This document shows, one piece after another, positions 1-64,000 of a stretch of 64,000 nucleotides of DNA. A model generated the notes under the pieces. That model searched no databases and was not told the origin of the DNA. It saw only the letters and a list, made by a program, of their open reading frames with translations. Each line of letters starts with the position of its first letter. Within the stretch, counting starts at the first letter, position 1. The stretch is from an uncultured delta proteobacterium. Its GTDB lineage: Bacteria; Desulfobacterota; WTBG01; CAIYCZ01. The DNA is taken from NCBI GenBank assembly GCA_963803975.1, contig CAWDOY010000053.1, positions 1 to 64,000 on the forward strand, read 5' to 3'. Both the position numbers and the translations under genes were made by a program.

Positions 1-81
1 ATATTAGTTAAGGAGTTGAGGAGTGGTGGAGTTTGTTACAGTACAACTATTCAACTCGCAACTCTTAAACTCCGCAATTCG

Positions 82-918
82 TTACATAATCGTTTTTTTA
101 GTGAGCGTGGTGAGTGCCTTCCACATTTCATCAGGAGCCGAGCAGGCAAGCAGCTTGTCCCGGGTCTCGGTTTCACGAAAGGTCTCCATGATCCCGGCAA
201 TGAGCTGCAGATAAAAGGCGCTGGCGGCAAAGGGAATGACAATAAAAAATATAATCCGCGTCAGCCGGTCCCTGGGCGCGCCAAACTTTATGCCCTGTTT
301 TTTCATTCCCAGAGAAAAGATCAGCCCGCCACCTTCAACACCACGCACATGGGGAAAAGCAAGCCCGTGCTCCACAGCAGTGGGGACGATTGCTTCCCGG
401 TTGAGTGCAGCTGAAAGCAGGCTCTCCGGATTCTCGATGAATCCCTCGCTGGCCATAATGCCGATCAGCTCTGAAAGCCCATCTTCACGGTTTTTTGCTT
501 CAAGATTGGGAATCATGAGCTGGCTTGATGAAAACCGGGCAATACCTGCGGTCGGCTTCTCGCTGGGCTTGGCGATCCGTTTCAGCTGGCGCGGAGAGCC
601 TTCCCTGGCATAGATAATGCGGGTGCAGCGGGGGCATTGCATAATTTCTTTGGTAACATGAACTTCATAGGCAAGAGATGTCGGCAGTGTTACGCCGCAG
701 CCTGAACAGCTGCCACCGGTTACCGGCACCACGGCTGTTGAGTACCGGGCATGAAGCGCCGCAAAAAGCTGTAAAAGGGGTCTGGGCAAGTTTTTCGACA
801 GAGCTTTGATAGAATCTTCAAGCTCTATCAGGAATGTGTCTGCAAGCAGTGCCTGCTGTTCGGCCAGGGTGAAATTGAGGTCCTGTAACTGGATTAACTG
901 GTTCAGTAATTTGTTCAT
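82..918 (-). CDS. C4-type zinc-ribbon domain fused to PTS EIIA (PtsN/fructose-type) domain
   Basis: AVVPV..CSGC...CPRC.RIIY zinc ribbon after a short helical N-terminus; C-terminal EIIA signature REAIVPTAVEHGLAFPH. Confidence 0.8.
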   Translation of the reverse strand: MNKLLNQLIQLQDLNFTLAEQQALLADTFLIELEDSIKALSKNLPRPLLQLFAALHARYSTAVVPVTGGSCSGCGVTLPTSLAYEVHVTKEIMQCPRCTRIIYAREGSPRQLKRIAKPSEKPTAGIARFSSSQLMIPNLEAKNREDGLSELIGIMASEGFIENPESLLSAALNREAIVPTAVEHGLAFPHVRGVEGGGLIFSLGMKKQGIKFGAPRDRLTRIIFFIVIPFAASAFYLQLIAGIMETFRETETRDKLLACSAPDEMWKALTTLTKKTIM

Positions 919-1030
919 GGCACTTTTTCTCCTTAACGGTTATGCAGCGAGGCGTAATATTTTCGTCTCTGTGTACCCCTCACTATTCAAAATAATGAAT
1001 ATGGAGAAAATTATCAAGATAAAACTCTTG

Positions 1031-1249
1031 CAGGACTTTCCCTAAAATTAAGGCATAGAAAACCGGCGCAGTTGAAGGTAAAAGAGGTGAAGAGGTGAAG
1101 AGGTGAAGAGGTGAAGAGGTTTAATCTTTTAGCCTTTACTGGGCACCCGCCTGCGCTAAAGCTACGGCGGGCAAGCGAGCCACTAATCCCGAGTTCCTCC
1201 CCCGTGCGCTCTGGTAATGCCAGCACTATAAATTTTGGGGAACGTCCTG
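1031..1249. mobile_element. MITE (non-autonomous IS derivative), 19-bp terminal inverted repeats, 10-bp target-site duplication
   Basis: Left end CAGGACTTTCCCTAAAATT (1031-1049); reverse complement of right end CAGGACGTTCCCCAAAATT (1231-1249), 17/19 identical; AAAACTCTTG directly flanks both sides (1021-1030, 1250-1259). Confidence 0.85.
1082..1120 (+). repeat. Tandem 8-mer (GAAGAGGT)n inside the MITE
   Basis: aagaggt gaagaggt gaagaggt gaagaggt gaagaggt. Confidence 0.9.
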
Positions 1250-1675
1250 AAAACTCTTGAACAATGTTGGAAGTGTTCTCATGGCGGGAATGATGAGGAA
1301 TGCTTAAAAAGAGAAGGAAACATAAAGCCGCCAACAGGTCTAATAGTTCCTGAAGGCGGCTTTATGGCCCCTGGGGGTTCCCCCCCCTCATCTATTTATT
1401 ACGGTATAATTACGATAAATTATGGAATGATTATCCGGGAGTTGGGGCCAAATGTCAATAACCCAAAAAGGTTAGTTTCCAGACTATTTTATATTAGTTT
1501 TTGAAATAAAATTTATTAGATGTGGTTAATGCAATTTTTATCGGGAAAAATATTTGACTGGGGTTATTGCTATTAAGAAAATTAAATAAAATATTTATAT
1601 TGTTCAATAAATAAACATACTTTATATTGATATCAAAAATATAATCAGCATCTATCAACAGGAGCTAAAACTATT

Positions 1676-2641
1676 ATGCAGTGCGCGCTGAAAACCATTC
1701 CCCTCCATTCCATATCCATCGAGGATAGAACATTTATTATCACCACGGACAGGAATAATAAATTGCTGCAGAATTCTATAGAACGGGTTGGCTTGTTATC
1801 CCCTCCCTATCTTTATTATAATAACAATGCGCAATATTATCAGATCGTATGCGGCTTGAGACGAATTCGAAGCGTGCATCACGGCCGGCTGGAAGGATAT
1901 CACCGCGCACATTATTGATCCGGGCAGTGATGAAAAGGAACTGTTGCTTCTCAGCCTTTATGACAACCTCTCACACCGGGTGCTCAATCCCGTAGAGCAG
2001 GCCCGGGCAGCGCTTAAGCTGCTTGCCTATGATGCTGGGGACACGGTTATCAGGGAGTACCTTCCCCTCATGGGACTGCCGCCGACAGAAAAAACCCTTA
2101 ACCATCTGCTCTGCGTGGCACGCCTTGACCCGGAGATTCAGGATGCCGTGGCGCAGGGCAGTCTTTGCGAAGCCGCGGCTGTAAAGCTTGCTTACCTCGA
2201 AGAAGGCGACCGGAAGGCTTTGTTCAGACTTTTTTCGCAGATACATTGCAGCGCCAGCAAACAGGAGGAAATCGTCTCGTATTGCATGGATATCAGCCTG
2301 CGGGAGGAAACCGGGTGCAGTACCATACTGCAGGAGCGCGAGATACAAACAATCATCGCGGAGGATAAGCTGCCCCTCTCCCAGAAGGGCGACCGCATAC
2401 GTGCTCACCTTCGCAAACGTCGCTTTCCCCGGCTTTCACAACGCGAGGAAAAGTTTTTGCAGCAGCGCAAAAACTTGCGCCTGCCAACGGGGGTGCAGCT
2501 GTTGCCGCCGCCATCTTTTGAAGGAGCAGATTCCGCTTCGAGATAGAATTTAACCATACCGGGGATTTGCAGCAGAAAGCCGAAGCGGTGATGAGCATGG
2601 CCAATAACCAGCTGCTTAAGGACATAGTGGAGAATAAGTGA
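1676..2641 (+). CDS. ParB/Srx-like N-terminal domain protein (frameshifted; ORFs 1676-1918 and 1944-2546 plus tail)
   Basis: SIERVGLLSPP...YQIVCGLRRI ParB-like motif; DNLSHRVLNPVEQA helix; final TGA overlaps next GTG start (GTGA). Confidence 0.75.
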
Positions 2642-3723
2642 CACCCTATATCCCGAAAAAAATCTTCATTGAAGACGCGGTAAAGGACCTGCCCCTGACG
2701 CGCAGGGTCCTCAGCCGCTGTTCATCTGTCCCAACAGAAATTATTCCCCGCGCCAAAGAGCTTATCCACGCAAGTAGTGGCAGGCTTCCGCGCACCGATG
2801 TGCTGCTGCTGTGCCGGAACAAGGGACGGTTTATCGAGCCCTGTCCCGGCACTTCATCATATCTCTGCTGCGGTTATACCATCCTGAATACCGGCACCGG
2901 CTGCCCGCTCGCCTGCTCCTACTGCGTGCTGCAGGCGTATCTTAACAATCCCTTCATTACCCTCTATGCAAATCTTGATGAGATGTGGGATGAGTTTGCG
3001 GCAAGCGGGTGCATGCTGCAGCAGGAGGCCATGCGCATCGGCACGGGAGAATATGGAGACAGCCTGGCTCTTGAGCACCTGACGGATTTTATTCCCTCAA
3101 TGCTTTCATTTCTCGGCAAGAAACGGAATGCGGTCCTGGAGCTTAAAACCAAAACCACGCATATCGAGCCGCTTCTTGGACGAGACCATGGCGGAAAGGT
3201 TATCGTGTCCTGGTCTCTGAACGCGGAAGAAATTGCACTAAGCGAAGAACACGGGGCAGCCCTGATTGCTGCCCGTATCCAGGCTGCCAGCCGCCTTGCA
3301 GCAGAGGGATACCGGATCGGCTTTCATTTTGACCCGCTCATCGCTTTCCCCGGGTGGGAGCAGGGATATAAGCGGACTGTCGACATGATAGCATCCCATG
3401 TCCCCGCCTCATCCATAGCCTGGGTGAGCCTTGGCGCGCTGCGCTATATGCCGCAGCTTAAAGCCATCAGCCGGCAGCGGTTCAGCGCAAGCAGGATTTT
3501 TACAGGAGAATTTGTGCCCGGTCTTGACGGCAAAATGCGCTACTTCCAGCCGATCCGGATTGAACTGTTTGCCCGGCTTGCGGCATTGCTAAGAGCGTAT
3601 TCGCCGGACATCTTCATCTACCTGTGCATGGAAAGTCCGGTGGTGTGGCAGCAGGCACTCGGGTTTGCGCCATCATCAAATGCTGAATTGAAAAGGATGC
3701 TGGATGAGAGGGTGAAGGAGTGA
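2638..3723 (+). CDS. Spore photoproduct lyase-like radical SAM protein
   Basis: CPLACSYCVLQAY CxxxCxxC; RIGTGEYGDSLALE, LELKTK, GFHFDP, DGKMRY, YLCME motifs of the SplB family. Confidence 0.85.
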   Translation: MTPYIPKKIFIEDAVKDLPLTRRVLSRCSSVPTEIIPRAKELIHASSGRLPRTDVLLLCRNKGRFIEPCPGTSSYLCCGYTILNTGTGCPLACSYCVLQAYLNNPFITLYANLDEMWDEFAASGCMLQQEAMRIGTGEYGDSLALEHLTDFIPSMLSFLGKKRNAVLELKTKTTHIEPLLGRDHGGKVIVSWSLNAEEIALSEEHGAALIAARIQAASRLAAEGYRIGFHFDPLIAFPGWEQGYKRTVDMIASHVPASSIAWVSLGALRYMPQLKAISRQRFSASRIFTGEFVPGLDGKMRYFQPIRIELFARLAALLRAYSPDIFIYLCMESPVVWQQALGFAPSSNAELKRMLDERVKE

Positions 3724-3761
3724 AAAGTAGAGAGTGAATAGATTCTTCGCCTTTTGTTACC

Positions 3762-3790
3762 TTGACAAGAAGACCACCTTTTCATATATT
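3762..3790 (+). promoter_or_regulatory. Sigma70-type promoter for msbA
   Basis: TTGACA-17 bp-TATATT ending 10 nt before the ATG at 3801. Confidence 0.55.
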
Positions 3791-3800
3791 CACTTAACCT

Positions 3801-5553
3801 ATGGACATCTACAAACGCCTCCTTGTTTTTGTCAAACCATATTGGACACGCATTGCCATTGCCGTTGTCTGCATGATTCTCCTGTCCGGGATCAACGCAC
3901 TCATTGCGTATATGGTAAAGCCGGCAATTGATGAGATATTTCTCAAAAAAGACAGCACCATGCTTGCCGTTATTCCCTTTGCCCTCATCCTTGCCTTCCT
4001 GCTTAAAGGCAGCTTTGATTATGGCCAGGAATACCTGATGGGATATGTGGGAAACCGCGTGGTGACCGACATACGGGATGCTCTGTACCGCCACACCCAG
4101 CACCTGTCGCTCGCCTTTTTTCATAAAATCACCACCGGCATGCTTATGTCCCGCATTGCCAATGACATCGGCGTCCTGCAGCGCTCGGTCTCAGATTCCA
4201 TTGCCAAGGTGATGATGAACTGCTTCCTCATCATCGGGCTCACCGGGGTCGCCTTTTACCAGAACTGGCGGCTGGCCTGCATCTGCTTTCTGATACTGCC
4301 CTGGGTAATGATTCCCATCACCCGCTTCGGGAAAAAGAGCAAACGCTACAGCCGCCGCAGCCAGGAAAAGATCGGCCACATCAGCACCTTTCTCACGGAA
4401 ACAATTTCCGGCAACAGGATTGTCAAAGCATTCTGCATGGAAAACTATGAAAATGCGCGCTTTGCCGACGAGAATAACCGGCTGTTCCGGATTAAGATCA
4501 AGACTCTGAAGGTGAGCGCCCTTTCATCGCCCGTTATACAGAGTGTCGGCGGTTTAATGGCGGCGGCAACAATTTATTATGGGGGTTCAGGAGTTATCAG
4601 CGGCGACATCACAACCGGCCAGTTTTTCTCCTTTATCGCAGCCCTGGGCATGCTCTATAAGCCGGTACAGTCCATGAACAAGGTTAACCAGCAGATACAG
4701 GAAGGTATGGCTGCGGCAGTACGGGTGTTTGCCATATTCGACACCGTGCCGGACATTGCCGATGCACCGGGGGCAACGCCCATGCCGCTGATACAGGAGG
4801 CACTTGAATTCAGAGCTGTCAGCTTCAGGTATGAAGAAAAGCCGGTGCTCAGGGATGTCAGCTTCAGGGTCAATGCCGGCAAGACGGTGGCCATAGTGGG
4901 TCCCAGCGGAGCCGGCAAAACCACCATTGCCAATTTAATCCTGCGCTTCTATGACGTTGTGAGCGGCGGCGTCTTTATTGACGGAGTAGATATACGAGAG
5001 CGCACCATCAAGTCTGTGCGTGACCAGATGGCGATTGTCACCCAGGATACCATTCTTTTTAACGATACGGTTTTGAATAATATTGCTTACGGGAGCCGCG
5101 ATAAATCAGAACAGCAGATTATTGCTGCAGCCAGGGCTGCTTTTGCTCATGATTTTATTGAACACCTGCCGCAGGGGTATCAGACCATTATCGGCGAGCA
5201 GGGGGCGCGCCTGTCCGGCGGGCAGCGGCAGAAGATAGCCATCGCCCGGGCGATACTGAAAGGCGCCCCGATACTGATCCTTGATGAGGCAACATCATCG
5301 CTTGACAGCCGCTCTGAGAAAGAATTACAGAAGGCTTTAGAGAACCTCATGCAGGGGAAAACCACCATTATGATTGCCCATCGCCTCTCTACGGTGCGCA
5401 ATGCAGCACCGCATCATCGTCATGTCCGACGGAACCATTGCGGAAGAGGGCTCTCATGAAGAACTCCTGCAGCATAAGGGCATCTACTATTCGATGTATA
5501 CCATTCAGAGCACCCCGCCGCAGAAAAAACTGAGCCTGGCGCATGCCGGGTAG
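3801..5553 (+). CDS. msbA: Lipid A export ABC transporter (permease/ATPase); frameshift near 5405
   Basis: TM domain plus GPSGAGKT, LSGGQRQ, ILDEATS; shifted frame continues HRIIVMSDGTIAEEGSHEELL to TAG at 5553. Confidence 0.85.
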
Positions 5554-5625
5554 AAAAACCGCTCTTGACAACAATTGGACAGACAGGCCGTTACTATAAA
5601 CTGAAAGCATTGTTGCCACGCTCAC

Positions 5626-6600
5626 ATGAAAAACAGAAAGGTAATTCAGCACAGGATGGAGCGTTTTGTCCGGGACACCCTCCTGCAAAAGCTTGGCTGG
5701 CCGCAGCACCGGTTCTCCCTTGAAGCAACAGAGCTTGGCGTCCATAACCATGTTTTCTTTCTGCACATCGAAGGAGCGCCAGCGCTGGTGGTTAAGGGTA
5801 TCGCCAAACAACAGCGCTTTAAAACGCTGGTAGCAGCAGCAGACCATCTTCTGCACCATGGCGTGCGTGTTCCCCGCATCCTGTACAGCCATGAAGATCG
5901 GGCTATTTTCCCCTGGCAGCGGCTGCATGTTATCTGCGAGGAGCGTATTACCGGTACCACAGCATTTGCAGCAGATTCTCCCGCTGCCCTGGTCCCTGCA
6001 ATCGCCGGCTTCTTTTCCCATCTGCACACGGTCAGGAGAGATTCGTGGGGTAATCTTTCCGAGCGCAACCGGGATGGCCTGCATGAATACCTGCTGGCAA
6101 AAACGCGCGGCCGGCTGCAACAGTGGAAAACCCTTGATGGTTCTCTTCCGCAGCGAGTGCCGGAGCGCTGTACGGCATGGATGAGCGGGAGAAAGACCGC
6201 TGTCAATAACATCACGTCTTTCAGCCTTTCCCACGGCGACCCCAATCCCGGCAATATCATGGTGCAGGAGGATGGCAGTATGTGCCTGCTTGATGTGGGG
6301 CATATACGCTACCTGCCGCGGGCGATCGATTATTATCAGCTGGTGGTGCACTTCTGCCGGGACAACGAAAAATTGCTGCGGCTTTTTGATGACCAATACT
6401 TTGCCGGCATGGCAGCCGGAGAGCGCGAGGAATTTGCAGCGTCGCAGCAATTCTTCAAGCTCTATGTGCTCATTGACTTTGGCCATAACCTTGCCCGCCG
6501 CCGTGCGGCAACAGATCCGAAGCATCCGTGGCATCAGGAATTTACCGACAATAGTAAAAAAGTGAGGCGGGCGATGGAGGAGATACTGGGAGGTACATAA
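5626..6600 (+). CDS. APH/choline kinase family phosphotransferase
   Basis: SHGDPNPGNI Brenner motif followed by LLDVG. Confidence 0.75.
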   Translation: MKNRKVIQHRMERFVRDTLLQKLGWPQHRFSLEATELGVHNHVFFLHIEGAPALVVKGIAKQQRFKTLVAAADHLLHHGVRVPRILYSHEDRAIFPWQRLHVICEERITGTTAFAADSPAALVPAIAGFFSHLHTVRRDSWGNLSERNRDGLHEYLLAKTRGRLQQWKTLDGSLPQRVPERCTAWMSGRKTAVNNITSFSLSHGDPNPGNIMVQEDGSMCLLDVGHIRYLPRAIDYYQLVVHFCRDNEKLLRLFDDQYFAGMAAGEREEFAASQQFFKLYVLIDFGHNLARRRAATDPKHPWHQEFTDNSKKVRRAMEEILGGT

Positions 6601-6671
6601 GCAGAAAAAGCTGACTCAGCATTCAGCCTTCAGCCTTGTTGATTTTTAAATTGAAGTCAAAAATAGAACAG

Positions 6672-7975
6672 ATGCGGAAAAGCAGAAGGATATACATATA
6701 AAAACTATCCGGGCCTGAGGCTTGTCGTCAGGGATGATCTGGTTTCTCTCTATTCAGAGCAAGAATGGCAGGACTTCTGTCGCAGCCTCTTTGAAAAAAC
6801 CGCTCCCGTGCACCTGCGCAAGCAGACGAGCGCCAAGGAAATTTTTACGCTGCGCCTGCCCCCGCAGGAACAGGGGATGAGCTGCCTGGTAAAAAAATAT
6901 AAAAGCAGGGGCCTTGCAAAAATTACAAAAAACTTTTTTCGCGGCTCCCGGGCTTTTCACGAATTTCATAGTGCCCGTGCCATAGACGAGCGGGGCATTC
7001 CTACCGCAGTGCCCCTGCTGGCTGCAGAACGGATGAAATGGGGCTGCGTTTATGAAAGCCTGCTGGTGCTGCCGTTTATCAGCGCTGCCTGCGAGCTGAA
7101 AGACTTTTTCCTTGATCCGCAGAACACCTGCAGCCGCGCATGTAGTGCGGCTGAGCGCCGGCATATCGTCTATTCCTTTGGCAGGCTTACGGCCAAAATC
7201 TTTCAGTCCGGCATCTACCAGAACGACTACAGCCTGAATAATTTTTTGATCAGGGCAGAGGAGGGCAGCCACACCATCTATTTCATCGACTTTGAACGTG
7301 CGGCCATTAAAAAACGGATTACAGCATTGGACCAGACAGAGCTTCTCGCAAAGCTGAACCGGGTGGGACCGGAGGTAACGGTAAAGGACCGCCTGCGTTT
7401 TCTCAGGGGCTATCTTGAGACCGCCGCTGTATCACATAAAAAGCTCTCGCCCTATGCCCGGGAGCTGCAGAACGCGACCCTTGCCATGATACAAGCGGGA
7501 CCTGCAGCGCGGCCGGCTTACCAGCATTTATACATCAGGCGCATATGAAAAATTCAGAACAGCGGGAATTCGGGGGATGCATAAAAGCGGCTATTGGCTG
7601 GAAGAAATCACAAAAAAACTCGCGGCGCTGCCCCGGGAGGTCAAACAGGCTGCGGTGACCATGAGCTGCGGCAGTGATGAGCGCAGCATGATCGTCGCGC
7701 GGATGGAACGCGGTAAAGCTGAGAGCATGTGGGCAGCAATCAATGCGCTGAAGCTCGCGGGGCTGCCGCTTGAGATGCCGCACATCTATGCAGAGACAGA
7801 GAAGAGCGGATTCCTGCTGCTGCAGATTCCTGAGGCAGGGATGTTCCCTGCGCCGGAGGCGATAAGCCGCAAGGCCGGTCCGGGGACGATGAAGGTTATC
7901 GAAGCTTATTTCCCGGAAGAGCTTAAAAAAATATTTTCCCTGTACCGGATGCTCAAGTCCCGACCGGAGAGTTAA
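6672..7975 (+). CDS. Lipopolysaccharide kinase (Kdo/WaaP/InaA family), frameshifted; 7577-7975 is probably its C-terminal part
   Basis: SRAFHEF, GIPTAVPL, YQNDYSLNNFL, IDFE, DRLRFLRGY motifs; located near msbA. Confidence 0.7.
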
Positions 7976-8014
7976 GAAAGCAGCCGCGCAGGCAGCAGTG
8001 TTACGTTACCCGTT

Positions 8015-10749
8015 TCAGCGGGAATTCGCAAAACTTAAAAAGCTCTCATCCTTCATTTCACGCCTCAATTTATTGATCCGCGCTTTCAGCCGGGCAGGGG
8101 ATGCCTGCTCAAGGTCAAAGAGAAAACAGCTTGCTTCATTGAGCAGAGACGAGGGTATTGATACTGATTTTGTGCTGAGGGACGAGAGCACAACGGGCAT
8201 GGCATTTTGCAGGAGCCTTACAGCGCGCGCCCGCAGCTGCGGGTTTTTCTTCAGCACCTTCCGTACGTCGCCTTCCGCCGCGTAGTAAAGAGCAGTCAGC
8301 CGGTTTCCCGGCAATGATTTTTTCAAAACCGCGTCTCTGAAGGCCCGCAGCACCGGGAGGTGTTTCCTGTTGGCGCTGTTTTTAAGAAGCTCTGTTGCAG
8401 CGCAGCCGCCGTCATCACCGGGACCCGTAGAAAGAATTATATCACGGGTAACCATTTCACCGGCATTGACCGTAATCCCGAAGAGCGTAGCGCTATTGTA
8501 GCCATCAGCTGCAATCTCGATATCATGCACACCGGCAGGCATCATTAATGAATAAAAGCCCTCGCTGCTGGCGCAGGAGCTTCCGCTGGAGGAAGACACT
8601 GCCGCGTTGTCGACCGTGCTCCCGGTATCTTGAGCAGTAATAGTACCGGAGAGCAAACCAGTGCCGGACGATGAGCACTTGAACATGCCGCTGGCAGTGC
8701 CCGCAAGAATAGTGGAAGAGGGAAGGTTCTGTAGCAGACCTTTTTGCTTAAAGCCGTCGGCAGCGCGCGCGGCAGCAGGCCCGCTGTTTACATCAAATAG
8801 TATATAGTCTGACAGCCCGGCACAGGTCCAGTAATTACCGCCGTCCAGGCTTACATAAATTCCATTCCGGTATAACGCTGCATAAACGATATCCTGATTT
8901 GCGGCGTCGATTTTTACACTGGTAACGGCAAATGCCGGCTTCCCCTCTTTTCCTCTCGGCAAACCCCTGGTTTTCTCCTCCCAGGTTATACCAGCGTCAG
9001 TACTTTTATAGATTCCCGTATAGCTGTTATTGCTGCCACCGCAGCCGATATAGAGGAGGTCAGGATTGGATGAAGAGATGGCAATACTGTTAACAATGAG
9101 CTGTTGAGACGAGGCAGGGCTAAAAGTTTTACCGCCGTCACTGCTTTTGTAAATATTCCCGGGAGCAACAGGAGCAAAGAAACTACCGGTGCCCGCAAAA
9201 ACAGTCTGCGGGTTTGCCGGATGGATCTTTACCGTATTGACGGGCACCGTGGTTTCCCAGAGCATGCTATACGTTGTGCCGCCGTCAGTGCTTTTTATGA
9301 CCTCACCTCTTTTACCTGAAGAGAAGGCAACGCCCGCACAGATTATATCCGGATTAGACTTTGAAATTGCTATGGAGCTGACTTTATGCCCGTCACTTTT
9401 ATCTGAGACATCGGTATAGGTCCAGGTAGCGCCATTGTCCGTACTTTTTCCCAGCGCCCAGTCGAATCCGGCAAAGAGGGTATTCCGTGTGCCGGGTGAA
9501 AGCTGACTGCATAGGCAATCGACTCATTGACCCGGGTCCATTGCGTGCCGCCTGTTTGCCGGTAAACACCGGACAGCGTTCCTGCAACAAGGGTAGCTGG
9601 CGCTCAACGGAGAGACATCAATGGCGAACACCTGGTTTGCTCTGATTCCTTCATTCCTGGGCTCCCAGGTTTGGGCTCCATCCGAGCTTTTAAATACCCC
9701 CCGATTCAGATCGCCGCCAAAGAGAATATCAGGATTGTCAGCGGGAGCAGCAAGGCAGAGGAACTCTCCCGGCCGGTCATAATAATTCCAGGAATCACCG
9801 CTGTCAGTACTTTTTGCCACGCTGTTCACCAGCCCGGCATAAATGGGGGTATGGATGAGCCCGGAGCTATACACAGGGCGCGACAGCCCGTTGTGTCAGT
9901 CACCCAGGACCATCCGGTGGCGGTATTGGTGCCGTCCTGTTTGCGCAGCACGCCATACCCGTCAGCAGAAAAAACAAGATTGGGTTCCGAGGGGTGCACG
10001 AGTATTTCATCAAGGAATGAAAAAGGATATACCTTACCGTCAGACCACTGACCCTTATTCCACGACCACCACTGGTTTCCGCCATCCATGGTCATGAAGA
10101 TTCTGCCTTCCGGTGAGAGGCCGGCCTTGCGTGATGTCGCCCATATTTCATCCGGCACGGCGGGATTGACATCGATATCCCAGATATTGAACGGCTGGTA
10201 TTCAAGCGGAAACGTGTTCTCCATTTTAAACCAGGTGTCGCCGCCATCGGTTGTTTTATAGAGGACTCCCAGTTCGTCAGTCCCGTTCGGCCCGCCCGTT
10301 CCCACGTACACGGTATCGCCGGTCACATCATGAGGATCAACCTTGACCGTGTAGCAGAACCTTCCTTCTTCGTTGGCGAAATAGAACGTTTTCCAGGTGA
10401 ACCCGTAATCAGAACTCACATCTACATAATGATTGTCGGCGACCCAGATTTTCTGCGGGTTATTGGGATCTATGTCAATGTCATATACTTCATAATTTCT
10501 GAACCACCCTGCATTCTTCGCCCCGATCAGCCAGCTTTCGCCGCCGTCTTCAGAGGCAAAGAAGCCGTCGCCGTTCCAGCTCCCGGCATACAGGTAGGTG
10601 CTGTCATAAGGATCGATGGCAATGCGGTAGATCTGGCCGCCATAGAGGCCGAGGTCATTCCACAGGGGAATTCCCTGTGCGTTTATATCAGGCATCGCGC
10701 ACGCGCAGAGCAGCACTGCGAGGATGAGTATCCATCGTAACTTTGTCAT
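8015..10749 (-). CDS. Secreted BNR/Asp-box beta-propeller protein with carboxypeptidase-regulatory-like and CFI-box-CTERM-like domains (several frameshifts)
   Basis: Signal peptide MTKLRWILILAVLLC; many (S/T)xDGGx(T/S)W Asp boxes across ORF pieces; C-terminal GCAATELL..LRAFRDAVL..G..LYY. Confidence 0.75.
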
Positions 10750-10791
10750 ACCCTGTTCCTCTTTCAGCAAACGCCGGGTTTAAAGAGGTTC

Positions 10792-11646
10792 TTATTGGGA
10801 GCCATAGCTGTGCAGCCCCGAGAGGAGAAAATTCACGCCGAGGAACGTGAACAGCACGGCAGCAAACCCGATGATTGAGAGTATCGCCGTCTTCCTCCCG
10901 TGCCAGCCGCGGGTCAGGCGGGCGTGGATAAATGCTGCATACATGAGCCAGGTGATGAGCGACCAGGTTTCCTTCGGGTCCCAGCTCCAGTAGCTCCCCC
11001 AGGCATAGTTTGCCCACACCGCGCCGGTGATGATGCCGATGGTCAGCAGCAGAAAGCCGATGGCTATGGTTTTATAGATAATGTCATCAAGAGATTCCAT
11101 GGACGGAAAGAGCTCGGACATATCCGCACCTGCGGGGACTTTTTCTTTAGCCTTTTTATACTTGACGAGATAGGTGATGCTTGAGCCAAAAGAGATGGCA
11201 AATGCAGAGTAGGAAAGAAAACAGGTCATCACATGGTAGGTGAGCCAGTTGCTTTGCAGCGCCGGCATCAGCGGCTCGATTTCATCCTGAATGTTGGGAG
11301 AAAGCGAGGCGTAGGCCATGGCAATGGAGATCAGGGGAAAGATAAACACTCCGAGCGCCTTGCTCTTGTAGCGATATTCCACGATAAGGTAAATAATAAC
11401 CGTTGTCCAGGAAAGGGACATAAGTGATTCATACAGATTTGAAAGAGGAATGTGGCCGTGTCCCAGCTGATATGATTCGTACCAGCGCATGCCCAGGGCG
11501 ACGGTGTGGACGACAAGGCCAAAAATGGCGATACCGGTAATTACCTGGCCAAATTTCCTGTTTCTGAAGAACAGGTAGGTGAAATAGGATACCATGCAGA
11601 TGAGATAGGTAAACGTAACAATGCCTAACAGCTTTGAACTGATCAT
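10792..11646 (-). CDS. ccsA: System II cytochrome c biogenesis protein CcsA/ResC (CcsB in some nomenclature)
   Basis: WWD motif GAVWANYAWGSYWSWDPKETWSLITW; LQSNWLTYH; GLHSY. Confidence 0.95.
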   Translation of the reverse strand: MISSKLLGIVTFTYLICMVSYFTYLFFRNRKFGQVITGIAIFGLVVHTVALGMRWYESYQLGHGHIPLSNLYESLMSLSWTTVIIYLIVEYRYKSKALGVFIFPLISIAMAYASLSPNIQDEIEPLMPALQSNWLTYHVMTCFLSYSAFAISFGSSITYLVKYKKAKEKVPAGADMSELFPSMESLDDIIYKTIAIGFLLLTIGIITGAVWANYAWGSYWSWDPKETWSLITWLMYAAFIHARLTRGWHGRKTAILSIIGFAAVLFTFLGVNFLLSGLHSYGSQ

Positions 11647-11948
11647 GCTTTTCCCCTTTATGCTTTCAATTAGTATCTAAATGTAACCACAGAGGACACC
11701 CGTCCTCCGAAGCATTTCTGCCTGTCCTCCGCACAAAGCGTGCTTTGGAAGGCGGGCGGAGGGTGGACTGAGAAATTTTATATTTATCACCGTGTTATAA
11801 AATAGTCCTCAGGAAGTTACTCTGTGCCCTTAGCGTAATTATTATATAACAAAAAAGCGTTTTATGCTTGTGTATTGAGAGCACAGAGGGTTTCCCTGCG
11901 TTCTCAATGGGTGCATCCCTTCTCTGTTTTTCATAAAACTTTTATCAT

Positions 11949-13343
11949 TCATGATCTCAAGGTTTTAAACAGCGTTTCAAATTCCCTGCTGAACGCGATC
12001 TGGTTTTTATTGGTTGAGCCGGCAAGCACGGCTTTGCACTCGCCGTCCTTCTCCTCCACTCTCAGCCAGATGCGGCGGTGGGAGGTGAAAAATGCGACAT
12101 AGATGCCGCCAATGAGCAGGATGCAGCCGAGCCACACGACCAATACCCCGGGGTCATGGGTTACCTGCAGGCCCGTATAATACCGGGGTTGGATATTTAC
12201 CAGCTGCAGGTCAAGCGGCTGATCGCCCTTGCCGTGGAAATCAGGAAATTTTGCAAATATCCATTTATTGAACTCTTCTTTCCCGCCCTTGAGGACCGTT
12301 ACCCGGACGGCAGGATTATTGAACTCCTGAGACCGTGAAACGGGTTTGCCGTTATTATCCATCGCAAAATCAGAGAGGAATTCATCTGCGCGCACAACAT
12401 AGTTTGTTCCCGCAATTGGTGCGCTGCTGCCCACATCCAGGGTCAGGTCCTGCTGTTTGCCCGAGTCTTTTAGTTTTACGCTGAGGTTAATCTTGCCCCC
12501 GCCATCCGGAGCACCACCGTAGCTTGACTGGTAAAAATAGATACCGCGGTAAACCAGCGGGTCGTTTACCTCGATGGTCTTGGTTAAAACTTCCCGGTTG
12601 TTTTCGAGCACCGTAAGGGTGCTTTTGTAGTCTTTGGGCCTTTGGGAGCCTTCATAAAAGGTGACTTCAAACTTGTCACAGCGTATGGCAAAGTCGAGAT
12701 TCCTGGTCTCGTTCGAGTTTTTCAGCTGCATCACATGCGCAGTCTGCCCTTCGGGGATCTGCATGTAGCCCTGATAGCCCAGCGATCCTGACATGGACCC
12801 CAGGATAATGATTATCAGGCCCAGATGCGTCAGATAGAACCCGAAACGGGTGTATCGGCCGCTTTCAGAAAAAAGATGCCGCCCGCCCTGATTTTGTGTG
12901 AGAGCAGGTTGGTTAAGATACTGCGCGATGACTGTTGCATACTGCTTTTCCTGTTCAGCGGAAAATTTTTTCAGAGTGAATTTTCTGACATTTGTCAGTC
13001 CCTGCAGCAGCTTGTCATCAAGCACCGTGTCCCCATGAAATATCGCACGCCAGACCCGCGGCAGCCGGTTAAGAGAACAGGCTGCGAGGTTTATGGTAAA
13101 GAGGGTCATCAGGGAGATAAACCACCACGAAGCAAACAGGTTCAGGAAACCCAGCGTGGAAAAGAGCCGGTACGTTGACGGGCTGTAGAGCTGCAGGTAG
13201 TGCTGGGGTGATTCATTCTGGGGGATGAGCGTGCCAATGACGCACACGCTGGACAGAATAATAAGCAAAATTATGGTGAGCTTGATGGAAACGAAAAAAT
13301 CCCTTATCCTCTGTAGCATGCTCTTCTTCTTTTTTGCTGTCAT
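11949..13343 (-). CDS. resB: System II cytochrome c biogenesis protein ResB/Ccs1
   Basis: IGTLIPQ, SWWF, THLGL, VNDPL.YRG.YFYQSSY, YTGLQVTHDPG. Confidence 0.92.
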   Translation of the reverse strand: MTAKKKKSMLQRIRDFFVSIKLTIILLIILSSVCVIGTLIPQNESPQHYLQLYSPSTYRLFSTLGFLNLFASWWFISLMTLFTINLAACSLNRLPRVWRAIFHGDTVLDDKLLQGLTNVRKFTLKKFSAEQEKQYATVIAQYLNQPALTQNQGGRHLFSESGRYTRFGFYLTHLGLIIIILGSMSGSLGYQGYMQIPEGQTAHVMQLKNSNETRNLDFAIRCDKFEVTFYEGSQRPKDYKSTLTVLENNREVLTKTIEVNDPLVYRGIYFYQSSYGGAPDGGGKINLSVKLKDSGKQQDLTLDVGSSAPIAGTNYVVRADEFLSDFAMDNNGKPVSRSQEFNNPAVRVTVLKGGKEEFNKWIFAKFPDFHGKGDQPLDLQLVNIQPRYYTGLQVTHDPGVLVVWLGCILLIGGIYVAFFTSHRRIWLRVEEKDGECKAVLAGSTNKNQIAFSREFETLFKTLRS

Positions 13344-13544
13344 GAAAGCCGACTCCTTCTTTTTTATTTGGGGGGTATGTGCTGCCGTAGAGATGTATAA
13401 ATCAATTAATAACAGAACTTAGCCGGTTTGCGCAAGGGGTTAGTATTACTTTGAGAAAAATTTCAAAAAAACTTAAAAACCTGTTGACAACTGTATGTTT
13501 TTTTTGTTACTACATCACAAATTTTTATAAAATTTTATACGGGA

Positions 13545-14075
13545 ATGAAAACCATGAAAAAATGGGTTATATATTTAATTCTTGCTCTTCTTCTGTTTGG
13601 CCTGCCGTTTATAGCCTATACTGCAGAAGAGTACGCGGGGGCAACGAAATGCAAGCTGTGCCACATTAAAATATATAAATCATGGCAGCAGACCAAGCAT
13701 GGCACGGCATTTGATGTGCTGAGTCCGGGCAATAAAGCTGAAGAGAAAAAGAAAGCCGGTCTTGACCCGCAGAAAGATTATACCGCTGATGCCAAGTGCC
13801 TTGAATGCCACACCACCGGCAACAATGCGCAGTTCCCCGGGATTCAGTGTGAAGCGTGCCACGGGGCGGGCAAGGGGTATACCAGTATCAGGGTAATGAA
13901 CAAGAAGCTGTGGAAAGAAGATCCTAAAAAACAGGAGCAGCTGGCTTTAGCTGCGGGTCTTATCATTAAACCTGACGAAAACCTGTGCAAGAAATGTCAT
14001 AACGAAAAAAGTCCCACCTTCAAACCGTTTAATTTTGCTGAGCGCTACAAAGAGGTATCGCATAAAACTGAATAA
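13545..14075 (+). CDS. Periplasmic tetraheme cytochrome c (c554-like family)
   Basis: Signal peptide; CKLCH, CLECH, CEACH, CKKCH; YAGATKC..CH...Y.SW.QTKH pattern; divergent from resB. Confidence 0.88.
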   Translation: MKTMKKWVIYLILALLLFGLPFIAYTAEEYAGATKCKLCHIKIYKSWQQTKHGTAFDVLSPGNKAEEKKKAGLDPQKDYTADAKCLECHTTGNNAQFPGIQCEACHGAGKGYTSIRVMNKKLWKEDPKKQEQLALAAGLIIKPDENLCKKCHNEKSPTFKPFNFAERYKEVSHKTE

Positions 14076-14087
14076 CTGAGTTTACTG

Positions 14088-14705
14088 TTAGTCGTAGTTA
14101 TTATAATCTTCGGAGTCTTGCGCAGGAGCGGGACCTGGTGCAAGAGCTTTATACTCTTTTAATTTCTCCTGTAAGGAATCATCAATAGACTTCAGTTTAT
14201 CTTTAAACATGCGCACCATATATAATTTCAACAACATCACTTCATATTCTTTGCCCTTTTTATCCTCAGCGCTTAGTTGTGATTTGCTTTGAGCGTCTCC
14301 TGCTGCCGCAAGCAATTTATCTAATTCTTTTTGCCCCTGTTCCTTTTCCTGAGTTAATGCCCGAATCTGCTTCTCTATCGACGCTTTTTTTTCTATCTTT
14401 TCCGGGTCTTTCTCTTCCTCTTCTCTTTCAGCCCCTTCGCCAACGATCTCTTCTGCTGCACCATGTTCTACTGCCCTATCGCTATGCCCCGGCATGGTCG
14501 CAGGTGCTGGGATAGGTTTTTTTGCAATGCCCTGCATGTCCGGTGCCGGCATTGTATCCTGTTGTGGCGCAGCTTTTTTCTGCGAAGGTGCACCTTTTCC
14601 CGGTTGCGAACTCTTTGAAGATAAGGATTTTATAATTGACGCTGCTATTAATACAATACCAATGACGCACGCAACCAGGATTATTCTGTTTCGCTGATAT
14701 TTCAT
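14088..14705 (-). CDS. Hypothetical membrane-anchored coiled-coil protein
   Basis: N-terminal TM helix, Pro/Ala linker, K/E-rich helical C-terminus. Confidence 0.6.
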   Translation of the reverse strand: MKYQRNRIILVACVIGIVLIAASIIKSLSSKSSQPGKGAPSQKKAAPQQDTMPAPDMQGIAKKPIPAPATMPGHSDRAVEHGAAEEIVGEGAEREEEEKDPEKIEKKASIEKQIRALTQEKEQGQKELDKLLAAAGDAQSKSQLSAEDKKGKEYEVMLLKLYMVRMFKDKLKSIDDSLQEKLKEYKALAPGPAPAQDSEDYNNYD

Positions 14706-14788
14706 GGTGCTTGAGATTGAATGTTGGGTAGAGAGGATGTGATATTTGATAGCAGATTTATAAATGTATGGCAAGCCTTAGAATAAAC

Positions 14789-14890
14789 CAGGACTTTCCC
14801 TAAAATTACGGCATAGAAAACCAGCAAACGGCATGACCGCAGTGAAAGGGTGAAGAGGTAAGATAAGAGGTAAAGAGGTTAAGAGGGTTA
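14789..14890 (+). repeat. Partial second copy (left end) of the 1031-1249 MITE
   Basis: 33/34 nt identical to 1031-1064, followed by degenerate AAGAGGT units; no right TIR visible. Confidence 0.75.
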
Positions 14891-14910
14891 CAAAACATTA
14901 TATGAAAATC

Positions 14911-14949
14911 AGCAGCGCTCCCCGTCTTGTCCGGACAGGGAGCGCTGCT
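14911..14949 (-). terminator. Stem-loop downstream of the cohesin-cytochrome genes
   Basis: AGCAGCGCTCCCcGTC...GACaGGGAGCGCTGCT inverted repeat. Confidence 0.65.
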
Positions 14950-15014
14950 TGCTGCTGTTTTTATTCTATATTAGGTACTGTGCCAGATACGCTGTAAGTA
15001 TGAGCGCAGTCTTC

Positions 15015-17927
15015 TTACCGTATCGCAAGCGTACCCGTGCATATCTGGGTTCCGGTTAACACGGTTACTATCTTATTACCCTTACCAATGAGGTACTGAG
15101 GCGGCACCATTGCCAGCACCTCGATTGCAGTAGGTGTGATGAGAGTAGTTCTAATGTAACGGAAGCCCTGGATACTTATTGCGCTGGTCTCATCAAATGC
15201 ACCGCCTTCTGTCTGAATTTTGATCCGTGCGAACAGCGGGATAAGAAATCCGGATCTGACGGATTCCGGATCAACCGTCAGCGAGCAGGACGGCGGCGGA
15301 TTCGGTATCGTTGTAGTTGTGGTTATACCGCCTGAACAGCTTGAGTGACAGGTAAGGCATGAACCGCCGTGCTGCACTATTAGATTACATTTGCCCGGAG
15401 AGGTCAGGGGGTGGCATTTTACGCAGTTCCCGGGGCTCACATTGCCTGCCTGCGGAGTGCCGTCATGACATTGGGAGCAGTTGCCGTGTCCTGAGCGTGC
15501 ATGCAGGTCGCTCACTGTATGGCATCCCGTGCAGTCATCAATATGTCCATACGCTGGCGGGGCAGTAGTGGTGGAGGTCGACTGATTTGGTATAGTGGTC
15601 GTTGTAACACCGCCTGAACAGTTTGTGTGACAGGTGAGGCATGAGCTGCCGTGATTAGTTATTAAATTACACTTACCCGCAGCACCCAGAGGATGACACA
15701 CGATACACTTGTCAGCCTCTACGTTGCCTTTTGCAGGAGTTCCTGCATGGCACGATGCACAGGTTTGGTGCCCTGGATGGTCATGTAAATCACTCGAAAC
15801 ATGACAGGTGAGACAGATACTGAAATGATCGCTGGGAGGCAGCACCGTGGTGGTAGAAGATCCTGCGCCGGTTGTGGTGGTTGTTGATCCAATGGTTGTG
15901 GTGGTACTCGGTGCGCACATAGCGGGAGTGTGGCAGGTGTTGCATGAGCTGCCGTGGAACGCTACTAAATTACACGTACCGGGTTTGCCAGTGGGGTGGC
16001 AGCCTGCGCACTTGCCAACATCCGCATTACCAGCTGTCGCTGGAGTTCCCGTATGACAGTAGGTGCAATTGTTGTGTGCTGGCTTAGCATGTATATCACT
16101 CACTTCATGACAGGTGAGACACAGGGCATTGTGTCCGCTTGGAGCTGAAGCAGAAGTGGTGGTAGAAGATCCTGAACCGGTTGTGGTGGTTGTTGATCCA
16201 ATGGTTGTGGTGGTACTCGGTGCGCACATAGCGGGAGTGTGGCAGGTGATGCATGTGCTGCCGTGGAAAGCCACCAGGTTACACTTGCCGGGGTTGCCCA
16301 CCGGGTGGCATGAAACACACTTGCCATCATCAACATTACCTGCCTGCGGCGGCGTGCCGGTATGGCAATAGGTGCAATTATTGTGCGCTGTTTGCGCATG
16401 TAAATCACTCACTTCATGACAGGTGAGACATTTGCTGATGTGGCCGGTTGTGCTTATAGCAGTGCTGGTGGTAGAAGACCCTGGACCGGCTGTGGTAGTG
16501 GTACTCGGTGCGCACATAGCGGGAGTGTGGCAGGTGATGCATGTGCTGCCGTGGAAAGCCACCAAGTTACACTTGCCGGGGTTGCCCACCGGGTGGCATG
16601 AAACACACTTGCCATCATCAACATTACCTGCCTGCGGCGGCGTGCCGGTATGGCAATAGGTGCAATTATTGTGCGCTGTTTGTGCATGTAAATCATTCAC
16701 GTAATGGCAGGTGAGACACTGGTCGGTGTGTCCGCTTGGGGCGGAAGCAGTAGTGGTAGTAGACCCACCTGGAATGCTGGTTGTTGTTCCTCCGCCTGAG
16801 CTGGTTGTGGTGCTGCCGCCACCGATGCTGGTTGTGGTACTGCCCCCGCCGGTACTGGTTGTAGTATTTGAGATAGTAGAAGTGGTAGTGGTAATCGGCG
16901 CTCCGCCGGAACAGCTCTTGTGGCAATCAAGACAGCTTTGGGTTACAAGCTGGGCATGCACGTCCACGATCTTACAGTCGCCGGTGCCGCTGAGCGGGTG
17001 GCATGCAGAGCACTTGTCAGCCGTCACATTTTTACCCGGGGTGCCGTTTGGATGACAGCTGCTGCAGGTATTGTGTCCGGACCGGCTGTGTATGCGCAGG
17101 CTGTTTGTGGAACTGAAATCCGTGGGATGGCATACCACGCAGCTGCTCATATGATTATTTGTGGTGTTGCTATCACAGTCAACATGGCAGGTGAGACAAT
17201 TTGCTCCATGAAGAACAGGTGTGGGTAGGTTTATTAGGTTACATACTCCCGGGCTGCTGCTGGGATGGCAGACGACGCACTTGTCCGGCTTTACATTGCC
17301 TGGCCCGGGGGAGCCTGCGTGGCAAGCGCTGCAGTTGCTTTGATGGGTGGTAACACCGTGTAATGAGCTTGCGGGATGACAGGTAATGCAGGTTTCAATG
17401 TGTGGAACAGGTTCCTGGATCACAGATGAGGTAGTGGTGCTTAATACGCCCACGGTTATGGTGCCATCATTACCTGTGACAGTAATAACACCCCCGGTGG
17501 CGGTCGACGCACTGGGGTCGTTGCTCAGCTGGTAGCTGGTAGCTGGAGCGCTGCAGTTTATCGCAAAGGTGACATTAGCGACAACTCCGTTGCCGATGTT
17601 GTTCACATTTGCTGAGGAGAAAATACCCACCCGATACAGTCCTGGTGATACAATGTTAGAGGCTGCTGATTTCCCTGCTGCTGTTCCTGCCGGCCCTACT
17701 GCGACACTTACCGGGGTTAGAAATTCGCTGTTGTACCCGATATCCGTAGCAACACCAGCAACCGGGGCTATGCCGTCGTTGGTCAGGGTTACGGAGATGA
17801 TAACCTGTGCGCACTGGTTACCTGAAGCAGTGCCAAGGTCAACAGTAGGTGTTGCCTGTGCAGCACCTGCCAGAAAAAGGGACAAAAGCGCTGCAAACAT
17901 TGTTATCCTGCCATGAGCTGTTTTCAT
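15015..17927 (-). CDS. Secreted cohesin-domain multiheme cytochrome c, 7 tetraheme modules (28 CxxCH) with Thr-rich linkers
   Basis: Signal peptide; cohesin-like domain (VATDIGYN..GPAGTAAGK..PGLYRVGI..GVVANVTF); 28 CxxCH counted in 7 repeats; beta-rich C-terminal domain. Confidence 0.88.
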   Translation of the reverse strand: MKTAHGRITMFAALLSLFLAGAAQATPTVDLGTASGNQCAQVIISVTLTNDGIAPVAGVATDIGYNSEFLTPVSVAVGPAGTAAGKSAASNIVSPGLYRVGIFSSANVNNIGNGVVANVTFAINCSAPATSYQLSNDPSASTATGGVITVTGNDGTITVGVLSTTTSSVIQEPVPHIETCITCHPASSLHGVTTHQSNCSACHAGSPGPGNVKPDKCVVCHPSSSPGVCNLINLPTPVLHGANCLTCHVDCDSNTTNNHMSSCVVCHPTDFSSTNSLRIHSRSGHNTCSSCHPNGTPGKNVTADKCSACHPLSGTGDCKIVDVHAQLVTQSCLDCHKSCSGGAPITTTTSTISNTTTSTGGGSTTTSIGGGSTTTSSGGGTTTSIPGGSTTTTASAPSGHTDQCLTCHYVNDLHAQTAHNNCTYCHTGTPPQAGNVDDGKCVSCHPVGNPGKCNLVAFHGSTCITCHTPAMCAPSTTTTAGPGSSTTSTAISTTGHISKCLTCHEVSDLHAQTAHNNCTYCHTGTPPQAGNVDDGKCVSCHPVGNPGKCNLVAFHGSTCITCHTPAMCAPSTTTTIGSTTTTTGSGSSTTTSASAPSGHNALCLTCHEVSDIHAKPAHNNCTYCHTGTPATAGNADVGKCAGCHPTGKPGTCNLVAFHGSSCNTCHTPAMCAPSTTTTIGSTTTTTGAGSSTTTVLPPSDHFSICLTCHVSSDLHDHPGHQTCASCHAGTPAKGNVEADKCIVCHPLGAAGKCNLITNHGSSCLTCHTNCSGGVTTTTIPNQSTSTTTAPPAYGHIDDCTGCHTVSDLHARSGHGNCSQCHDGTPQAGNVSPGNCVKCHPLTSPGKCNLIVQHGGSCLTCHSSCSGGITTTTTIPNPPPSCSLTVDPESVRSGFLIPLFARIKIQTEGGAFDETSAISIQGFRYIRTTLITPTAIEVLAMVPPQYLIGKGNKIVTVLTGTQICTGTLAIR

Positions 17928-17994
17928 ATCACTTGGTTCTCCATGAAAATTTACTGCTATATATAAATTATAATGCCTGTAACGTAAAAAGATT

Positions 17995-19215
17995 TTATTG
18001 TGTCTTTTGATCCAGCGCCCAGACAGCCATGTTCACTGTCAGCCCGTTTTCTTTAGTATCTGTGGTGTCGCCGGTGGTTACCATCACATCGTAGTGACCC
18101 TGGACATTGGGTTTGACTGCCACCAGGGCAATCATGGTGTCGCCCGCGGCCAGTGTTGCCATGGGACGGATATCTCCTGACGGGTTAAAGCTCAATCGAG
18201 AGGACATTTTCAACCCACCCGTATCGCTGCGAATGACCAGAAGATGGAGTCGCTGCCGCCAGCGGGAACTGGTTATGGATAGTGGTGTAATGCTGGAAAT
18301 CCCGCCGGCAGGGGGTGCAGCAACGCTTACCAGTGCCCTGGCCCCTATACCATTGGCATAATCAACAGTCAGTATCGTATCAGTTACCTCTGCTCCGGCA
18401 GTATTTTCACCTGCCACGTAATTGCCGTTTTCATCAATAGTGCTGCCGATGGAACTTTCCACTGACCAGTGCAGCTGTGGCGGGGCACATGCAGCATCGT
18501 TTAGTTGCGCGGCAAAATTTACTGCCTGCTTAGCCATAACGTTGACAGCAGCGGGATTGATAATAAGCGAACAGAAACCCGGAGCAGCAGCAGTGGTAGT
18601 AGTGGTCAAGGCTGCGGTTGTAGTTGCAGATGATATGGTCGTAGTTGTTGTTGCCGGCACGGTCGTGGTTGATACATTGGCTGGTATAGTCGTTGAGTTT
18701 GGACTGTCATCAATTTCTGAGGTAGTGGTGCTGGAGGTGACTTCTATAATGCCAGCGCCACCGCCCGTTGCGACAGGAGACCCCTGAGGCGTTGAGCAGC
18801 TCGGATTATTACCCAGTTGATAGTTTCCTGCGGGCGCACCGCTGTTAACCCTGAAAATGACATTGGCAACCAGGCCGTCTGGTATGGGAGTCAAATTGGA
18901 GGTTGAGAGAACACCGACGCGATATAATCCCGGTTCCACGATATTCTTGACAACCTCTTTGCCTGCTGCTGAGCCTGCCGGCCCTATGGTGGCATCTATC
19001 GGAGTTAGGTGCGCACTGTCATAGGTAATGTCAGTGCTGGCGCCTGCAACCACGGTTCCCGTTTCATTAGTCAGAAATATTGGGATCGTAACCTCCTCGC
19101 CGGGACGCACACTGTCAGAGCCCATATCAAGATCAGGAGCTGCCCAGGCAGCGCCGCATAAGGAGATTGTCAGGAGAAGAGCTATAACTGATGTACTGCC
19201 AAAAACTGATTTCAC
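17995..19215 (-). CDS. Secreted cohesin-domain protein with Thr-rich linker and Ig-like domains, no hemes
   Basis: Signal peptide; PGEEVTIPIFL..STDITYD..GPAGSAAGK..PGLYRVGV..DGLVANVIFRV; poly-Thr linker. Confidence 0.8.
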   Translation of the reverse strand: MKSVFGSTSVIALLLTISLCGAAWAAPDLDMGSDSVRPGEEVTIPIFLTNETGTVVAGASTDITYDSAHLTPIDATIGPAGSAAGKEVVKNIVEPGLYRVGVLSTSNLTPIPDGLVANVIFRVNSGAPAGNYQLGNNPSCSTPQGSPVATGGGAGIIEVTSSTTTSEIDDSPNSTTIPANVSTTTVPATTTTTISSATTTAALTTTTTAAAPGFCSLIINPAAVNVMAKQAVNFAAQLNDAACAPPQLHWSVESSIGSTIDENGNYVAGENTAGAEVTDTILTVDYANGIGARALVSVAAPPAGGISSITPLSITSSRWRQRLHLLVIRSDTGGLKMSSRLSFNPSGDIRPMATLAAGDTMIALVAVKPNVQGHYDVMVTTGDTTDTKENGLTVNMAVWALDQKTQ

Positions 19216-19272
19216 GACGATGACCTCAAAAATACTTTAAAAACAATCTTCTAAAATTAATTGAACCTGGGG

Positions 19273-19311
19273 AAAAAAGGAGGTGGTAGTGGTTGCCCCC
19301 TACCACCTCCT
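19273..19311 (-). terminator. Intrinsic terminator-like hairpin inside the cohesin gene cluster
   Basis: Minus strand AGGAGGTGGTAG-loop-CTACCACCTCCT followed by a T run. Confidence 0.75.
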
Positions 19312-19345
19312 GCAATGTTAACACACGATCAGGTGTTCGTCCAGA

Positions 19346-22157
19346 CTACCTCCATGCCGGAGCAGCTCCGCCACTCAGATCAATTGTTGAGTCAACTAAC
19401 ACTTGCGCAAGATACAGCGCGTTGTGAATGTAACCACACGGCTCCTTCTTGCTGAACTGGTAGTTGTATGCTGCCTTCAACAGTTTCGCATCAAATGTCG
19501 TGTAGCTGGCTTCACCAGTATCATGAACATTATTGTTGTTGGCATCAACAAACCAGTACGGGTACGCAGCCCCATCATACACGATGAATTTTCCCAGCGT
19601 GCCCGCAGAGTACGCGCGAATCTGCGTATACAGTGCATCTTCCAGCCCTGCGATTTCACTCTGTATCGACTCGGTCACATTGCCGTCACTGTCAAAGTCA
19701 GTGTTGCCGAATCCTGTGGCCGGGCGAATGTTAGCGAATTCAAAGGTGCCGGTCTGCGACACATCACCAGCGTGACATACGCAGTTGTTGGGGTTAGGCT
19801 TGGTCACCCGGTGCGACGCGTACGACGCATTCAGGCCGTCACTGCCCATATGACACTGCACGCAGTTATTAAACTTGCCGCCGTGAGCAGTGAACGGGTT
19901 CTGACCGGCATAGGTCTTGCCCGCGTACTCGTAGCCGCCCTGCACCTGCGTGCCAAACAGCGATGCTGCTGCTGCGTAATAGTGCACATTGGTGAAGGAG
20001 TACGGGCCGGCGGGGCCTGGTGCTACCTTGGTATCTATGCTCTTCTTGGACTCGCGGCCCTGGTGACAGAGCAGACACAGGTTGCTGTCGTCAGTTGCCC
20101 CGGCACCACCCATATTGGCTTTTAGCCCTGAGGGGAAGGTTACATCTTTCACTGCCAGGCGCGGTGCATTCGTGTCAGTTACACTGCTGTGGCAGTTGGC
20201 GCACAGCATGCCGTTAGCCGGTTCTTCCTGGATGTTGACATTGTTGGTCAGGAAGAACGGGATGCCGGCGCCTGCATGACACTTAGCGCATGAACCCGGA
20301 GGTCCCGGCAGTGCCGGAGCAGTTGCTACATCCCAGTGTCTCCAGGCCTCGGATGAACCGTCAAAGTGTCCTTCATCCACCCGGTTGCAGCCGGCAAGGC
20401 TCACTTCCAATGAGGGTACCAGGGTAGAGAGCTTAATGTTGAGATCCTCTATGGAGTCATACAGCAGCTCGATGATATACTTTGCCATTGTGTGCATAGG
20501 AACCAGGATCCTTGATCGATAACTGGTAGTTGTAGGTTGCCTTGAGCAGCCGGGCTGTATAGGCATTGTACCGGGTGACTTCAGCTGGATCAGCTACACC
20601 ATTGCCATTATCATCAATAAACCAGTAGGGGTTTGCGGCCGGATTGTACACAATGCCTTTACCTGACACGTTTGTAGCATATGCCTGGATAGCCTGGTAC
20701 AGCTTCACTCTGAGGCCGTCTGCTTCATAGTAGAGACCTTCAGTTACGTTGCCGTCACCGTCATAGTCTTCCAGGGAGCCCTTCATGCGGATATTCTTCA
20801 GGGCTGCCTTGTCTGTTGCGCCGGTATGACAGGTAACGCACTTGTCATACTTGAGCTCAAGAGAATGCGCGTCATGACATTTTACGCACGTATCATAGCC
20901 TTCCACGTGGGCAAACTTGGCATCATAGACCTTGCCCGCATACTGGTAGCCGCCCTTTGCCTCGTTGCCGTACAGGGTTGCTGCTGCGGGAAAGTAGTGG
21001 ACGTTCCTGAAAGATGAACCACTATCCACTGCATCAGGGTCTCCTGCCAGTAGCGGTCTGCCGGCAATGTATGCATTCACGCTGTCTGTTGATTGCCGAC
21101 CCTGGTGGCATACCATGCAGCGCGCTTCCGGACCCAGACCCGTGAGCGTAAGCTTGGGAATCGGGGGCACTGCAGTGGCATCACCGGTGGACTCGAGCAC
21201 CACGCTGGTCAGCTCACTTGCCTTCTGGTTATGACATGCCTCGCAGGAGACGACCGTGCCGATCGGTGCCGGGTTATCTACCACACCGGCTGCGGTGCCG
21301 TCTGCGCCCAGGTAGTCAAGATAGCCCGGGGTGCTGTGGCATTTGGCACAGCCGACAGGAACCGCTGGGGTACAGGTTGTGGCTGGGGGTACAGGAGTAC
21401 ATTCATTCCAGTCATTGAAGGCCTCAGCAGTAGTGTCTGCATGGCCGGATTCCTTCCATAGCTCTTCCTGGGGTATCACGTCAACCGTGGGGCAGGCACA
21501 TTCCTTGGTCTCCAGGAAGCAGTTGATGGCCTTGATCACATCATCAATCGAAACCTTGTTGTCTGCGGTTGGATCACCTAAGGGATCGACCGGGTCTAAC
21601 CCCAGAAACATTCTCACTTCCATCAGTATTTCGTTAAGGGCGGTTACGCCGTCCAGGTTAAAGTCAGCGGTCTTGGCAGTAAAGAAACTGCCTGACACGC
21701 AGGCGATCCCCAACGCGTTTCCTGCAGGGTCAGATGCGCTGCACAGGTTGGTCAGGTCTACGCCGCCTACCGGGTTCTTCTTCAGCGTGAAATTTACATA
21801 GGCCACTACGCCATCGCCGATGGGGGTGGTGTTGCCTTCGGTAAATACGCCAACACGCACTACGCCGGGTGACAGCAGGTTGAATGAAACAGTTTTACCC
21901 ACTGCTGAGCCGGCCGGCCCGATGGTTGCGCCGGTGAAATCTAAATAACTGTCATTAAACGTGATGTCCGTGCTCACACCGGCAATATTGGGTGCTGCAC
22001 CGGCAGTGTTGACCAGAGTAATCGGCATGACCGCTGCTGCGCCAAAAGAAGCGCACGGCAGCGCGATATCTGCTAACTTTAATTCTGCTGCAGTTGCCGC
22101 ACTGCATAAAGGCAGGATGAAAAGACATACAAGAAATAGGGTTTTAAAATACTTCAT
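19346..22157 (-). CDS. Secreted cohesin + dockerin-like + multiheme cytochrome c (two pentaheme repeats; 9 CxxCH + 1 CxCH); 1-nt frameshift at about 20482
   Basis: Joining ORFs restores DPGSYAHNGKYIIELLYDS; cohesin N-terminus; duplicated Ca-loop DFNLDG/DPTADNKVSIDD; CHQGRxS and HY.AAA.L(Y/F)G motifs repeated. Confidence 0.85.
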
Positions 22158-22485
22158 TCGTCAACCTCCTAAAAAAATATTTAAATTTAAATTGTTGGTT
22201 GGTTCCCCTTGTTAGCTTTTCTCCCCTTGAACAAGGGGGAAAATGTGTTAGTTATATATATATACTTTCAAAGCATGAAAGGTTATTAAGGGTTATTTAT
22301 ACTTGCCGATTAATCTAAACCGCTACATAAACGGTAGATTAATTTTCATGTATCACGTATTTTTATATCCGCTGTTTCATTACCCTTAGCTGCTGAGAGC
22401 CTTTTGTCTGATGGAACATGGTCGTTTCAGATTAAAAAATCGATTACTGTACAAAATCATACATCAACAGTATAATTATTCAAAC

Positions 22486-22568
22486 AGTACTAACTACCTG
22501 ATTTTTAAAATAATTATGCGAATAACTACGTATGAAAGGAAAAAACATAGGTGGAAACTACTGATATG
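22486..22568. promoter_or_regulatory. Three phased AACTAC boxes (32-bp period) in the divergent intergenic region
   Basis: AACTAC starts at 22492, 22524 and 22556. Confidence 0.45.
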
Positions 22569-22728
22569 AAAAGATAGGGCAGGTTGAATATGACAGCGAC
22601 GCACTTCCAGGTTGGCAATGGATAAACAGAAACATTGACTTTATTTATAAATAATTATAAAATAGAACTTCATTTTTCATTACCTGCCTTTATATAAAAA
22701 AATAAATGTAAAATTAAATAGGTATGTT

Positions 22729-23705
22729 ATGTCTCGCAATCGAATTATTTTTTTTGTTGTGTTTATCATCGCGATATTTACGGGTGTCTATTTTTTAATA
22801 GACCTTTTCGGGCAGCATGCTCTGAACAGACTGTATTCACCCACCAAGCGGATAAGCCTTGAAAAAGGTTATAAGGAAAATATACAAAAAACAATATTCG
22901 TTAACGACCCCCATGAACCTGAGATCCGTATTGCAATTGCACCCATCATGTCTCCTGAAAAATCCCTTCCGATATATAAGGATCTCATCAATTACATGGG
23001 CAAAGTTCTTAACAGGCAGCCGGTTCTGATGCAGAAATCGAGTTATTCTGAAGTAAATGATTTATTGCATTATGATGGCTGCGATGTTGGCTTTGTGTGT
23101 ACCTATCCCTATGTGCTCGGCGAACGTGATTACGGCCTGAAACTGCTGGTTATCCCGCGCATTCGACGGGAAAATAACCATGCACGGTCATTCATCATAG
23201 TACCTGCAGACAGTAAAGCCCAGTCGCTGCTGGATCTGCGGGGAAAGCGTTTTGCTTCCTGCGATATTATTTCGCAAACCGGCTGGATATATCCGGCGAT
23301 CTGGCTTCTGAAGCATGGGGAAAATCCAAAGGAGTTCTTTGGAGAACATATTATCTGCGGAAGCCATGACCGGGCTGTCGGGGCGGTGGCAGACACAGTT
23401 TGCTGATGGGGCTGCTGTTCAAAACCTGGTGTATGAAAAAATGGTTGCCGATGACCCATCTCTGGCCGATAAAGTCCGCATTATCATGAAATCTGAAGAA
23501 TACGGTATAGCCCCCAATAGTTGCAAACCCGCGCATGGATCCGGTGTTGCTGGAGACACTCCGCAAAGCGTTGCTCTCCATGCACGAATCAGCTGAAGGG
23601 AGGGCAATCCTTAACCGGATGGGCATCGAACGCTATGAGGTCCCTGAAAGCAGCCTGTATGACAACTCGCGGGGTGATGCTGAGCTATGGAATCCCAGGT
23701 CGTAA
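22729..23705 (+). CDS. PhnD/AioX-like periplasmic substrate-binding protein (frameshifted)
   Basis: IRIAIAPIMSP, GFVCTYPYV, DLRGKRFA..D..SQTGW, GSHDRAV; no ABC permease/ATPase adjacent. Confidence 0.8.
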
Positions 23706-25168
23706 TTTTCTTAAATAGTATTTTAAATCGGGCGCGCCGGGCACTGAATCAGCTTTTTAACAGCTTTGTTTCCGTGCCGATTTTTATAAAAATTCTCGGA
23801 GTGGGGATGTTCGTTGTGGTACTGTTTGGGGCGATCGTGCTCTATCGTACGCGCATCAGCGTGGCACGGACGTTCTACGGCATGCTTGAAAATGAAACAA
23901 AGACCCTGGCGCTTATGGTTGCAGCCAATTTAGAGCGGCCACTGGCAGTTAGAGATTATTTAAGCGCACAGTTAGTTTTAAATGATGCCAAACAGATTTA
24001 CCCGGACATTCTCTACGGGATCGTGGAAGACAAAGCAAACCGGATTTTCGCCCATACCTTTGAAGGCACTGTGCCGCCTGACCTGGTGGGACTTCTCCCT
24101 CCGGTGACGGGTCTTAATTCCAGTAATAAACCTCATCTGGAAATTTTCAACAATGCAGAGGGGTTTATTATGGAGTCATCAGTACCAATTATCAAGGGGG
24201 AACCGGTGCGTCTCAGGATAGGGACGAGTGACCGGCTGATTAGACAGCAGCTTTACGATCTGACCCGGCTGTTGCTTGTCTCTACGATATTCTGCGCGAT
24301 CCTCGGGTGTGGTCTGGCGCTTATATTAACCTACCTCATAACCCGTCCGGTTAAAAATCTTTTAGCAGCTACAAACAGGATCAGCCAGGGCGATTTCACT
24401 TCAAGATCACATGTCTTCTGGAATGATGAGATCGGCAAGTTTGCTGTTGCATTTAATCGCATGGCGGACAATCTGCAGCAATACCGCAGGGAGGTTGAAG
24501 AAAAGGAAGCTGTCCGCCAGGCCCTGCTTGAAAAGGTCATTTTTATCCAGGAAGAAGAGCGCAGAAGGATAGCGCAGGACCTGCACGACCAGCTGGGGCA
24601 GTCCCTGTCGGTGCATGCTTCTGGATATCCGGCAGCCGGACAGCGGCACACAGTGCTTCTGTGAAAAACACCCCATGATCGAGAAACGGCTAGTCCGAAC
24701 TGATCGATGAAGTCCGCCAGCTGGCCTGGGGCATGCACCCGTCTATTCTTGACGATTACGGACTTGACAAGGCTCTTGAACGCTATGTCAACAACTATTT
24801 CTAAAGCAACCAGAATTGCTATTGATTATCAGTGCCTGTGCCCCCGGCAACTGCCGCGCCTTCCCATCAGAACAGAAGTTGCCCTGTACCGTATTGCGCA
24901 GGAGGCAATTACCAACATCGTGCGTCATGCCAACACCAAACAGGCAAGCGTGGTTTTTATGCGCAATGAACATGAAACAATTCTGCTGGTGGAAGATGGG
25001 GGAAAGGGGTTTGACACAGCAGCTCATTCTGACCGGGAGTTTACCCATATGGGACTGGTCGGCATGAGCGAACGAACGTCAATGCTGAGAGGCGAATTTA
25101 CTGTTGAATCAGTGCCCGGCATGGGCACCACGATACGGGTAAAAATTCCCCAGGAGATGCTTTCATGA
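23687..25168 (+). CDS. HAMP-domain sensor histidine kinase, HisKA_3 type (frameshifted)
   Basis: 2 TM + HAMP (DEIGKFAVAFNRM); EERRRIAQDLHDQLGQSL; YRIAQEAITNIVRHA, EDGGKGF, GLVGM.ER. Confidence 0.88.
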
Positions 25169-25824
25169 CAATCAGAATAATGCTTGCAGATGATCATGCG
25201 GTTTTTCGTAGCGGGCTGCGCGCCCTGCTCGAAAAAGAGGCAGAGTTTCATGTCGTCGCTGAAGCAGGGGATGGCCATGAAACGGTTAAAAAGGCATGCA
25301 GTGAAGCTATTGATGTGCTCGTTCTTGATATCAATATGCCGGGAATGACGGGGCCCATGATTGCGGAGGAAGTCCTGCAAAAATGTCCCCGGCTGGCGAT
25401 CGTAATTTTGACGATGCATGACGATGAATATTACCTGCAGGAACTTTTTAAAATAGGCGTGCGGGGCTTTGTGCTCAAGAAATCCACCGGTACGGACCTG
25501 CTGCAGGCAATCCGTGCCGTAGCCCGCGGTGAGCAGTATGTTGACTCCTCCCTGACCAAATGTGTGCTTTCGCGTTTTATAGGAACCGCGCACGGCAAAC
25601 AGTCCGCCCCCCAGACCAGAAAAGACCTCCTTACCCCGCGTGAACAGAAGATCTGCCAGCTGCTGGCTTACGGGAACACCAACAGCGAAATTGCCGAAAA
25701 GCTTTTCATTTCCGAACGGACGGTTGAAACCCATCGCTCCAATATTTATGCCAAGCTCGGGCTGAAAAATCGGGTAGAGCTGGTGCGCTTTGCCATTGAC
25801 AACGGCCTGATGCTTCTGACCTGA
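25165..25824 (+). CDS. NarL/LuxR-family response regulator
   Basis: LADDH, DINMPG receiver; LTPRE...IAEKLFISERTVETHRSNIYAKL HTH. Confidence 0.95.
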   Translation: MTIRIMLADDHAVFRSGLRALLEKEAEFHVVAEAGDGHETVKKACSEAIDVLVLDINMPGMTGPMIAEEVLQKCPRLAIVILTMHDDEYYLQELFKIGVRGFVLKKSTGTDLLQAIRAVARGEQYVDSSLTKCVLSRFIGTAHGKQSAPQTRKDLLTPREQKICQLLAYGNTNSEIAEKLFISERTVETHRSNIYAKLGLKNRVELVRFAIDNGLMLLT

Positions 25825-25987
25825 TTCGCTGCATCAGGTTACGGTGCGGTCTCAGTAACCAGTCCCCTCCGGCTCAGTATAAAAAGAGATATAGAAACGG
25901 GGCTGCAGTTCTGAGGTTATGGGGAGTCATCCACGCACAACACCTGCATGGTTTTAACCGGCAATGTTCGGGCAGGAGCAACAGGTT

Positions 25988-26725
25988 TTACTTTTTGCAC
26001 ACCGGGCAGTTCGGGTCTTTAGTTACCGCCACATTCTGGAACTCCATTAATTCCCCATCCCATATCAGCAGCCTTCCCGTGAGATTTTTCCCAATGCCGA
26101 CAATCCATTTAATGGCCTCCAGCGCTTCCAGCACACCGATAACGCCCGGTGTTACTCCAGCCACGGGGAACACCGCAGGCGGCGGCGAGCCGGGGAATAT
26201 GCAGTACAGGCACGGGGTAACAGGGGTGTGAATAAAGGTGAGCTGTCCTGACAGACCATAGATGCCGGCATGAATAAACGGTAATTGCTTATCAACCGCA
26301 TAGCGGTTTAGAATGTGGCGCGTGGGAAAGTTATCCAGACAGTCGATAATGATATCGCTGCCGCCCGCCAGCCGGTCAACACTCTCCGGCGTGATCTTTT
26401 CCGGCAGCGCATCAACCACCACATGAGGATTCAGCTCATGCAGCGTTTCTCGTGCTGAAAAGGTTTTGTTTTTACCGATGTCCTTCTCCGCGTGGAGGAT
26501 CTGCCGGTTCAGGTTTGAAAGCTCGGGCTCGCCGTTGTCACAGATACGTATTCTGCCGACTCCGGCCGCTGCCAGGTAGATGGCAACCGGTGACCCCAGA
26601 CCGCCAGCGCCGGCAATGAATACGGTGGAGGAGCGGAGTTTTTGCTGCCCTTCTTCTCCCCAGTTGCGGATGAGCATCTGGCGGTTATAGCGCTCAAGTT
26701 CTTTCTCTGAGAGTTTTACATCCAT
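25988..26725 (-). CDS. HesA/MoeB/ThiF family adenylyltransferase
   Basis: RYNRQ, GAGGLGS, SNLNRQ, CLYC, CPVC. Confidence 0.92.
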   Translation of the reverse strand: MDVKLSEKELERYNRQMLIRNWGEEGQQKLRSSTVFIAGAGGLGSPVAIYLAAAGVGRIRICDNGEPELSNLNRQILHAEKDIGKNKTFSARETLHELNPHVVVDALPEKITPESVDRLAGGSDIIIDCLDNFPTRHILNRYAVDKQLPFIHAGIYGLSGQLTFIHTPVTPCLYCIFPGSPPPAVFPVAGVTPGVIGVLEALEAIKWIVGIGKNLTGRLLIWDGELMEFQNVAVTKDPNCPVCKK

Positions 26726-26818
26726 AGGCTGTTTTTATCTTCTCTGCAGACATGATGCGGACCAAGCACGAATCATTTCCCGAAGGCTTTCGGGATGCTA
26801 TGGTTCGTTTATTATTTT

Positions 26819-27361
26819 TTACCCTGGGACCCTCGAATCCTCGACCCCTTGAACCCTTTTTTTAAATAGTTTTATAATCTCGTCAGCAATACTGTCAATG
26901 GTTCTGCCCGCGGTGTCAATAATAAAATCCTGCGCTTTCATATACAGGGGCAGCCGCTGCTGCAACACCTCTGCCACTTCTTCAGTGAACGACTTCCCCG
27001 ATGTGAGCGAAGGGCGATTGGTGTCATCCTGTATACGGCCCGTGATAGTCTCCGGGTCAGCGTTCAGCCAGAACAGAAGGCCATTTATTTTCAGCCGGTC
27101 AATATTTTCCTGCCTGAGGACAACGCCGCCGCCGGTGTCAATAATGCAGGTATCCTTTTCAGCAACTTCCTCCAATAGTTTTGCTTCCCGGTCGCGGAAA
27201 TAATTCCAGCCGTGCTGCTCAACAATAGCAGGAATTGAACAGCCCTCATGTTCCACAATGATTGCATCCAATTGAAAAAGAGGCCAGCGCAGCTTATGGG
27301 AAAGCTCTTTGCCAACAGCTGTTTTTCCGGTTCCGCGATAGCCGATGAGCACGATGTTCAT
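26819..27361 (-). CDS. aroK: Shikimate kinase
   Basis: GYRGTGKT P-loop, FRDRE, TGGGVV, RPSL. Confidence 0.93.
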   Translation of the reverse strand: MNIVLIGYRGTGKTAVGKELSHKLRWPLFQLDAIIVEHEGCSIPAIVEQHGWNYFRDREAKLLEEVAEKDTCIIDTGGGVVLRQENIDRLKINGLLFWLNADPETITGRIQDDTNRPSLTSGKSFTEEVAEVLQQRLPLYMKAQDFIIDTAGRTIDSIADEIIKLFKKRVQGVEDSRVPG

Positions 27362-27513
27362 ACGGTTGCTTTAAGGGACGCAGATTTACGCCGATTATCA
27401 GGATGCAAAGAAATTTTCATTAAGAAGACAATTACCTGTTTTGGAGTAGAGCAGATGATATTCTGAAGGTATGAAAAATATCTGCGTTCATCTGCGTACA
27501 TCAGCGTCCTATG

Positions 27514-28376
27514 TCATGTAAAATGTTTGTCCAGCACTGCCCGCATTACCTCAACCGGAGCCGGCTGCCCGGTCCAGAGGGTGAACTGAACAGCAGCCTG
27601 GTTGAGAAACATCTCTATCCCTGAGACAACAGTGCATCCTGCCTGCAGCGCGTCTCTGAGTAATTTAGTTTTACGCGGATTATACACTATATCAAAAACA
27701 GCCGGCTGCTTTAGCAGCAGGTCACGGGGGATTAACGATTCATCAGCTCTTCGGATACATGCCTACCGGGGTCGTGTTGATCAGCAGGTCGCATTCCTGC
27801 AGCGCAGCACTTAATCCATCGGGAGAGAACTCTGCAGTCACCGGCTTGCAGGCTGCTTTTGGCTGCAATGTCCGATGCCAGCTGCGCAAGCTCTTCCGGT
27901 ATAATGCCCAGAAGCGTGAGTGCTGCAGGAGGAGCCTGTAATGCCATGGTGACGGCAATGGCCCGTGCAGCACCCCCGGAGCCCAGAATGGTTACCCGTT
28001 TTCCTGTCGGGTTGCAGCCTGCATCGCGCAATGCCTGGAGCGCTCCGGTACCATCGCTGTTATAGCCGGCAAGATGCCCGCCGGTATTGACAATCGTATT
28101 GATGCTGCCGATAGTGCGGGCGGTTTCATCAATGGTGTCAAGCAGCGGCATGACCGCAATTTTGTGCGGGATGGTTACGCTGACTCCTCTGATACCCAGC
28201 CCCCTGATGCCCTCGATTGCTTTTTTGAGCTGCGTAACATTAAAAGCAACATAGGCCCCGTTGATGCCGCGTGCGGCAAAGGCAGCGTTGTGAATGGCAG
28301 GTGACAGCGAGTGCTCGATAGGATTGCCGATCACCGCACAGATAGTTGTCCGTCCGTCAATAGGCACTGCATTCAT
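27514..28376 (-). CDS. aroE: Shikimate dehydrogenase (frameshifted)
   Basis: HSLSPAIHN, VTIPHK, NTI, YNSDG, GSGGAARA; INTTPVGM in the shifted frame. Confidence 0.92.
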
Positions 28377-28453
28377 AGCAATACGCACTGTATAATTCGG
28401 GTTGAATGAATGTAACGTGTTGGTGAGAAGAAAATAACAGGCATTAATTAAAA

Positions 28454-28483
28454 AAGGAGAGCCCCTATGGGCGGGCTCTCCTT
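28454..28483 (-). terminator. Intrinsic terminator after khpA
   Basis: AAGGAGAGCCC..GGGCTCTCCTT with T tract on the minus strand. Confidence 0.75.
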
Positions 28484-28498
28484 CTCTGCATACAAAAA

Positions 28499-28736
28499 CT
28501 ATTCAAGAATTTCCAGGATACAGCGTCTGCTCCTGTTTGGCAGAAGCAGCACTCAGAATGGTCCGTATTGATTGTGCCGTTCTTCCTTTTTTCCCGATGA
28601 CTTTGCCGAAATCGGTTTGGGCAACCCGCAGTTCGATGACCGCTGTTCTTTCCCCTACTATTTCAGTGATGTGCACCTGTTCAGGATTATCCACCAGCGC
28701 TGTAGCAATTTCTCTTATCAGTTCTTTCATGTCCAT
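28499..28736 (-). CDS. khpA: KH-domain RNA-binding protein (KhpA/YlqC family); frameshift near C-terminus
   Basis: [19 protein letters not shown]...[29 protein letters not shown]; own TTGACA-16-TACACT promoter at about 28831-28858. Confidence 0.88.
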
Positions 28737-28869
28737 AGTCCCCTCCCATTCCAGGGTTAGTTGTGCCTGCTGCGTTGTGTTAAGTTGTGAATGTGCTGGA
28801 GTGCTGCTGTAGATATACTGTCTAATTTGCAGTGTAGTCGATCTGCGACCATTGTCAAGTATAATAAGG

Positions 28870-29450
28870 GTATTTTCTAACCGGGCGGCTATGAGTTCAA
28901 GGAGGTGAGCGGGGGATCCATGTATACGAGAGAAGATCTTATCTTCGAGAGTTCTGGTTTTTATTTTCTGCAGCATGATATAGTGTTGCGACTCCCGGCG
29001 CCTGCCATACCGCTGCATGAGGTCTTCAAAGCGCTGGTCCAGACTGACAACGGTCGAGTGCCGCACCCGTTTATCCGCATAATTTACCACTTCTTCTTCA
29101 GTCACCCTGCCGTTGGCATCCATGACCGGGACCGAGATGTGGGCATTAACTATCTGCGCAATGCGCTCATAGCCGAGGGAGCGCAGCAGGTGCGCGCCGG
29201 TCTCGGCGTGGTTTTCGCGGGAGCGGATGCTGTTTGTTTTTGTGATGTCATGCAGCAGTGCGGCCGCCTCAATCTCGTGGAGATTAAGCTGCTCGCCGTT
29301 TTTATTCAATTCATTTGCCAGCGCCAGCGCCACCGTGCATACAACGGCGCAGTGCTCACGTATATGGGGAAGCATCTGATAGCTCTCCATGAGCTGGAAG
29401 CAGGTAGTGCGGTCGGGGATAGTGTTGCTGCTGTTCATTTTAGTTTCCAT
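28870..29450 (-). CDS. HD-domain (HDIG-like) metal-dependent phosphohydrolase; 3' end approximate
   Basis: [26 protein letters not shown]. Confidence 0.8.
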
Positions 29451-29545
29451 CTTGAACAATAGAGCTGAAGGCTGAGAGCTGTCTGCTGAAAGCTTTTATA
29501 TATATATTTCATTATCAGCCCTGGAGCAAGCATCATCGAAAGATA

Positions 29546-29581
29546 AAAAAGCCCCGCTGCCAATACAACAGCGGGGCTTTT
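29546..29581 (-). terminator. Bidirectional-type intrinsic terminator after ppdK
   Basis: AAAAAGCCCCGCTG-loop-CAGCGGGGCTTTT. Confidence 0.85.
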
Positions 29582-29604
29582 ACCATGATTATAGAAATAC
29601 GGAC

Positions 29605-32265
29605 TTACTTATCCAGGGTGAACTTTACTTTGCCTTTGGCCCTGATCACCGCCTGTGCCGCGGCAAGGCGCGCGATGGGGACGCGGTAGGGAGAGCAGCT
29701 CACGTAGTTCATGCCCACGCGGTGGCAGAAGTCAATGGATCTGGGCTCACCGCCGTGCTCGCCGCAGATGCCCACCTTCAGGTTTTTCCGCGCGGAGCGG
29801 CCCTTCTTAATGCCCATTATGACGAGCTCTCCCACGCCTTCCTGGTCAAGCACCTGGAACGGGTCTTTTTCAAAGATGCCCTTTTCAATATATTCTTTCA
29901 GGAACCGTCCGGCATCATCGCGGCTGAAACCGCAGGTCATCTGCGTCAGGTCATTGGTGCCGAAGGAGAAGAACTCGGCATCTTCTGCGATCTTGTCCGC
30001 GATGAGCGCCGCGCGCGGCACTTCGATCATGGTTCCGACCATGTAGGGGATCTTTATTTTCTGTTCCTTGAACACTTTGGCAATGGTTTCTTCAATTACC
30101 TGCTTGCACAGTTTTATCTCCCCGGTCTCGCCCACCAGCGGCACCATGATTTCCGGGTGGATTTTAATTCCCTGGCGCTTGACGTTGATCGCTGCTTCCA
30201 TGATGGCCCGGGTCTGCATCTCGATTATTTCCGGATAGGTTATGCCGAGCCGGCATCCGCGATGGCCGAGCATGGGATTGAATTCGTGAAGCTCGGAGAC
30301 TTTCTCCTTCACCCGCTGCAGGGTAATGTTCAGGACGTCTGCCATTTCCATCTGCGATTCATCATCAGCAGGCAGGAACTCATGCAGGGGCGGGTCAATG
30401 AGGCGGATGGTAACCGGCCGGCCCTTCATCGCCCGGTACAGCCCCTCGAAATCCTTGCGCTGAATGGGCAGCAGCTCTTTGAGCGCTGCTTCCCTGCCGG
30501 CCTTGTTGTCGGCCAGAATCATTTTGCGCACCGATATGATGCGGTCGCCCTCAAAGAACATGTGCTCGGTGCGGCACAGCCCGATGCCTTCGGCACCAAA
30601 CTTGACTGCCATTTCTGCATCGCGGGGGATGTCAGCATTGGTTCTGACGCCGAGCGTGCGGATTTCATCAGCCCACTTCATAAGGGTTGCAAAGCTTCCC
30701 GAAAGCTCAGACTCAACGGTTTTAATTTTGCCTGCGTATACGGTGCCGCTTGAGCCGTTGAGGGAGATGTAGTCACCCTCTTTAATGACGGCGCTGCCGA
30801 CCGTGCACTTTTTCTCCCGGTAATCTATGGACAGTGCTCCTACTCCGGCAACGCAGCATTTTCCCATGCCCCGGGCCACCACCGCGGCATGAGAAGTCAT
30901 GCCGCCGCGGGCGGTCAGAACACCTTCCGCCACGTTCATGCCGCCGATGTCTTCAGGAGATGTCTCAATGCGGGTGAGAATCACCTTTTCACCGCGCTTA
31001 GCCCATGCTTCAGCATCTTCCGCGCTGAACACCACCCGTCCGGTTGCAGCGCCGGGGGAGGCGGGAAGGCCCCGGGCAAGGACGGTTGCCCCCTTTTCCG
31101 CCTGGGGATCAAAGTTAGGATGGAGCAGCTGGTTGAGCTGCTCCGGCTCAAGCCGCATGAGCGCTTCTTCCTTTGAGATGAGCCGCTCTTTTACCATATC
31201 GACCGCGACCTTTACGGCAGCGGCAGCAGTGCGCTTGCCGGAGCGGGTCTGCAGCATGTAGAGCGCTCCATCCTGGATGGTGAACTCCATGTCCTGCATG
31301 TCACGGTAATGCTTTTCAAGCTTGTTCTTCAATCCAACCAGCTTGCTGTAGGCTGTTTTGTTCTTTTTCGCGAGGGTTTCAATGGACTCGGGAGTTCTGA
31401 TTCCTGCGACCACGTCTTCACCCTGGGCGTTCATGAGATACTCGCCGTAAAATTTGTTCTCACCGGTGGAGGGGTTTCTGCTGAAGCACACGCCGGTACC
31501 GGAGGTCTCTCCCATGTTGCCGAACACCATTGCCTGGATATTTACCGCGGTGCCGAGCAGCCCCTTGATGTCGTTCAGCCTCCGGTAGGTGATGGCGCGA
31601 TCATTGTTCCAGGATTCAAAAACCGCATTAATTGATTTGACCAGCTGCTGCCAGGGATCGTCGGGGAAATTTTCGTTGGTATGTTTTTTATAGGCAGCCT
31701 TGTAGCGGGCTACGATGTCTTTCAGGTCTTCGGTTGAAAGGTCGGTATCAAGCTTGGCGTTGACCGCCTTCTTTTTCTCTTCCAGGATATGCTCAAAGGT
31801 CTCGTGCGGCACGCCCATCACCACGTCGCCAAACATCTGAATAAACCGGCGGTAGCCGTCCCAGGCAAAGCGCGCATTGCCGGTTTTGGCGGTGAGCCCG
31901 GCAATCACTGTTTCATTGAGCCCCAGGTTGAGGATGGTGTCCATCATGCCGGGCATGGAGGCAGCAGCCCCGGAGCGGACGGAAACGAGCAGGGGCTTTT
32001 TGGGGTTGCCGAACTGCGCATTCATCACATTTTCGAGCCGTTTCAGGTTGGAAAGAATCTGCTCCTTTAAACCCTGGGGCCATTTTTTATGGTTCTGATA
32101 GTAAAGCTGGCACGCTTTGGTGGTGATGGTAAATCCGGCCGGAACCGGCATGCCGAGATTGCTCATTTCGGCAAGATTTGCGCCCTTGCCGCCCAGAAGT
32201 TCTTTCATCGTTGCCTTGCCTTCGGTTTTTTTTCCTCCAAAAAAATAGACATGCTTTGGTGCCAT
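29605..32265 (-). CDS. ppdK: Pyruvate, phosphate dikinase
   Basis: LLGGKGANLAEM, GGMTSHAAVVARG, GIGLCRTEHMF, SFGTNDLTQ. Confidence 0.98.
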   Translation of the reverse strand: MAPKHVYFFGGKKTEGKATMKELLGGKGANLAEMSNLGMPVPAGFTITTKACQLYYQNHKKWPQGLKEQILSNLKRLENVMNAQFGNPKKPLLVSVRSGAAASMPGMMDTILNLGLNETVIAGLTAKTGNARFAWDGYRRFIQMFGDVVMGVPHETFEHILEEKKKAVNAKLDTDLSTEDLKDIVARYKAAYKKHTNENFPDDPWQQLVKSINAVFESWNNDRAITYRRLNDIKGLLGTAVNIQAMVFGNMGETSGTGVCFSRNPSTGENKFYGEYLMNAQGEDVVAGIRTPESIETLAKKNKTAYSKLVGLKNKLEKHYRDMQDMEFTIQDGALYMLQTRSGKRTAAAAVKVAVDMVKERLISKEEALMRLEPEQLNQLLHPNFDPQAEKGATVLARGLPASPGAATGRVVFSAEDAEAWAKRGEKVILTRIETSPEDIGGMNVAEGVLTARGGMTSHAAVVARGMGKCCVAGVGALSIDYREKKCTVGSAVIKEGDYISLNGSSGTVYAGKIKTVESELSGSFATLMKWADEIRTLGVRTNADIPRDAEMAVKFGAEGIGLCRTEHMFFEGDRIISVRKMILADNKAGREAALKELLPIQRKDFEGLYRAMKGRPVTIRLIDPPLHEFLPADDESQMEMADVLNITLQRVKEKVSELHEFNPMLGHRGCRLGITYPEIIEMQTRAIMEAAINVKRQGIKIHPEIMVPLVGETGEIKLCKQVIEETIAKVFKEQKIKIPYMVGTMIEVPRAALIADKIAEDAEFFSFGTNDLTQMTCGFSRDDAGRFLKEYIEKGIFEKDPFQVLDQEGVGELVIMGIKKGRSARKNLKVGICGEHGGEPRSIDFCHRVGMNYVSCSPYRVPIARLAAAQAVIRAKGKVKFTLDK

Positions 32266-32483
32266 AGATTGTCCTCCTCCTTATAATTAAATTCTAAATT
32301 CTAATGTCGAAATCCCAAACAAAGAACAGATTTGAAACGCTATACGCTATGCTGCATACGCATAAGTTTAATGTTGAGATTCTTACCTATACACATCTGA
32401 GGATATTGCATCAGCTTATTTCACGATGCATCGATATTTTTGCAGGAGCGGCTGCAGTCGCAATAACCATCAGTGTTTCAACG

Positions 32484-34559
32484 TTATACTGAAGACAGTT
32501 TTGTAAAATCAGCAAAGTTCACAAACAGGGAACTGACCTCGTAAAGCAGCGCCAGCCGGTTAGTGCGTACCGCTTCCTGGTCAACCATCACCATTACTGT
32601 ATCAAAAAAGTTATCCACCTCGGTGCGAAGTGTTGCAATCAGTTTCAGTGCCGGCAGGTACTCCTTTTTATGCATAAGGGACTGCACCTGGCCGCACAGC
32701 GACAGATATTTCTGATGAAGGTCTCGTTCTGCCTGCTCCTCAAACAGCCCGGGGCTGACTACTCCCGAGCCCGCTCCGGCGAGAATGTTCACCACTCTTT
32801 TGAAGGCGATTGCCAGCGCCTCAAAATCAGGCACCTGTTTTACCTGCTGCAGGGCTTCGATACGCCTCTGCATATCCAGCACATCATCTATGCCGCATGA
32901 TACGACGGCATCGACCGCATCAGCAGGATACCCCTGAGACGTGAGCAGGTTGGAAAACCGCACGGAAAAGAAATTGAGGACATCGTTTGACACTTCAGCA
33001 ACCGGCCGGGTGAGTTTCTCTTTGAGCAGGGCAATTGCTTTGTGTATTGTCTCGGTGAGCGATATTTTGTACTGCCTGCCTGCTATGATGTTTATGATTC
33101 CCAGACACTGGCGCCGGAGCGCATAGGGGTCGGCAGTGCCGGTGGGGATCAGGCCGACGCCAAAACAGCCGACAATGGTGTCGAGCTTGTCGGCAATGCC
33201 AACAATGGCACCGATGTCTGAAACCGGTATGCTGTCTTCAGCAAACCGCGGGAGGTAGTGCTCAAAGATTGCTTCCGCAACTTCTGCGTCTTCACCGGCA
33301 ATGCGCGCGTATTCCCTGCCCATGATGCCCTGCAGTTCAGGAAACTCGCCCACCATTTCTGACACCAGGTCTGCCTTGCACAGATATGCCGCGCGCTCAA
33401 CCCTGGCCCTGATTGACTGACTAAAAAAACTGTCGGTTAAAAACAGCGCCAGCTCCTGGAAGCGTCTGACCTTCTCAAAGGAAGTACCCAGCTGTGCCTG
33501 GAAGATGACGCCCTGCAGGCGCTCAGTCATGGAGTCGAGCGATTTTTTCTGGTCCGCGGTGTAGAAGAAGCGTGCATCAGAGAGCCGGGCACGCAGTACC
33601 CGCTCATGCCCCCGGGCTGACACTGCCGGCTCCCTGGCCCGGGTGTTGTTGACTGCTATGAAGCAGGGCAGGGGGCTGCCCTGCGTATCGAGTATCGGGA
33701 AATATTTCTGGTGCTTTTTCATGGTGGTGATGAGGACTTCGCGGGGCAGCTGCAGAAATTCGTTTTCAAAGTGGCAGAGCACCGGAGAGCAGTTTTCTAT
33801 CAGGTTGGTAACTTCATCAATGAGCGCGCTGTCTTCATCCGGTACCCCGTTTACCGAGGCAGCGATGCCGCGTATTTCCCGGATAAGTGTATCGCGCCTG
33901 ACCTGCGGATCGACAAAGACAAAAGCCTGCGCGAGCTGAGCAGCGTAGGAAGCGGCATTGGTAATTCTCAACGGACCGGGTGCCATGAACCGGTGGCCGT
34001 ATGAGGTATCTCCGGAATCAATGTTTCCAAGCTGGAAGGGTACGATGGTATTACCAAACAGCGCAACAATCCAGTGGATGGGCCGGGCAAAGCGCACCTC
34101 AAGATCTCCCCAGCGCATTGATTTGCGGAAGGGAAGGGCGAGGATGATGTCAGGCAGGATCTGCGGGAGCAGCTTTATGGTCAGTTCGCTCTGCTCTTTT
34201 TTCTCAGCGCAGATATATTCGCCCTTGTCGGTCTTGACTGTTTTAATGTCCGCGATATCTATGCCCTGTCCTTTGGCAAAGCCGATGGCTGCTTTGGTGG
34301 GATTGCCGTCCTTATCAAAGGCGATAGATTTTGCCGGCCCCAGCTTAGTCGCGATCAGTTCTTCCTGTGCAACCGCAACGCCGCTTGCGATAAGCGCCAG
34401 GCGGCGGGGGGTCCCCATGGTGGTGATTTCTTTAAACGCAATGCGCTGATTCTGCAGTTCTTTCAAAGCCTTTTCCCTGAGCGCCTTGAGAGCGTCAGGC
34501 AGAAACGCGGCGGGTATCTCCTCGGTGCCGACTTCAAGTAGAAGGTCCTTCTCGTCCAT
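32484..34559 (-). CDS. glyS: Glycine--tRNA ligase beta subunit
   Basis: LLLEVGTEEIP, TPRRLA, EFPELQG, ADPYALRR. Confidence 0.97.
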   Translation of the reverse strand: MDEKDLLLEVGTEEIPAAFLPDALKALREKALKELQNQRIAFKEITTMGTPRRLALIASGVAVAQEELIATKLGPAKSIAFDKDGNPTKAAIGFAKGQGIDIADIKTVKTDKGEYICAEKKEQSELTIKLLPQILPDIILALPFRKSMRWGDLEVRFARPIHWIVALFGNTIVPFQLGNIDSGDTSYGHRFMAPGPLRITNAASYAAQLAQAFVFVDPQVRRDTLIREIRGIAASVNGVPDEDSALIDEVTNLIENCSPVLCHFENEFLQLPREVLITTMKKHQKYFPILDTQGSPLPCFIAVNNTRAREPAVSARGHERVLRARLSDARFFYTADQKKSLDSMTERLQGVIFQAQLGTSFEKVRRFQELALFLTDSFFSQSIRARVERAAYLCKADLVSEMVGEFPELQGIMGREYARIAGEDAEVAEAIFEHYLPRFAEDSIPVSDIGAIVGIADKLDTIVGCFGVGLIPTGTADPYALRRQCLGIINIIAGRQYKISLTETIHKAIALLKEKLTRPVAEVSNDVLNFFSVRFSNLLTSQGYPADAVDAVVSCGIDDVLDMQRRIEALQQVKQVPDFEALAIAFKRVVNILAGAGSGVVSPGLFEEQAERDLHQKYLSLCGQVQSLMHKKEYLPALKLIATLRTEVDNFFDTVMVMVDQEAVRTNRLALLYEVSSLFVNFADFTKLSSV

Positions 34560-34606
34560 CAAAAAATCCTTGAGTTTTGGAGTTGTAGCGTTGTGGAGTT
34601 CAGGAG

Positions 34607-35534
34607 TTAATAAATGAGAAATATTTTTATCCACTCCGCAACTCCTGAACTCATTAACTCATAACGCTTGTTTAACAGGGGAAAGCCCATGGTCTCCCGC
34701 TGCTGCAGGTATGCCTCGGCGACCGCTTTTGCCAGATTCCTTACCCGGCCGATATAGCCGGTCCGCTCAGTGATGCTGATCGCACCGCGCGCCTGCAGGA
34801 GGTTGAACGTGTGGGAGCATTTCAGGCAGTAATCATATGCCGGCAGGATCAACCCCTTGGCAATCACCCGGATTGATTCCCGCTCGTACATTTCAAACAG
34901 TTTAAAGAGCATGTCCGGATCTGACTCTTCGAAATTATATTTAGAGAATTCAACCTCGCCTCGGTGGTGAACGTCACCGTATTTGATGCCCCTGGTCCAC
35001 TCCAGGTCATATACATTGTCAATCCCCTGCAGGTACATGGCAATGCGCTCGATGCCGTAGGTGATTTCAACTGCCACCGGCTTTAAATCTATGCCCCCTG
35101 CCTGCTGAAAATAGGTGAACTGGGTTATCTCCATGCCGTCAAGCCACACTTCCCAGCCCAGTCCCCAGGCGCCCAGCGTGGGCGATTCCCAGTCATCTTC
35201 CACAAACCTGATGTCGTGCTCAAGCGGATCAATGCCAAAGCTTTTGAGGCTTGCAAGATACAAGTCCTGAATGTCCATGGGGCGACGGCTTCATGATCAC
35301 CTGGTACTGGTAATAGTGCTGGAGGCGGTTGGGATTCTCTCCGTAACGGCCGTCAGTAGGGCGCCGCGACGGCTCAACATAGGCAACATTCCACGGCTCA
35401 GGGCCAAGCACGCGCAGAAACGTTGCGGGGTTGAAGGTGCCTGCTCCCACCTCAATATCGTAGGGCTGCTGGATTATGCAGCCCCGGTCCGCCCAGAATT
35501 TCTGCAGGGATAAAATCAAGTTCTGAAAAGTCAA
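34607..35534 (-). CDS. glyQ: Glycine--tRNA ligase alpha subunit (frameshift at about 35280)
   Basis: [40 protein letters not shown]. Confidence 0.97.
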
Positions 35535-35615
35535 TGTTCGTTCTCCTGCTATAGTTTCAGGTTTAAAGTTTAAGGTTCAAAGTTATAAAATCATTTAAAC
35601 TTAAAACATGAAACT

Positions 35616-36374
35616 TTAAACTTTCATCAATTGTTCTATGAACTCCAGCGACTTTGGCCTTTTGCCTATGTGGTACTCAAGGAATTGCAGCATAATCAGC
35701 TTGCCCTCGCCATGGGCGGAGGCTGAAAAATGTATCCTGTTCAGCTTTTCCAGGCTAAGCTGCTGTGCCTGCTGAAAGATTTTTATCGTACCGTGTGACA
35801 GGCACGGGTATGCAGTGCTCTCCTTATGGCAGACAGAGCAGAGGATGCCCCCCTTGTTGACAGAAAACCGGTACGCTACCTCCGGCACATATTTCCGGCC
35901 GCAGCTCACGCACTGCAAAAGCTGCGGCTGATAGCCCAGAAGCGCTGTGAGGCGCATCTCAAATATTCGCAGGATGTCTTCCCGCGGGGGCTTTGAGCTG
36001 AGCAGATTGAGAAAGAAGAGGAGCAGGTCGAAAATCTCGGGATGTTTTTCCCGCTCCGGTGTCAGCGTATTCACCAGCTCAAGCAGATAGTGCCCGTAGG
36101 CAATTTTTTTTATGTCCTGGCTGATGGCGGGAAAGGTATTGATAATGCGGCAGTTCTCGAGCCGTGCCAGCCCGTGCCCTTCCCGCTCAAAGCAATCTAC
36201 TTCATTGTGCGTGAACGGTTCAAGCGCCCCGCCAAACCGCTTCTGACTACGCTTTGCTCCCTTGGCAATTCCCCTTAGCCTCCCGTGGTCTCGGGTATAA
36301 AATGAAACTATCCTGTCGAATTCAGCATAGTCCGTTACCTTAAGGATAACGGCAGCGGATTTAAAAGAAGGCAT
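35616..36374 (-). CDS. recO: DNA repair protein RecO
   Basis: AVILK..DYAEFDRIV.FYT..HGRLRGIAKGAKRS.KRF; Zn CVSC/CSVC; canonical recO-glyQ-glyS order. Confidence 0.93.
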   Translation of the reverse strand: MPSFKSAAVILKVTDYAEFDRIVSFYTRDHGRLRGIAKGAKRSQKRFGGALEPFTHNEVDCFEREGHGLARLENCRIINTFPAISQDIKKIAYGHYLLELVNTLTPEREKHPEIFDLLLFFLNLLSSKPPREDILRIFEMRLTALLGYQPQLLQCVSCGRKYVPEVAYRFSVNKGGILCSVCHKESTAYPCLSHGTIKIFQQAQQLSLEKLNRIHFSASAHGEGKLIMLQFLEYHIGKRPKSLEFIEQLMKV

Positions 36375-36709
36375 AGCACCTTGATTACAATAAATCCCTC
36401 TTGGCAACAGGGGGATTAAGGTCAATTTTTCAGGCTGTTAAAGTTTTTTAACCTACCACAATTACTTCTTTATATCAATTATAACTTGGATGAGCTGCAA
36501 AAGATTGATTATAGACAGGGTAGTTTTCATAAGAAGGCTTTGTCCTTATAAGGCAAGAGTTTATTTTAACAACAAATTATAGCTGGTTAATGAAGCATAT
36601 CTGCCAAAATATATTATAAATAAAAAAATTATAAGCTGATTAATAATTATATGTTTAAAGTTTTTTATGTTTATTGCGATACTTATAACTAAATAACATA
36701 ACCACGCCC

Positions 36710-36798
36710 AATTACTGAAAAAGGCAAACTATACCGCAAGGATAGGACGCAAAGCCTCCGGTTCTTAATAAAGGATAGCGGGGCTGCCAGAAATAATT
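36710..36798 (+). ncRNA. c-di-GMP-I (GEMM-I) riboswitch
   Basis: AAAGGCAAAC-P2(GCAA loop)-GGACGCAAAGCCTCCGGT-P3-GATAGCGGGGCTGCC matches the GEMM-I consensus. Confidence 0.9.
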
Positions 36799-36846
36799 AC
36801 TGGTTCATGGAGAGTCTATCCTTTCTGGTATCGGGACGGACTCTTT

Positions 36847-37335
36847 ATGATAAAAAAAACCTTCTTTTTCCTCTTTGTGTTTTGTTTCTTCCTGGAAATT
36901 GTCTACCCATCTGTCTCCTGCAGTCAGAGACCTGAAAAATTCATCATCCTGAATCTTCACTGGGATAGTGAAACCATACGCCTGAATACCATTCATGTTG
37001 CTCAGGGAATGCTAAAAAATAATAGACGGTTAGCTGGAGGAGAGCCGTTTATTTACCGCGTTCTCTCGCCCCGTAGCGAGGTAATAGAAGAGGGCTATCT
37101 TACCGTACCTCGGCTTATCCACTTTGACTATGTTGATAGTAAAAATGGGCAGTTGCGGGGCGGGATTCTCCCCCGGCGGGAAGCAGATTTTGTCGTAAAA
37201 ATTCCCGCGCATGAGAATTCCCAACGGATACTCTTTTATAAATCACAAGCCGCCAGCGATAAAAGCATCCAACCCACAACCAGTAATGCCGAAAAGAAGT
37301 TAGGGGATATGATCGGAGAGATTGAATTACAATAG
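36847..37335 (+). CDS. Hypothetical secreted protein, first gene under the riboswitch
   Basis: Signal-peptide-like N-terminus; immediately precedes the M64 peptidase gene. Confidence 0.65.
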   Translation: MIKKTFFFLFVFCFFLEIVYPSVSCSQRPEKFIILNLHWDSETIRLNTIHVAQGMLKNNRRLAGGEPFIYRVLSPRSEVIEEGYLTVPRLIHFDYVDSKNGQLRGGILPRREADFVVKIPAHENSQRILFYKSQAASDKSIQPTTSNAEKKLGDMIGEIELQ

Positions 37336-37342
37336 CTTATAT

Positions 37343-38983
37343 ATGAAACGCATTATACCCATTGTTATTTTAGTTTTGACATTACAGACTGTTTTATGCC
37401 TTCCCTGTTCTGCGCAGGATACCATAAAAAAAATTATTGATAATGGTGATGACACTTCACGATTTGTCTTTGTTGTTCTCGCAGAAGGTTATACCGCGGC
37501 AGAAATGCAAAAATATGACGATGATTGCCATACCATTATCAGTTATTTCTTTTCCAGCCTGCCGTGGCATGACTATCAATCTTTTGTGAATGTCTATTCG
37601 ATATTTTCTTTTTCAAATCAGTCAGGCGCAGATATTCCCTCTGAAGATGTCTATGTTGACACCGCTTTTGACGCTACTTTTGACAGCTTCGGCATAAACA
37701 ACCTGCTGACGGTGAACGATGCAAAGGCCTTTGAGACGGCTGCGCAGGTGCCGACATTTGACGCTGTTTTTGTTCTCGTCAATGATGCCCGCTATGGCGG
37801 CAGTGGCGGTTCAACCATTGTGCTCTCCACGCATACTGCTGCCGGTGAGATTGCACTCCACGAGGCAGGCCATTTTATTGGACACCTTGCCGATGAATAT
37901 GAGACACCGTACGCCGCGTATCCTTCCGGAGCAGAAGAGCCGAATATTACCTTTCAGAATGATCCGGAAACAATTAAATGGAAGGATTGGATTGATGAGG
38001 ATGTCCCGCTGCCGACTCCCGAAACTGTTTCTGATAGAATCGGTTTGTTTGAAGGGGCGCGTTACAGCGCAACAGGCGTCTATCGTCCAAAACATAATTG
38101 TAAAATGCGGAATCTTTCTGTTCCCTATTGTGAAATCTGTGCCGAGGCTCTTATACGAAGTATCTACACCGTTGTGAACCCTATCGATAAATTTGGCCCG
38201 GCAGAGGATGAAGTTACCATAACTGACAAAGCAGCTACCCTGTGGATCGAACCGGTGCAGGTTACCGGCACTGAATATGAAATTATCTGGGAGCTGGATG
38301 GAAAGACAGTGAATAATTCACGGACGAGTTATGATGTGCAGCCCTATATGCTTGGCGATGGTAAGCATACCGTTCGCGTTTGGCTGCGAGATACTACCAG
38401 CATGGTGAGAACAGATGCCGCCGGGCTTTTAACTTCACAGCACACCTGGATTGTGCGGAAAAATCCATGTGCGGGAAGAATATCCGGAACCATTATTGAT
38501 ATAGAAACAGGGGCCGGTATAGCTGATGCGACAAGTATGATTGTACCGACATCCCAGACTGCCATTACAGACGCTGCAGGAGGCTTCAGTGTTGAAGGGC
38601 TGGCATGCGGGAGTTATTCTATTCTCATTAATGCGCCCGGGTTTGAAGAGTCTGAACAAGTCTTTCGCATTACTGACCAGCATGAAACAGTTATTGCTGT
38701 TTCTTTGAACAAACAGGGCCATCGCTGTTCTATCAGAGGGTCCGTTACCGGAACAATGGTAGAAGGCGTTACCTTAAAACTGTATGGGCAATTTTCATCG
38801 ACAATACAAACTTCAACAGAAGGGCATTTTATATTCAAATCACTCCCGGCGGGTCTCTATCTTATCATCCCGGAATCTCCCGGATGCCGGTTTTTTCCTG
38901 CATTTCAAATAGCTAATATTCAGGAAACAAAGCTTCAGGAAATAAATTTCGTTTGTTACAAAAACTTCTTTTCTCCCTATTAA
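37343..38983 (+). CDS. M64 family (IgA-peptidase-like) metallopeptidase with carboxypeptidase-regulatory-like domains
   Basis: LAEGYT, YGGSG, HEAGHFIGHLADEY, GVYRP..NCKMR, CEICAE. Confidence 0.88.
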   Translation: MKRIIPIVILVLTLQTVLCLPCSAQDTIKKIIDNGDDTSRFVFVVLAEGYTAAEMQKYDDDCHTIISYFFSSLPWHDYQSFVNVYSIFSFSNQSGADIPSEDVYVDTAFDATFDSFGINNLLTVNDAKAFETAAQVPTFDAVFVLVNDARYGGSGGSTIVLSTHTAAGEIALHEAGHFIGHLADEYETPYAAYPSGAEEPNITFQNDPETIKWKDWIDEDVPLPTPETVSDRIGLFEGARYSATGVYRPKHNCKMRNLSVPYCEICAEALIRSIYTVVNPIDKFGPAEDEVTITDKAATLWIEPVQVTGTEYEIIWELDGKTVNNSRTSYDVQPYMLGDGKHTVRVWLRDTTSMVRTDAAGLLTSQHTWIVRKNPCAGRISGTIIDIETGAGIADATSMIVPTSQTAITDAAGGFSVEGLACGSYSILINAPGFEESEQVFRITDQHETVIAVSLNKQGHRCSIRGSVTGTMVEGVTLKLYGQFSSTIQTSTEGHFIFKSLPAGLYLIIPESPGCRFFPAFQIANIQETKLQEINFVCYKNFFSPY

Positions 38984-39292
38984 AGCTGCAACCGTTTATG
39001 CCTTATCTTGTGTATGGATATTCGCAAAGGGCATTATGGAAAAAACGGAGCAGCTTTCCCATCTAAATCACCTCAGCGCAATTCTGGATCATATCAGCTA
39101 ATTTTAACACAGGAACCAATAAATATACTGACCGCGGTCAAAAAACTTGACATGATAAATAGTTCTATGATTAGCTGTCAGGTAATTATAGTTATTACGC
39201 GTAAGAGCGGCGATGTTTCTTGCGGCCTAAAAGGCACGCATAAGGCCAATGGCGAGAACGAAATATTATCAATCCGATTAAAGGAGGGCATC

Positions 39293-40630
39293 ATGAGACA
39301 GCGAGAACTTACGGCAGTAGTACTTGTTTTAATGGCAGTCCTGTTAGCTGCATGTTCTGAAGACAACATGCAATTTCTAAGCTCTAAAATAGAGATAGCG
39401 GCCAACCCTAAACTTGCAGAGTGGATACCGCGGCTTGCGTATAATTCAGTGGATGATGAGTTTCTGGTTGTCTGGACAGAGCAGGGCGGGCGGGTGCAGG
39501 GCGGGAGTTCGAAGTACGGCATTTTTGCCCAGCGGTTTTCCTCAAGCGGAGCGAAGATAGGCGCAAGCTTCAGCCCGGCAGGCCCTCCGGTAAACAATAT
39601 TATCCTGTTACCGACCCCTGAATATAATATGTTCACCAATCAGTATTTCATGGCCTACACCATGTCCGGGGTGGGGTTTGATCAATATGGGGCACTATTC
39701 AGCAATGCCGGGGATATCATAAAGCAGCCGTTCGCGATTTCAGAAAGACCTAAAAGCCAGATGCACTCCCGGGTCGCCTTTAATACCTTAAAGCGCCAGT
39801 TTTTTGTTGTGTATAACAGCAGCGAAAGCGGCAGCCCTGACGTCAAGGGGGTGATTCTGGATGAAAACGGCACGCCGGTTACCGATGAGTTGATGATCAA
39901 TGATGTCAAGGGCGACCAGTATAATCCCTACATAGCCTATAACCCGAAAGATGATACCTATCTTATCAACTGGGAAGATTTCCGGAACGTCCCAACCTGG
40001 GAGCAGAACGGGGAGATTTACGGGGCGCTGCTTGACGGCGACGGCAATGTGCTGGTCAATGACATTGCCATGATTGATGATTTCGGCACCCCCGATGAAG
40101 GCGATCAGCGCCTCAATGAAATCTCATACAATCCGGACCGGAATGAGTTTCTGGCTACCTGGAGCGATACTGCTCCCTCATTGAATAACGTCGGCGTGCG
40201 GGGAGTATTCATCACAGCGGACGGAAAACTTGCCGGGCCGATTTTTACCGTAGCAGATACTGTTGGCCCGCAGGTGTTTCAGCACACCATCTATGCCCCG
40301 GCCAGGAAGAAATATTTTATCCTGTGGGAAGACGGCAGAAATCAGGAAGACCTGACTTCCGGCTGGAAAAACATGACGGACCTTGATATCTATGGCAAAT
40401 GGATGAGCGCGGACGGCACGACCTTCAGCGATGAAGTTGTTTTCTGCAAAGAGCCGGGTATACAGCGCTATTCATCCCTCAGCTACTCTGAAAAAAGCGA
40501 CCGGATGCTGGTTGCCTGGCAGGATGTTGTTGATGAAGACCTGACCCTGGGTGAGACGGACGATCAATCAGGGCAGCATGTAAAAGAAAAGGGCGGTAAT
40601 GTGTATGCCATAGTCTACGGCACCCCCTGA
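39293..40630 (+). CDS. Lipoprotein with repeated P-x-(I/L/V)-A-(Y/F)N..(F/Y)LV.W units (probable beta-propeller)
   Basis: AAGGAGG RBS, lipobox LAAC; about 6 repeats such as PRLAYNSVDDEFLVVW and PYIAYNPKDDTYLINW. Confidence 0.75.
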   Translation: MRQRELTAVVLVLMAVLLAACSEDNMQFLSSKIEIAANPKLAEWIPRLAYNSVDDEFLVVWTEQGGRVQGGSSKYGIFAQRFSSSGAKIGASFSPAGPPVNNIILLPTPEYNMFTNQYFMAYTMSGVGFDQYGALFSNAGDIIKQPFAISERPKSQMHSRVAFNTLKRQFFVVYNSSESGSPDVKGVILDENGTPVTDELMINDVKGDQYNPYIAYNPKDDTYLINWEDFRNVPTWEQNGEIYGALLDGDGNVLVNDIAMIDDFGTPDEGDQRLNEISYNPDRNEFLATWSDTAPSLNNVGVRGVFITADGKLAGPIFTVADTVGPQVFQHTIYAPARKKYFILWEDGRNQEDLTSGWKNMTDLDIYGKWMSADGTTFSDEVVFCKEPGIQRYSSLSYSEKSDRMLVAWQDVVDEDLTLGETDDQSGQHVKEKGGNVYAIVYGTP

Positions 40631-40653
40631 AAATAGAAGTACAGTGTTGCTGT

Positions 40654-40690
40654 GAAAAAAGCGGAGTCATGCCGGCTCCGCTTTTTGTTT
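40654..40690 (+). terminator. Intrinsic terminator
   Basis: AAAAAAGCGGAGtC..GgCTCCGCTTTTT. Confidence 0.8.
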
Positions 40691-40724
40691 TGCAGGTATG
40701 AATCTTTTGCAGGTTTATTTGCGT

Positions 40725-40753
40725 TTGACACGAGCCGGACCTTTTTCTATACT
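40725..40753 (+). promoter_or_regulatory. Sigma70-type promoter
   Basis: TTGACA-17 bp-TATACT upstream of the ferritin-like gene. Confidence 0.65.
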
Positions 40754-40820
40754 GTATATATATGAATAAAATACACTGCAACGCTGCGACAGGCAGGGAA
40801 CATTAGGGAGGGGTATACCC

Positions 40821-41289
40821 ATGGCAGACAAAAAACTTGAAGAAGTCATTGACTATCGCAATAAAGCGCGAGGAAGAGGCTATCGCCTTTTACCAGGGTC
40901 TTTATAACCGGGTGCAGGATGAAACTGCCAGAGATACGCTGCAGTTTCTTGCCGGAGAGGAGAAAAAGCATAAAGAATTTCTGGTCAGATACCGGCAGGG
41001 AAACTATACCGCTGATGCCCTGAGGATGAGCACGGTGGTCGATTACCGGATTGCCGAACACCTTGAGAAGCCGGACCCTGCGGCAGATATGGAAAGCAAG
41101 GATGTGTACCTGGTGGCGGCGCACCGCGAGCTTGCATCATACAATTTCTACACAGCACTTGCTGCGCTTCACCCTGACGGCGAGCTTAAACAGCTGCTCG
41201 TAAAAATCGCCGGCGAGGAACTGCGGCACAAGGAAAAAGTCGAATACCTCTACGCTAACACCGCGTTCCCGCAGACTGACGGCGGCTGA
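40821..41289 (+). CDS. Rubrerythrin/ferritin-like diiron protein (frameshift near 40854)
   Basis: AIKREEEA..FY..EEKKH and RELAS..FY..EELRH ExxH pairs. Confidence 0.85.
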
Positions 41290-41294
41290 GCTGC

Positions 41295-42123
41295 TTATCG
41301 CAGGCTTCTGCCCAGGGCAACAAAAAGGTCCCTGGTTATTACACCCGGATGCCCTTTCTCTTTGGCGACCTGCTCGCTGAGAGCAATTATTTTGTCAATA
41401 AGCTGCTTCGCCGTCTTGCCTGTCAATGAGCACATCCGCAAGCGCCTGTATGGTGTGGGCGCACCACAGGCCCTTTCCTTTAAGGTGCTTTTTCACCGTA
41501 TCGACCAGCGCAAACTCCTCTATCACCTGTACTTCGCACTGCTTTGCAAAATCAGTGCTGCACAGCAGGCATGCTGCCGCGTGGCTCATGGCAAGCTCTT
41601 TGGGCTCAGGAGGATTTTCCTGCACCTGCCGGTAGCTGAAATCCTTTGCCAGGTCAGCAAAAGCTCTGGTCGTATTGATCGTGGTAATGCCTTTTATGCC
41701 CTGCTGCCTTGTTATTTCCTCGGCACGCTTCTGCACTTTTTTGCCCGTTTCAAAGGAAACCGTCCCGTCAGACATTGACGAGCTCAGGATGAAGCGCGCA
41801 TGGCAGCACCAGTGCATGGTCTCTGTTTCAATGACATCGTCATGATAGACCCCGCTTATATCCAGCTCGGCACGGCATATCTCGGAGAGCTTCGGCGGGC
41901 AGTAGCCGCACATTTTAATATAGTCGTTGGAATACTTCGGCACCCATTTCTGTTCGTCCGGCTTGAATGCATCGCCGTATTGTTTAAAGAACTCCTTCCT
42001 GCTCATCGAATTCCGGAACGTTTCAAAACAGGTGGTTGAGCAAAACACCAGGTCTTTAAGCTCAATAAATTTCATTACCAGGTCTTTCCCGCACTGGTGA
42101 CACAGTATTTGATCATCACTCAT
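41295..42123 (-). CDS. Uncharacterised Cys/His-rich protein (TRASH/MYM-like finger + duplicated CxxC..C..WC(C/A)H domain); frameshift near 41400
   Basis: CHQC..FCSTTC; CGYC..C..WCCH; CLLC..C..WCAH; shifted frame ends VALGRSLR. Confidence 0.7.
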
Positions 42124-42198
42124 GAGTAATTCTCCTGTGGAAAAGGGGGTATCCCCGATAAGAAAGGGGCATCCCCGCTCTTGTGAAGTGATTATGTA

Positions 42199-43014
42199 TC
42201 ATTTGATGGACCGGCCGAGCGCCAGGTAGTGGATGCGGAAATGCCCGCCCTTATACTCCTTTTCCTTCATAACCTTGCGCGATTTATCAATCAGCTTTTT
42301 TATCTTACCCATGTCAACGTTCGGGTTCAGAAGCATTGATGACATCTCATAGCGCATGTGACCGCAGTAGGGAAAATCAAGCAGCGCTTCTACCTGCGGC
42401 AGGTTCTTCTCGGCCTCCTCGGTCTCCCGCAGGCATTCATCCATGAACTTTTTGTCACACTGCACGCAGGCAAGATAGTGGTCATGCTCTTCTGCAGGCG
42501 GCGGAGGCGGGACGTCCGGATACGGGGCGTAGCTGAAGTCTTCCATCAGCTCACCCGTTGCCATGGCCAGCGTTACCGTGCTCACCCCGGCATTGCCGCG
42601 CTCGCGGGCAATCTCTTCAGCTTTTTTTATGACCTTCTGGACGACGTCCCGTGTGACCGAGCCATCAGAGAGCATGCAGCTCAGCGCATAGATGGCATGG
42701 CAGCACCAGCGCATGGAGATATCATCGTGCAGCTCCTCAAAATAGGCGCCGCAAAACGGGCGCACCTCGCGGCATTTGAGCACCAGCGGGCATTCCTGGC
42801 AGGTGCTCATGAAGCGGTCAACGACCGGCCCGAGAGCGGCAAAATCTATTTTCTCCAGGTCCAGGTTTTCCATGCGCTCGCGTCCCTGCTCGGCACAGTA
42901 TACCGAGCAGTGGAAATTTCCCATGCGCTTGATGGGGGTCTTCGTTATTGCCTTGCCGCACACCGCGCAGTTTTGCTGCTCAGCAGCTTCAGTTTTCTGT
43001 TTCTGCTTTTCCAT
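42199..43014 (-). CDS. Paralog of 41295-42123, Cys/His-rich uncharacterised protein
   Basis: CAVC..HCSVYC; CQEC..WCCHA; CVQC..C..YCGH; ends LALGRSIK. Confidence 0.75.
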   Translation of the reverse strand: MEKQKQKTEAAEQQNCAVCGKAITKTPIKRMGNFHCSVYCAEQGRERMENLDLEKIDFAALGPVVDRFMSTCQECPLVLKCREVRPFCGAYFEELHDDISMRWCCHAIYALSCMLSDGSVTRDVVQKVIKKAEEIARERGNAGVSTVTLAMATGELMEDFSYAPYPDVPPPPPAEEHDHYLACVQCDKKFMDECLRETEEAEKNLPQVEALLDFPYCGHMRYEMSSMLLNPNVDMGKIKKLIDKSRKVMKEKEYKGGHFRIHYLALGRSIK

Positions 43015-43049
43015 AGGAGTGATTCCCTGCTTTCAGTGCCGGGTTCGGG

Positions 43050-43361
43050 TTATTTTTTATCCGGCTTCATGGGGACGAGATTCATCCCGCACTTGGGGCA
43101 TTTGCCGGGCTTGTCTGATATTACGTCCGGATGCATGGGGCAGGTATATTTCACCGCAGGCTCCTGATTTTTTGCCACCAGGTCCATGCCGCACTTGGGG
43201 CACTTGCCGGGCTTGTCCATTATTACATCAGCATCCTCGGGCATGGGGCAGGTGTAGGAAACTTTTCCCTGCGCTGCCTGCGAAGTCGTTACCGCACCTG
43301 CTGCGAGCAGCACTAGAGCTGCACAGGTAACAGCAATAATAATGACTACCTGTTTTTTCAT
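43050..43361 (-). CDS. Periplasmic heavy-metal-binding-domain (YxCPMH) protein, two repeats
   Basis: Signal peptide; YTCPMPED..PGKCPKCGMDL and YTCPMHP..PGKCPKCGMNL. Confidence 0.88.
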   Translation of the reverse strand: MKKQVVIIIAVTCAALVLLAAGAVTTSQAAQGKVSYTCPMPEDADVIMDKPGKCPKCGMDLVAKNQEPAVKYTCPMHPDVISDKPGKCPKCGMNLVPMKPDKK

Positions 43362-43516
43362 AAGAACCTCCTTGTTAGTTGTGTTTGTTATAAAGTGCCG
43401 CAGAGAACACCGGAGCAGTCCGTGCCTTTCTAATTTGACGAGGGGGCAACAAATCAAAAGAACACATGCGCTCCTTCGTGAACTCTGTGGCGTATCCTAT
43501 TTAGTAGCACATTCTA

Positions 43517-46500
43517 TTATATGTTTTTACACTCCGTGTTTCTTTTCCAGAGCAGATAGATTGCCGGATACACCAGCAGCTCCATTAGAAACGAGGTAAA
43601 CAGGCCGCCTACCATGGGCGCGGCGACGCGCTTCATGACGTCAGCCCCGGCTCCTATAGACCACATGATGGGCATGAGGCCCATGGCTGCGGCGGCCACG
43701 GTCATCATCTTGGGACGGATGCGCTTTACCGCGCCGTGGATGATCGCTTCATGCAGTTCGGCCATGTTTCTGAGCTTATTATTCTTTTTTGCCTCATCAT
43801 AGGAAAGATCCAGAAACAGGAGCATAAACACGCCGGTCTCCGCGTCAAGCCCCATGAGGGCGATCATGCCGACCCAGGCGGCAATGGATACATTATAGCC
43901 CAGGAAGTACATGAGCCACACCGCGCCCACCACCGAGAAGGGCACCGCCAGCATGACCACCGCTGCCTTGAACGCGGACTTGGTGTTCATATACAGCAGC
44001 ATGAAGATAAGGAAGATGGTCACCGGCACCACAACTTTCAGGCGCTCGCGCACCCTGAGCATATTTTCATACTGGCCGCTCCAGATAAGGGAATACCCGG
44101 TCGGCAGAGCTACATTCTGCATAACCGCTTTCTTGGCCTCATCCACATAGGAGCCCACATCCCGGTCAGCTATGTCCACAAATACATAGCCGGCAAGCAT
44201 GCCGTTTTCATCACGGATCATGCTCGGGCCCGAGATTGAGCGTAACTTCAGCCAGTTCAGCCATGGGGACCTGGATGCCATTCTTTGTGGTCACCAGGAC
44301 CCGCTGCAGCTGGTCGAGGTTGGCCCGCAGATCGCGCGGGTAGCGCAGGTTTATGGTATAGCGCTCGCGGCCTTCAACGGTGGTGGAAACGGTTTCGCCG
44401 CCGATAGCGTACATGATGACGTTCTGCAGATCTTCGATGGTGAGGCCATAGCGCGCAAGAGCTTCCCGCCGGGGAGTGAAATCCACAAAATAGCCGCCGG
44501 CCACACGCTCGGCATAGACGCTCCGGGTACCGGGAATGGCCTTGACAACTTTTTCAATGGCTTCGCCGGTGCTCTGGATTTTGCTGAGGTCGGCCCCGAG
44601 GATTTTTATCCCGATAGGCGTCCGCACGCCGGTGGAGAGCATGTCAATGCGGCCCTTAATCGGCATGGTCCAGGCATTGGTGTTGCCGGGGATCTGAATG
44701 GCCTGGTCCATCTCGTTGATGAGTTCATCATAGGACATGGTGTCAGGCCAGATGCGGCGAAATGCTGCTTTGAGCCATCCGGGGGCCCAGGATGAGTACC
44801 AGCGGTCTTTTGCGCGCCACTCAGAATGGGGCTTGAGCACCACGGTTGTTTCCATCATGGAAAACGGGGCCGGGTCAGTGGAACTTTCAGCTCGCCCGGC
44901 CTTGCCGAACACTGAGACCACTTCCGGGAAACTTTTTATGATGCGGTCCTGGGTTTCCAGGAGCTTCTGCGCCTCGGTGACGGAAATGCCGGGAAGGGTT
45001 GTCGGCATATACAGAATTGTGCCTTCATTGAGCGGCGGCATGAACTCATGGCCCAGTCTTAGGTAGACGGGTACCGTGGTTGCAACTATAATGATGGCCA
45101 GGGCAATGACTTTCTTTGGATGTCTGAGCACAAGCCGGCATGGTTTTTCGTACAGCGCGAACAGGATGCGGCTGATTGGGTGCTTCTCCTCCGGATAGTA
45201 TTTGCCGACAAAAAGCGCGTTCATGATCGAGGCCAGAGGCCGCGGTTTTATCTGGAACGGGTCCATCCGCGCAAAGAGCATGCGCACGGCCGGGTCAAGG
45301 GTTACCGCCAGCAGGGCAGCTATCGCAATGGCAAAGGTCTTGGTGTAGGCGAGCGGCGTGAACAGCCGGCCCTCCTGGTCCACCAGGGTAAAGACCGGAA
45401 GAAATGAGACCGCAATCACCGCCAGGGAGAAAAATACCGAGGGCCCCACTTCAAGGAGGGCTTCCAGACGTATCTTGTGAAAGTCGCCTTTGCGGCCTCC
45501 CTCCTGCCAGAGCTCAAGCTTTTTGTAAGCGTTCTCGACCTCCACAATAGCGCCATCCACCAGCACACCGATGGAAATGGCGATGCCGGCAAGGCTCATA
45601 ATATTTGAGGTAATGCCCCATAAGTACATGGGAATAAAGGAGAGCAGCACTGATATGGGTATGGTGATGATGGGAACAATAGCCGAGGGAAAGTGCCAGA
45701 GGAAGAAGAGAATGACCAGGCTGACGATGATCATTTCCATGATCAGCTCTTCCTTAAGGTTATCAATTGATTTCTGGATAAGTTCCGAGCGGTCATAGGC
45801 GGTGACGACCTCAACACCTTCCGGGAGCGATGCTTTCAGCTCTTCAAGTTTGCCTTTGACTCGATGGATAACATTCAGCGCATTTTCCCCGTGGCGCATA
45901 ACAACGATGCCGCCCACGGCATCGCCTTCACCGTTGAAGTCAAGCACGCCCCGGCGGATCTGCGGCCCCAGTGCAATAGTAGCAACGTCTTTCAGCAGCA
46001 CCGGGGTGCCCTTTTCGTTTGTTTTAACCACCACCTTGTCCAGGTCAGCAGTGGATTTCACATAGCCCTTGCCCCGCACCATGAATTCGGTGCCGGACCA
46101 TTCAATGAGCCTGCCGCCCATTTCGTTGTTGCTCTTTTTAATTGCTTCGGCCACTTCCATGAGAGACAGCCGGTAGCTCTGCAGCCGGTTGGGATCGATG
46201 GTCACCTGGTACTGCTTCTGAAATCCGCCGATGCCTGCCACCTCTGCCACCCCGGGAACGCTCTGCAGGGCATAGCGCAGGTACCAGTCCTGAAAAGTCC
46301 GCAACTGCGCGAGGTCGTGTTTGCCGCTCTTGTCCCGCAGCACGTACTGGAAAATCCAGCCCACGCCGGTGGCATCAGGGCCCAGTTCGGTTTTGGACCC
46401 TGCCGGAAGACTGCCCTGGATTTTGGAGAGGTATTCAAGCACCCGGCTCCGGGCCCAGTAAATGTCGGTGCCGTCCTGGAAGATGACATAGACATAGGAG

Positions 46501-46767
46501 AAGCCGAAGTCGGAAAAGCCCCGAATGGCTTTGATGCCGGGGGTGCCCAGGAGTGCCGCGATAATCGGGATAGGTGACCTGGTCTTCAATGATGTCAGGG
46601 CTTCTGTCCCAGCGGGTGTATACTATGACCTGGGTGTCTGACAGGTCAGGTATGGCATCCAGGCGTATCTGCTTGAGGGTGTACACAGCGGCGACCACTG
46701 CCACTGCCACCAGCAGAATGACCAGGACGCGGTTGTTCGCTGAGAACTCAATAATTTTTTTTATCAT
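43517..46767 (-). CDS. cusA: CusA-type Cu(I)/Ag(I) RND efflux permease (frameshifted)
   Basis: LDAIPDLSDTQVI, GPDATGVGW; Met-triad contexts LYMPTT, PFSMMET, RIDMLSTG; RIRPKMMT. Confidence 0.92.
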
Positions 46768-48306
46768 TGCCCGCCCCCGGTAACAGCCTGGAGGGCTGCC
46801 TTCAGAGAGGATTCAGAATCGACGAGGAAGTTGGCGGAGGTTACAACCCGTTCTCCCGGCCTGAGACCCGAGAGCACTTCAAAATAACCTTCGCTGCGAA
46901 TCCCGATGGTGACCTCGACGGGTTTGATTTCATCGCCCTCGCCTGCGACAAAGACATAGCTGCGTGTGCCGGTGCGCATAACTGCTGATTCCGGAACTGC
47001 CGGCTTCCGCCCCAGATCATAATTCAAGCGGGCATCACCATACATGTCGCCCTTCAGCAGCAGTTCAGGATTGTTTATAATGAGCCGCGCCTTGAGCGTG
47101 CGGGTCTGGGGATCAAGATACGGAAACAGGAAACTGACGTTCCCCGGAAAGCTTTTGCCGGGCCAGTAGGAAAGGGAGAACGTCACCGGCATCCCCACTT
47201 TCACATAGGGCAGGTCTGATTCATAAATGTCTGCTTCTGCCCAGACTACTGAAAGGTCAGCCACTACCATAAGAAGCTCTCCCGGCATGATTTTCTGGCC
47301 GGGCAGGACCTTTTTCTCAATCACATAGCCGCTTGACGGCGCGTACAGGGTGAGATACTTTTCCACCTCGCCTGTTTCTTCGAGCCGGTCAATCTGCTGC
47401 TTGCTGATGTCCCAGAGTTTCAACCGCTTGCGTGCAGAGTCAATCAGCTTTTTCCCGCCTTCGGCAATGGAGGCATCAGCACTGTGGGATAAATTTTTTG
47501 CAATAGTGACGGCAGTCAGATATTCCTGCTGTGAAGAAACCAGTTCCGGGCTGTATACCGTGAGCAGTGGCTGGCCTTTTTTTACTTCCTGACCGGTTAC
47601 ATTCACATACAGCTTATCAACATATCCGTCTATCTTGGTCGTGACCGTGAACATCCTGGTTTCATCCGGAACAATGCGCGCCGAGGTTCTCAGTTCTTTT
47701 ACAATATCTCTTATCTCCACGGTCCCGAAGGTGAGCCCCATATGTTTTCTGTGGTAGTCATTGATATTCACGGCGGCTAATCCTGATGGTGTGCCCGAGG
47801 ACTTTTCTTCCGTCTCAAACGGCACCATGTCCATGCCCATGGAATCCTTGCCCGGTTTATCGCTCACCTCGTTGGGATTCATGGTGGAGCGGTACATGGT
47901 TTTTTTAACCGGGGCCGTGCCTGCTGCCGGGGCAGTCTTCTTCTGTTCCACCAGGCGCATGCCGCAGATGGGACAGTCGCCGGGCTTGTCCGAGGTAATC
48001 TGCGGGTGCATGGGGCAGGATGTACAGTCTTTTTCTGCGCGGCTGCAGCAGTGGTACTGTTTTTACCCTGCGGCGCAGCGCTTACTTTCTGTTCCACCAG
48101 GCGCATGCCGCAGATGGGGCAGTCGCCGGGTTTGTCAGAAGTAATCTGCGGGTGCATGGGGCAGGCGTAGAGTTTTTTGTGCTGGTGCTCAGCCTGTTCG
48201 CTTTTTGCCTGATTCTGCGGCCCTGCCTGCTGCTGACATGAAGTAAATAGAAAAGCAGACACCAGCACAAAGACATAAACCATAACGTGTAATTTTATCT
48301 TTTCAT
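46764..48306 (-). CDS. cusB: CusB-type RND membrane fusion protein with N-terminal CPMHP metal-binding repeats (frameshifted)
   Basis: Two CPMHPQITSDKPGDCPICGM units, YRSTMNP..PGKDSMGMDM, YSPELVSSQQEYL, NFLVDSES. Confidence 0.9.
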
Positions 48307-48323
48307 GGTAAAGTCTCCCTTTT

Positions 48324-49728
48324 CTACTTATGGCCGGTATGATCATGCTGTGCTGCACTGTCAGCATTGGCTGCGGTTCGAAACAATCTTTTTCCCACCA
48401 CCACTTCAAGATCAGAGAGCTCCTTTTCATAATCCGCAAGCAGCTCGCTTGACTGGGTCTCGAAATTACAGAGCGTAATCTGGGCGTCAATAAGGGCAAG
48501 AAAATCAACGGAGCCGACTTCGTAGGCTGAAAGCGCAGAGTTCAGCGACTGCGTTGCCTGGGGGATGATGCCGGTCTGGTACAGCTGTATAAGACTTGCA
48601 GACCTTTGCGCTTTCGCCACATGATCATGGATCTTGTACGCGATTTCGTTTTTTACGGCAGCATATTGAGACTTGGCTTCCTCCATCTGGTGGAATGTTT
48701 CAGCGACCTTTTTGTCCTGCTTGTTTTTAAACCACAGGGGAATTTTAAAGCCCACGAAAAATGAAAATACATCGGGACGATCAAATGACTGCCCGGGGAC
48801 TTTAACCAGTGCGTCAGAAGTTGTTCCATTTTCATTCAGGACCGCTCCGGGTAAAATACCGCCTGGTTCCCGGTAGCCCTCACGCTGTCCATACATGGCA
48901 GTTACATTTACACTGGGGAAGTACTGCTTTTTTGACAGCTTATAATCAGCTTCGTTTTTTGCAATCACGTTCTGCAGGCTTTGCAGAACCGGGTTTTGCG
49001 CCAGCGCCATGTTCCGAAGCTCTGCCTCGTTGATGGCTACGGTTCTTTTTGTTACTGACAGGAACGCCGTCCAGCGGGGCTGACGGCTCGCGGTTGAGGA
49101 GCCGGTTCAGCTCTGCGATATATGATGTTTTCTTCTGCTCAAGCTCAACCAGGCGCTCAATAAATTTTGACTGCTCCACCTGGGCCTTGAGGATGTCCTG
49201 CTGCAGGCCTTTGCCGACCTCATATTTTTTTTGCGCAATTTCCACAAACTTTGCCATCAGGCCCTTATTCTTCTCCGCAGTCTGCATGTGCGCGTAATTG
49301 ATATACAGATCATAGTAGGCGGTTTTTACATCCCTGATGAGCTTTAGCTTGCCGTCATCAAGCAGCCTGTCAGAGCTTTTGGCCTCCTGGATTGCCATTT
49401 TTTCCTTCAGCGATGTAATGCCCGGCATCGGTATGTTCTGGCTGATGGCAATCTGCTTCATCGTCATGTCGATCTCGTTGAATTTGAAGTTATCGGTGTT
49501 CAGATTGGCAACGCCGAAGGCCAGCTCCGGGTCATCCCAGGATTTTTCCTGGGGCGGCCGCTGCCACATGGCATTGCGTTTCTGCTGCAGAGCCGATATT
49601 TCAGGATTTGCCTTCAAGGCTTCCTGTATCAGCTGCTCAAGGTCCAAGCTGTTTTGCCCCTGGCAGTTCACCGAGAATTGAAATAATAATAAAATGCCGC
49701 TAAGGGTTATTATGACTGCTCGTTTCAT
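48324..49728 (-). CDS. TolC/CusC-family outer membrane efflux protein (frameshifted)
   Basis: EALKANPEI, WDDPEL, Y.VGKGLQQDILKAQ, AYEVGSVDFLALIDAQ; directly upstream of cusB. Confidence 0.88.
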
Positions 49729-49829
49729 AGATTATATTCCCCCTTATTGGGTTTTCTGGATGGCCCTGAGAAACAGTATGATAGCTGAAATGTATGCATA
49801 GTTATCAACTCATCGATGGGCATCTATAT

Positions 49830-50276
49830 TTACATTGTACTATCAAACAGCTGAAAGCCATAAAAAACGTAGGGGTTTATATCGGTATAATCTATGAGAA
49901 AAAATCCAACCCCGAAAATATAGGGATTAAAGTTTATACCGGTCATTGCAGAATATACATCAATCGACTCAAAACCCATGCGCACCCCCACCGCAAAGTA
50001 ACTAGCGACGAAACCCCCCGGCACCGCAAAGTATAAACCGTGCCCGTCAATCATTTCTACGTCAACCCCGCCGCCATCAGTGAATGTTACGTGTGAGTGG
50101 GTTAATCCTGCTTCATCCAGATCTCTAAAGTTATTATTGGGAAATGTCAGAAAATACAGTGCATATTTGTTCCCTTTTACCGTGTTGTCCTGCGCCAGGG
50201 CGCTGCCGGCAAAAGCCGCCGTCAGCAGCAGCGAGCAGAGGCAAAAAACAATTCTTCTGCTACCTCCTTTATTCAT
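49830..50276 (-). CDS. Hypothetical secreted aromatic/beta-rich protein
   Basis: AGGAGG RBS, signal peptide ending SALA-QD. Confidence 0.6.
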   Translation of the reverse strand: MNKGGSRRIVFCLCSLLLTAAFAGSALAQDNTVKGNKYALYFLTFPNNNFRDLDEAGLTHSHVTFTDGGGVDVEMIDGHGLYFAVPGGFVASYFAVGVRMGFESIDVYSAMTGINFNPYIFGVGFFLIDYTDINPYVFYGFQLFDSTM

Positions 50277-50333
50277 CCTGAACCTCCTGATTAAGCATTA
50301 TGACTGCAAGGCCCCTTTTTACTGAGTGTATGG

Positions 50334-50630
50334 TCAGCGGTTTCTCATGCCGTGATTCCCGCCGTCGCCGTTCCACATATTATTCCAGTTGTCCTGCATT
50401 TGCTCGCGCCGGTTCTGCTGCCGGTTTCTCATATCGTCCCATCCATCCTGCCAGCGCTCCTGCCTGTTGTTCCAGTTATTGCGCCAATGGTCACGGCGGT
50501 TGTCCCAGTTATTACGCATGTTGCTGAATTGCTTATTCCCGTTGCGATGGCCTCCGTCTCTGGCATAAGAGGGAATCACCCATAATAAACTCAGGGTAAG
50601 TATGAGTATGATTAGTTTGAGATGTTTCAT
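50334..50630 (-). CDS. Small secreted Asn/Arg/Trp-rich low-complexity protein
   Basis: AAGGAG RBS, signal peptide, NWDNRRDHWRN/NWNNRQERWQD repeats. Confidence 0.65.
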   Translation of the reverse strand: MKHLKLIILILTLSLLWVIPSYARDGGHRNGNKQFSNMRNNWDNRRDHWRNNWNNRQERWQDGWDDMRNRQQNRREQMQDNWNNMWNGDGGNHGMRNR

Positions 50631-50712
50631 GGGATCTCCTTAACAATAGGTTTGTGGATTTCCCCGGCATGGCCGGGGAAATCCACGCCAATCCTGTTTA
50701 ATCAGCATCTGT

Positions 50713-51181
50713 TTAATAATATAAATAGGGAAGCTGCTGGGAACTTTTGTAGTTGCCCTGGTTATCAAGAATCACCAGGTAGGTTCCATTGTCTGCCCCG
50801 GTACTGCGTAATAATCTCGGGAATTTTATCTCCATCGAGATCAGCGATGTCTATCCCTGATGCCCGTACGTAAAACTGATTCGTTTGGCCGGGAATTTCC
50901 GGAAGCAGCTTTGAAGTTTTCACCTTTCCCGTATTATCAAGAATGAGCAGATAAGACCCGCCGGCAATGGATGTTATTTCCGGAACACCATCGCCGTTTA
51001 AGGTCTGCTGCCTTGAACTGGTTCATCATGCCGCCGCTTCCTCCCATCATTCCGCCTTGCCGCCACCACCGGGCCCGCCGCCCATCATATTATTTGCTCC
51101 CGCACTCCAGGCACAGGGCAGTATTGCCAGCATGAGTGCCAGTGTCAAAAACGCGGTTAATTTAATTGAACATGTTTTCAT
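50713..51181 (-). CDS. Secreted Met/Gly-rich protein with two FG-GAP-like DxDGD loops (frameshifted; absent from ORF track)
   Basis: Hand translation: MKTCSIKLTAFLTLALMLAILPCAWSAGANNMMGGGPGG..MMGGSGGMMNQF..DLNGDGVPEI..DLDGDKIPEI. Confidence 0.65.
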
Positions 51182-51360
51182 GATTATCTCCTTTTGCTTG
51201 AATAGGGGGTCTTAAACCAGCAACAAGACCCCTGGTTGAACCTTTAGCACAATTGTTTAATGTAATTAAAGTGGAAATCTTTAAAATTGGAATAAAAACG
51301 CTGCTCTGCTGATCATGAATAACCTGCTGTAAAAACAGGGCAGACGGGTGGTGTTTGATA

Positions 51361-51784
51361 TTACAGGAGAAGACAGGAGTTTTTAAGGAATAGCGGGGGA
51401 GGTAAGGAAAGATGCCCGTCGTAGGATTTGGTAACAGCGGCAGCTGAAAAAAAGCTCATATTTCCTGCCGGGAGACTATGCCCCAAACCTGATGCGAGCT
51501 TCTTTTTCTGAGAACCATCGGTGCTGCTTAAAAGAAAGTTATTGCCGACAGTTACTGGTGTTTTGTTGTCGCATTTGTTGAAGTCACACGTGCCATCAGC
51601 GCTGTCTTTTTGCAGACTGCCGAAAGAGGGTCCGGACGGGCCCTTGCTACTGCAGTCGCACATGCACACCGAGCCTTTGCAGCAGGAGCAGCAGGGACGC
51701 CTGTTTTGTCTGCGCCGGGACGTATGTTGAAAAAACAATTCCCGAAATGGCCAGAAGCAGTAATAGTATCTTTATAAATTTCAT
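51361..51784 (-). CDS. Cys-rich leader-type small protein at the head of the Cus operon (frameshifted)
   Basis: MKFIKILLLLLAISGIVF.. signal; CCSCCKGSVCMCDC; C-terminal LPPPLFLKNSCLLL. Confidence 0.6.
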
Positions 51785-51949
51785 GCTGATTGCTGATTTT
51801 AACGAACTATCGCAGTAACCTGTTTCAGTTATGTAACCTATAATTTTAAACCATGCTCAAAAGAAAAACCTGCGCTTGCGGAAAAATTATTATTCAAACG
51901 TGGCAGAAAAGACTGTTGACAGCTATTCGGTAATATATTAATTATTAAT

Positions 51950-51966
51950 ATACCCCATGGGGGTAT
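51950..51966. promoter_or_regulatory. CsoR operator between divergent promoters
   Basis: ATACCCCATGGGGGTAT C/G-tract pseudo-palindrome; TTGACA on both strands nearby; immediately upstream of csoR. Confidence 0.88.
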
Positions 51967-52006
51967 GTCAAGGCAAAAAATAAAAATGCTATAAAAAGGA
52001 AGCGGT

Positions 52007-52288
52007 ATGATCAATGCGACGGTAAAAAAGGATTCCTTAAACCGGCTGAAACGCATCGAGGGACAGGTGCGCGGCATTATGCGCATGGTGGACAGCGGGG
52101 AGTACTGCATCGACATTATAAACCAGATAACCGCTGCGCAGAAAGCTCTTGACAGCGTCTCAAAAAATGTCATGAAGCGCCACGTGGAAAGCTGCGTCAG
52201 TGAAGCCATCCGCCGCAATGGCGGAGAAAAAATGATCAATGAGCTTATTCAGACCGTATTTAAATACAAGAGCAAAGGCACCCGCTGA
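52007..52288 (+). CDS. csoR: CsoR-family copper-sensing repressor
   Basis: RLKRIEGQVRGI, YCIDI..Q, HVESC (C-H-C fingerprint). Confidence 0.93.
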   Translation: MINATVKKDSLNRLKRIEGQVRGIMRMVDSGEYCIDIINQITAAQKALDSVSKNVMKRHVESCVSEAIRRNGGEKMINELIQTVFKYKSKGTR

Positions 52289-52433
52289 AAAAACATAACC
52301 GCAGGCAGAGTGTGTAAGGAGTGGAAGCGTTAAGGAGCCGCGAGAGTAGAGTTTCTAACTCCTAAACTCTCGACTCCAAACTCATAAAGCTTTGCTCTGT
52401 GGTTTAATACTTTTAATGGAAAGGACGACAGCC

Positions 52434-52644
52434 ATGCAGAAGAAATTGAGTGTTGAAGGAATGACCTGTGAACATTGTGTTAAGAGAGTTCAAAAGATTA
52501 TTGAAAAATTTCAAGGAGTATCTGATGTTCAGGTAATCCTTGAACAGAAGGAGGCGAGCTTTTTCCTGTGACCCGGCTCAGGCTGATGTGGCAGGGATTG
52601 TGAAAGCCATTAATGACTTCGGCTACAGCGCAGCAGAGAAATAA
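52434..52644 (+). CDS. copZ: CopZ-type copper chaperone (frameshift in T-run at about 52560; absent from ORF track)
   Basis: MQKKLSVEGMTCEHCVKRV...IVKAINDFGY. Confidence 0.85.
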
Positions 52645-52776
52645 GAAATCATTTACCGCAGAGCACGCCGAGAACGCGGATGAACGCAGATTATTAGCGA
52701 TTAGATAAAGCTTAACAATCTGCGAGTATCGGCGCAATCTGCGTCCTTGATAAAAAGTCAGTTAACTTACAACAAC

Positions 52777-55470
52777 ATGGAACGAACTGATATAATCCCC
52801 GTATTCGGCATGACCTGCGGCCACTGCGTGAAGGCAGTGAACATGGCGCTGCAAAATGTCAACGGTGTGCTGGCATTAGATGTTTCCCTTGAAGAGTCCA
52901 GGGCGCAGGTCACCTATGATGATGCGCTAACCAGTCTTGCATCTCTCAAATCAGCAATTATTGAAGAAGGCTACAGTGTCGAGCCTGCTGCTGAGGGTAA
53001 GCCCGAAGAAAGTGCAGCGCAGGAGCAGGCAGCACCGGAGATCGTCCCTCAATCAGTCACTTCAAACTTTTCCATCCAGGGAATGTCCTGCGTTAACTGC
53101 GCCCAGGCGATTGAGAAAGGCCTGAAGAAGTTCCCCGGCATTCTGCAGGCAACGGTTAATTTTCCACTGGAGCGCTTGACCGTCGAAAAAGATTCATCTC
53201 TTTCTGATGAAGAGGTCATTAAGAAGGTTGCAGATATCGGCTATGTCGCAGCGTCTTTAAAGGAGAGGGAGGGTGGCAAAATCACCTTCCGCATCGAGGG
53301 GATGAGCTGCGTTAACTGCGCCCAGTCCATTGAAAAGGCTTTTAAAGGGGCAGCGGGTATAAAAAGCGTTGCCATCAACTTCTCACTTGAAAAAGGTTTT
53401 GTTGAGTTTGACGAGGCGCTTACTGACCGGCAGAAGATACTTGAAATAGTAAAGGACGCGGGCTACAGCGCCATTGAAGCAGGTGAGGAGCAGAAGGCCT
53501 CAGGCATTGCGCGCAGGGAAAAGTTCCGCTTCTTTTTTGCCCTGGCGCTGACCGTTCCGCTGGTCGTGTTCATGTATCTCATGCCCTTCGGCCATGTCGG
53601 CACCAACTATGTAAATTTTGTTCTTGCCACCCTGGTGCAGTTTGTCTCCGGCATTACCTTCTACAGCGGCGCCTACCATTCGTTGAAGAACCGCTCCACC
53701 AACATGGATGTGCTCATCGCCCTGGGCATATCAGCGGCATACTTTTACAGCGTCTTCTCGCTTTTCTTCATCGACCCCCACGCCCACACCTTCTTTGACA
53801 GTTCTGCCATGCTCATCACCTTCATTCTGCTGGGCAAAATGCTTGAAGCCAGGGCAAAAGGCAAAACCAGCCAGGCTCTGCAGAAGCTGCTCTCGCTGCA
53901 GGCGGACCAGGCGCGCCTCATTGAAAACGGCAAAGAGCGCATGGTGGCGGCATCGTTAGTGAAGGTCGGGGATGTCGTGCTGGTGCGGCCCGGTGAAAAA
54001 ATACCGGTGGATGGCAAAATAATCGTAGGCGCGACTGCGGTGGACGAGTCCATGATTACCGGTGAATCCATTCCGGTGGAGAAGGCAGCAGGAGATGCGG
54101 TCACCGGCGCGACACTGAACACCTCCGGCGTCATCAGGGTGCGGACAACAAAGATCGGGAAAGACACGCTGCTGTCGCAAATCATAAAGATGGTGGAAGA
54201 CGCCCAGTCAGACAAGGCGCCCATCCAGCGCATTGCGGACACGGTATCAAATTACTTTGTCCCGTTTGTGGTGGCCGCGGCGCTCATCACGTTTGCGCTC
54301 TGGTACGCCGTGCTGACAATTCCGCCGCCGGAAGGGTTTTCACGATTTCTTTTTTCATTCCAGCTCATGATAGCGGTGCTGGTCATAGCCTGCCCGTGCG
54401 CGCTGGGACTGGCGACCCCCACGGCCATCATGGTGGGAAGCGGAGTGGGGCTGAAGCGGGGCATTCTGTTTAAGCGCGCTTCAGTGCTTGAGCGGATTTC
54501 AAAGCTTGATGTTATTCTGTTCGACAAGACCGGCACCATTACCGCCGGCAGGCCGGAAGTGGTCGGCATACATCCCTGCAGCAGCTTATAATGTTCAGGA
54601 CGTGCTCGGCATAGCTGCCGGCGCGGCGGCCAATTCATCACACCCGCTGGCCCAGGCCATTGTCAGGAAGGCGCAGCAGAAACGGCATTGCCGGGGAACA
54701 GGTAACCGACGTCCGGGAGATGAGCGGTAAGGGCATTCTCTGCAGCTGGAACGGAAAACAGCTCAAGGTCGGCAGCAGCAGGTTCATTGCCGGGGAAAAA
54801 GAGCTTCCGCCGGACGTGCGGCGGCTGCGGGAGCAGATTGATGAGGGCGGCAGGACAACGGTATATGTTTCCCTTGATGACACGGTGCTGTGCATTTTTG
54901 CCCTGTCGGATGTTGTCAAGCAGGACTCCCGCGCGGCTGTCCAGGCGCTCCATAAGCTCGGCATTAAAACCGCGCTCATCTCCGGTGATAATAAGAAAGT
55001 CGCCCATGACTGTTGCCCGGGAGGTGGGCATTGACGAGGTTGAAGCAGAGGTGCTGCCTGCGGATAAGATCACGGTTGTTAAAAAATGGCAGCAGAAGGG
55101 TTTCAAAGTCGGCATGGTGGGCGATGGCATTAACGATGCCCCGGCACTGGCGCAGGCTGACGTGGGCATTGCCATCGGCTCCGGCACTGATGTGGCAAAG
55201 GAGACCGGAGACGTGATCCTGGTAAAGAACAGCCTGATGGATGTGGAGCGCTCCATCCGCCTGGGCAGAAAAACGCTTGAGACCATTAAACAGAATTTTT
55301 TCTGGGCGTTTTTCTATAACGTCCTGATGATACCCATAGCGGCAGGCATTCTCTATCCGGTGAACGGGATCACCCTCAAGCCCGAGTGGGCGTGCGTGGC
55401 CATGTGGTTTTCCTCCATTACCGTGGTGAGCAATTCGCTGATGCTGAAGAGGTATGAGAAGAAATTGTAG
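52777..55470 (+). CDS. copA: Cu(I)-translocating P1B-1 ATPase with three HMA domains (frameshifted)
   Basis: GMTCGHC, GMSCVNC x2, TGES, CPC, DKTGT, HP, GDGIND, YN and MWFSS TM motifs. Confidence 0.95.
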
Positions 55471-55593
55471 AAGGTCAAAAGGTCAAGAGGCAAAGAGGGA
55501 ATAAGGCGAAGTGAATTGTGAATCGTTCAAACAGTACTCTTGAACCCTTGAACCCTGTAGTTCAATCCTCAAACCCTACAGAAGGAGTTAATT

Positions 55594-56495
55594 ATGAAAT
55601 GGGAAGAAGATGCACGGCAGGTGGTGGATGCAATTCCGGTCCATGATATTATCAAGAACATGATTATCCTCTGGGCTGAGCGGTGCGCGCGCAAGGATAA
55701 GCGGAATGTAGTGACACCGAGGACATGATCAAGACGCGGGATGATTATTTTGAATGGTTCGGAGAGGCAAAGATAGCAAAAATTCAGCAGGCGCGGGATT
55801 CGGGGCAAACAGATACTGACCTTGACCCGGAGATTGCGCTCAATAAAGACCCCGCCCTCTATAAAATCGAGCTCTGCCATTCGCGGTTCTTCGGCTGCGA
55901 CCGGGACGTGATAAATGTGAGGGCACTGGGCCCCAAGATCAAGCAGAAACTGGAAGAGCTGAAGATCACCGAGATACTGGCGGACAAGGCATTTGAAGTG
56001 CTCATGCCGCACAGCGTTTTCACCGTATCCATATCAGGCTGCGGCAACATCTGCACCGGAGCCGAGTCCAAGGACATCGGCATCCACGGCGCCGCCAGGC
56101 CCAAAGTCACCGACAAGGAGTGCATTCAGTGTAAAAAGTGCGCTCATGCCTGCCTGGACCGGATTATTAGTTTTGAAGACGGCAGGCCCGTCATCAACGA
56201 AGACATCTGCAGGCTCTGCGGCAACTGCATCCAGGTCTGCCCCACCGGCGCTATCGCGTTTGACAAAAAGGGCTGCAGGATCATGGCCGGCGGCACCTTC
56301 GGCCGCTTCGCGAAATACGGGACCGAGCTTTTCCGGTTAACGGATACTGATATGATCTATCCGATACTGGAAGCGTCGGTCAATCTCATAAAGGATGAGC
56401 TGAGCGAAACCTACGAAGACAACTTCAGCCTGCTCATGCGGCGCACGGGCATTTCACCAATCTTTGAGCATCTGGCACGGGTAGGAAAGATATAA
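55594..56495 (+). CDS. Nitrite/sulfite-reductase-4Fe4S-like domain + 2[4Fe-4S] ferredoxin protein with PCP-reductase-like N-terminus (frameshift at about 55720)
   Basis: MKWEEDARQVVDAIP; SISGCGNIC..KDIGIHG; CIQCKKC..C, CRLCGNC..CP; GGTFGR. Confidence 0.75.
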
Positions 56496-56570
56496 GAGTA
56501 AGGCACCCGCCTTCGCTTGCGCTACTGCGCGGCCAGGCACAAAGGCACAGAGGCAAAAAGGAAAACTACA

Positions 56571-56966
56571 ATGGATAAACCCGTTGACGGGTTCTATTTC
56601 ATGTTTGAGATCGGCTGGTTTCTTGACCTGCTGATTCCAACGCTGGTGCGGGTTAAAGACGGCAGCCTGTATCTTGTGGGCAGCAAGCCCTGCAATATAA
56701 AGGATTTAAAACCCTGCTGCATCCCCTGCGGCGGGGCAGAGGAATGTAAAAAGCTTTCCTTTGATGACGCGGCGCTGAAAGCGTTCAGGAGTGCTGATTC
56801 ATTGCGACGCTGTTCACGCGGACAGATGACCTGGCTGAAGAACTGCAGAGAGCCCTCGATGAATCAGGAAATCCGTGACCGCTATTTTAACACCAAGGGA
56901 AAACTGCGGAAGGAAGCGACCCTGGAAAGAATTATAAACGATTACCAGGTGCTCTCAAAGATATAA
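56571..56966 (+). CDS. Hypothetical Cys-containing protein
   Basis: Open frame with AAGGA RBS; PC..PCCIPC..C. Confidence 0.55.
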   Translation: MDKPVDGFYFMFEIGWFLDLLIPTLVRVKDGSLYLVGSKPCNIKDLKPCCIPCGGAEECKKLSFDDAALKAFRSADSLRRCSRGQMTWLKNCREPSMNQEIRDRYFNTKGKLRKEATLERIINDYQVLSKI

Positions 56967-57088
56967 TCCCGAATATATTTATTAAAGGCCAATTTCCGAT
57001 TTGGCCTATCTTTATGCGCATGAAAATTAAATAAAAAAAGCCAGTTTTTCTCCGGCGCCAACTCATTTCTATTTATAAAAAGATTTTT

Positions 57089-57262
57089 TTAATTCTTATA
57101 CACTTTGGGAACATCATCTGTTGCCATGAGAAAATAAGCGTCTTTAATGTTATCTTCCAATTCTTTCAGAGTTTCTCCCTGGGTCATAATTTCAGGATGT
57201 TCCAAAAGTTTTCCCAGCCAGAATTTCTCACTTTTCCAATAGATTAAAGTCATTTTTGTCAT
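57089..57262 (-). CDS. HicB-family antitoxin (short form; absent from ORF track)
   Basis: AGGAGG RBS; MTKMTLIYWKSEKFWLGKLLEHPEIMTQGETLKELEDNIKDAY. Confidence 0.75.
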   Translation of the reverse strand: MTKMTLIYWKSEKFWLGKLLEHPEIMTQGETLKELEDNIKDAYFLMATDDVPKVYKN

Positions 57263-57424
57263 GTTAAATGACCTCCTGGATTACGGGATGGATTCCATGA
57301 GTTTTTTACTGCATGATAAATATTATCATATTATACAACAAAATTATTAAAAAAAATATACATCCTCAACCAGGGAAACTATGACAGTGTCATTTATTAC
57401 GCATGTGCTGGAACTATGAACCAG

Positions 57425-57467
57425 GATTGCCGCGTCGTCCCGATACATTGTGACTCCTGGCAATGAC
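57425..57467. repeat. REP-like extragenic palindrome (GATTGCCGCGTCG...CTCCTGGCAATGAC)
   Basis: Resembles the widespread GTCATTGCGAG-type REP on the reverse strand; lies at a gene 3' end. Confidence 0.5.
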
Positions 57468-57469
57468 CG

Positions 57470-58967
57470 CTAAGCAGTTTTAGCCCCTGCTGTAGAACGC
57501 TTGCTTCTGAGACTGCTCCACATAACAATATTCCCCGCAGTCATCACCACAAACGCCAGGTCCACTGGAAAGCGGAAGCGGTTGTTCTCGCCGAACTCGA
57601 TGATCGATGAGACGGTGATGGTGTAGGCGTGAATGATGAGGCAGAAGATGCAGAGGGTCATTAGGGCCGGTGATATGCGCTCATCTTTTCTTGAAAGCAA
57701 GGATGATGGTGCTGAGATAGACAATTGCAAATAAAATACTGATAACGATAGTCCTTCCCCACATTCTTGCATCAAGCTTGCTTTCAACCCCCATAAACCC
57801 GAAGTGCAGAAAGCGGTATACGGACTCCAGCTTTTTCAGCACCTCCATGTTATTCTCGAAAAGCCCGTGGACTGAATCAGAAGAGTGCCAGAGCGTGAGG
57901 CTGTAGGAGCCCAGGGTGTAAAATAAAAACTGGGACGGCTCGTACCGTATCAGTGCAAGCGCGTCCCGCATGAGCTGCTGTGAAACAATGATATAGCCGC
58001 TGTGATTAAAGTTCGGGTAGCCGGTGCTTTTGTTTGAACTGCAGTCCGCGGGACAATGGCAGGGTATATTCTTCAACGCGGCAGCATTAAAGTAGTGCGT
58101 TATGGGCTGGAACGCCCTCAGTTCCGCCTTGATCGCTGTTGTGCTTACTATCCCTCTCGCGTGCAGCTCTTCAAGCTGCTCCGGGACAAAAGTGTTTACT
58201 TTTGTCCAGAGGTTCATCCCTTCCCATGATGAGGTCCCGAAAAAACCGAACACCGAGGCGTTCTTTGAACACAGAAGCATTAACGGTATCACCACAACTA
58301 ATGCAGGAGCGAAGAAATGTTTCGGCAAGGGGTTTTGCCGCGGCCCTGCGCCACAGATACCAGGTGATGACAGCTCCGGTGAGGAGAAAGAAGACCGGGT
58401 GAAACACGGAGCGGGTCAGCCCCAGGCAGAGAAGAAATGTCCAGAACAGGGCGAGTCTGGAGGTTTTTTTTTCAAGTCCCCAGCGGGCGAGGAAAAACAG
58501 CGCCAGGGCAATATAAAAGGTTTCAATGTAGGAGTAATATAAAAGGTTCTCATAAAGGATGAGCGTTGGATTGAGCATGAAGACAATAGTTATCAGCAGG
58601 GCTGTACGGCGCTTCACCCCGATGGCGGAGAGCGTTCCGTAGCATGCCAGGGGAATAAGCGCCCCGGCGGTTTTAAAAAGAATCGAGTATGACAGGGCGG
58701 GGACCGGGGACAGCTTCAGCACCAGGCCGAGCATGAGGTTGAACAGAGGCGGCTGGGAGTGAAGATAAAACAGGCTTTGCAGGAGATCGGTTTTAAGCAG
58801 CGCGGGGTCCAGGTACTGCATGGCAAAGGCCAGGGGCGTGGCGACAAACGCACCGCCCTGGAGATAGAAAACAAGACGTGAGAGTATAAAGACCGCGAGT
58901 ATGATAATCCCTCCGGCATTTTCGCGCAGCGCGGGGTATTTTGCGAGGGCCTTGCGGCATCAATCAT
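57470..58967 (-). CDS. Polytopic membrane protein, GT-C/PMT-like (several frameshifts)
   Basis: QYLD..LL..SLFYLHSQPPLFN; multiple TM segments; GENNRFRFP. Confidence 0.6.
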
Positions 58968-59067
58968 GTGCGACTCCTGTAAGCACTGTGACTGACTGGT
59001 AATCTATCAGGTAACCGGAAACAGTACAAATTATATTTTCTGCGCCGGCAGAATGATGACAGAGTTA

Positions 59068-59116
59068 TTGACACCGGGGCGCCGCTGGCATATACTTCAA
59101 TAAAATGACCGGTCAT
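59068..59116 (+). promoter_or_regulatory. Sigma70 promoter plus palindromic operator
   Basis: TTGACA(59068)-17 bp-TATACT(59091); perfect palindrome ATGACCGGTCAT at 59105-59116. Confidence 0.7.
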
Positions 59117-59264
59117 ATGAACCCCGAGTAAGCGGGGTCAAGATGCATGTCGAAAGATAATTAGCTCGGTAAGCCCCCTTGGCGGAGCGTTCCTTTGTCT
59201 TATTGAAGTCTAGCAGACTGCAGATGACTATTGCCGGGTTAACCATTTTTTCACGGAGGATACC

Positions 59265-59745
59265 ATGGAAAAAGTTGTCGGGAAAGAGTTTCCACTGGAA
59301 AAGCAGCGCGACATGCTGGAAGAGATGAATGCATTAAAGCTGCCGCTGCTCTATCAGAATCTTGTCGCCGCGTACGGCGAAGAGAAGGGCAGAGCTGTTT
59401 ATGATGACATTTTTGAGGTGGGTTTCAAGAAGCGGACCAAGATGTTTGAGGGCAAAGACATCGGCGACATCATGATGTATGAGATCGATATGTTTCCCGC
59501 CACCGGCTGGAAGATATGGATTGAAAAGACGGAAGAGAACGGCGAGCCGGTCTGGTATGAGCACCTGGAGCGCTGCCCGCATCTTGATGCCACCAGGAAG
59601 CGCAAGCTGCCTGATCCCTGTGCCATCATCTGCGAAATGGACTGCCGCCTGGGAGAGCAGTACAAGGTGGCAAAGTGGCAGCGGATGAAGCATCATGCCG
59701 GCAGGAGACAAAGAGTGCTGCTTTAGAATCACCCGTTGCAAATAA
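59265..59745 (+). CDS. L-2-amino-thiazoline-4-carboxylate hydrolase-like family protein (frameshift near end)
   Basis: YGEEKG; RCPH..PCAIICEMD..ECCFRI Cys pattern. Confidence 0.6.
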
Positions 59746-59915
59746 AAGCAGGACGCAGTATATATAAAGGCAGGAGTCGGGGAAATAACGGCTCCTGCTT
59801 TTTATTGTTATGAACAAAAGAGCCACAGGGGTCCCAAAGAAAAGGCAAGCTGACGGCTTTTTGCTTTTAAAATTTATTTTCTCTGCATCCTCGTGGTTGA
59901 ACTGAAAGGATTACT

Positions 59916-60660
59916 ATGAAAAAATATCTTTACTCCTTGCTGGCGCTCCTTTTTTTATTGTCCGGCGGCATGGCTGCGAAGGCCCTGGCCTATACGGTTG
60001 TCACGCCGCAGCAGGCACAGCAGATGATCGAAACCAATAGCGCGCTGACCGTTGTTGATGTCAGAGAAGTTAATGAATACTGCGGCGCGAACGGCCACAT
60101 CGCCGGGGCGCTCAATTATCCCCTGGATTTCAGAGGTGCTGGAGCAAGGATTATGCAGGAACTGCCTGCGGACGCTGAAATCCTTGTGGTCTGCCAGAGC
60201 GGACATCGCAGCGTCACTGGCTGCGGAGTTTCTTGATTCCAAGAGTTTTCTTCATGTGTATTCCATGGAGGGAGGCATGTCTGCCTGGCAGTGGGATACC
60301 GTAACCTGTGTTGACAGGGACGGAGATGGCATCAATGATGACCGGGACAATTGCCCGACCGTGTCCAATCCTGACCAGAAGGACACTGACCAGGACGGTG
60401 TCGGGGATGCCTGCGAGGAAAAGAACCTGTGCCCCGCTGAGGCAGTCTATGGGGAAAATTCAGAGGAGGTTCTGCTGCTCAGGGATTTCCGTGACAGCGT
60501 GCTGCACCAAACAGCAGAAGGCAGGAAGGCAATTACCCTGTATTACGCCTTAAGCCCGGTGCTGGTGAACATGATGACGCAGGATGATGGATTCAAAGGC
60601 CGGCTGCGCGCGGCAATTGACAGGGTTTTGCCGGAGCTTAAAGAAAAAATGCGCAGATAG
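59916..60660 (+). CDS. Secreted rhodanese + thrombospondin type 3 repeat + CFI-box-CTERM-like protein (frameshifted)
   Basis: [81 protein letters not shown]. Confidence 0.8.
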
Positions 60661-60790
60661 AGATAGTTGTTGACAAACAGATTTTCATGGACTACCTTTA
60701 TGAAATATAAAAACCAGGGTGCCATTTTATTAGCTTAAATGGCAAAACTCGTTAAACAAAAACTTTATTTAATCAGGGAAGGGGGCAGTT

Positions 60791-61192
60791 ATGAACAAAA
60801 AATGTTTAGCACTGATCATCGGAGTTATCATTGCGCTCAGTTTTACCGGTTTCTCGATTGCCGAAGAAAAAGAGAATCAGCAAGCGGAGAAAATATCAAA
60901 AGCCCAGGAAGGCCTTAAGACCCTGGGGTATTACAAGGGTGACGTGACCGGTAAAATGGACAAGGATACCCGGGATGCCATCAAGGAGTTCCAGAAAAAA
61001 GAAGAAGACATGAAAATGCCGGCTGGCATGCTGACTGATAAAACTTGCAGTGCCATTGATGAGAAAGCAGAAAAAAAGATGAAGAAGGATGAAGACAAGG
61101 GAAAGAACCCGATGGATAAGATGGATGAAGGAAAAGGGAAAGTGCAGGAGGGAATGGACAAGATGAAGGGCGCGACTGACGTAGTGAAATAA
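60791..61192 (+). CDS. Secreted peptidoglycan-binding-domain protein
   Basis: AQEGLKTLGYYKGDVTGKMDKDTRDAIKEFQ. Confidence 0.8.
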   Translation: MNKKCLALIIGVIIALSFTGFSIAEEKENQQAEKISKAQEGLKTLGYYKGDVTGKMDKDTRDAIKEFQKKEEDMKMPAGMLTDKTCSAIDEKAEKKMKKDEDKGKNPMDKMDEGKGKVQEGMDKMKGATDVVK

Positions 61193-61252
61193 GGGGAAAC
61201 GCATAACGTATTGAGAAGGTATCATTAAAAGCAGAATCAGAGGAGGCGTATC

Positions 61253-61938
61253 ATGAAACAGGTTGTAGTGGTGTTACTTATTGCGGCTCTTATCTTGCCC
61301 GGCTGTGCAGCCATGCAGGAGAATCAAAAAAACCACCATCGGTGCCGGGGCGGGCGCGGTACTCGGTGCCGGGGTCGGCTATGCGATTGGCGGGGGCAAG
61401 GGCGCTGCGATAGGCGCAGTAGTAGGCGGCCTTGCAGGCGGGGTCATCGGGCATTACATGGACAAGCAGGAGCGTGAATTCAAGCAGGCACTCGCTGAGT
61501 CACAGGCACGGGAGCAGGCGGCAATCATGCAGGGTGTGCAGGCGGGAAAAGGACGCGCTTATCCTCACCTTTAAATCAGATGTGATGTTTGACACCAACT
61601 CATCCGTTATCAAGCCCGCAGCCTACGCTTCAGGGGAAATTGACCGCGTGGCGCAAATTCTCAATAGATACCCTGACACCACCATAAGGGTAGTAGGATA
61701 TACTGACAGCACGGGAGCAGAATCCTATAATCAGCAGTTATCAGAGCAGCGGGCCAATTCGGTAAAGAACGCCCTGGTTGTTAAAAACGTACAAACTGCC
61801 CGTATCTCTGCTCTTGGCATGGGAGAGTCCAACCCGATTGCAGACAACGCAACCGAAGGCGGACGCCAGCTTAACCGTCGCGTTAACATAATCATTGAGC
61901 CTACGCAGCAGGCGGGACAGAATCAGCCGCAGGGTTAA
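61253..61938 (+). CDS. OmpA-family lipoprotein with glycine zipper (YiaD-like; frameshifted)
   Basis: Lipobox LPGC; GAGAGAVLGAG; GYTDSTG..YNQQLSEQRA; NRRV. Confidence 0.9.
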
Positions 61939-62024
61939 TAGCAGTCAGTTTTAAAAAATACGGTAATTTTATGAAGGCAGAGCTGCGATAGGCTCTGCCT
62001 TCTCTATTTAAAGGACTATATATT

Positions 62025-62825
62025 ATGAAAAGAAGTCTGCTCTTATTGTTGTGCTCGCTTTTTTTCATTGTTTCCTGCGAGACGGTTCCGATCACCGGCC
62101 GGAGCCAGCTCAGCCTGGTGTCATCCCAGGAGCTCAGTACCATGAGCTTTGAGGCCTACCGGGATTTTCTGTCCAAGCACCAGGTTGTCAGAAACACGCC
62201 GGCAGCCTTAATGGTGCAGCGGGTCGGGAGGAAATATCCAGCGGGCGGTGGGACTTTTTTTTGCCCGGCAGCAGATGTCTTCCCGTCTCAGCGGTTATGC
62301 CTGGGAATTTAACCTGGTGCAGGACAAGGCCAAAAATGCCTGGTGCATGCCCGGCGGCAAGGTATGCGTCTATACCGGCATCCTGCCCGTGACGCGGGAT
62401 GAAAGCGGCCTGGCAGTGGTCATGGGACATGAGATTGCTCATGCCGTGGCCAACCATTCCAGCGAGCGCATGAGCCAGCAGCTGCTGGTGCAGATGGGAG
62501 GCGCGGCGCTCTCTACCGCAATGGCCCAGAGTCCGGGGCAGACGCAGGACCTGTTTCTGATCTTTTCGGCGTCGGATCGCAGGTTGGACTACTGCTCCCC
62601 TACAGCCGCGTTCAGGAATCAGAAGCTGACCGCCTGGGCCTCATATTTATGGCCATGGCAGGGTATGACCCGCGCGTGGCCCTCGGGTTCTGGCAGCGCA
62701 TGGCTGCTTCACAGCAGGGCCAGGCACCGTCCGAATTCCTGAGCACCCATCCTTCGGATGTAACCAGGATTAATAATCTGAAAGTTTATATACCGGAAGC
62801 GCTGAAGTATTACCTGAAGCGATAG
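62025..62825 (+). CDS. M48 family Zn metallopeptidase lipoprotein (frameshifted)
   Basis: SCETVPITGRSQL, NAWCMPGGK, GHEIAHA, EFLSTHPS. Confidence 0.9.
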
Positions 62826-62860
62826 TACCCGCTTTATTTCATGCCGGAGTCTTAAACGAT

Positions 62861-63985
62861 ATGTTTAAAAAGGTTCTCATCCTGTCAGCATCTGCCGGTG
62901 CCGGGCATACCCGTGCAGCCCAGGCGCTGGAGCGGGCATTCATGGAAATGGGCGCAGCTGAAGAAGTGAAGCATGTTGACGCGCTCGAATATACGACCAA
63001 AATATTTAAGACCATCGCCTCAAAAGCCTACATCGATCTGGTCAATAAGGCCCCGCACATGCTCGGCTGGTTCTACGACGTGATGGACAAGCCGTGGAAG
63101 AATGAGCGCCTCATGCAGGCAATTGACATGCTCAATACGCAGCCGCTGGTGCGACTGATAAATAAATACCAGCCGGACCTCGCGGTCTGCACCCACTTTA
63201 CCCCCGCTGACATGATCTCCTGGCTCAAGGAGAAAAAGACGCTTACCTGTCCCCTTGCCATTGTGGTGACGGACTTTGATATCCATGCCAACTGGCTGTG
63301 CCGTTATTGTGACCGCTATTTTGTCGCGCTGGATGAGACCGGGGTGCATCTGGAAAAACTGGGCATCCCCGCTGACAGAATAACCGTCTCGGGAATTCCC
63401 GTTGACCCGGTATTCGCCCGGCGTAAGGATAAGGCAGCAATGCGTCTTAAACATGGTCTCAGGCAGGACATAACTACCATACTCGTATCAGCAGGCGGCT
63501 TCGGCGTGGGTCCGGTAGAAAACCTGATTACCGCGCTGCTGGACCTGCAGCACGAGGCGCAGATAGTTGCGGTCTGCGGCAAAAGCGAAGAATTAAAACG
63601 AAAGCTTGAGAACCTTGCTGAACGCGTTCCCGCAGGCCATCGGGTGACCGTGCGCGTGGTCGGCTACACCACGGATATGGATGAATACATGGCAGCCGCT
63701 GACATGCTGGTGGGAAAAACCGGAGGACTGACCACATCTGAAGCGCTGGCGCGGGACCTCATCATGGTGGTGGTGAATCCAATTCCGGGGCAGGAGGAGC
63801 GCAATGCCGATCACCTGCTTGAGGAGGGTGCGGCGCTGCGGTGCAACAACCTGCCGGCAATTGCTTTCAAGATCGACCGGCTGCTTGATGACCCGGCGCG
63901 CATGGCTGCCATGAAGAAAGAATATCCAGCCGTATTGCCCGCCCCCGCGCAGCCTATGATATTGTCTCCACACTGCTGCAGCTGA
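62861..63985 (+). CDS. MGDG synthase/UgtP-like glycosyltransferase (true end may lie at or beyond the window edge)
   Basis: SASAGAGHTRAA, VVTDFD.H..W, SGIPV, KTGGLTTSE, PGQEERNA. Confidence 0.9.
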   Translation: MFKKVLILSASAGAGHTRAAQALERAFMEMGAAEEVKHVDALEYTTKIFKTIASKAYIDLVNKAPHMLGWFYDVMDKPWKNERLMQAIDMLNTQPLVRLINKYQPDLAVCTHFTPADMISWLKEKKTLTCPLAIVVTDFDIHANWLCRYCDRYFVALDETGVHLEKLGIPADRITVSGIPVDPVFARRKDKAAMRLKHGLRQDITTILVSAGGFGVGPVENLITALLDLQHEAQIVAVCGKSEELKRKLENLAERVPAGHRVTVRVVGYTTDMDEYMAAADMLVGKTGGLTTSEALARDLIMVVVNPIPGQEERNADHLLEEGAALRCNNLPAIAFKIDRLLDDPARMAAMKKEYPAVLPAPAQPMILSPHCCS

Positions 63986-64000
63986 AATCAGCGGCGCAGC

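Follow-up and report, generated by a model that had tools for sequence, protein, structure and literature searches.

Three neighbouring genes of an uncultured delta proteobacterium from sediment, here called A, B and C, encode exported proteins that, to judge from their sequences and from a structural model made for A only, begin with true cohesins, and in A and C the cohesin is joined to multiheme cytochrome modules. This arrangement suggests that electron-carrying proteins may be mounted outside the cytoplasm in a clip-on manner by the plug-and-socket modules of cellulosomes. No published description of fusions between cohesin or dockerin modules and multiheme cytochromes was found in the literature, and two questions meet at the locus: how soluble multiheme cytochromes are held at the surface of diderms, and what job cohesins and dockerins perform outside cellulosomes.

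Cohesin domains of three exported proteins

The cluster spans positions 10792..25824 of the window, i.e., the 64,000-nt stretch of contig CAWDOY010000053.1 that was analysed; the genome is 98% complete in 57 contigs. Genes A, B and C lie on the minus strand, and on inspection by eye their products carry signal peptides of the cleavable type. In A (19346..22157; ~925 aa), the signal peptide precedes a cohesin (21678..22088, minus strand), a dockerin-like segment directly after it (21510..21674, minus strand) and two pentaheme units. In B (17995..19215), a cohesin (18730-19137) is followed by a Thr-rich linker, a middle part that is Ig-like by eye, and CT, an Ig-like domain that forms the common C terminus of B and C. 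In C (15015..17927), seven tetraheme repeats separate the cohesin (17448-17852) from CT. The initial annotation had described a cohesin-like motif at the N terminus of three secreted proteins, one with 28 CxxCH motifs and one free of heme, and all of this was borne out, C having the 28 motifs and B zero.

All three domains pass the Pfam Cohesin cut-off (PF00963, 24.1 bits), with scores of 24.9 (A), 49.1 (B) and 41.8 bits (C), in agreement with their proposed assignment. They are 41-48% identical to one another, with the A cohesin grouping apart from those of B and C, and all keep D40, K64, R77 and G79, the most conserved polar positions of the cohesin-family profile. The predicted cohesin fold was recovered in a model of the A dyad, which comprises the cohesin and the dockerin-like segment (pLDDT 92.3). 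The best Foldseek match of the modelled cohesin is 2xdh (E 2e-11), VIA-align superimposes it on 6kgc_A with Z 16.6 and rmsd 2.4 A over 134 residues, and the best 20 rows of a wide structure search with the dyad model are all cohesins (Z 11.7-16.6).

A cellulosome-like assembly, in the sense of a multi-socket scaffoldin that takes up many subunits, is not supported. The host genome encodes 4 cohesins, on 4 separate proteins, and neither a multi-cohesin scaffoldin nor a match to SLH (PF00395) was found in it. Among the Pfam matches of A, B and C there is no carbohydrate-binding module or glycoside hydrolase, and no SLH, lipid or membrane anchor and no recognisable export signal beyond Sec were found on these proteins. 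The fold of the A cohesin is like that of clostridial cellulosome anchoring and adaptor proteins (6kgc, 5nrk, 3ul4, 4dh2; Z 14-17), whereas the host differs from clostridial systems in lacking a scaffoldin and SLH, in having three dockerin-like segments, and in a cargo of heme proteins. We take B to correspond to a one-socket anchoring protein of the OlpA/OlpC/SdbA type and A to an adaptor with both halves.

Comparable systems are known outside cellulosomes. The best Foldseek match, 2xdh, belongs to the non-cellulosomal pair ORF2375/ORF2376 of Archaeoglobus fulgidus, a cohesin and a dockerin from neighbouring ORFs for which strong binding is reported (PMC9705933); the accessible part of that source mentions no heme cargo, and identity to the A cohesin is only 15-18%. 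ANME archaea and their sulfate-reducing partners (Timmers et al.) likewise combine non-cellulosomal cohesin/dockerin proteins with a wealth of multiheme cytochromes. According to the available part of the source, their modules reside on ABC binding proteins, S-layer proteins and scaffoldin-like proteins (PMC9012536), whereas those of the host are fused to the cytochromes themselves. In the S4 Data of PMC9012536, the long cells of which are visible in part, none of the 20 places with 'cytochrom' and none of the 14 with 'heme' names a multiheme cytochrome domain. One review speculates about the role of such modules.

The dockerin-like segment and its distribution

In the segment of A a helix comes after each of two calcium-loop motifs (helices at residues 151-161 and 181-191 of the dyad model), and, as in dockerins, the duplicated loop and helix come without a preceding E helix. 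The family consensus is two D-x-[ND]-x-[DN]-G-x-V-[ST]-I-x-[ED] loops, and the calcium-loop Asp is conserved in 56/56 rows in the first and 51/56 in the second, where A has Thr at position 3. Pfam Dockerin_1 does not match the A segment, although it matches 16 of the 56 dyad relatives at E<=0.01 (best 2.8e-11), 54 of which match PF00963 at the same threshold. The dockerin-like duplicated loop originally noted on this protein thus stands as a motif and at the level of the family, but not as a Dockerin_1 match of A itself. Isolated family segments match Dockerin_1 in 6/7 cases at E<=1, with EF-hand models matching equally often; for relatives of the A segment EF-hand models do at least as well as dockerin models, and among solved structures the A segment profile finds its best matches in EF-hand proteins. 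Fold-search matches of the dyad model cover its residues 1-140, all from the cohesin part.

A profile of the segment finds three such segments in the host genome, namely A, its paralogue on contig C52, and C35:52273; no dockerin scores over the Pfam cut-off there. C35:52273 is an FN3 protein with the same dockerin type and no cohesin, and in genome G240 this type occurs on four unrelated proteins, alongside two separate single-cohesin genes. Because these dockerins have no cohesin in cis, a socket is needed on another protein.

Such free dockerins argue against a reading that we consider unlikely but worth serious attention, namely that the cohesins and the dyad are general adhesion or matrix tags, each binding a surface layer, a polysaccharide or an envelope protein, so that no specific complex arises from A, B and C and exported cytochromes have simply picked up an Ig-like module. 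The distribution of the dyad favours it. The dockerin lies within 10 residues of the cohesin in 91 of 103 dockerin-bearing relatives, and this fixed cassette is carried by proteases, SLH proteins, giant adhesin-like proteins and others. Among the 150 best dyad relatives, 145 have fewer than two heme motifs and 5 have at least two, all of the host lineage. Across these relatives the dyad is a general-purpose cassette, mostly on heme-free proteins, and its presence therefore says little about electron transfer. Likewise, the bead module of C, without a cohesin, is freely joined to varied C-terminal tags (CFI-box-CTERM, CT-like domains), the genome offers no more than three dockerin-like segments for three free cohesins, and cohesin presence by itself is described as uninformative on function in the available part of PMC9012536. 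Against this reading also stands B, which consists of a cohesin, a spacer and CT, with no other recognisable function, and which adjoins C in 4 metagenome loci. Co-conservation of the three genes, as first envisaged, therefore holds for B and C; A beside B was seen in no fetched locus except that of the host genome.

Cytochrome modules and a possible exchange of an anchor

The annotation splits gene A into two frames (20457-22157, 5 CxxCH; 19346-20566, 4 CxxCH and one CxCH). Because intact 923-aa homologues exist (over the N-terminal 199 aa, P0002 is 89% and P0004 60% identical) and contigs from two other public DNA runs, X1 and X2, have one base fewer at position 20484, the frameshift is, on this comparison, an error of this assembly. 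Since A is split in this way, the roughly ten hemes ascribed to the dockerin-bearing protein are true of the joined gene (9 CxxCH and 1 CxCH) but not of either annotated frame alone. Its duplicated pentaheme unit has five heme motifs, each set with long helices after it. The best solved matches of the unit profile are the likewise pentaheme NrfA nitrite reductases, at a weak E of 6e-5; unlike NrfA, the unit is duplicated and has CxxCH at the catalytic CxxCK position in 9/9 units aligned; another five His in each unit are fully or almost fully conserved. No NCBIfam model matches the unit at cut-off, and the only full-length model made is poor (pLDDT 38) and contains no hemes.

The A-type heme body has matches in 8 other genomes of 40 searched, its cohesin part in none, and in all 7 of these 8 genomes whose protein was read, the N terminus is a hydrophobic stretch closed by a Cys, a lipoprotein-type signal. 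In two genomes of a sister family, G013 and G014, a sensor module, an A-type decaheme and a bead gene follow in the same order as in the host, with no cohesin or dockerin match in these loci. Because gene order is kept there without cohesins and a lipoprotein-type signal is present on the decaheme, the dyad of A seems to stand in for a lipid anchor. The same cytochrome modules without cohesins occur across the class, and such relatives, which have the same cytochromes, a lipid-type signal and no cohesin, provide natural controls, the small domains being expressible alone.

The gene order in G013 and G014 supports a linkage of the sensor module to the A-type gene. The module comprises a periplasmic binding protein of the phosphonate-binding family (22729..23596, plus strand; PF12974 on both pieces), a HAMP/HisKA_3 histidine kinase (23687..25168, plus strand; Pfam) and a NarL-type response regulator (25165..25824, plus strand; PF00072, PF00196). 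The first two are each in two frames here. In runs X2 and X19 the binding-protein gene is one base shorter at 23392, and it is whole in G013 and G014, where the kinase is a single frame of 490-494 aa (60-64% identical) and the response regulator is 82-89% identical over the matched part.

The seven beads of C, of 75-86 aa each, have an invariant extra Cys beside their four heme motifs, and bead count varies from 3 to 7 among strains. The best solved matches of the bead profile are weak (3ov0, E 1.6e-4; 6r2q, E 1.5e-3). With the 3ov0 dodecaheme, which we take to be Geobacter GSU1996, and with MtrA, C shares modular repeats of small heme domains, but its beads are spaced by long Thr/Ser linkers (2, 55, 20, 27, 26 and 19 aa) rather than packed end to end. 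Electron tunnelling is limited to about 1.4 nm; C is not a ready-made wire, since five of its six linkers, of 19-55 residues, have an extended length far above this reach. No chain named as a polymerising nanowire cytochrome (OmcS, OmcE, OmcZ or archaeal ECN), structures of which are presumably part of the solved-structure library searched, is among the matches at E<=1 of A, C, the bead profile and the pentaheme profile. Bead and A body are adjacent in 4 loci of 3 genomes and occur as a bead-cohesin-dockerin-A fusion in P0056 and in the host paralogue on contig C52; going by this gene context, the two are functionally paired. The CT domain is the end of the reading frame in 8/8 genome sites at E<0.01.

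Proposed mounting of the cytochromes and alternative readings

The model we favour, and rate about as likely as not, is that A clips via its dockerin onto the single-cohesin holders B and C. Within the periplasm ResB/CcsA would attach the hemes, after which the type II secretion system would export the folded proteins. The CT domain may anchor B and C at the surface with the cohesin at the far end, B presenting its cohesin on a putative heme-free spacer and C on seven tetraheme beads in a row. No longer lipid-anchored, A would bind the B and C cohesins through its dockerin in a calcium-dependent manner, and its own cohesin may accept a second A or some other protein that bears a dockerin, giving pairs and short chains rather than a multi-socket cellulosome. 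The NrfA-like decaheme head of A would thus come to lie beside a large, probably bis-His, heme reservoir, and this assembly, if extracellular and conductive, could pass electrons to an outside acceptor or partner.

In weighing this clip model, we counted for it the 2xdh-type cohesin match, the conserved polar positions and calcium loops, the free dockerins, the apparent anchor swap, the pairing of bead and A body, the position of CT at frame ends, and, elsewhere in the host genome, an MtrA-like decaheme adjoining an MtrB-like porin and a GspD secretin over cut-off. Counted against it were the missing Dockerin_1 match and the EF-hand likeness of the A segment, the generic nature of the dyad, the separation of the A cohesin from those of B and C, a terminator-like hairpin that splits A from B and C, the finding of A beside B in no fetched locus but that of the host, the long C linkers, and the fact that no anchor was found. 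If the clip works, it would be a natural modular redox assembly, and bioelectronics would gain a tetraheme bead of 75 residues that stands alone, together with an orthogonal plug-socket pair; if it fails, bead and pentaheme unit remain two uncharacterised cytochrome families across one uncultured class.

A more elaborate and rather doubtful version holds that C is a flexible conductive surface stalk, CT-held and conducting from bead to bead by collision or bundling, whose socket captures A, with A cohesins capturing the next A in a calcium-switched, length-tunable cable in which heme-free B is an insulating spacer setting the number of wired heads. If true, extracellular wires would be built in a third manner, alongside polymerising cytochromes and porin-cytochrome conduits.

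The weak NrfA match (E 6e-5) would also suit a periplasmic redox assembly, in which A is an NrfA-like reductase induced by the neighbouring small-molecule sensor, C is an electron store or shuttle feeding A, and cohesin-dockerin contacts replace the lost lipid near the membrane. A soluble substrate would agree with the linked sensor and its periplasmic solute-binding protein, nothing beyond a Sec signal can be recognised for export, and the flexible linkers are more in keeping with a capacitor than with a wire. We nevertheless judge it improbable: CxxCH in place of CxxCK and the additional His of each unit fit electron transfer more than catalysis, the Thr/Ser linkers and Ig-like tails are found also on large adhesin-like proteins of the host genome, and a type II secretin is present. 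Recognition of another species, whereby B and C cohesins bind its dockerins or the A dockerin its cohesin for interspecies electron transfer at cell-cell contact, would fit a non-sulfate-reducing, possibly syntrophic host (no dsrA over cut-off in the 98% complete genome; 283 heme motifs in 40 multiheme frames) and, by analogy, the high expression of cohesin/dockerin genes in methane-oxidising consortia and their proposed part in partner sensing (available part of PMC10553843), but with no known partner and a candidate plug encoded in the same cluster it is very improbable.

The flanks of the cohesin genes are as initially annotated. A predicted system II cytochrome c maturation pair consists of ResB (11949..13343, minus strand; PF05140) and CcsA/CcsB (10792..11646, minus strand; PF01578; TIGR03144, 308.8 bits against a cut-off of 187.6), and a c554-like tetraheme cytochrome lies nearby (13545..14075, plus strand; PF13435, 61.5 bits; 4 CxxCH). 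ResB and CcsA/CcsB each have a second copy on contig C47; the set beside the cluster is one of two in the genome.

Beyond the initial annotation, B and C share the CT domain, a hairpin separates A from B, and a further gene lies in the interval from C to the tetraheme cytochrome. The hairpin, terminator-like with a U run (19278..19311, minus strand), has a folding energy of -26.2 kcal/mol (z -4.5; 0/200 shuffles equally stable), and another terminator-like hairpin follows C (14911..14949, minus strand; 16 pairs; -33.7 kcal/mol, z -6.3). The unassigned 228-aa gene (14088..14774, minus strand), which matched no Pfam family, encodes a protein that has a hydrophobic stretch at its N terminus and is charged in the C-terminal half, and the gene lies downstream of C in 3 related loci.

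Genes of the cluster and their neighbors

Three consecutive genes on the minus strand of the window encode proteins that begin with a cohesin domain: A (22157-19346), in which the cohesin precedes a dockerin-like segment and two pentaheme units; B (19215-17995), which is free of hemes; and C (17927-15015), in which the cohesin is joined to seven four-heme repeats, referred to here as beads. A terminator-like hairpin lies between A and B, and a strong one follows C. By eye, all three leaders are hydrophobic and end in an A-x-A type site, suggesting that the proteins are exported. The seven repeats of C contain 28 CxxCH motifs and B contains none, while A has 9 CxxCH and one CxCH distributed across two reading frames. 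Because intact homologues of A (923 residues) span both frames, and contigs from two further DNA runs are one base shorter at position 20484, A is read as a single gene, and the same evidence rules out a pseudogene. The sensor genes beside A, on the opposite strand, have a break of the same kind and are unbroken in relatives. Single-base breaks split many genes throughout the window in a pattern that fits error-prone long-read assembly, so in this genome a gene that looks split should be checked before it is called a pseudogene.

On the 3' side of C come an unassigned gene of 228 residues, a c554-like tetraheme cytochrome gene oriented the opposite way, and then resB and ccsA. As host contig C47 has another resB-ccsA pair, the one in the window need not be dedicated to the cluster. 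The 228-residue product (window 14088-14774) combines a single hydrophobic stretch with a half that is charged and looks helical; retained behind C in three other loci (L016, L020 and L021), it is a candidate membrane-bound accessory protein or chaperone. Directly downstream of ccsA, window 8015-10770 encodes, in several broken frames, a BNR-repeat, beta-propeller-like exported protein whose end consists of a carboxypeptidase-regulatory-like domain with a CFI-box-like tail.

Cohesins, the dockerin-like segment and their distribution

The cohesin-like domains ascribed to A, B and C in the initial annotation are genuine: each exceeds the Pfam cut-off, and they share 41-48% identity. A model of the first 199 mature residues of A, built with 56 aligned relatives, reached a pLDDT of 92.3 and a pTM of 0.79. 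Its residues 1-140 best matched the non-cellulosomal Archaeoglobus fulgidus cohesin 2xdh in Foldseek (E 2e-11), and the best 20 rows of an all-representative fold search were cohesins (top Z 16.6, rmsd 2.4 A over 134 residues). As cohesins filled these lists, the searches do not address the dockerin-like segment. A full-length model of P0002, an intact homologue of A (6-row alignment, pLDDT 38), was left out of fold claims, and A and C as single-sequence queries against solved structures returned nothing informative.

Dockerin-like calcium loops had also been claimed for A, and such loops are present. The 55 residues after the cohesin contain, according to the model and the family alignment, two calcium-loop motifs with a helix behind each, arranged as loop, helix, short linker, loop and helix immediately behind the cohesin, a layout which we take to be of the dockerin type and not that of an EF-hand pair. 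No Pfam family matched the segment of A itself. Among 56 proteins with the dyad, that is, a cohesin directly trailed by such a segment, Dockerin_1 matched 16 at E<=0.01 and EF-hand_1 matched 21; when seven segments were searched in isolation, each of these families matched six at E<=1. Against solved structures, a dockerin-only profile found EF-hand proteins and no dockerin among the best 60 listed, and the dyad profile reached dockerins only at E 0.02-0.7. The segment is likely a dockerin, an assignment less firm than that of the cohesin. A complex prediction for the cohesin of B with this segment scored 0.05 against a mark of 0.32, a value that says nothing for or against binding.

By its sequence distribution, the dyad is a general cassette. 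A profile made from three dyads matched 1,944 cluster representatives at E<=0.001. The full dockerin-like segment was present in 103 of the best 150 of these, with a cohesin no more than 10 residues ahead of it in 91 of the 103, and only 5 of the 150, all close kin of A or C, had two or more CxxCH motifs. Among the carriers with a name are a matrixin protease from Desulfobacteraceae, a protein from Geomonas and a giant surface protein from Geobacteraceae. In a sample of the phylum, the same profile matched at least 3 of 401 genomes, with at most 8 candidates scored per genome. In G240, another genome of the phylum, this type of dockerin occurs as a stand-alone tag on four unrelated proteins, and two separate genes each encode a single cohesin, in one case with an SLH-like repeat at the end (by eye). 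Five G240 loci (L045, L048, L051, L055 and L056) belong to a heme-free system that uses this module family, a good model for binding in trans.

We considered whether dyad cohesins form a class of their own with a purely structural role, as the X module does, and did not adopt this view, as their conserved positions are those of free cohesins. Dyad and free labels are clustered on the cohesin tree (25 changes vs. a shuffled mean of 63), which shows little, since kin share labels.

The initial annotation had envisaged a cellulosome-like assembly, and the domain census of the host genome argues against one. Four cohesins occur on four proteins, a count on which our own profile and Pfam agree; dockerin-like segments number three, on A, on a paralogue of A on contig C52, and on a cohesin-less FN3 protein on contig C35; and a domain search of the genome found no SLH domain. 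Pairs and chains are therefore possible and a multi-socket cellulosome is not, which sets the A/B/C system apart from cellulosomes; nor is it one of the known nanowires. The FN3-like protein (C35:52273-52899, locus L054) is exported, and its dockerin-like end, 49% identical to that of A, adjoins two insertion-element-like genes and may be cut short. Outside the host genome, the cohesin family does include scaffoldin-like members: four proteins with three or four cohesins and no heme motifs (P0041, P0098, P0113 and P0126).

Relatives of the cytochromes and a probable exchange of anchors

Of 40 other genomes in the class, 8 contain a match to the heme body of A, in no case accompanied by the cohesin part. 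In the seven of these that were read, the A-type proteins have a hydrophobic start ending in Cys that looks, by eye, lipoprotein-like. The profile of C matched 18 of 42 class genomes, including its own, mainly via the bead, while its cohesin part matched only the host genome and one heme-free protein of genome G022. In 17 loci read among the C-profile relatives, the bead is single or in 3 or 6 copies, with other tags at the end, two of them above the cut-off for CFI-box-CTERM. G013 and G014, two genomes that belong to the same order but to a different family, have the gene order of the window, with the three genes of the sensor module (binding protein, kinase, regulator) on one strand and an A-type decaheme gene and a bead gene on the other; the stretches read contain no cohesin or dockerin match and no B gene. 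By this shared arrangement, the link of the sensor module to A is confirmed. In genome G028, a gene for a three-bead protein comes after resB-ccsA.

By these comparisons, the cytochrome modules predate their cohesins. In the lineage of the window, the lipoprotein-type leader of A appears to have given way to a cleaved leader and the dyad, the bead protein acquired a cohesin and additional beads, and the heme-free B was added. No cohesin match was found in the one other genome of the genus or in the two of the family (89-98% complete) and, thus, the trait is narrow. The feature is real and unusual: a known plug-and-socket cassette that, within a single narrow lineage, was taken up by two families of uncharacterised cytochromes. 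The cohesin-free relatives provide natural controls.

The lineage is also represented in metagenomes, where B lies ahead of C in four loci (L015, L016, L019 and L020) and the bead count varies from 3 in L020 and 4 in L021 to 6 in L016 and 7 in the window. Bead, dyad and A body are fused as one chain in the related protein P0056 and in the C52 paralogue (with broken frames), which ties the two heme modules functionally. That paralogue (C52:1-3200, locus L047) duplicates A at 90-97% identity and has, ahead of the cohesin, a single tetraheme bead joined on by a Thr linker. It shows several frame breaks, and the two genes behind it look, by eye, TetR-like and aldehyde:ferredoxin-oxidoreductase-like. 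A scan of genome contigs with the C alignment found two loci, both cohesin-only relatives. The "longest contig" value is identical for P0001, P0212 and P0037 (242,726) and for P0056 and P0011 (12,328), which points to shared contigs for A-, B- and C-type proteins elsewhere, as a hint only.

Heme units, proposed assembly and setting

The bead comprises 75-86 residues with four CxxCH motifs. Outside these motifs it has an invariant Cys and three invariant or near-invariant His, joined in most repeats by a fourth, a pattern that suggests four bis-His hemes and one disulfide. Its profile gave only weak, generic best matches among solved structures. In the ESM Atlas, the bead resembled generic c7/c3 clusters, and CT, the C-terminal domain common to B and C, resembled IPT/TIG domains, with scores near 0.9 that serve as leads only. 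The pentaheme unit of A has long C-terminal helices, and its best solved matches are NrfA (E 6e-5); it has a His in place of the catalytic Lys of that enzyme. No NCBIfam model reached its cut-off for this unit.

CT (95 residues) closes the reading frame at all eight host-genome sites with E<0.01 under our own profile, suggesting a sorting or anchoring tag. At E<=0.01 this profile missed the ends of bead proteins from G013, G014 and a third genome, G020, in which the likeness was seen by eye. Large exported proteins with repeated Ig-like domains (C3:294316-302089, C10:2489-4405 and C29:5432-6601) have the same CT end as B and C. CFI-box-CTERM has 31 matches in the whole genome, window 8213-8380 and 60436-60627 among them; 13 of the 31 are above the cut-off. 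It and CT are apparently alternative C-terminal ends on exported proteins of the class, even on the same heme bead, and these ends may constitute an undescribed sorting system; no paper using the term "CFI-box" was found in the literature searched.

In the preferred reading, for which belief and doubt are evenly balanced, the dockerin of A would plug into the cohesins of B and C, these two proteins would be held via their CT domains, the clip would have replaced a lipid anchor, and electrons may flow in the complex. Observed are the domains, the cohesin fold, the order of the genes and the swap seen among relatives; export, anchoring through CT, binding and electron flow are inferences. That the domains are instead independent adhesion tags forming no specific complex seems rather unlikely. 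A bolder reading, a flexible cable built from plugs, is doubtful. Beads 1 and 2 of C are 2 residues apart, and the other five linkers consist of 19-55 residues of Thr, Ser and Gly. When extended, these five exceed the range of electron tunnelling, so that conduction would need collisions or bundling. The same property favors an alternative, judged improbable overall, in which a periplasmic reductase is combined with a heme store acting as a capacitor. Docking onto another species is the least probable explanation.

No title or abstract describing a multiheme cytochrome fused to a cohesin or dockerin was found in a literature search that covers few subscription journals. For cohesin and dockerin domains of ANME archaea, a role in cell contact or in adhesion of multiheme cytochromes has been speculated in one study (PMC5244752), and, in the 12 of 17 supplements searched of another, the adhesin table does not contain "cytochrome" or "heme" (PMC10553843).

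The named relatives of the modules and the system II maturation genes suggest a deltaproteobacterial-type anaerobe as host. In its genome, 283 heme motifs fall into 40 reading frames that have at least three each, some genes being divided by frameshifts. An MtrA-like decaheme gene followed by an MtrB/PioB-like porin gene (C20:38147-40778) is a candidate outer-membrane conduit. GspD was detected above its cut-off, and no dsrA above cut-off was found in the genome. Parts of the stretch occur in at least 20 public runs from 15 studies, labeled nearly all as sediment, freshwater or wetland, and three of four runs compared cover the stretch. Contigs from the RNA run X19 lie over 28 of 30 bins, but contigs are no proof of transcription and DNA was possibly present.

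A large multiheme cluster (C19:13189-33718) combines 10-, 14- and 16-heme frames with cytochrome b-like membrane genes and includes another two-unit A-type cytochrome, with a different N-terminal domain and no cohesin. Two similar repeat-built cytochromes (C40:29324-31779 and C41:727-3007), with 22 heme motifs in one frame, have lipoprotein-type leaders similar to the ones on the A-type proteins in G013 and G014.

Follow-up and report, generated by a model that had tools for sequence, protein, structure and literature searches.

The window analysed here is a stretch of 64,000 nucleotides, and on its minus strand, at positions 15015..17927, lies a single intact open reading frame for a cytochrome of 970 residues, with 28 CxxCH heme motifs arranged as seven groups of four; 5000 residue shuffles of the same protein gave 0.33 such motifs on average and 5 at most. 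Although many neighbouring genes are frameshifted, an assembly artefact could be ruled out for this gene, since its frame is intact and the same protein, with 971 residues, was assembled independently (P0280). All parts of the protein are given here by their minus-strand positions. It starts with a predicted Sec signal peptide without a lipobox (residues 1–25, 17853..17927, read by eye from the sequence), which is followed by a cohesin domain (residues 26–160, 17448..17852; PF00963, 41.8 bits against a cut-off of 24.1), and it ends with an IPT/TIG-type Ig domain (residues 878–970, 15018..15296), recognised from a model and a fold match. The earlier note on this DNA had described none of these three segments. 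Between them, the motif pattern and the module alignment delimit seven tetraheme modules. Module 1 (residues 176–251, 17175..17402) is only 7 residues away from module 2 (residues 259–339, 16911..17153), after which a 60-residue Thr/Ser/Gly linker (16731..16910) leads to module 3 (residues 400–472, 16512..16730). Module 4 (residues 496–568, 16224..16442), 93% identical to module 3, comes after a 23-residue linker, module 5 (residues 599–671, 15915..16133) after 30 residues, module 6 (residues 701–770, 15618..15827) after 29 and module 7 (residues 795–864, 15336..15545) after 24.

The modules agree closely with the earlier note, which had reported seven units of about 70 residues, each with four CxxCH motifs, four extra His and two extra Cys, most of them parted by Thr/Ser linkers. 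All of these can be counted in the ORF. In each of the seven, four spare His and two spare Cys follow the order His-heme1-His-His-heme2-heme3-Cys-His-heme4-Cys: one His stands upstream of heme 1 with three residues in between, two lie in the loop between hemes 1 and 2 and one in that between hemes 3 and 4; a fifth His is present in module 6 only. Five of the six junctions (23–60 residues) are linkers with 46–67% Thr plus Ser and two or three Pro each. The seven modules share 22 invariant columns and are 37–93% identical in pairs, and modules 3 and 4, judged by their sequences, are a recent duplication. Pieces of the gene were also detected in 20 sequencing runs from 14 studies, with sediment, freshwater or wetland as the labelled habitats. 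Two RNA runs of one study gave contigs spanning parts of the gene, but these contigs cover most of 12.5 kb as well and are therefore no proof that the cytochrome gene is transcribed.

A profile of the seven modules, whose search the earlier note had proposed, gave 157 matches among 1.84 billion representative sequences at E-values up to 0.001, and it uncovered a family without any full-length match to a characterised one. When pooled with other searches and genome loci, 348 sequences had any match, with a score gap at 30–40 bits, and the family set was taken as the 180 non-redundant proteins scoring at least 35 bits, with 249 complete modules (incomplete ones were left out). These proteins carry one to seven copies of the module, a single copy being present in 143 of the 180 (fragments included). 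The module core has 53–87 residues across the family (median 68) and about 72 in the seven modules here, and some members have CX3CH or CX4CH heme motifs. The family signature is present in 231 of the 249 modules and in 0 of 123 other multiheme proteins. Of 42 genomes from a single Desulfobacterota class, 22 were found to have family members; 25 had been matched, but three weak ones, generic cytochromes where inspected, were set aside. Outside this class, a sample of 401 genomes of the phylum (13 candidates scored per genome) gave weak matches, at 42 bits or less, in 23 genomes, and the signature was not found in the nine of these out-of-class loci that were inspected. One relative, P0011, is a protein labelled Thermodesulfobacteriota. 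A scan of genome contigs gave one locus, a generic 24-heme protein. Small relatives often adjoin other multiheme or Mo/Fe-S genes, and no conserved partner was found among the scanned neighbours (95 proteins from 132 listed, and some fusions).

One could argue that the module belongs to the cytochromes c7 or c3 as a divergent member, which would make the whole protein a GSU1996-like concatemer. Indeed, the whole protein scores 33.2 bits on cytochrome c7 (PF14522, cut-off 24.8), its neighbours in the protein atlas are generic c7/c3 clusters (0.90–0.94), and its best sequence match in the PDB is 3OV0, which, like 3OUQ, we take to be GSU1996. However, the c7 score arises from summed CxxCH matches, with none of the seven modules reaching the cut-off alone (of the six scanned on Pfam, the best had 24.7 of 24.8 bits and the others 16.7 or less), and the atlas flags its own recognition as weak. 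The best single stretch of the 3OV0 match scores 18.7 bits, and the distal His columns do not align. For cytochrome c3 (PF02085, PF14537), the best score in the six scanned modules was 17.4 of 22.9 bits, and an NCBIfam scan of the whole protein gave no match. The c7 concatemers (3OV0, 3OUQ) do resemble the present protein in having small multiheme modules in tandem, but theirs are triheme modules packed as a wire, with another His placement and without the Cys pair. The tetraheme c3, STC and NrfH/CymA/CbcS cytochromes also have four hemes per unit, yet the module differs from them by its short core, by its own His/Cys order, by scores below the Pfam cut-offs and, as far as an apo model can show, by the lack of any fold match. 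Bis-His hemes are described for c3 and STC in the accessible part of bioRxiv 10.1101/2025.04.14.648717. Together with the signature, these differences make a c7 or c3 identity very unlikely. No description of the module was found in a literature search that covered few subscription papers. At the sequence level, the module is thus a new family within an architecture of a known kind, or a new bead on a known kind of string.

The earlier note had further proposed that each module is self-contained, with bis-His ligation of its own hemes, and the family comparison argues for this, since the module also exists as a single copy, fused to an enzyme and in circularly permuted form. In P0147, it is fused behind a sulfite-oxidase-type (molybdopterin) Mo domain, for which it is likely to be the built-in electron acceptor. 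In at least four proteins, a circularly permuted module with heme order 2-3-4-1 is inserted inside another domain. In the sequences P0160, P0162, P0174, L068 and L071, this 2-3-4-1 module is inserted into a loop of a larger, secreted protein that resembles a propeller by eye and is matched by no Pfam family. A variant first module with extra Cys is seen in L015, L016 and P0152, and in L015 hemes 3 and 4 of this module are moreover parted by a Thr linker. As for the two spare Cys, both are present in 238 of the 249 modules, both are absent in six and only five modules are discordant; being kept or lost together, they fit the disulfide that had been suggested for them.

The structural comparison proposed in the earlier note gave no match to a solved structure, as far as apo models without hemes can tell. 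AlphaFold2 folds module 7 into a compact helical apo model (pLDDT 82, pTM 0.65), for which Foldseek returned 0 matches at E-values up to 10 and the VIA fold search 0 of 48,161 chains at Z of 2 or more, neither search having a positive control. This double null is weak evidence of a new fold; all the same, we consider it probable that the modelled tetraheme module will turn out to be one.

A more complicated picture emerged for the distal ligands. Four spare His per module, as counted in the earlier note, are indeed the rule for internal modules, but most family members have only three and lie directly behind the signal peptide. Both classes share three distal His, while the fourth, within 12 residues before Cys1, is nearly universal among internal modules (120 of 123) and rare among signal-adjacent ones (11 of 126; two modules were reassigned to the other class by hand). 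Among these 11, two combine a long extension with the usual His at −4; in six the His is predicted to be the first residue, in two it falls within the signal peptide, and in one it is located at −3. In proteins with both module types, the first module is without the fourth His in 18 of 19 cases. The His of internal modules is located at −4 to −6 in 107 modules and at −9 to −12 in 13. An unpaired Cys has been gained in its place in P0042 and P0047, and one internal module, in P0188, has neither His nor Cys.

What then could be the fourth distal ligand in the signal-adjacent modules? The predicted mature protein starts at −7 or −8 before the first heme motif in 100 of the 126, against 15 on average and 25 at most in shuffles, with cleavage sites called by a small-x-small pattern derived from the same data. 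The predicted first mature residue varies between these modules, and no other ligand-type column is conserved in the 126, the best being a Lys in 46. From this fixed start, the varying residue and the lack of another ligand column, we infer that this role falls to the free N-terminal amine, a reading that we hold to be fairly probable. In the commoner single-copy form, the fourth distal ligand would thus be the amine that signal peptidase sets free, and when a module has moved inside a chain a His, or twice a Cys, would replace it; such a replacement on internalisation would also be why all seven beads here carry the fourth His. Cytochrome f is a monoheme beta-sheet protein, and we liken the module to it in the amine ligation only, without claiming homology. 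An N-terminal alpha-amine is known as an axial heme ligand in cytochrome f, and also in CooA and PefR, according to the accessible text of PMC8044140. A His/amine swap tied to the domain position was not found in the papers searched. Whether this is the first multiheme cytochrome with an N-terminal-amine ligand and, jointly, with a new tetraheme fold (docking aside) is nearly evenly poised, tilting slightly towards no.

Alternatively, the signal-adjacent modules could have an open five-coordinate heme for catalysis or ligand binding, or a ligand supplied by a partner. Precedents exist in the CymA heme with His/water ligation and in NrfH, which takes a Lys from NrfA (both from the accessible part of bioRxiv 10.1101/2025.04.14.648717). 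Moreover, a phylogeny-aware pairs test found only three independent pairs on supported branches (1.9 in the same direction, 0 opposite, p 0.5) and is underpowered, so that the module tree does not show the His/amine swap beyond shared ancestry. Yet an open site would leave unexplained both the fixed cleavage at −7/−8 with a varying residue and the appearance of His or Cys at this place on internalisation, and a partner-filled site is difficult to reconcile with the partners and C-terminal domains, which differ widely across the family. We therefore regard either form of this alternative as rather unlikely.

The position of the upstream His also bears on how the beads are connected. If the modules were stacked as a wire, rigid or polymeric, from which the linkers loop out, this His could ligate a heme of the previous module, which we take to be OmcS-like ligation in trans. 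The first modules without His do occur exactly where no module precedes, 15 of 87 junctions in the family have 15 residues or fewer, and the models, which lack hemes, are blind to heme stacking. However, the His is retained in 16 of 17 first modules that follow a non-heme segment and have no other module before them, indicating that it acts within its own bead; single-module fusions and permutants possess the upstream His too, and the linkers vary in length from 11 to 73 residues. A stacked wire is thus quite improbable. Rigid packing may be more local: 12 of 24 first junctions have 15 residues or fewer, and with only 7 residues between them here, beads 1 and 2 may pack rigidly.

We favour a flexible chain, as the earlier note did. 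A model of modules 6 and 7 with the tail (pTM 0.41) predicts disordered linkers with pLDDT below 50, a value that parts of module 7 also fail to reach in this model, but the idea of a flexible tethered chain is itself not new, having already been published for PgcA and its homologues. The Thr/Ser linkers stressed in that note are present, but they are not special to the cytochrome: Thr runs occur in 65 ORFs of the genome, only one of them multiheme, and so represent a lineage-wide spacer style. PF02366 is uninformative on linker glycosylation, with 10 matches in the genome but also matches in 6 of 14 control genomes. The C-terminal domain is modelled with pLDDT 90–98 and matches a plexin IPT domain (Z 9.8, rmsd 2.4, 85 residues aligned), the top rows being mostly IPT/TIG, and it is common to unrelated secreted proteins of the lineage. 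Across the family, 56 of 139 C-terminal tails are of this Ig type and 50 of a CFI-box type, and both types are also present on non-heme proteins of the genome (39 ORFs with the CFI-box type, window positions 8015–9265 and 60052–60660 among them, and six with the Ig type). The CFI-box-CTERM-type tail is possibly a lineage-wide sorting signal; no paper on this term was found in the literature searched.

The cytochrome gene is the last of a three-gene run on the minus strand, closed by a 16-bp terminator-like hairpin (14911..14949). Upstream of it is a gene for a signal peptide, cohesin, Thr linker and Ig-like domains without heme (17995..19215), and the first gene of the run (19346..22157) encodes a signal peptide, a cohesin, a dockerin-like repeat (21486–21677) and nine CxxCH motifs. 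This first gene is split by an assembly error, as seen from an intact 923-residue relative (P0273) and from an extra base near 20484 that is missing from two other sequencing runs. A ResB/CcsA pair of system II cytochrome c maturation (ResB 11949–13343, PF05140; CcsA 10792–11646, PF01578; both minus strand) is located 1.7 kb from the cytochrome gene, and a plus-strand tetraheme c554-family gene (13545–14075, PF13435) lies between the operon and resB.

The genome has only four cohesins, all at these cytochrome loci, with one in each gene of the run and the fourth on a paralogue of its first gene. This paralogue (L004, G000:C52:1-3200) is broken by several frameshifts, and upstream of it lies a single signal-adjacent module with a Thr linker. 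There are three dockerin-like repeats in the genome; that of the nine-heme neighbour consists of two Asp-rich loop-helix repeats without a PF00404 or other Pfam match. The clearest one is found in L107:1078-1707 (G000:C35), a secreted protein in which an FN3-like domain is recognised by eye beside a Thr linker, and which is a candidate for another cohesin partner. The chain could dock by its cohesin on the nine-heme protein, but this step is only tentatively proposed. Equally tentative is the wider picture of a cellulosome-like cytochrome assembly in this genome, in which cohesin and dockerin would clip the chain to another cytochrome. Since a cohesin-dockerin query matched in only 3 of 42 class genomes, and cohesin was present in only six fetched relatives, docking is not a rule of the family. 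Non-cellulosomal cohesins and dockerins have been described in ANME archaea and their partner sulfate reducers, with a proposed role in surface attachment (accessible text of PMC9012536 and PMC10553843). As here, they are located on secreted proteins of anaerobes, but the cargo named in that text comprises ABC binding proteins, S-layer domains and adhesins, not cytochromes; the supplements may list cytochrome fusions.

The genome (98% complete) is rich in other cytochromes. It has 64 ORFs with at least two heme motifs, many of which are frameshift pieces, a GSU2203-family decaheme adjoining a GSU2204-like gene, Hmc-like genes and three secretins, while no dsrA was found in it. In one region of about 23 kb (L091-L092, G000:C19:13900-37400), 16 multiheme ORFs are clustered with genes for membrane subunits of the cytochrome b-like and NrfD/Fe-S kinds. 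Two loci (L093:7325-9780, L094:315-3007) encode another sort of repetitive multiheme protein, with 22 and 13 CxxCH motifs in the largest pieces; it lies beside a two-component system and has no NCBIfam match. Several housekeeping genes of the window look truncated or split (34607–35278, 43517–46589 and 48324–49728; glyQ, an AcrB-family pump and an outer-membrane efflux protein), which is consistent with assembly indels.

Taken together, we lean towards an exported, flexible chain whose tetraheme beads are each self-contained and bis-His-ligated; it would relay and store electrons through tethered diffusion and is possibly docked by its cohesin. The protein would be exported by Sec and its hemes attached probably by the adjacent ResB/CcsA system, each bead folding alone around four bis-His low-spin hemes and one disulfide. 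The seven-bead chain, between its cohesin and Ig-like domain, would then lie at the cell surface, store up to 28 electrons and pass them on by tethered collisions. The linkers would give it up to about 60 nm of slack (173 residues × 0.34 nm), and because of this slack transfer between beads should be slower than in a stacked wire. The two weakest steps are the docking, in which the cohesin would bind the dockerin-like domain of the operon's nine-heme protein, and the electron route, in which the chain would accept electrons from a porin-cytochrome conduit and hand them on to minerals, humics or partner cells. A periplasmic chain, acting as an electron store and shuttle pool and not as a surface relay, would fit the visible signal, which is of the Sec type only and has no lipobox, and the small relatives beside other multiheme or Mo/Fe-S genes. 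This location is unlikely, however, since the cohesin, the Thr-rich linkers and tails shared with many non-heme secreted proteins suit the surface, and the slack exceeds the periplasm of about 17 nm (width as given in the accessible text of PMC11492766).

The tethered-diffusion model is taken over from PgcA of Geobacter sulfurreducens, described as flexible beads-on-a-string or 'microbial heme-tethered redox strings', with homologues of 3–14 hemes, some of them with multiheme domains (accessible text of PMC10570954 and PMC11520253); linker-joined multiheme modules are also noted in that of PMC11492766. Both proteins have cytochrome domains joined by low-complexity, Thr-containing, unstructured linkers. 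PgcA, however, consists of three domains with one heme each, joined by Pro-Thr linkers; it has a lipobox and reaches 18 nm. In the present protein, Thr/Ser/Gly linkers join seven tetraheme beads that belong to another family, there is no lipobox, and the ends are a cohesin and an IPT domain. It would work like PgcA without being one.

Tethered chains have so far been studied on the three-heme PgcA. The module described here has four heme motifs in about 70 residues and occurs naturally as singles, as chains of two to seven, in enzyme fusions and as circular permutants, a series that is a ready test set for electron flow along tethered chains. If the amine is indeed the fourth ligand, a rare ligation would be extended to multiheme proteins, and nature would offer His, amine and Cys variants at one site for examining the effect of the ligand on redox potential. 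For the organism, the chain suggests that extracellular electron transfer takes place in an uncultured lineage of sediments that has no dsrA, and for the family, if the proposal holds true, the module would be a plug-in redox domain of one uncultured Desulfobacterota class.

Follow-up and report, generated by a model that had tools for sequence, protein, structure and literature searches.

A cohesin–dockerin cassette at the N-terminus of a predicted exported decaheme cytochrome from an uncultured delta proteobacterium

What purpose might a cohesin and a dockerin-like module serve when they stand in tandem at the N-terminus of a decaheme cytochrome, and could they join such a protein to copies of itself? 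Cohesins and dockerins outside cellulosomes have been described for years without assigned roles (PMC9705933, PMC9012536, PMC10553843, PMC5244752). We have analysed a window of DNA (the whole 64,000-nt stretch; coordinates refer to its forward strand and residue numbers to the 936-aa protein) in which the domains of such a cytochrome, its encoding by a single gene and the swap at its N-terminus are directly established, as is the presence in the genome of four cohesins and three dockerins. The reading that we favour, and to which we give about an even chance, is that the tandem is a docking cassette standing in place of a lipid anchor, which would give heterodimers and short capped chains.

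Gene structure and host

The gene and its export signal are as follows.

19346..22157, minus strand: cohesin–dockerin–decaheme cytochrome gene, 936 aa, in which a spurious base splits the frame into ORFs of 566 and 406 aa
22086..22157, minus strand: predicted cleavable signal peptide, residues 1-24, without a lipobox at the cleavage site, as read from the sequence

The ORF at 22157-20457 (minus strand) contains the start of the gene, and that at 20566-19346 (minus strand) continues it in another frame. The extra base responsible, at 20480-20484, is absent from the contigs covering this site in four of four independent DNA runs, and also from an RNA-library contig of X19, and the cytochrome homologues are intact at 923-940 aa. 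Since the base is missing from the DNA runs and the homologues are unbroken, the cytochrome is one gene split by an assembly error; the candidate explanations of two genes or of programmed frameshifting at 20480 are ruled out by the same DNA runs. The corrected gene is 2811 nt (937 codons) long and encodes, in order, a signal peptide, a cohesin, a dockerin-like module, a Cys-rich tail and two pentaheme repeats.

Close relatives come from sediment and freshwater metagenomes, and the host is described as a sediment bacterium; its genome encodes an MtrB-type porin and secretins which, together with an LPS kinase, indicate that it is a diderm. Its PPDK shows 54-66 % identity to sequences from many different phyla. 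RNA-library contigs, from two of four runs of one study, include parts of the cytochrome gene and of the genes for the 406-aa and 28-heme proteins described below, although such contigs give neither transcription nor levels.

The cohesin domain

21678..22085, minus strand: cohesin, residues 25-160, with family-conserved D64, K88 and R101 (Pfam, model and fold searches)

The N-terminal module is a real cohesin. It passes the cut-off of Pfam family PF00963 narrowly (24.9 bits against 24.1; 28 bits in a whole-genome search), its AlphaFold2 model has a pLDDT of 90.7 and the predicted nine-stranded beta-sandwich of the cohesin fold, and three fold searches have only cohesins at the top. The best Foldseek match is 2XDH of Archaeoglobus fulgidus (E 1.3e-10), the fold match (VIA) to 2JH2 has Z 16.7 and rmsd 2.0 with 125 residues aligned, and the top 20 matches in a search of 48,161 chains are all cohesins.

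Cohesins bind dockerins on the 8-3-6-5 face, the outward positions of which we inferred from strand alternation. Of 16 such positions the three cohesins of the window share eight, namely G60, D64, K88, N93, R101, G103, S140 and S142. Others, such as positions 136 and 138, differ, being T/L in the cytochrome cohesin and G/N and S/D in its neighbours, and specificity may therefore not be shared. Within a comparison set picked with the tandem profile, D64, K88 and R101 are kept in 85, 94 and 86 % of 87 cohesins that precede a dockerin and in 76, 83 and 76 % of 67 cohesins in dockerin-free proteins. As these residues are kept as well as in stand-alone cohesins, the cytochrome cohesin seems to be more than an inert spacer.

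The dockerin-like module

21666..21677, minus strand: linker of four residues that connects the final cohesin strand to calcium loop 1 (model and tandem alignment)
21510..21665, minus strand: degenerate dockerin homologue, residues 165-216, with two loop+helix repeats (HMM, alignment and model)
21486..21509, minus strand: Cys-rich tail with C220 and C222 (alignment of heme-type rows)

The preliminary description of this DNA had placed a cohesin and two EF-hand-like repeats together on the cytochrome at 21510..22088, and both its quoted sequence and its coordinates are correct; the cohesin is confirmed by Pfam, model and fold, and the repeats, four residues further on, are identified by HMM as a dockerin homologue. 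The linker is 4-8 residues long in 85 of 85 rows of the tandem alignment. Judged by its sequence, the second module is a conserved, degenerate homologue of dockerins and not a textbook dockerin. It has two tandem repeats of calcium loop and helix, the helices lying at 174-184 and 204-214 in the AlphaFold2 model. Ligand positions 1, 3, 5, 9 and 12 are D, N, D, A and E in loop 1, where the Ala at position 9 is non-canonical, and D, T, D, S and D in loop 2, where the Thr at position 3 is non-canonical, so that both loops depart from the family consensus. Repeat position 14 is hydrophobic in both repeats and Gln in about 80 % of the family.

The window copy alone matches no Pfam family at E<=1, and the PF00404 cut-off is passed neither there nor in the genome search, while six of 11 aligned sequences match Dockerin_1. 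When the dockerin alignment is compared with a Pfam-positive relative by hhalign, the match is 96 % with E 3.3e-9. An HMM built from 79 non-heme relatives, with the cytochrome's own lineage left out of the training, gives the window module 40 bits (iE 6.6e-10) among 38,238 genome ORFs; it has just three matches in the genome, the next best score being 9.9 bits, and in a shuffle control the real sequence scores 46.5 against 9.6 for the best of 1000 shuffles. Solved dockerins do not appear among the listed fold matches of the tandem because the cohesin filled the lists, and profile searches match solved dockerins weakly and interspersed with EF-hand proteins, 5NRK_B being the best dockerin (E 0.017).

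Comparison of coding sequences indicates that the module is under purifying selection, with dN/dS values of 0.00-0.47 in 19 of 19 printed pairs (the pairs are non-independent, and L016 and L017 have identical values); one pair is 100 % identical at dS 0.42. The top covarying pair within the dockerin is position 14 of the two repeats (z 7.2). Between cohesin and dockerin, 85 tandems yield no covariation signal above 20 re-paired controls (maximum z 5.4 against 3.6-5.6), and face positions are not enriched among the top 50 inter-domain pairs (6 against 6.2 expected). Cysteines C213, C220 and C222 are invariant in seven of seven heme-type rows, and cysteine C35 is present in five of the five that cover its position; the tail motif is found in five of 84 tandems. 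Disulfides among these four residues could clasp the dockerin to the cohesin.

The heme core

20405..21464, minus strand: pentaheme repeat 1, with five CxxCH and five further conserved His, and an OcwA/NrfA-like predicted fold
19349..20404, minus strand: pentaheme repeat 2, with four CxxCH and one CxCH (in homologue P0020 the two repeats share 33 % identity)

The cytochrome has nine CxxCH motifs and one CxCH, and its heme core contains calcium-type loops separate from those of the dockerin. The predicted model of one repeat of P0020 matches OcwA (6I5B) with Z 10.8, rmsd 3.3 and 22 % identity over 211 aligned residues, and NrfA with Z 9.9 over 255 residues; both scores fall short of about 13, under which matches between helical folds call for caution, and the match is a moderate one. 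No solved structure matches the heme core by sequence or profile. Nanowire cytochromes are absent from the 50 listed fold matches, which does not imply a different fold; the model used in these searches, of 940 residues, is above reliable size. The core may resemble the C-terminal half of Geobacter OmcB, and the databases label its single-repeat homologues 'polyheme membrane-associated cytochrome C'.

There are ten further conserved His for the ten heme motifs (by count), and the five His that accompany each five motifs are kept in 51-53 of 53 rows. This count points to a carrier of electrons in which no heme is open for catalysis and all of the hemes are possibly bis-His. OcwA of Thermincola potens (PDB 6I5B) is described as a cell-surface terminal reductase with two open hemes (PMC6703420), and the protein described here would differ from it in this respect and does differ, as from NrfA, in the duplication of the pentaheme unit.

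Homologues of the heme core form a family with 4937 or more members. Among the best 120 core homologues, five have the cohesin–dockerin cassette, and the other 115 include 80 with a lipoprotein-type start by a looser pattern (56 by a strict one), the remaining 35 including fragments and plain signal peptides. The core is present in eight of 40 related genomes, where nine of nine examined genes (by eye, and not every copy) begin with a signal peptide and a Cys. The cassette occupies the slot that holds the lipoprotein signal in most relatives of the core, and a third paralogue in the genome has yet another N-terminal domain.

Occurrence of the cassette

A search of 1.84 billion representatives with a profile of the tandem gave 3196 matches. 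In the best 150 of these, a cohesin is directly followed by a dockerin in 84, the tandem is a C-terminal tag in 38, and a cohesin–dockerin–cohesin arrangement follows other domains in 26, with the remaining tandems otherwise arranged. Only three of the 84 tandem carriers have heme motifs, and the tandem is a generic, common cassette found mostly on non-heme proteins. Three relatives (P0111, P0138 and P0189) consist, by eye, of a signal peptide, a cohesin and a dockerin and nothing else. The module is patchily distributed: just one of 40 close relatives has a cohesin match, a weak one, and a match of any kind is seen in seven of 400 genomes from the phylum. The fusion to hemes is seen in 11 of 18 metagenome loci, seven of the 11 having extra hemes N-terminal to the cohesin, and in our searches it is confined to one narrow lineage.

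Neighbouring genes and partner inventory

19273..19311, minus strand: terminator-like hairpin and U-tract, separating the cytochrome gene from those for the cohesin-only proteins
17995..19215, minus strand: 406-aa secreted-type candidate partner with a cohesin, a Thr-rich linker and two predicted Ig-like domains (atlas scores <0.9, a lead only)
15015..17927, minus strand: 970-aa candidate partner with a cohesin, 28 CxxCH and a C-terminal Ig/TIG-like domain (domain and motif counts)
10792..13343, minus strand: pair of genes for System II cytochrome c maturation, one ResB-like and one CcsA-like, adjacent to the cluster (domain search)

The 406-aa protein has neither dockerin nor heme; the 970-aa protein, in which the 28 CxxCH form seven Thr-linked four-heme units, likewise lacks a dockerin. 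The hairpin (-26.2 kcal/mol, z -6.9, 0 of 200 shuffles) was missed by a simple terminator scanner and is kept in loci L009 and L012, in which cohesin-only genes also follow the cytochrome gene; most other loci are too short for synteny.

The genome is 98 % complete and encodes four cohesins (on the window cytochrome, its C52 paralogue, the 406-aa protein and the 28-heme protein) and three dockerins (on the window cytochrome, the C52 paralogue and a 206-aa FN3-dockerin protein on contig C35). The three dockerins are of one subtype, with a hydrophobic position 14 in both repeats. The C52 paralogue is frameshift-ridden and has an extra N-terminal heme unit; its cohesin is 90 % identical to that of the window cytochrome, and the gene that follows it is TetR-like and not a cohesin gene.

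The cohesin-only partners have no transmembrane helix and no lipid signal, and a surface anchor is therefore missing. A crude hydropathy test finds a C-terminal hydrophobic helix in none of 149 cohesin-bearing relatives. The 406-aa copy of the C-terminal Ig/TIG domain is matched at E 0.08 when it is left out of the profile, and the suggestion that this domain is a shared anchor of the cohesin-only proteins is unproven. What the docking model set out below chiefly lacks is a recognisable membrane anchor.

Comparison with known systems

Amy4, an enzyme of the Ruminococcus bromii amylosome, resembles the cytochrome in having one cohesin and one dockerin on a single chain; the Amy4 dockerin is described as binding the cohesin of Amy4 itself as well as cohesins on other proteins, and multimers have been proposed (PMC4611034). 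Amy4 is an amylase from a Gram-positive gut bacterium with a sortase-anchored scaffoldin (PMC4611034), whereas the protein here has a decaheme cargo and no recognisable anchor, comes from a diderm, has modules that abut at its N-terminus, and has binding that is predicted. In Ruminococcus flavefaciens the dockerin of ScaH is reported to recognise its own cohesin, ScaH being described as a variable-length spacer, and the one-cohesin scaffoldin ScaC is described as a specificity adaptor (PMC5301203, PMC12484212). Both have a cohesin and a dockerin on one chain, although, as described, they are without redox cargo and belong to a true cellulosome, in which dockerin proteins number in the hundreds, as opposed to three in the present genome.

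The cassette appears by analogy to be like Amy4 or ScaH in design, having the cohesin and dockerin on one chain that mark the self-associating type, and it does not belong to a cellulosome: in place of a multi-cohesin scaffoldin and dockerin-bearing carbohydrate enzymes there are four single-cohesin proteins and three dockerins, none of them on a glycoside hydrolase. The cohesin–dockerin systems of A. fulgidus, ANME and syntrophic sulfate reducers are non-cellulosomal and described as lacking cellulases, and for ANME a role of cohesins and dockerins in multiheme cytochrome adhesion has only been speculated upon (PMC9705933, PMC9012536, PMC10553843, PMC5244752). The accounts of them that we consulted describe no fusion of a cohesin and a dockerin to a multiheme cytochrome, and the main text of PMC11492766 mentions neither cohesin nor dockerin. 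Neither the cassette itself nor self-recognition is new, both being already known; the cassette here is a variant on a decaheme cytochrome, a fusion not found in the literature that we consulted, although the supplementary domain tables for ANME and sulfate-reducing bacteria could hold earlier cases.

A model for docking

We propose that the cohesin–dockerin pair is the attachment module of the predicted exported cytochrome. After Sec export, heme attachment by the adjacent System II pair and passage of the outer membrane, the dockerin would plug, in a calcium-dependent manner, into the cohesin of another molecule, leaving the cohesin of the cytochrome itself available as one more socket. The model supposes one binding specificity common to the cohesins and dockerins of the genome, and a rigid, disulfide-clasped tandem unable to bind itself in cis. 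Heterodimers and short linear chains would result, each chain beginning with a cohesin-only protein and terminated by a free cohesin or by the FN3-dockerin. Most probably the 406-aa and 28-heme cohesin proteins are what the cytochrome docks on, with short chains as the product; on the 28-heme string it would add a terminal electron-transfer unit of OcwA-like type to a modular wire outside the cell. The genome is a small closed system of four cohesins and three dockerins with redox cargo and with the cassette in the lipid-anchor slot; if docking does occur, it would represent a new way of mounting and joining extracellular cytochromes, and bioelectrochemical engineering would gain a part ready to be plugged in.

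Alternative explanations and possible self-polymerisation

A rather unlikely alternative is that the cytochrome is a strict adaptor that never chains, its dockerin binding just the cohesin-only neighbours and its own cohesin serving as a buttress like an X-module or binding only the FN3-dockerin. The tandem is fixed, with a linker of 4-8 residues, and is usually a C-terminal tag among the best 150 relatives, as X-dockerin dyads are; the differences at face positions 136/138 point the same way, and ScaC is a published one-cohesin adaptor, as described in PMC5301203 and PMC12484212. Against this, D64, K88 and R101 are no less well kept in cohesins that precede a dockerin than in those of dockerin-free proteins, and the FN3-dockerin is of the same subtype as that of the cytochrome. 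We consider it quite improbable that the assembly is instead closed, with two or three copies binding reciprocally, or one chain binding itself, in a defined dimer or ring with no socket left over. On geometric grounds, small rings could form from a rigid tandem that has both partners, and OcwA, the nearest fold, is reported to be part dimer (PMC6703420). Such closure would give no role to the two cohesin-only genes or to the FN3-dockerin, and the four-residue linker is probably too short for binding in cis. That the dockerin no longer binds cohesins, and is decaying or kept as a structural spacer, is scarcely credible; it would suit the lack of a Pfam match and the non-canonical residues in both loops, but dN/dS is below 0.5 in every pair compared, the identical pair at dS 0.42 included, which largely rules out a vestigial module, and recognition position 14 covaries symmetrically.

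Four cohesins with the same predicted binding face and three dockerins of one subtype make dockerin–cohesin self-binding in trans plausible, and Amy4 and ScaH are precedents for it. The preliminary description had gone further, envisaging a head-to-tail heme filament which the cohesin-only proteins would cap or branch. Chaining itself is possible, given the short linker, the conserved face, the selected dockerin and the precedents of Amy4 and ScaH; a stack of hemes does not follow, as both modules lie at one end of the protein, and a chain would thus have a cohesin–dockerin backbone with the heme cores as side groups. The cohesin-only proteins could cap such a chain, and branching by them is ruled out because they have a single cohesin apiece and lack a dockerin (unless two cohesins can share one dockerin).

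It is unlikely that the cytochrome forms a long filament, conducting by way of contacts from one heme core to the next. The short linker and intact cohesin face would allow it, the self-recognition reported for Amy4 and ScaH is a precedent, the proteins reduced to signal peptide, cohesin and dockerin are suggestive, and hemes flank the cassette in the seven loci with extra N-terminal hemes. However, most core homologues are of lipoprotein type without a cassette, the heme cores would be side groups, and by count no heme obviously needs a ligand from a neighbour. For conduction, hemes of adjoining subunits have to come within about 14 Å of each other. In a simple chain-length model with equal affinities, which ignores the FN3-dockerin and the C52 paralogue, chains average 1.5 cytochromes at equal amounts and 6 at ten-fold excess, and about 100 cytochromes would need a roughly 200-fold excess over each capping protein. 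The conserved terminator-like hairpin after the gene could favour the cytochrome excess that longer chains need. OmcS, OmcE and OmcZ are multiheme nanowire cytochromes with heme domains stacked along the axis; the protein here is likewise multiheme and predicted to be extracellular, with polymerisation proposed, although in any polymer it is an N-terminal cassette without hemes that would join the subunits. If long chains do form they would be a new class of cytochrome polymer. We also view as doubtful a scheme of extracellular electron wires in which the decaheme and 14-heme cytochromes chain head to tail via their own cassettes, the 28-heme string or an Ig stalk starting the chain, the FN3-dockerin stopping it and the mRNA hairpin setting its length through subunit ratios; if true, this would be a calcium-dependent, length-controlled polymerisation of cytochromes, unlike that of heme-stacked nanowires.

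A contig scan with the tandem alignment confirmed none of 606 pattern matches. A split form of the cassette occurs in five loci, three of them near-identical, in which a dockerin-ended gene adjoins a cohesin gene, and we note that genome G231 has one cohesin match and six dockerin matches.

Modular variation in the cohesin-dockerin family

Further features of the window and of other contigs of the source genome (G000) are as follows.

Window 8015-10770 (-), BNR/sortilin-like propeller ORFs
Window 13545-14774, tetraheme c554-like gene (+) and 228-aa membrane-anchored-type ORF (-)
Window 15015-17927 (-), cohesin followed by 28 CxxCH motifs in seven near-identical four-heme units separated by Thr-rich linkers
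Window 15015-15290 and 17995-18300 (-), Ig/TIG-like domain with an aromatic/basic loop
Window about 19783-19772 (-), tenth heme motif of the decaheme cytochrome, CxCH, in the second pentaheme repeat
Window 22729-25824 (+), two-component set, divergent, upstream of the cytochrome gene
C3:299405-302089, C29:5432-6601 and C57:46415-48112, further sites of the Ig/TIG-like domain with the aromatic/basic loop
C19:13189-33718, large multiheme cluster
C20:38147-40625, decaheme ORF adjoining an MtrB/PioB-type porin

The counterpart of the 28-heme gene at locus L012 has a single four-heme unit located N-terminal to the cohesin, and the module order has therefore been shuffled. Three homologues of 209-244 aa (P0111, P0138 and P0189) consist of a signal peptide, a cohesin and a dockerin and nothing else, and are thus the simplest objects in the family for testing chain formation. 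At five loci in other organisms (L020, L021, L022, L023 and L025) the two domains lie on neighbouring genes, the first encoding a secreted Ig-type protein with a C-terminal dockerin of the cytochrome's family, and the second, directly after it, a cohesin of the cytochrome's family without a dockerin. Several secreted-type G000 proteins contain the Ig/TIG-like domain, either at their end or internally, and it is a candidate surface-attachment domain.

The tenth heme motif is CxxCH in 44 of 53 aligned homologues, CxCH in eight and CxxxxCH in one, with an invariant His; the CxCH form is a trait of the window cytochrome's lineage. The C19 cluster includes the third decaheme-core paralogue of the genome, which has an N-terminal domain of another type and lacks both cohesin and dockerin. 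The C20 pair is likely to be a porin-cytochrome conduit. Single-base indels are frequent in the G000 assembly (L001 49-3002 and other G000 loci) and the C52 paralogue is split into several ORFs, so that a gene of this genome can be overlooked, or appear as several, when ORFs are counted.

Flanking genes

The two-component set, apparently frameshifted, comprises a phosphonate-binding-like sensor domain, a HAMP/HisKA_3 kinase and a LuxR-type regulator; similar sensor domains are found in thiosulfate/tetrathionate sensors. The c554-like gene and the 228-aa ORF, which matched no family, sit between the cohesin and maturation genes. One propeller ORF has a CFI-box-CTERM match below threshold (31.3 bits, cut-off 40).
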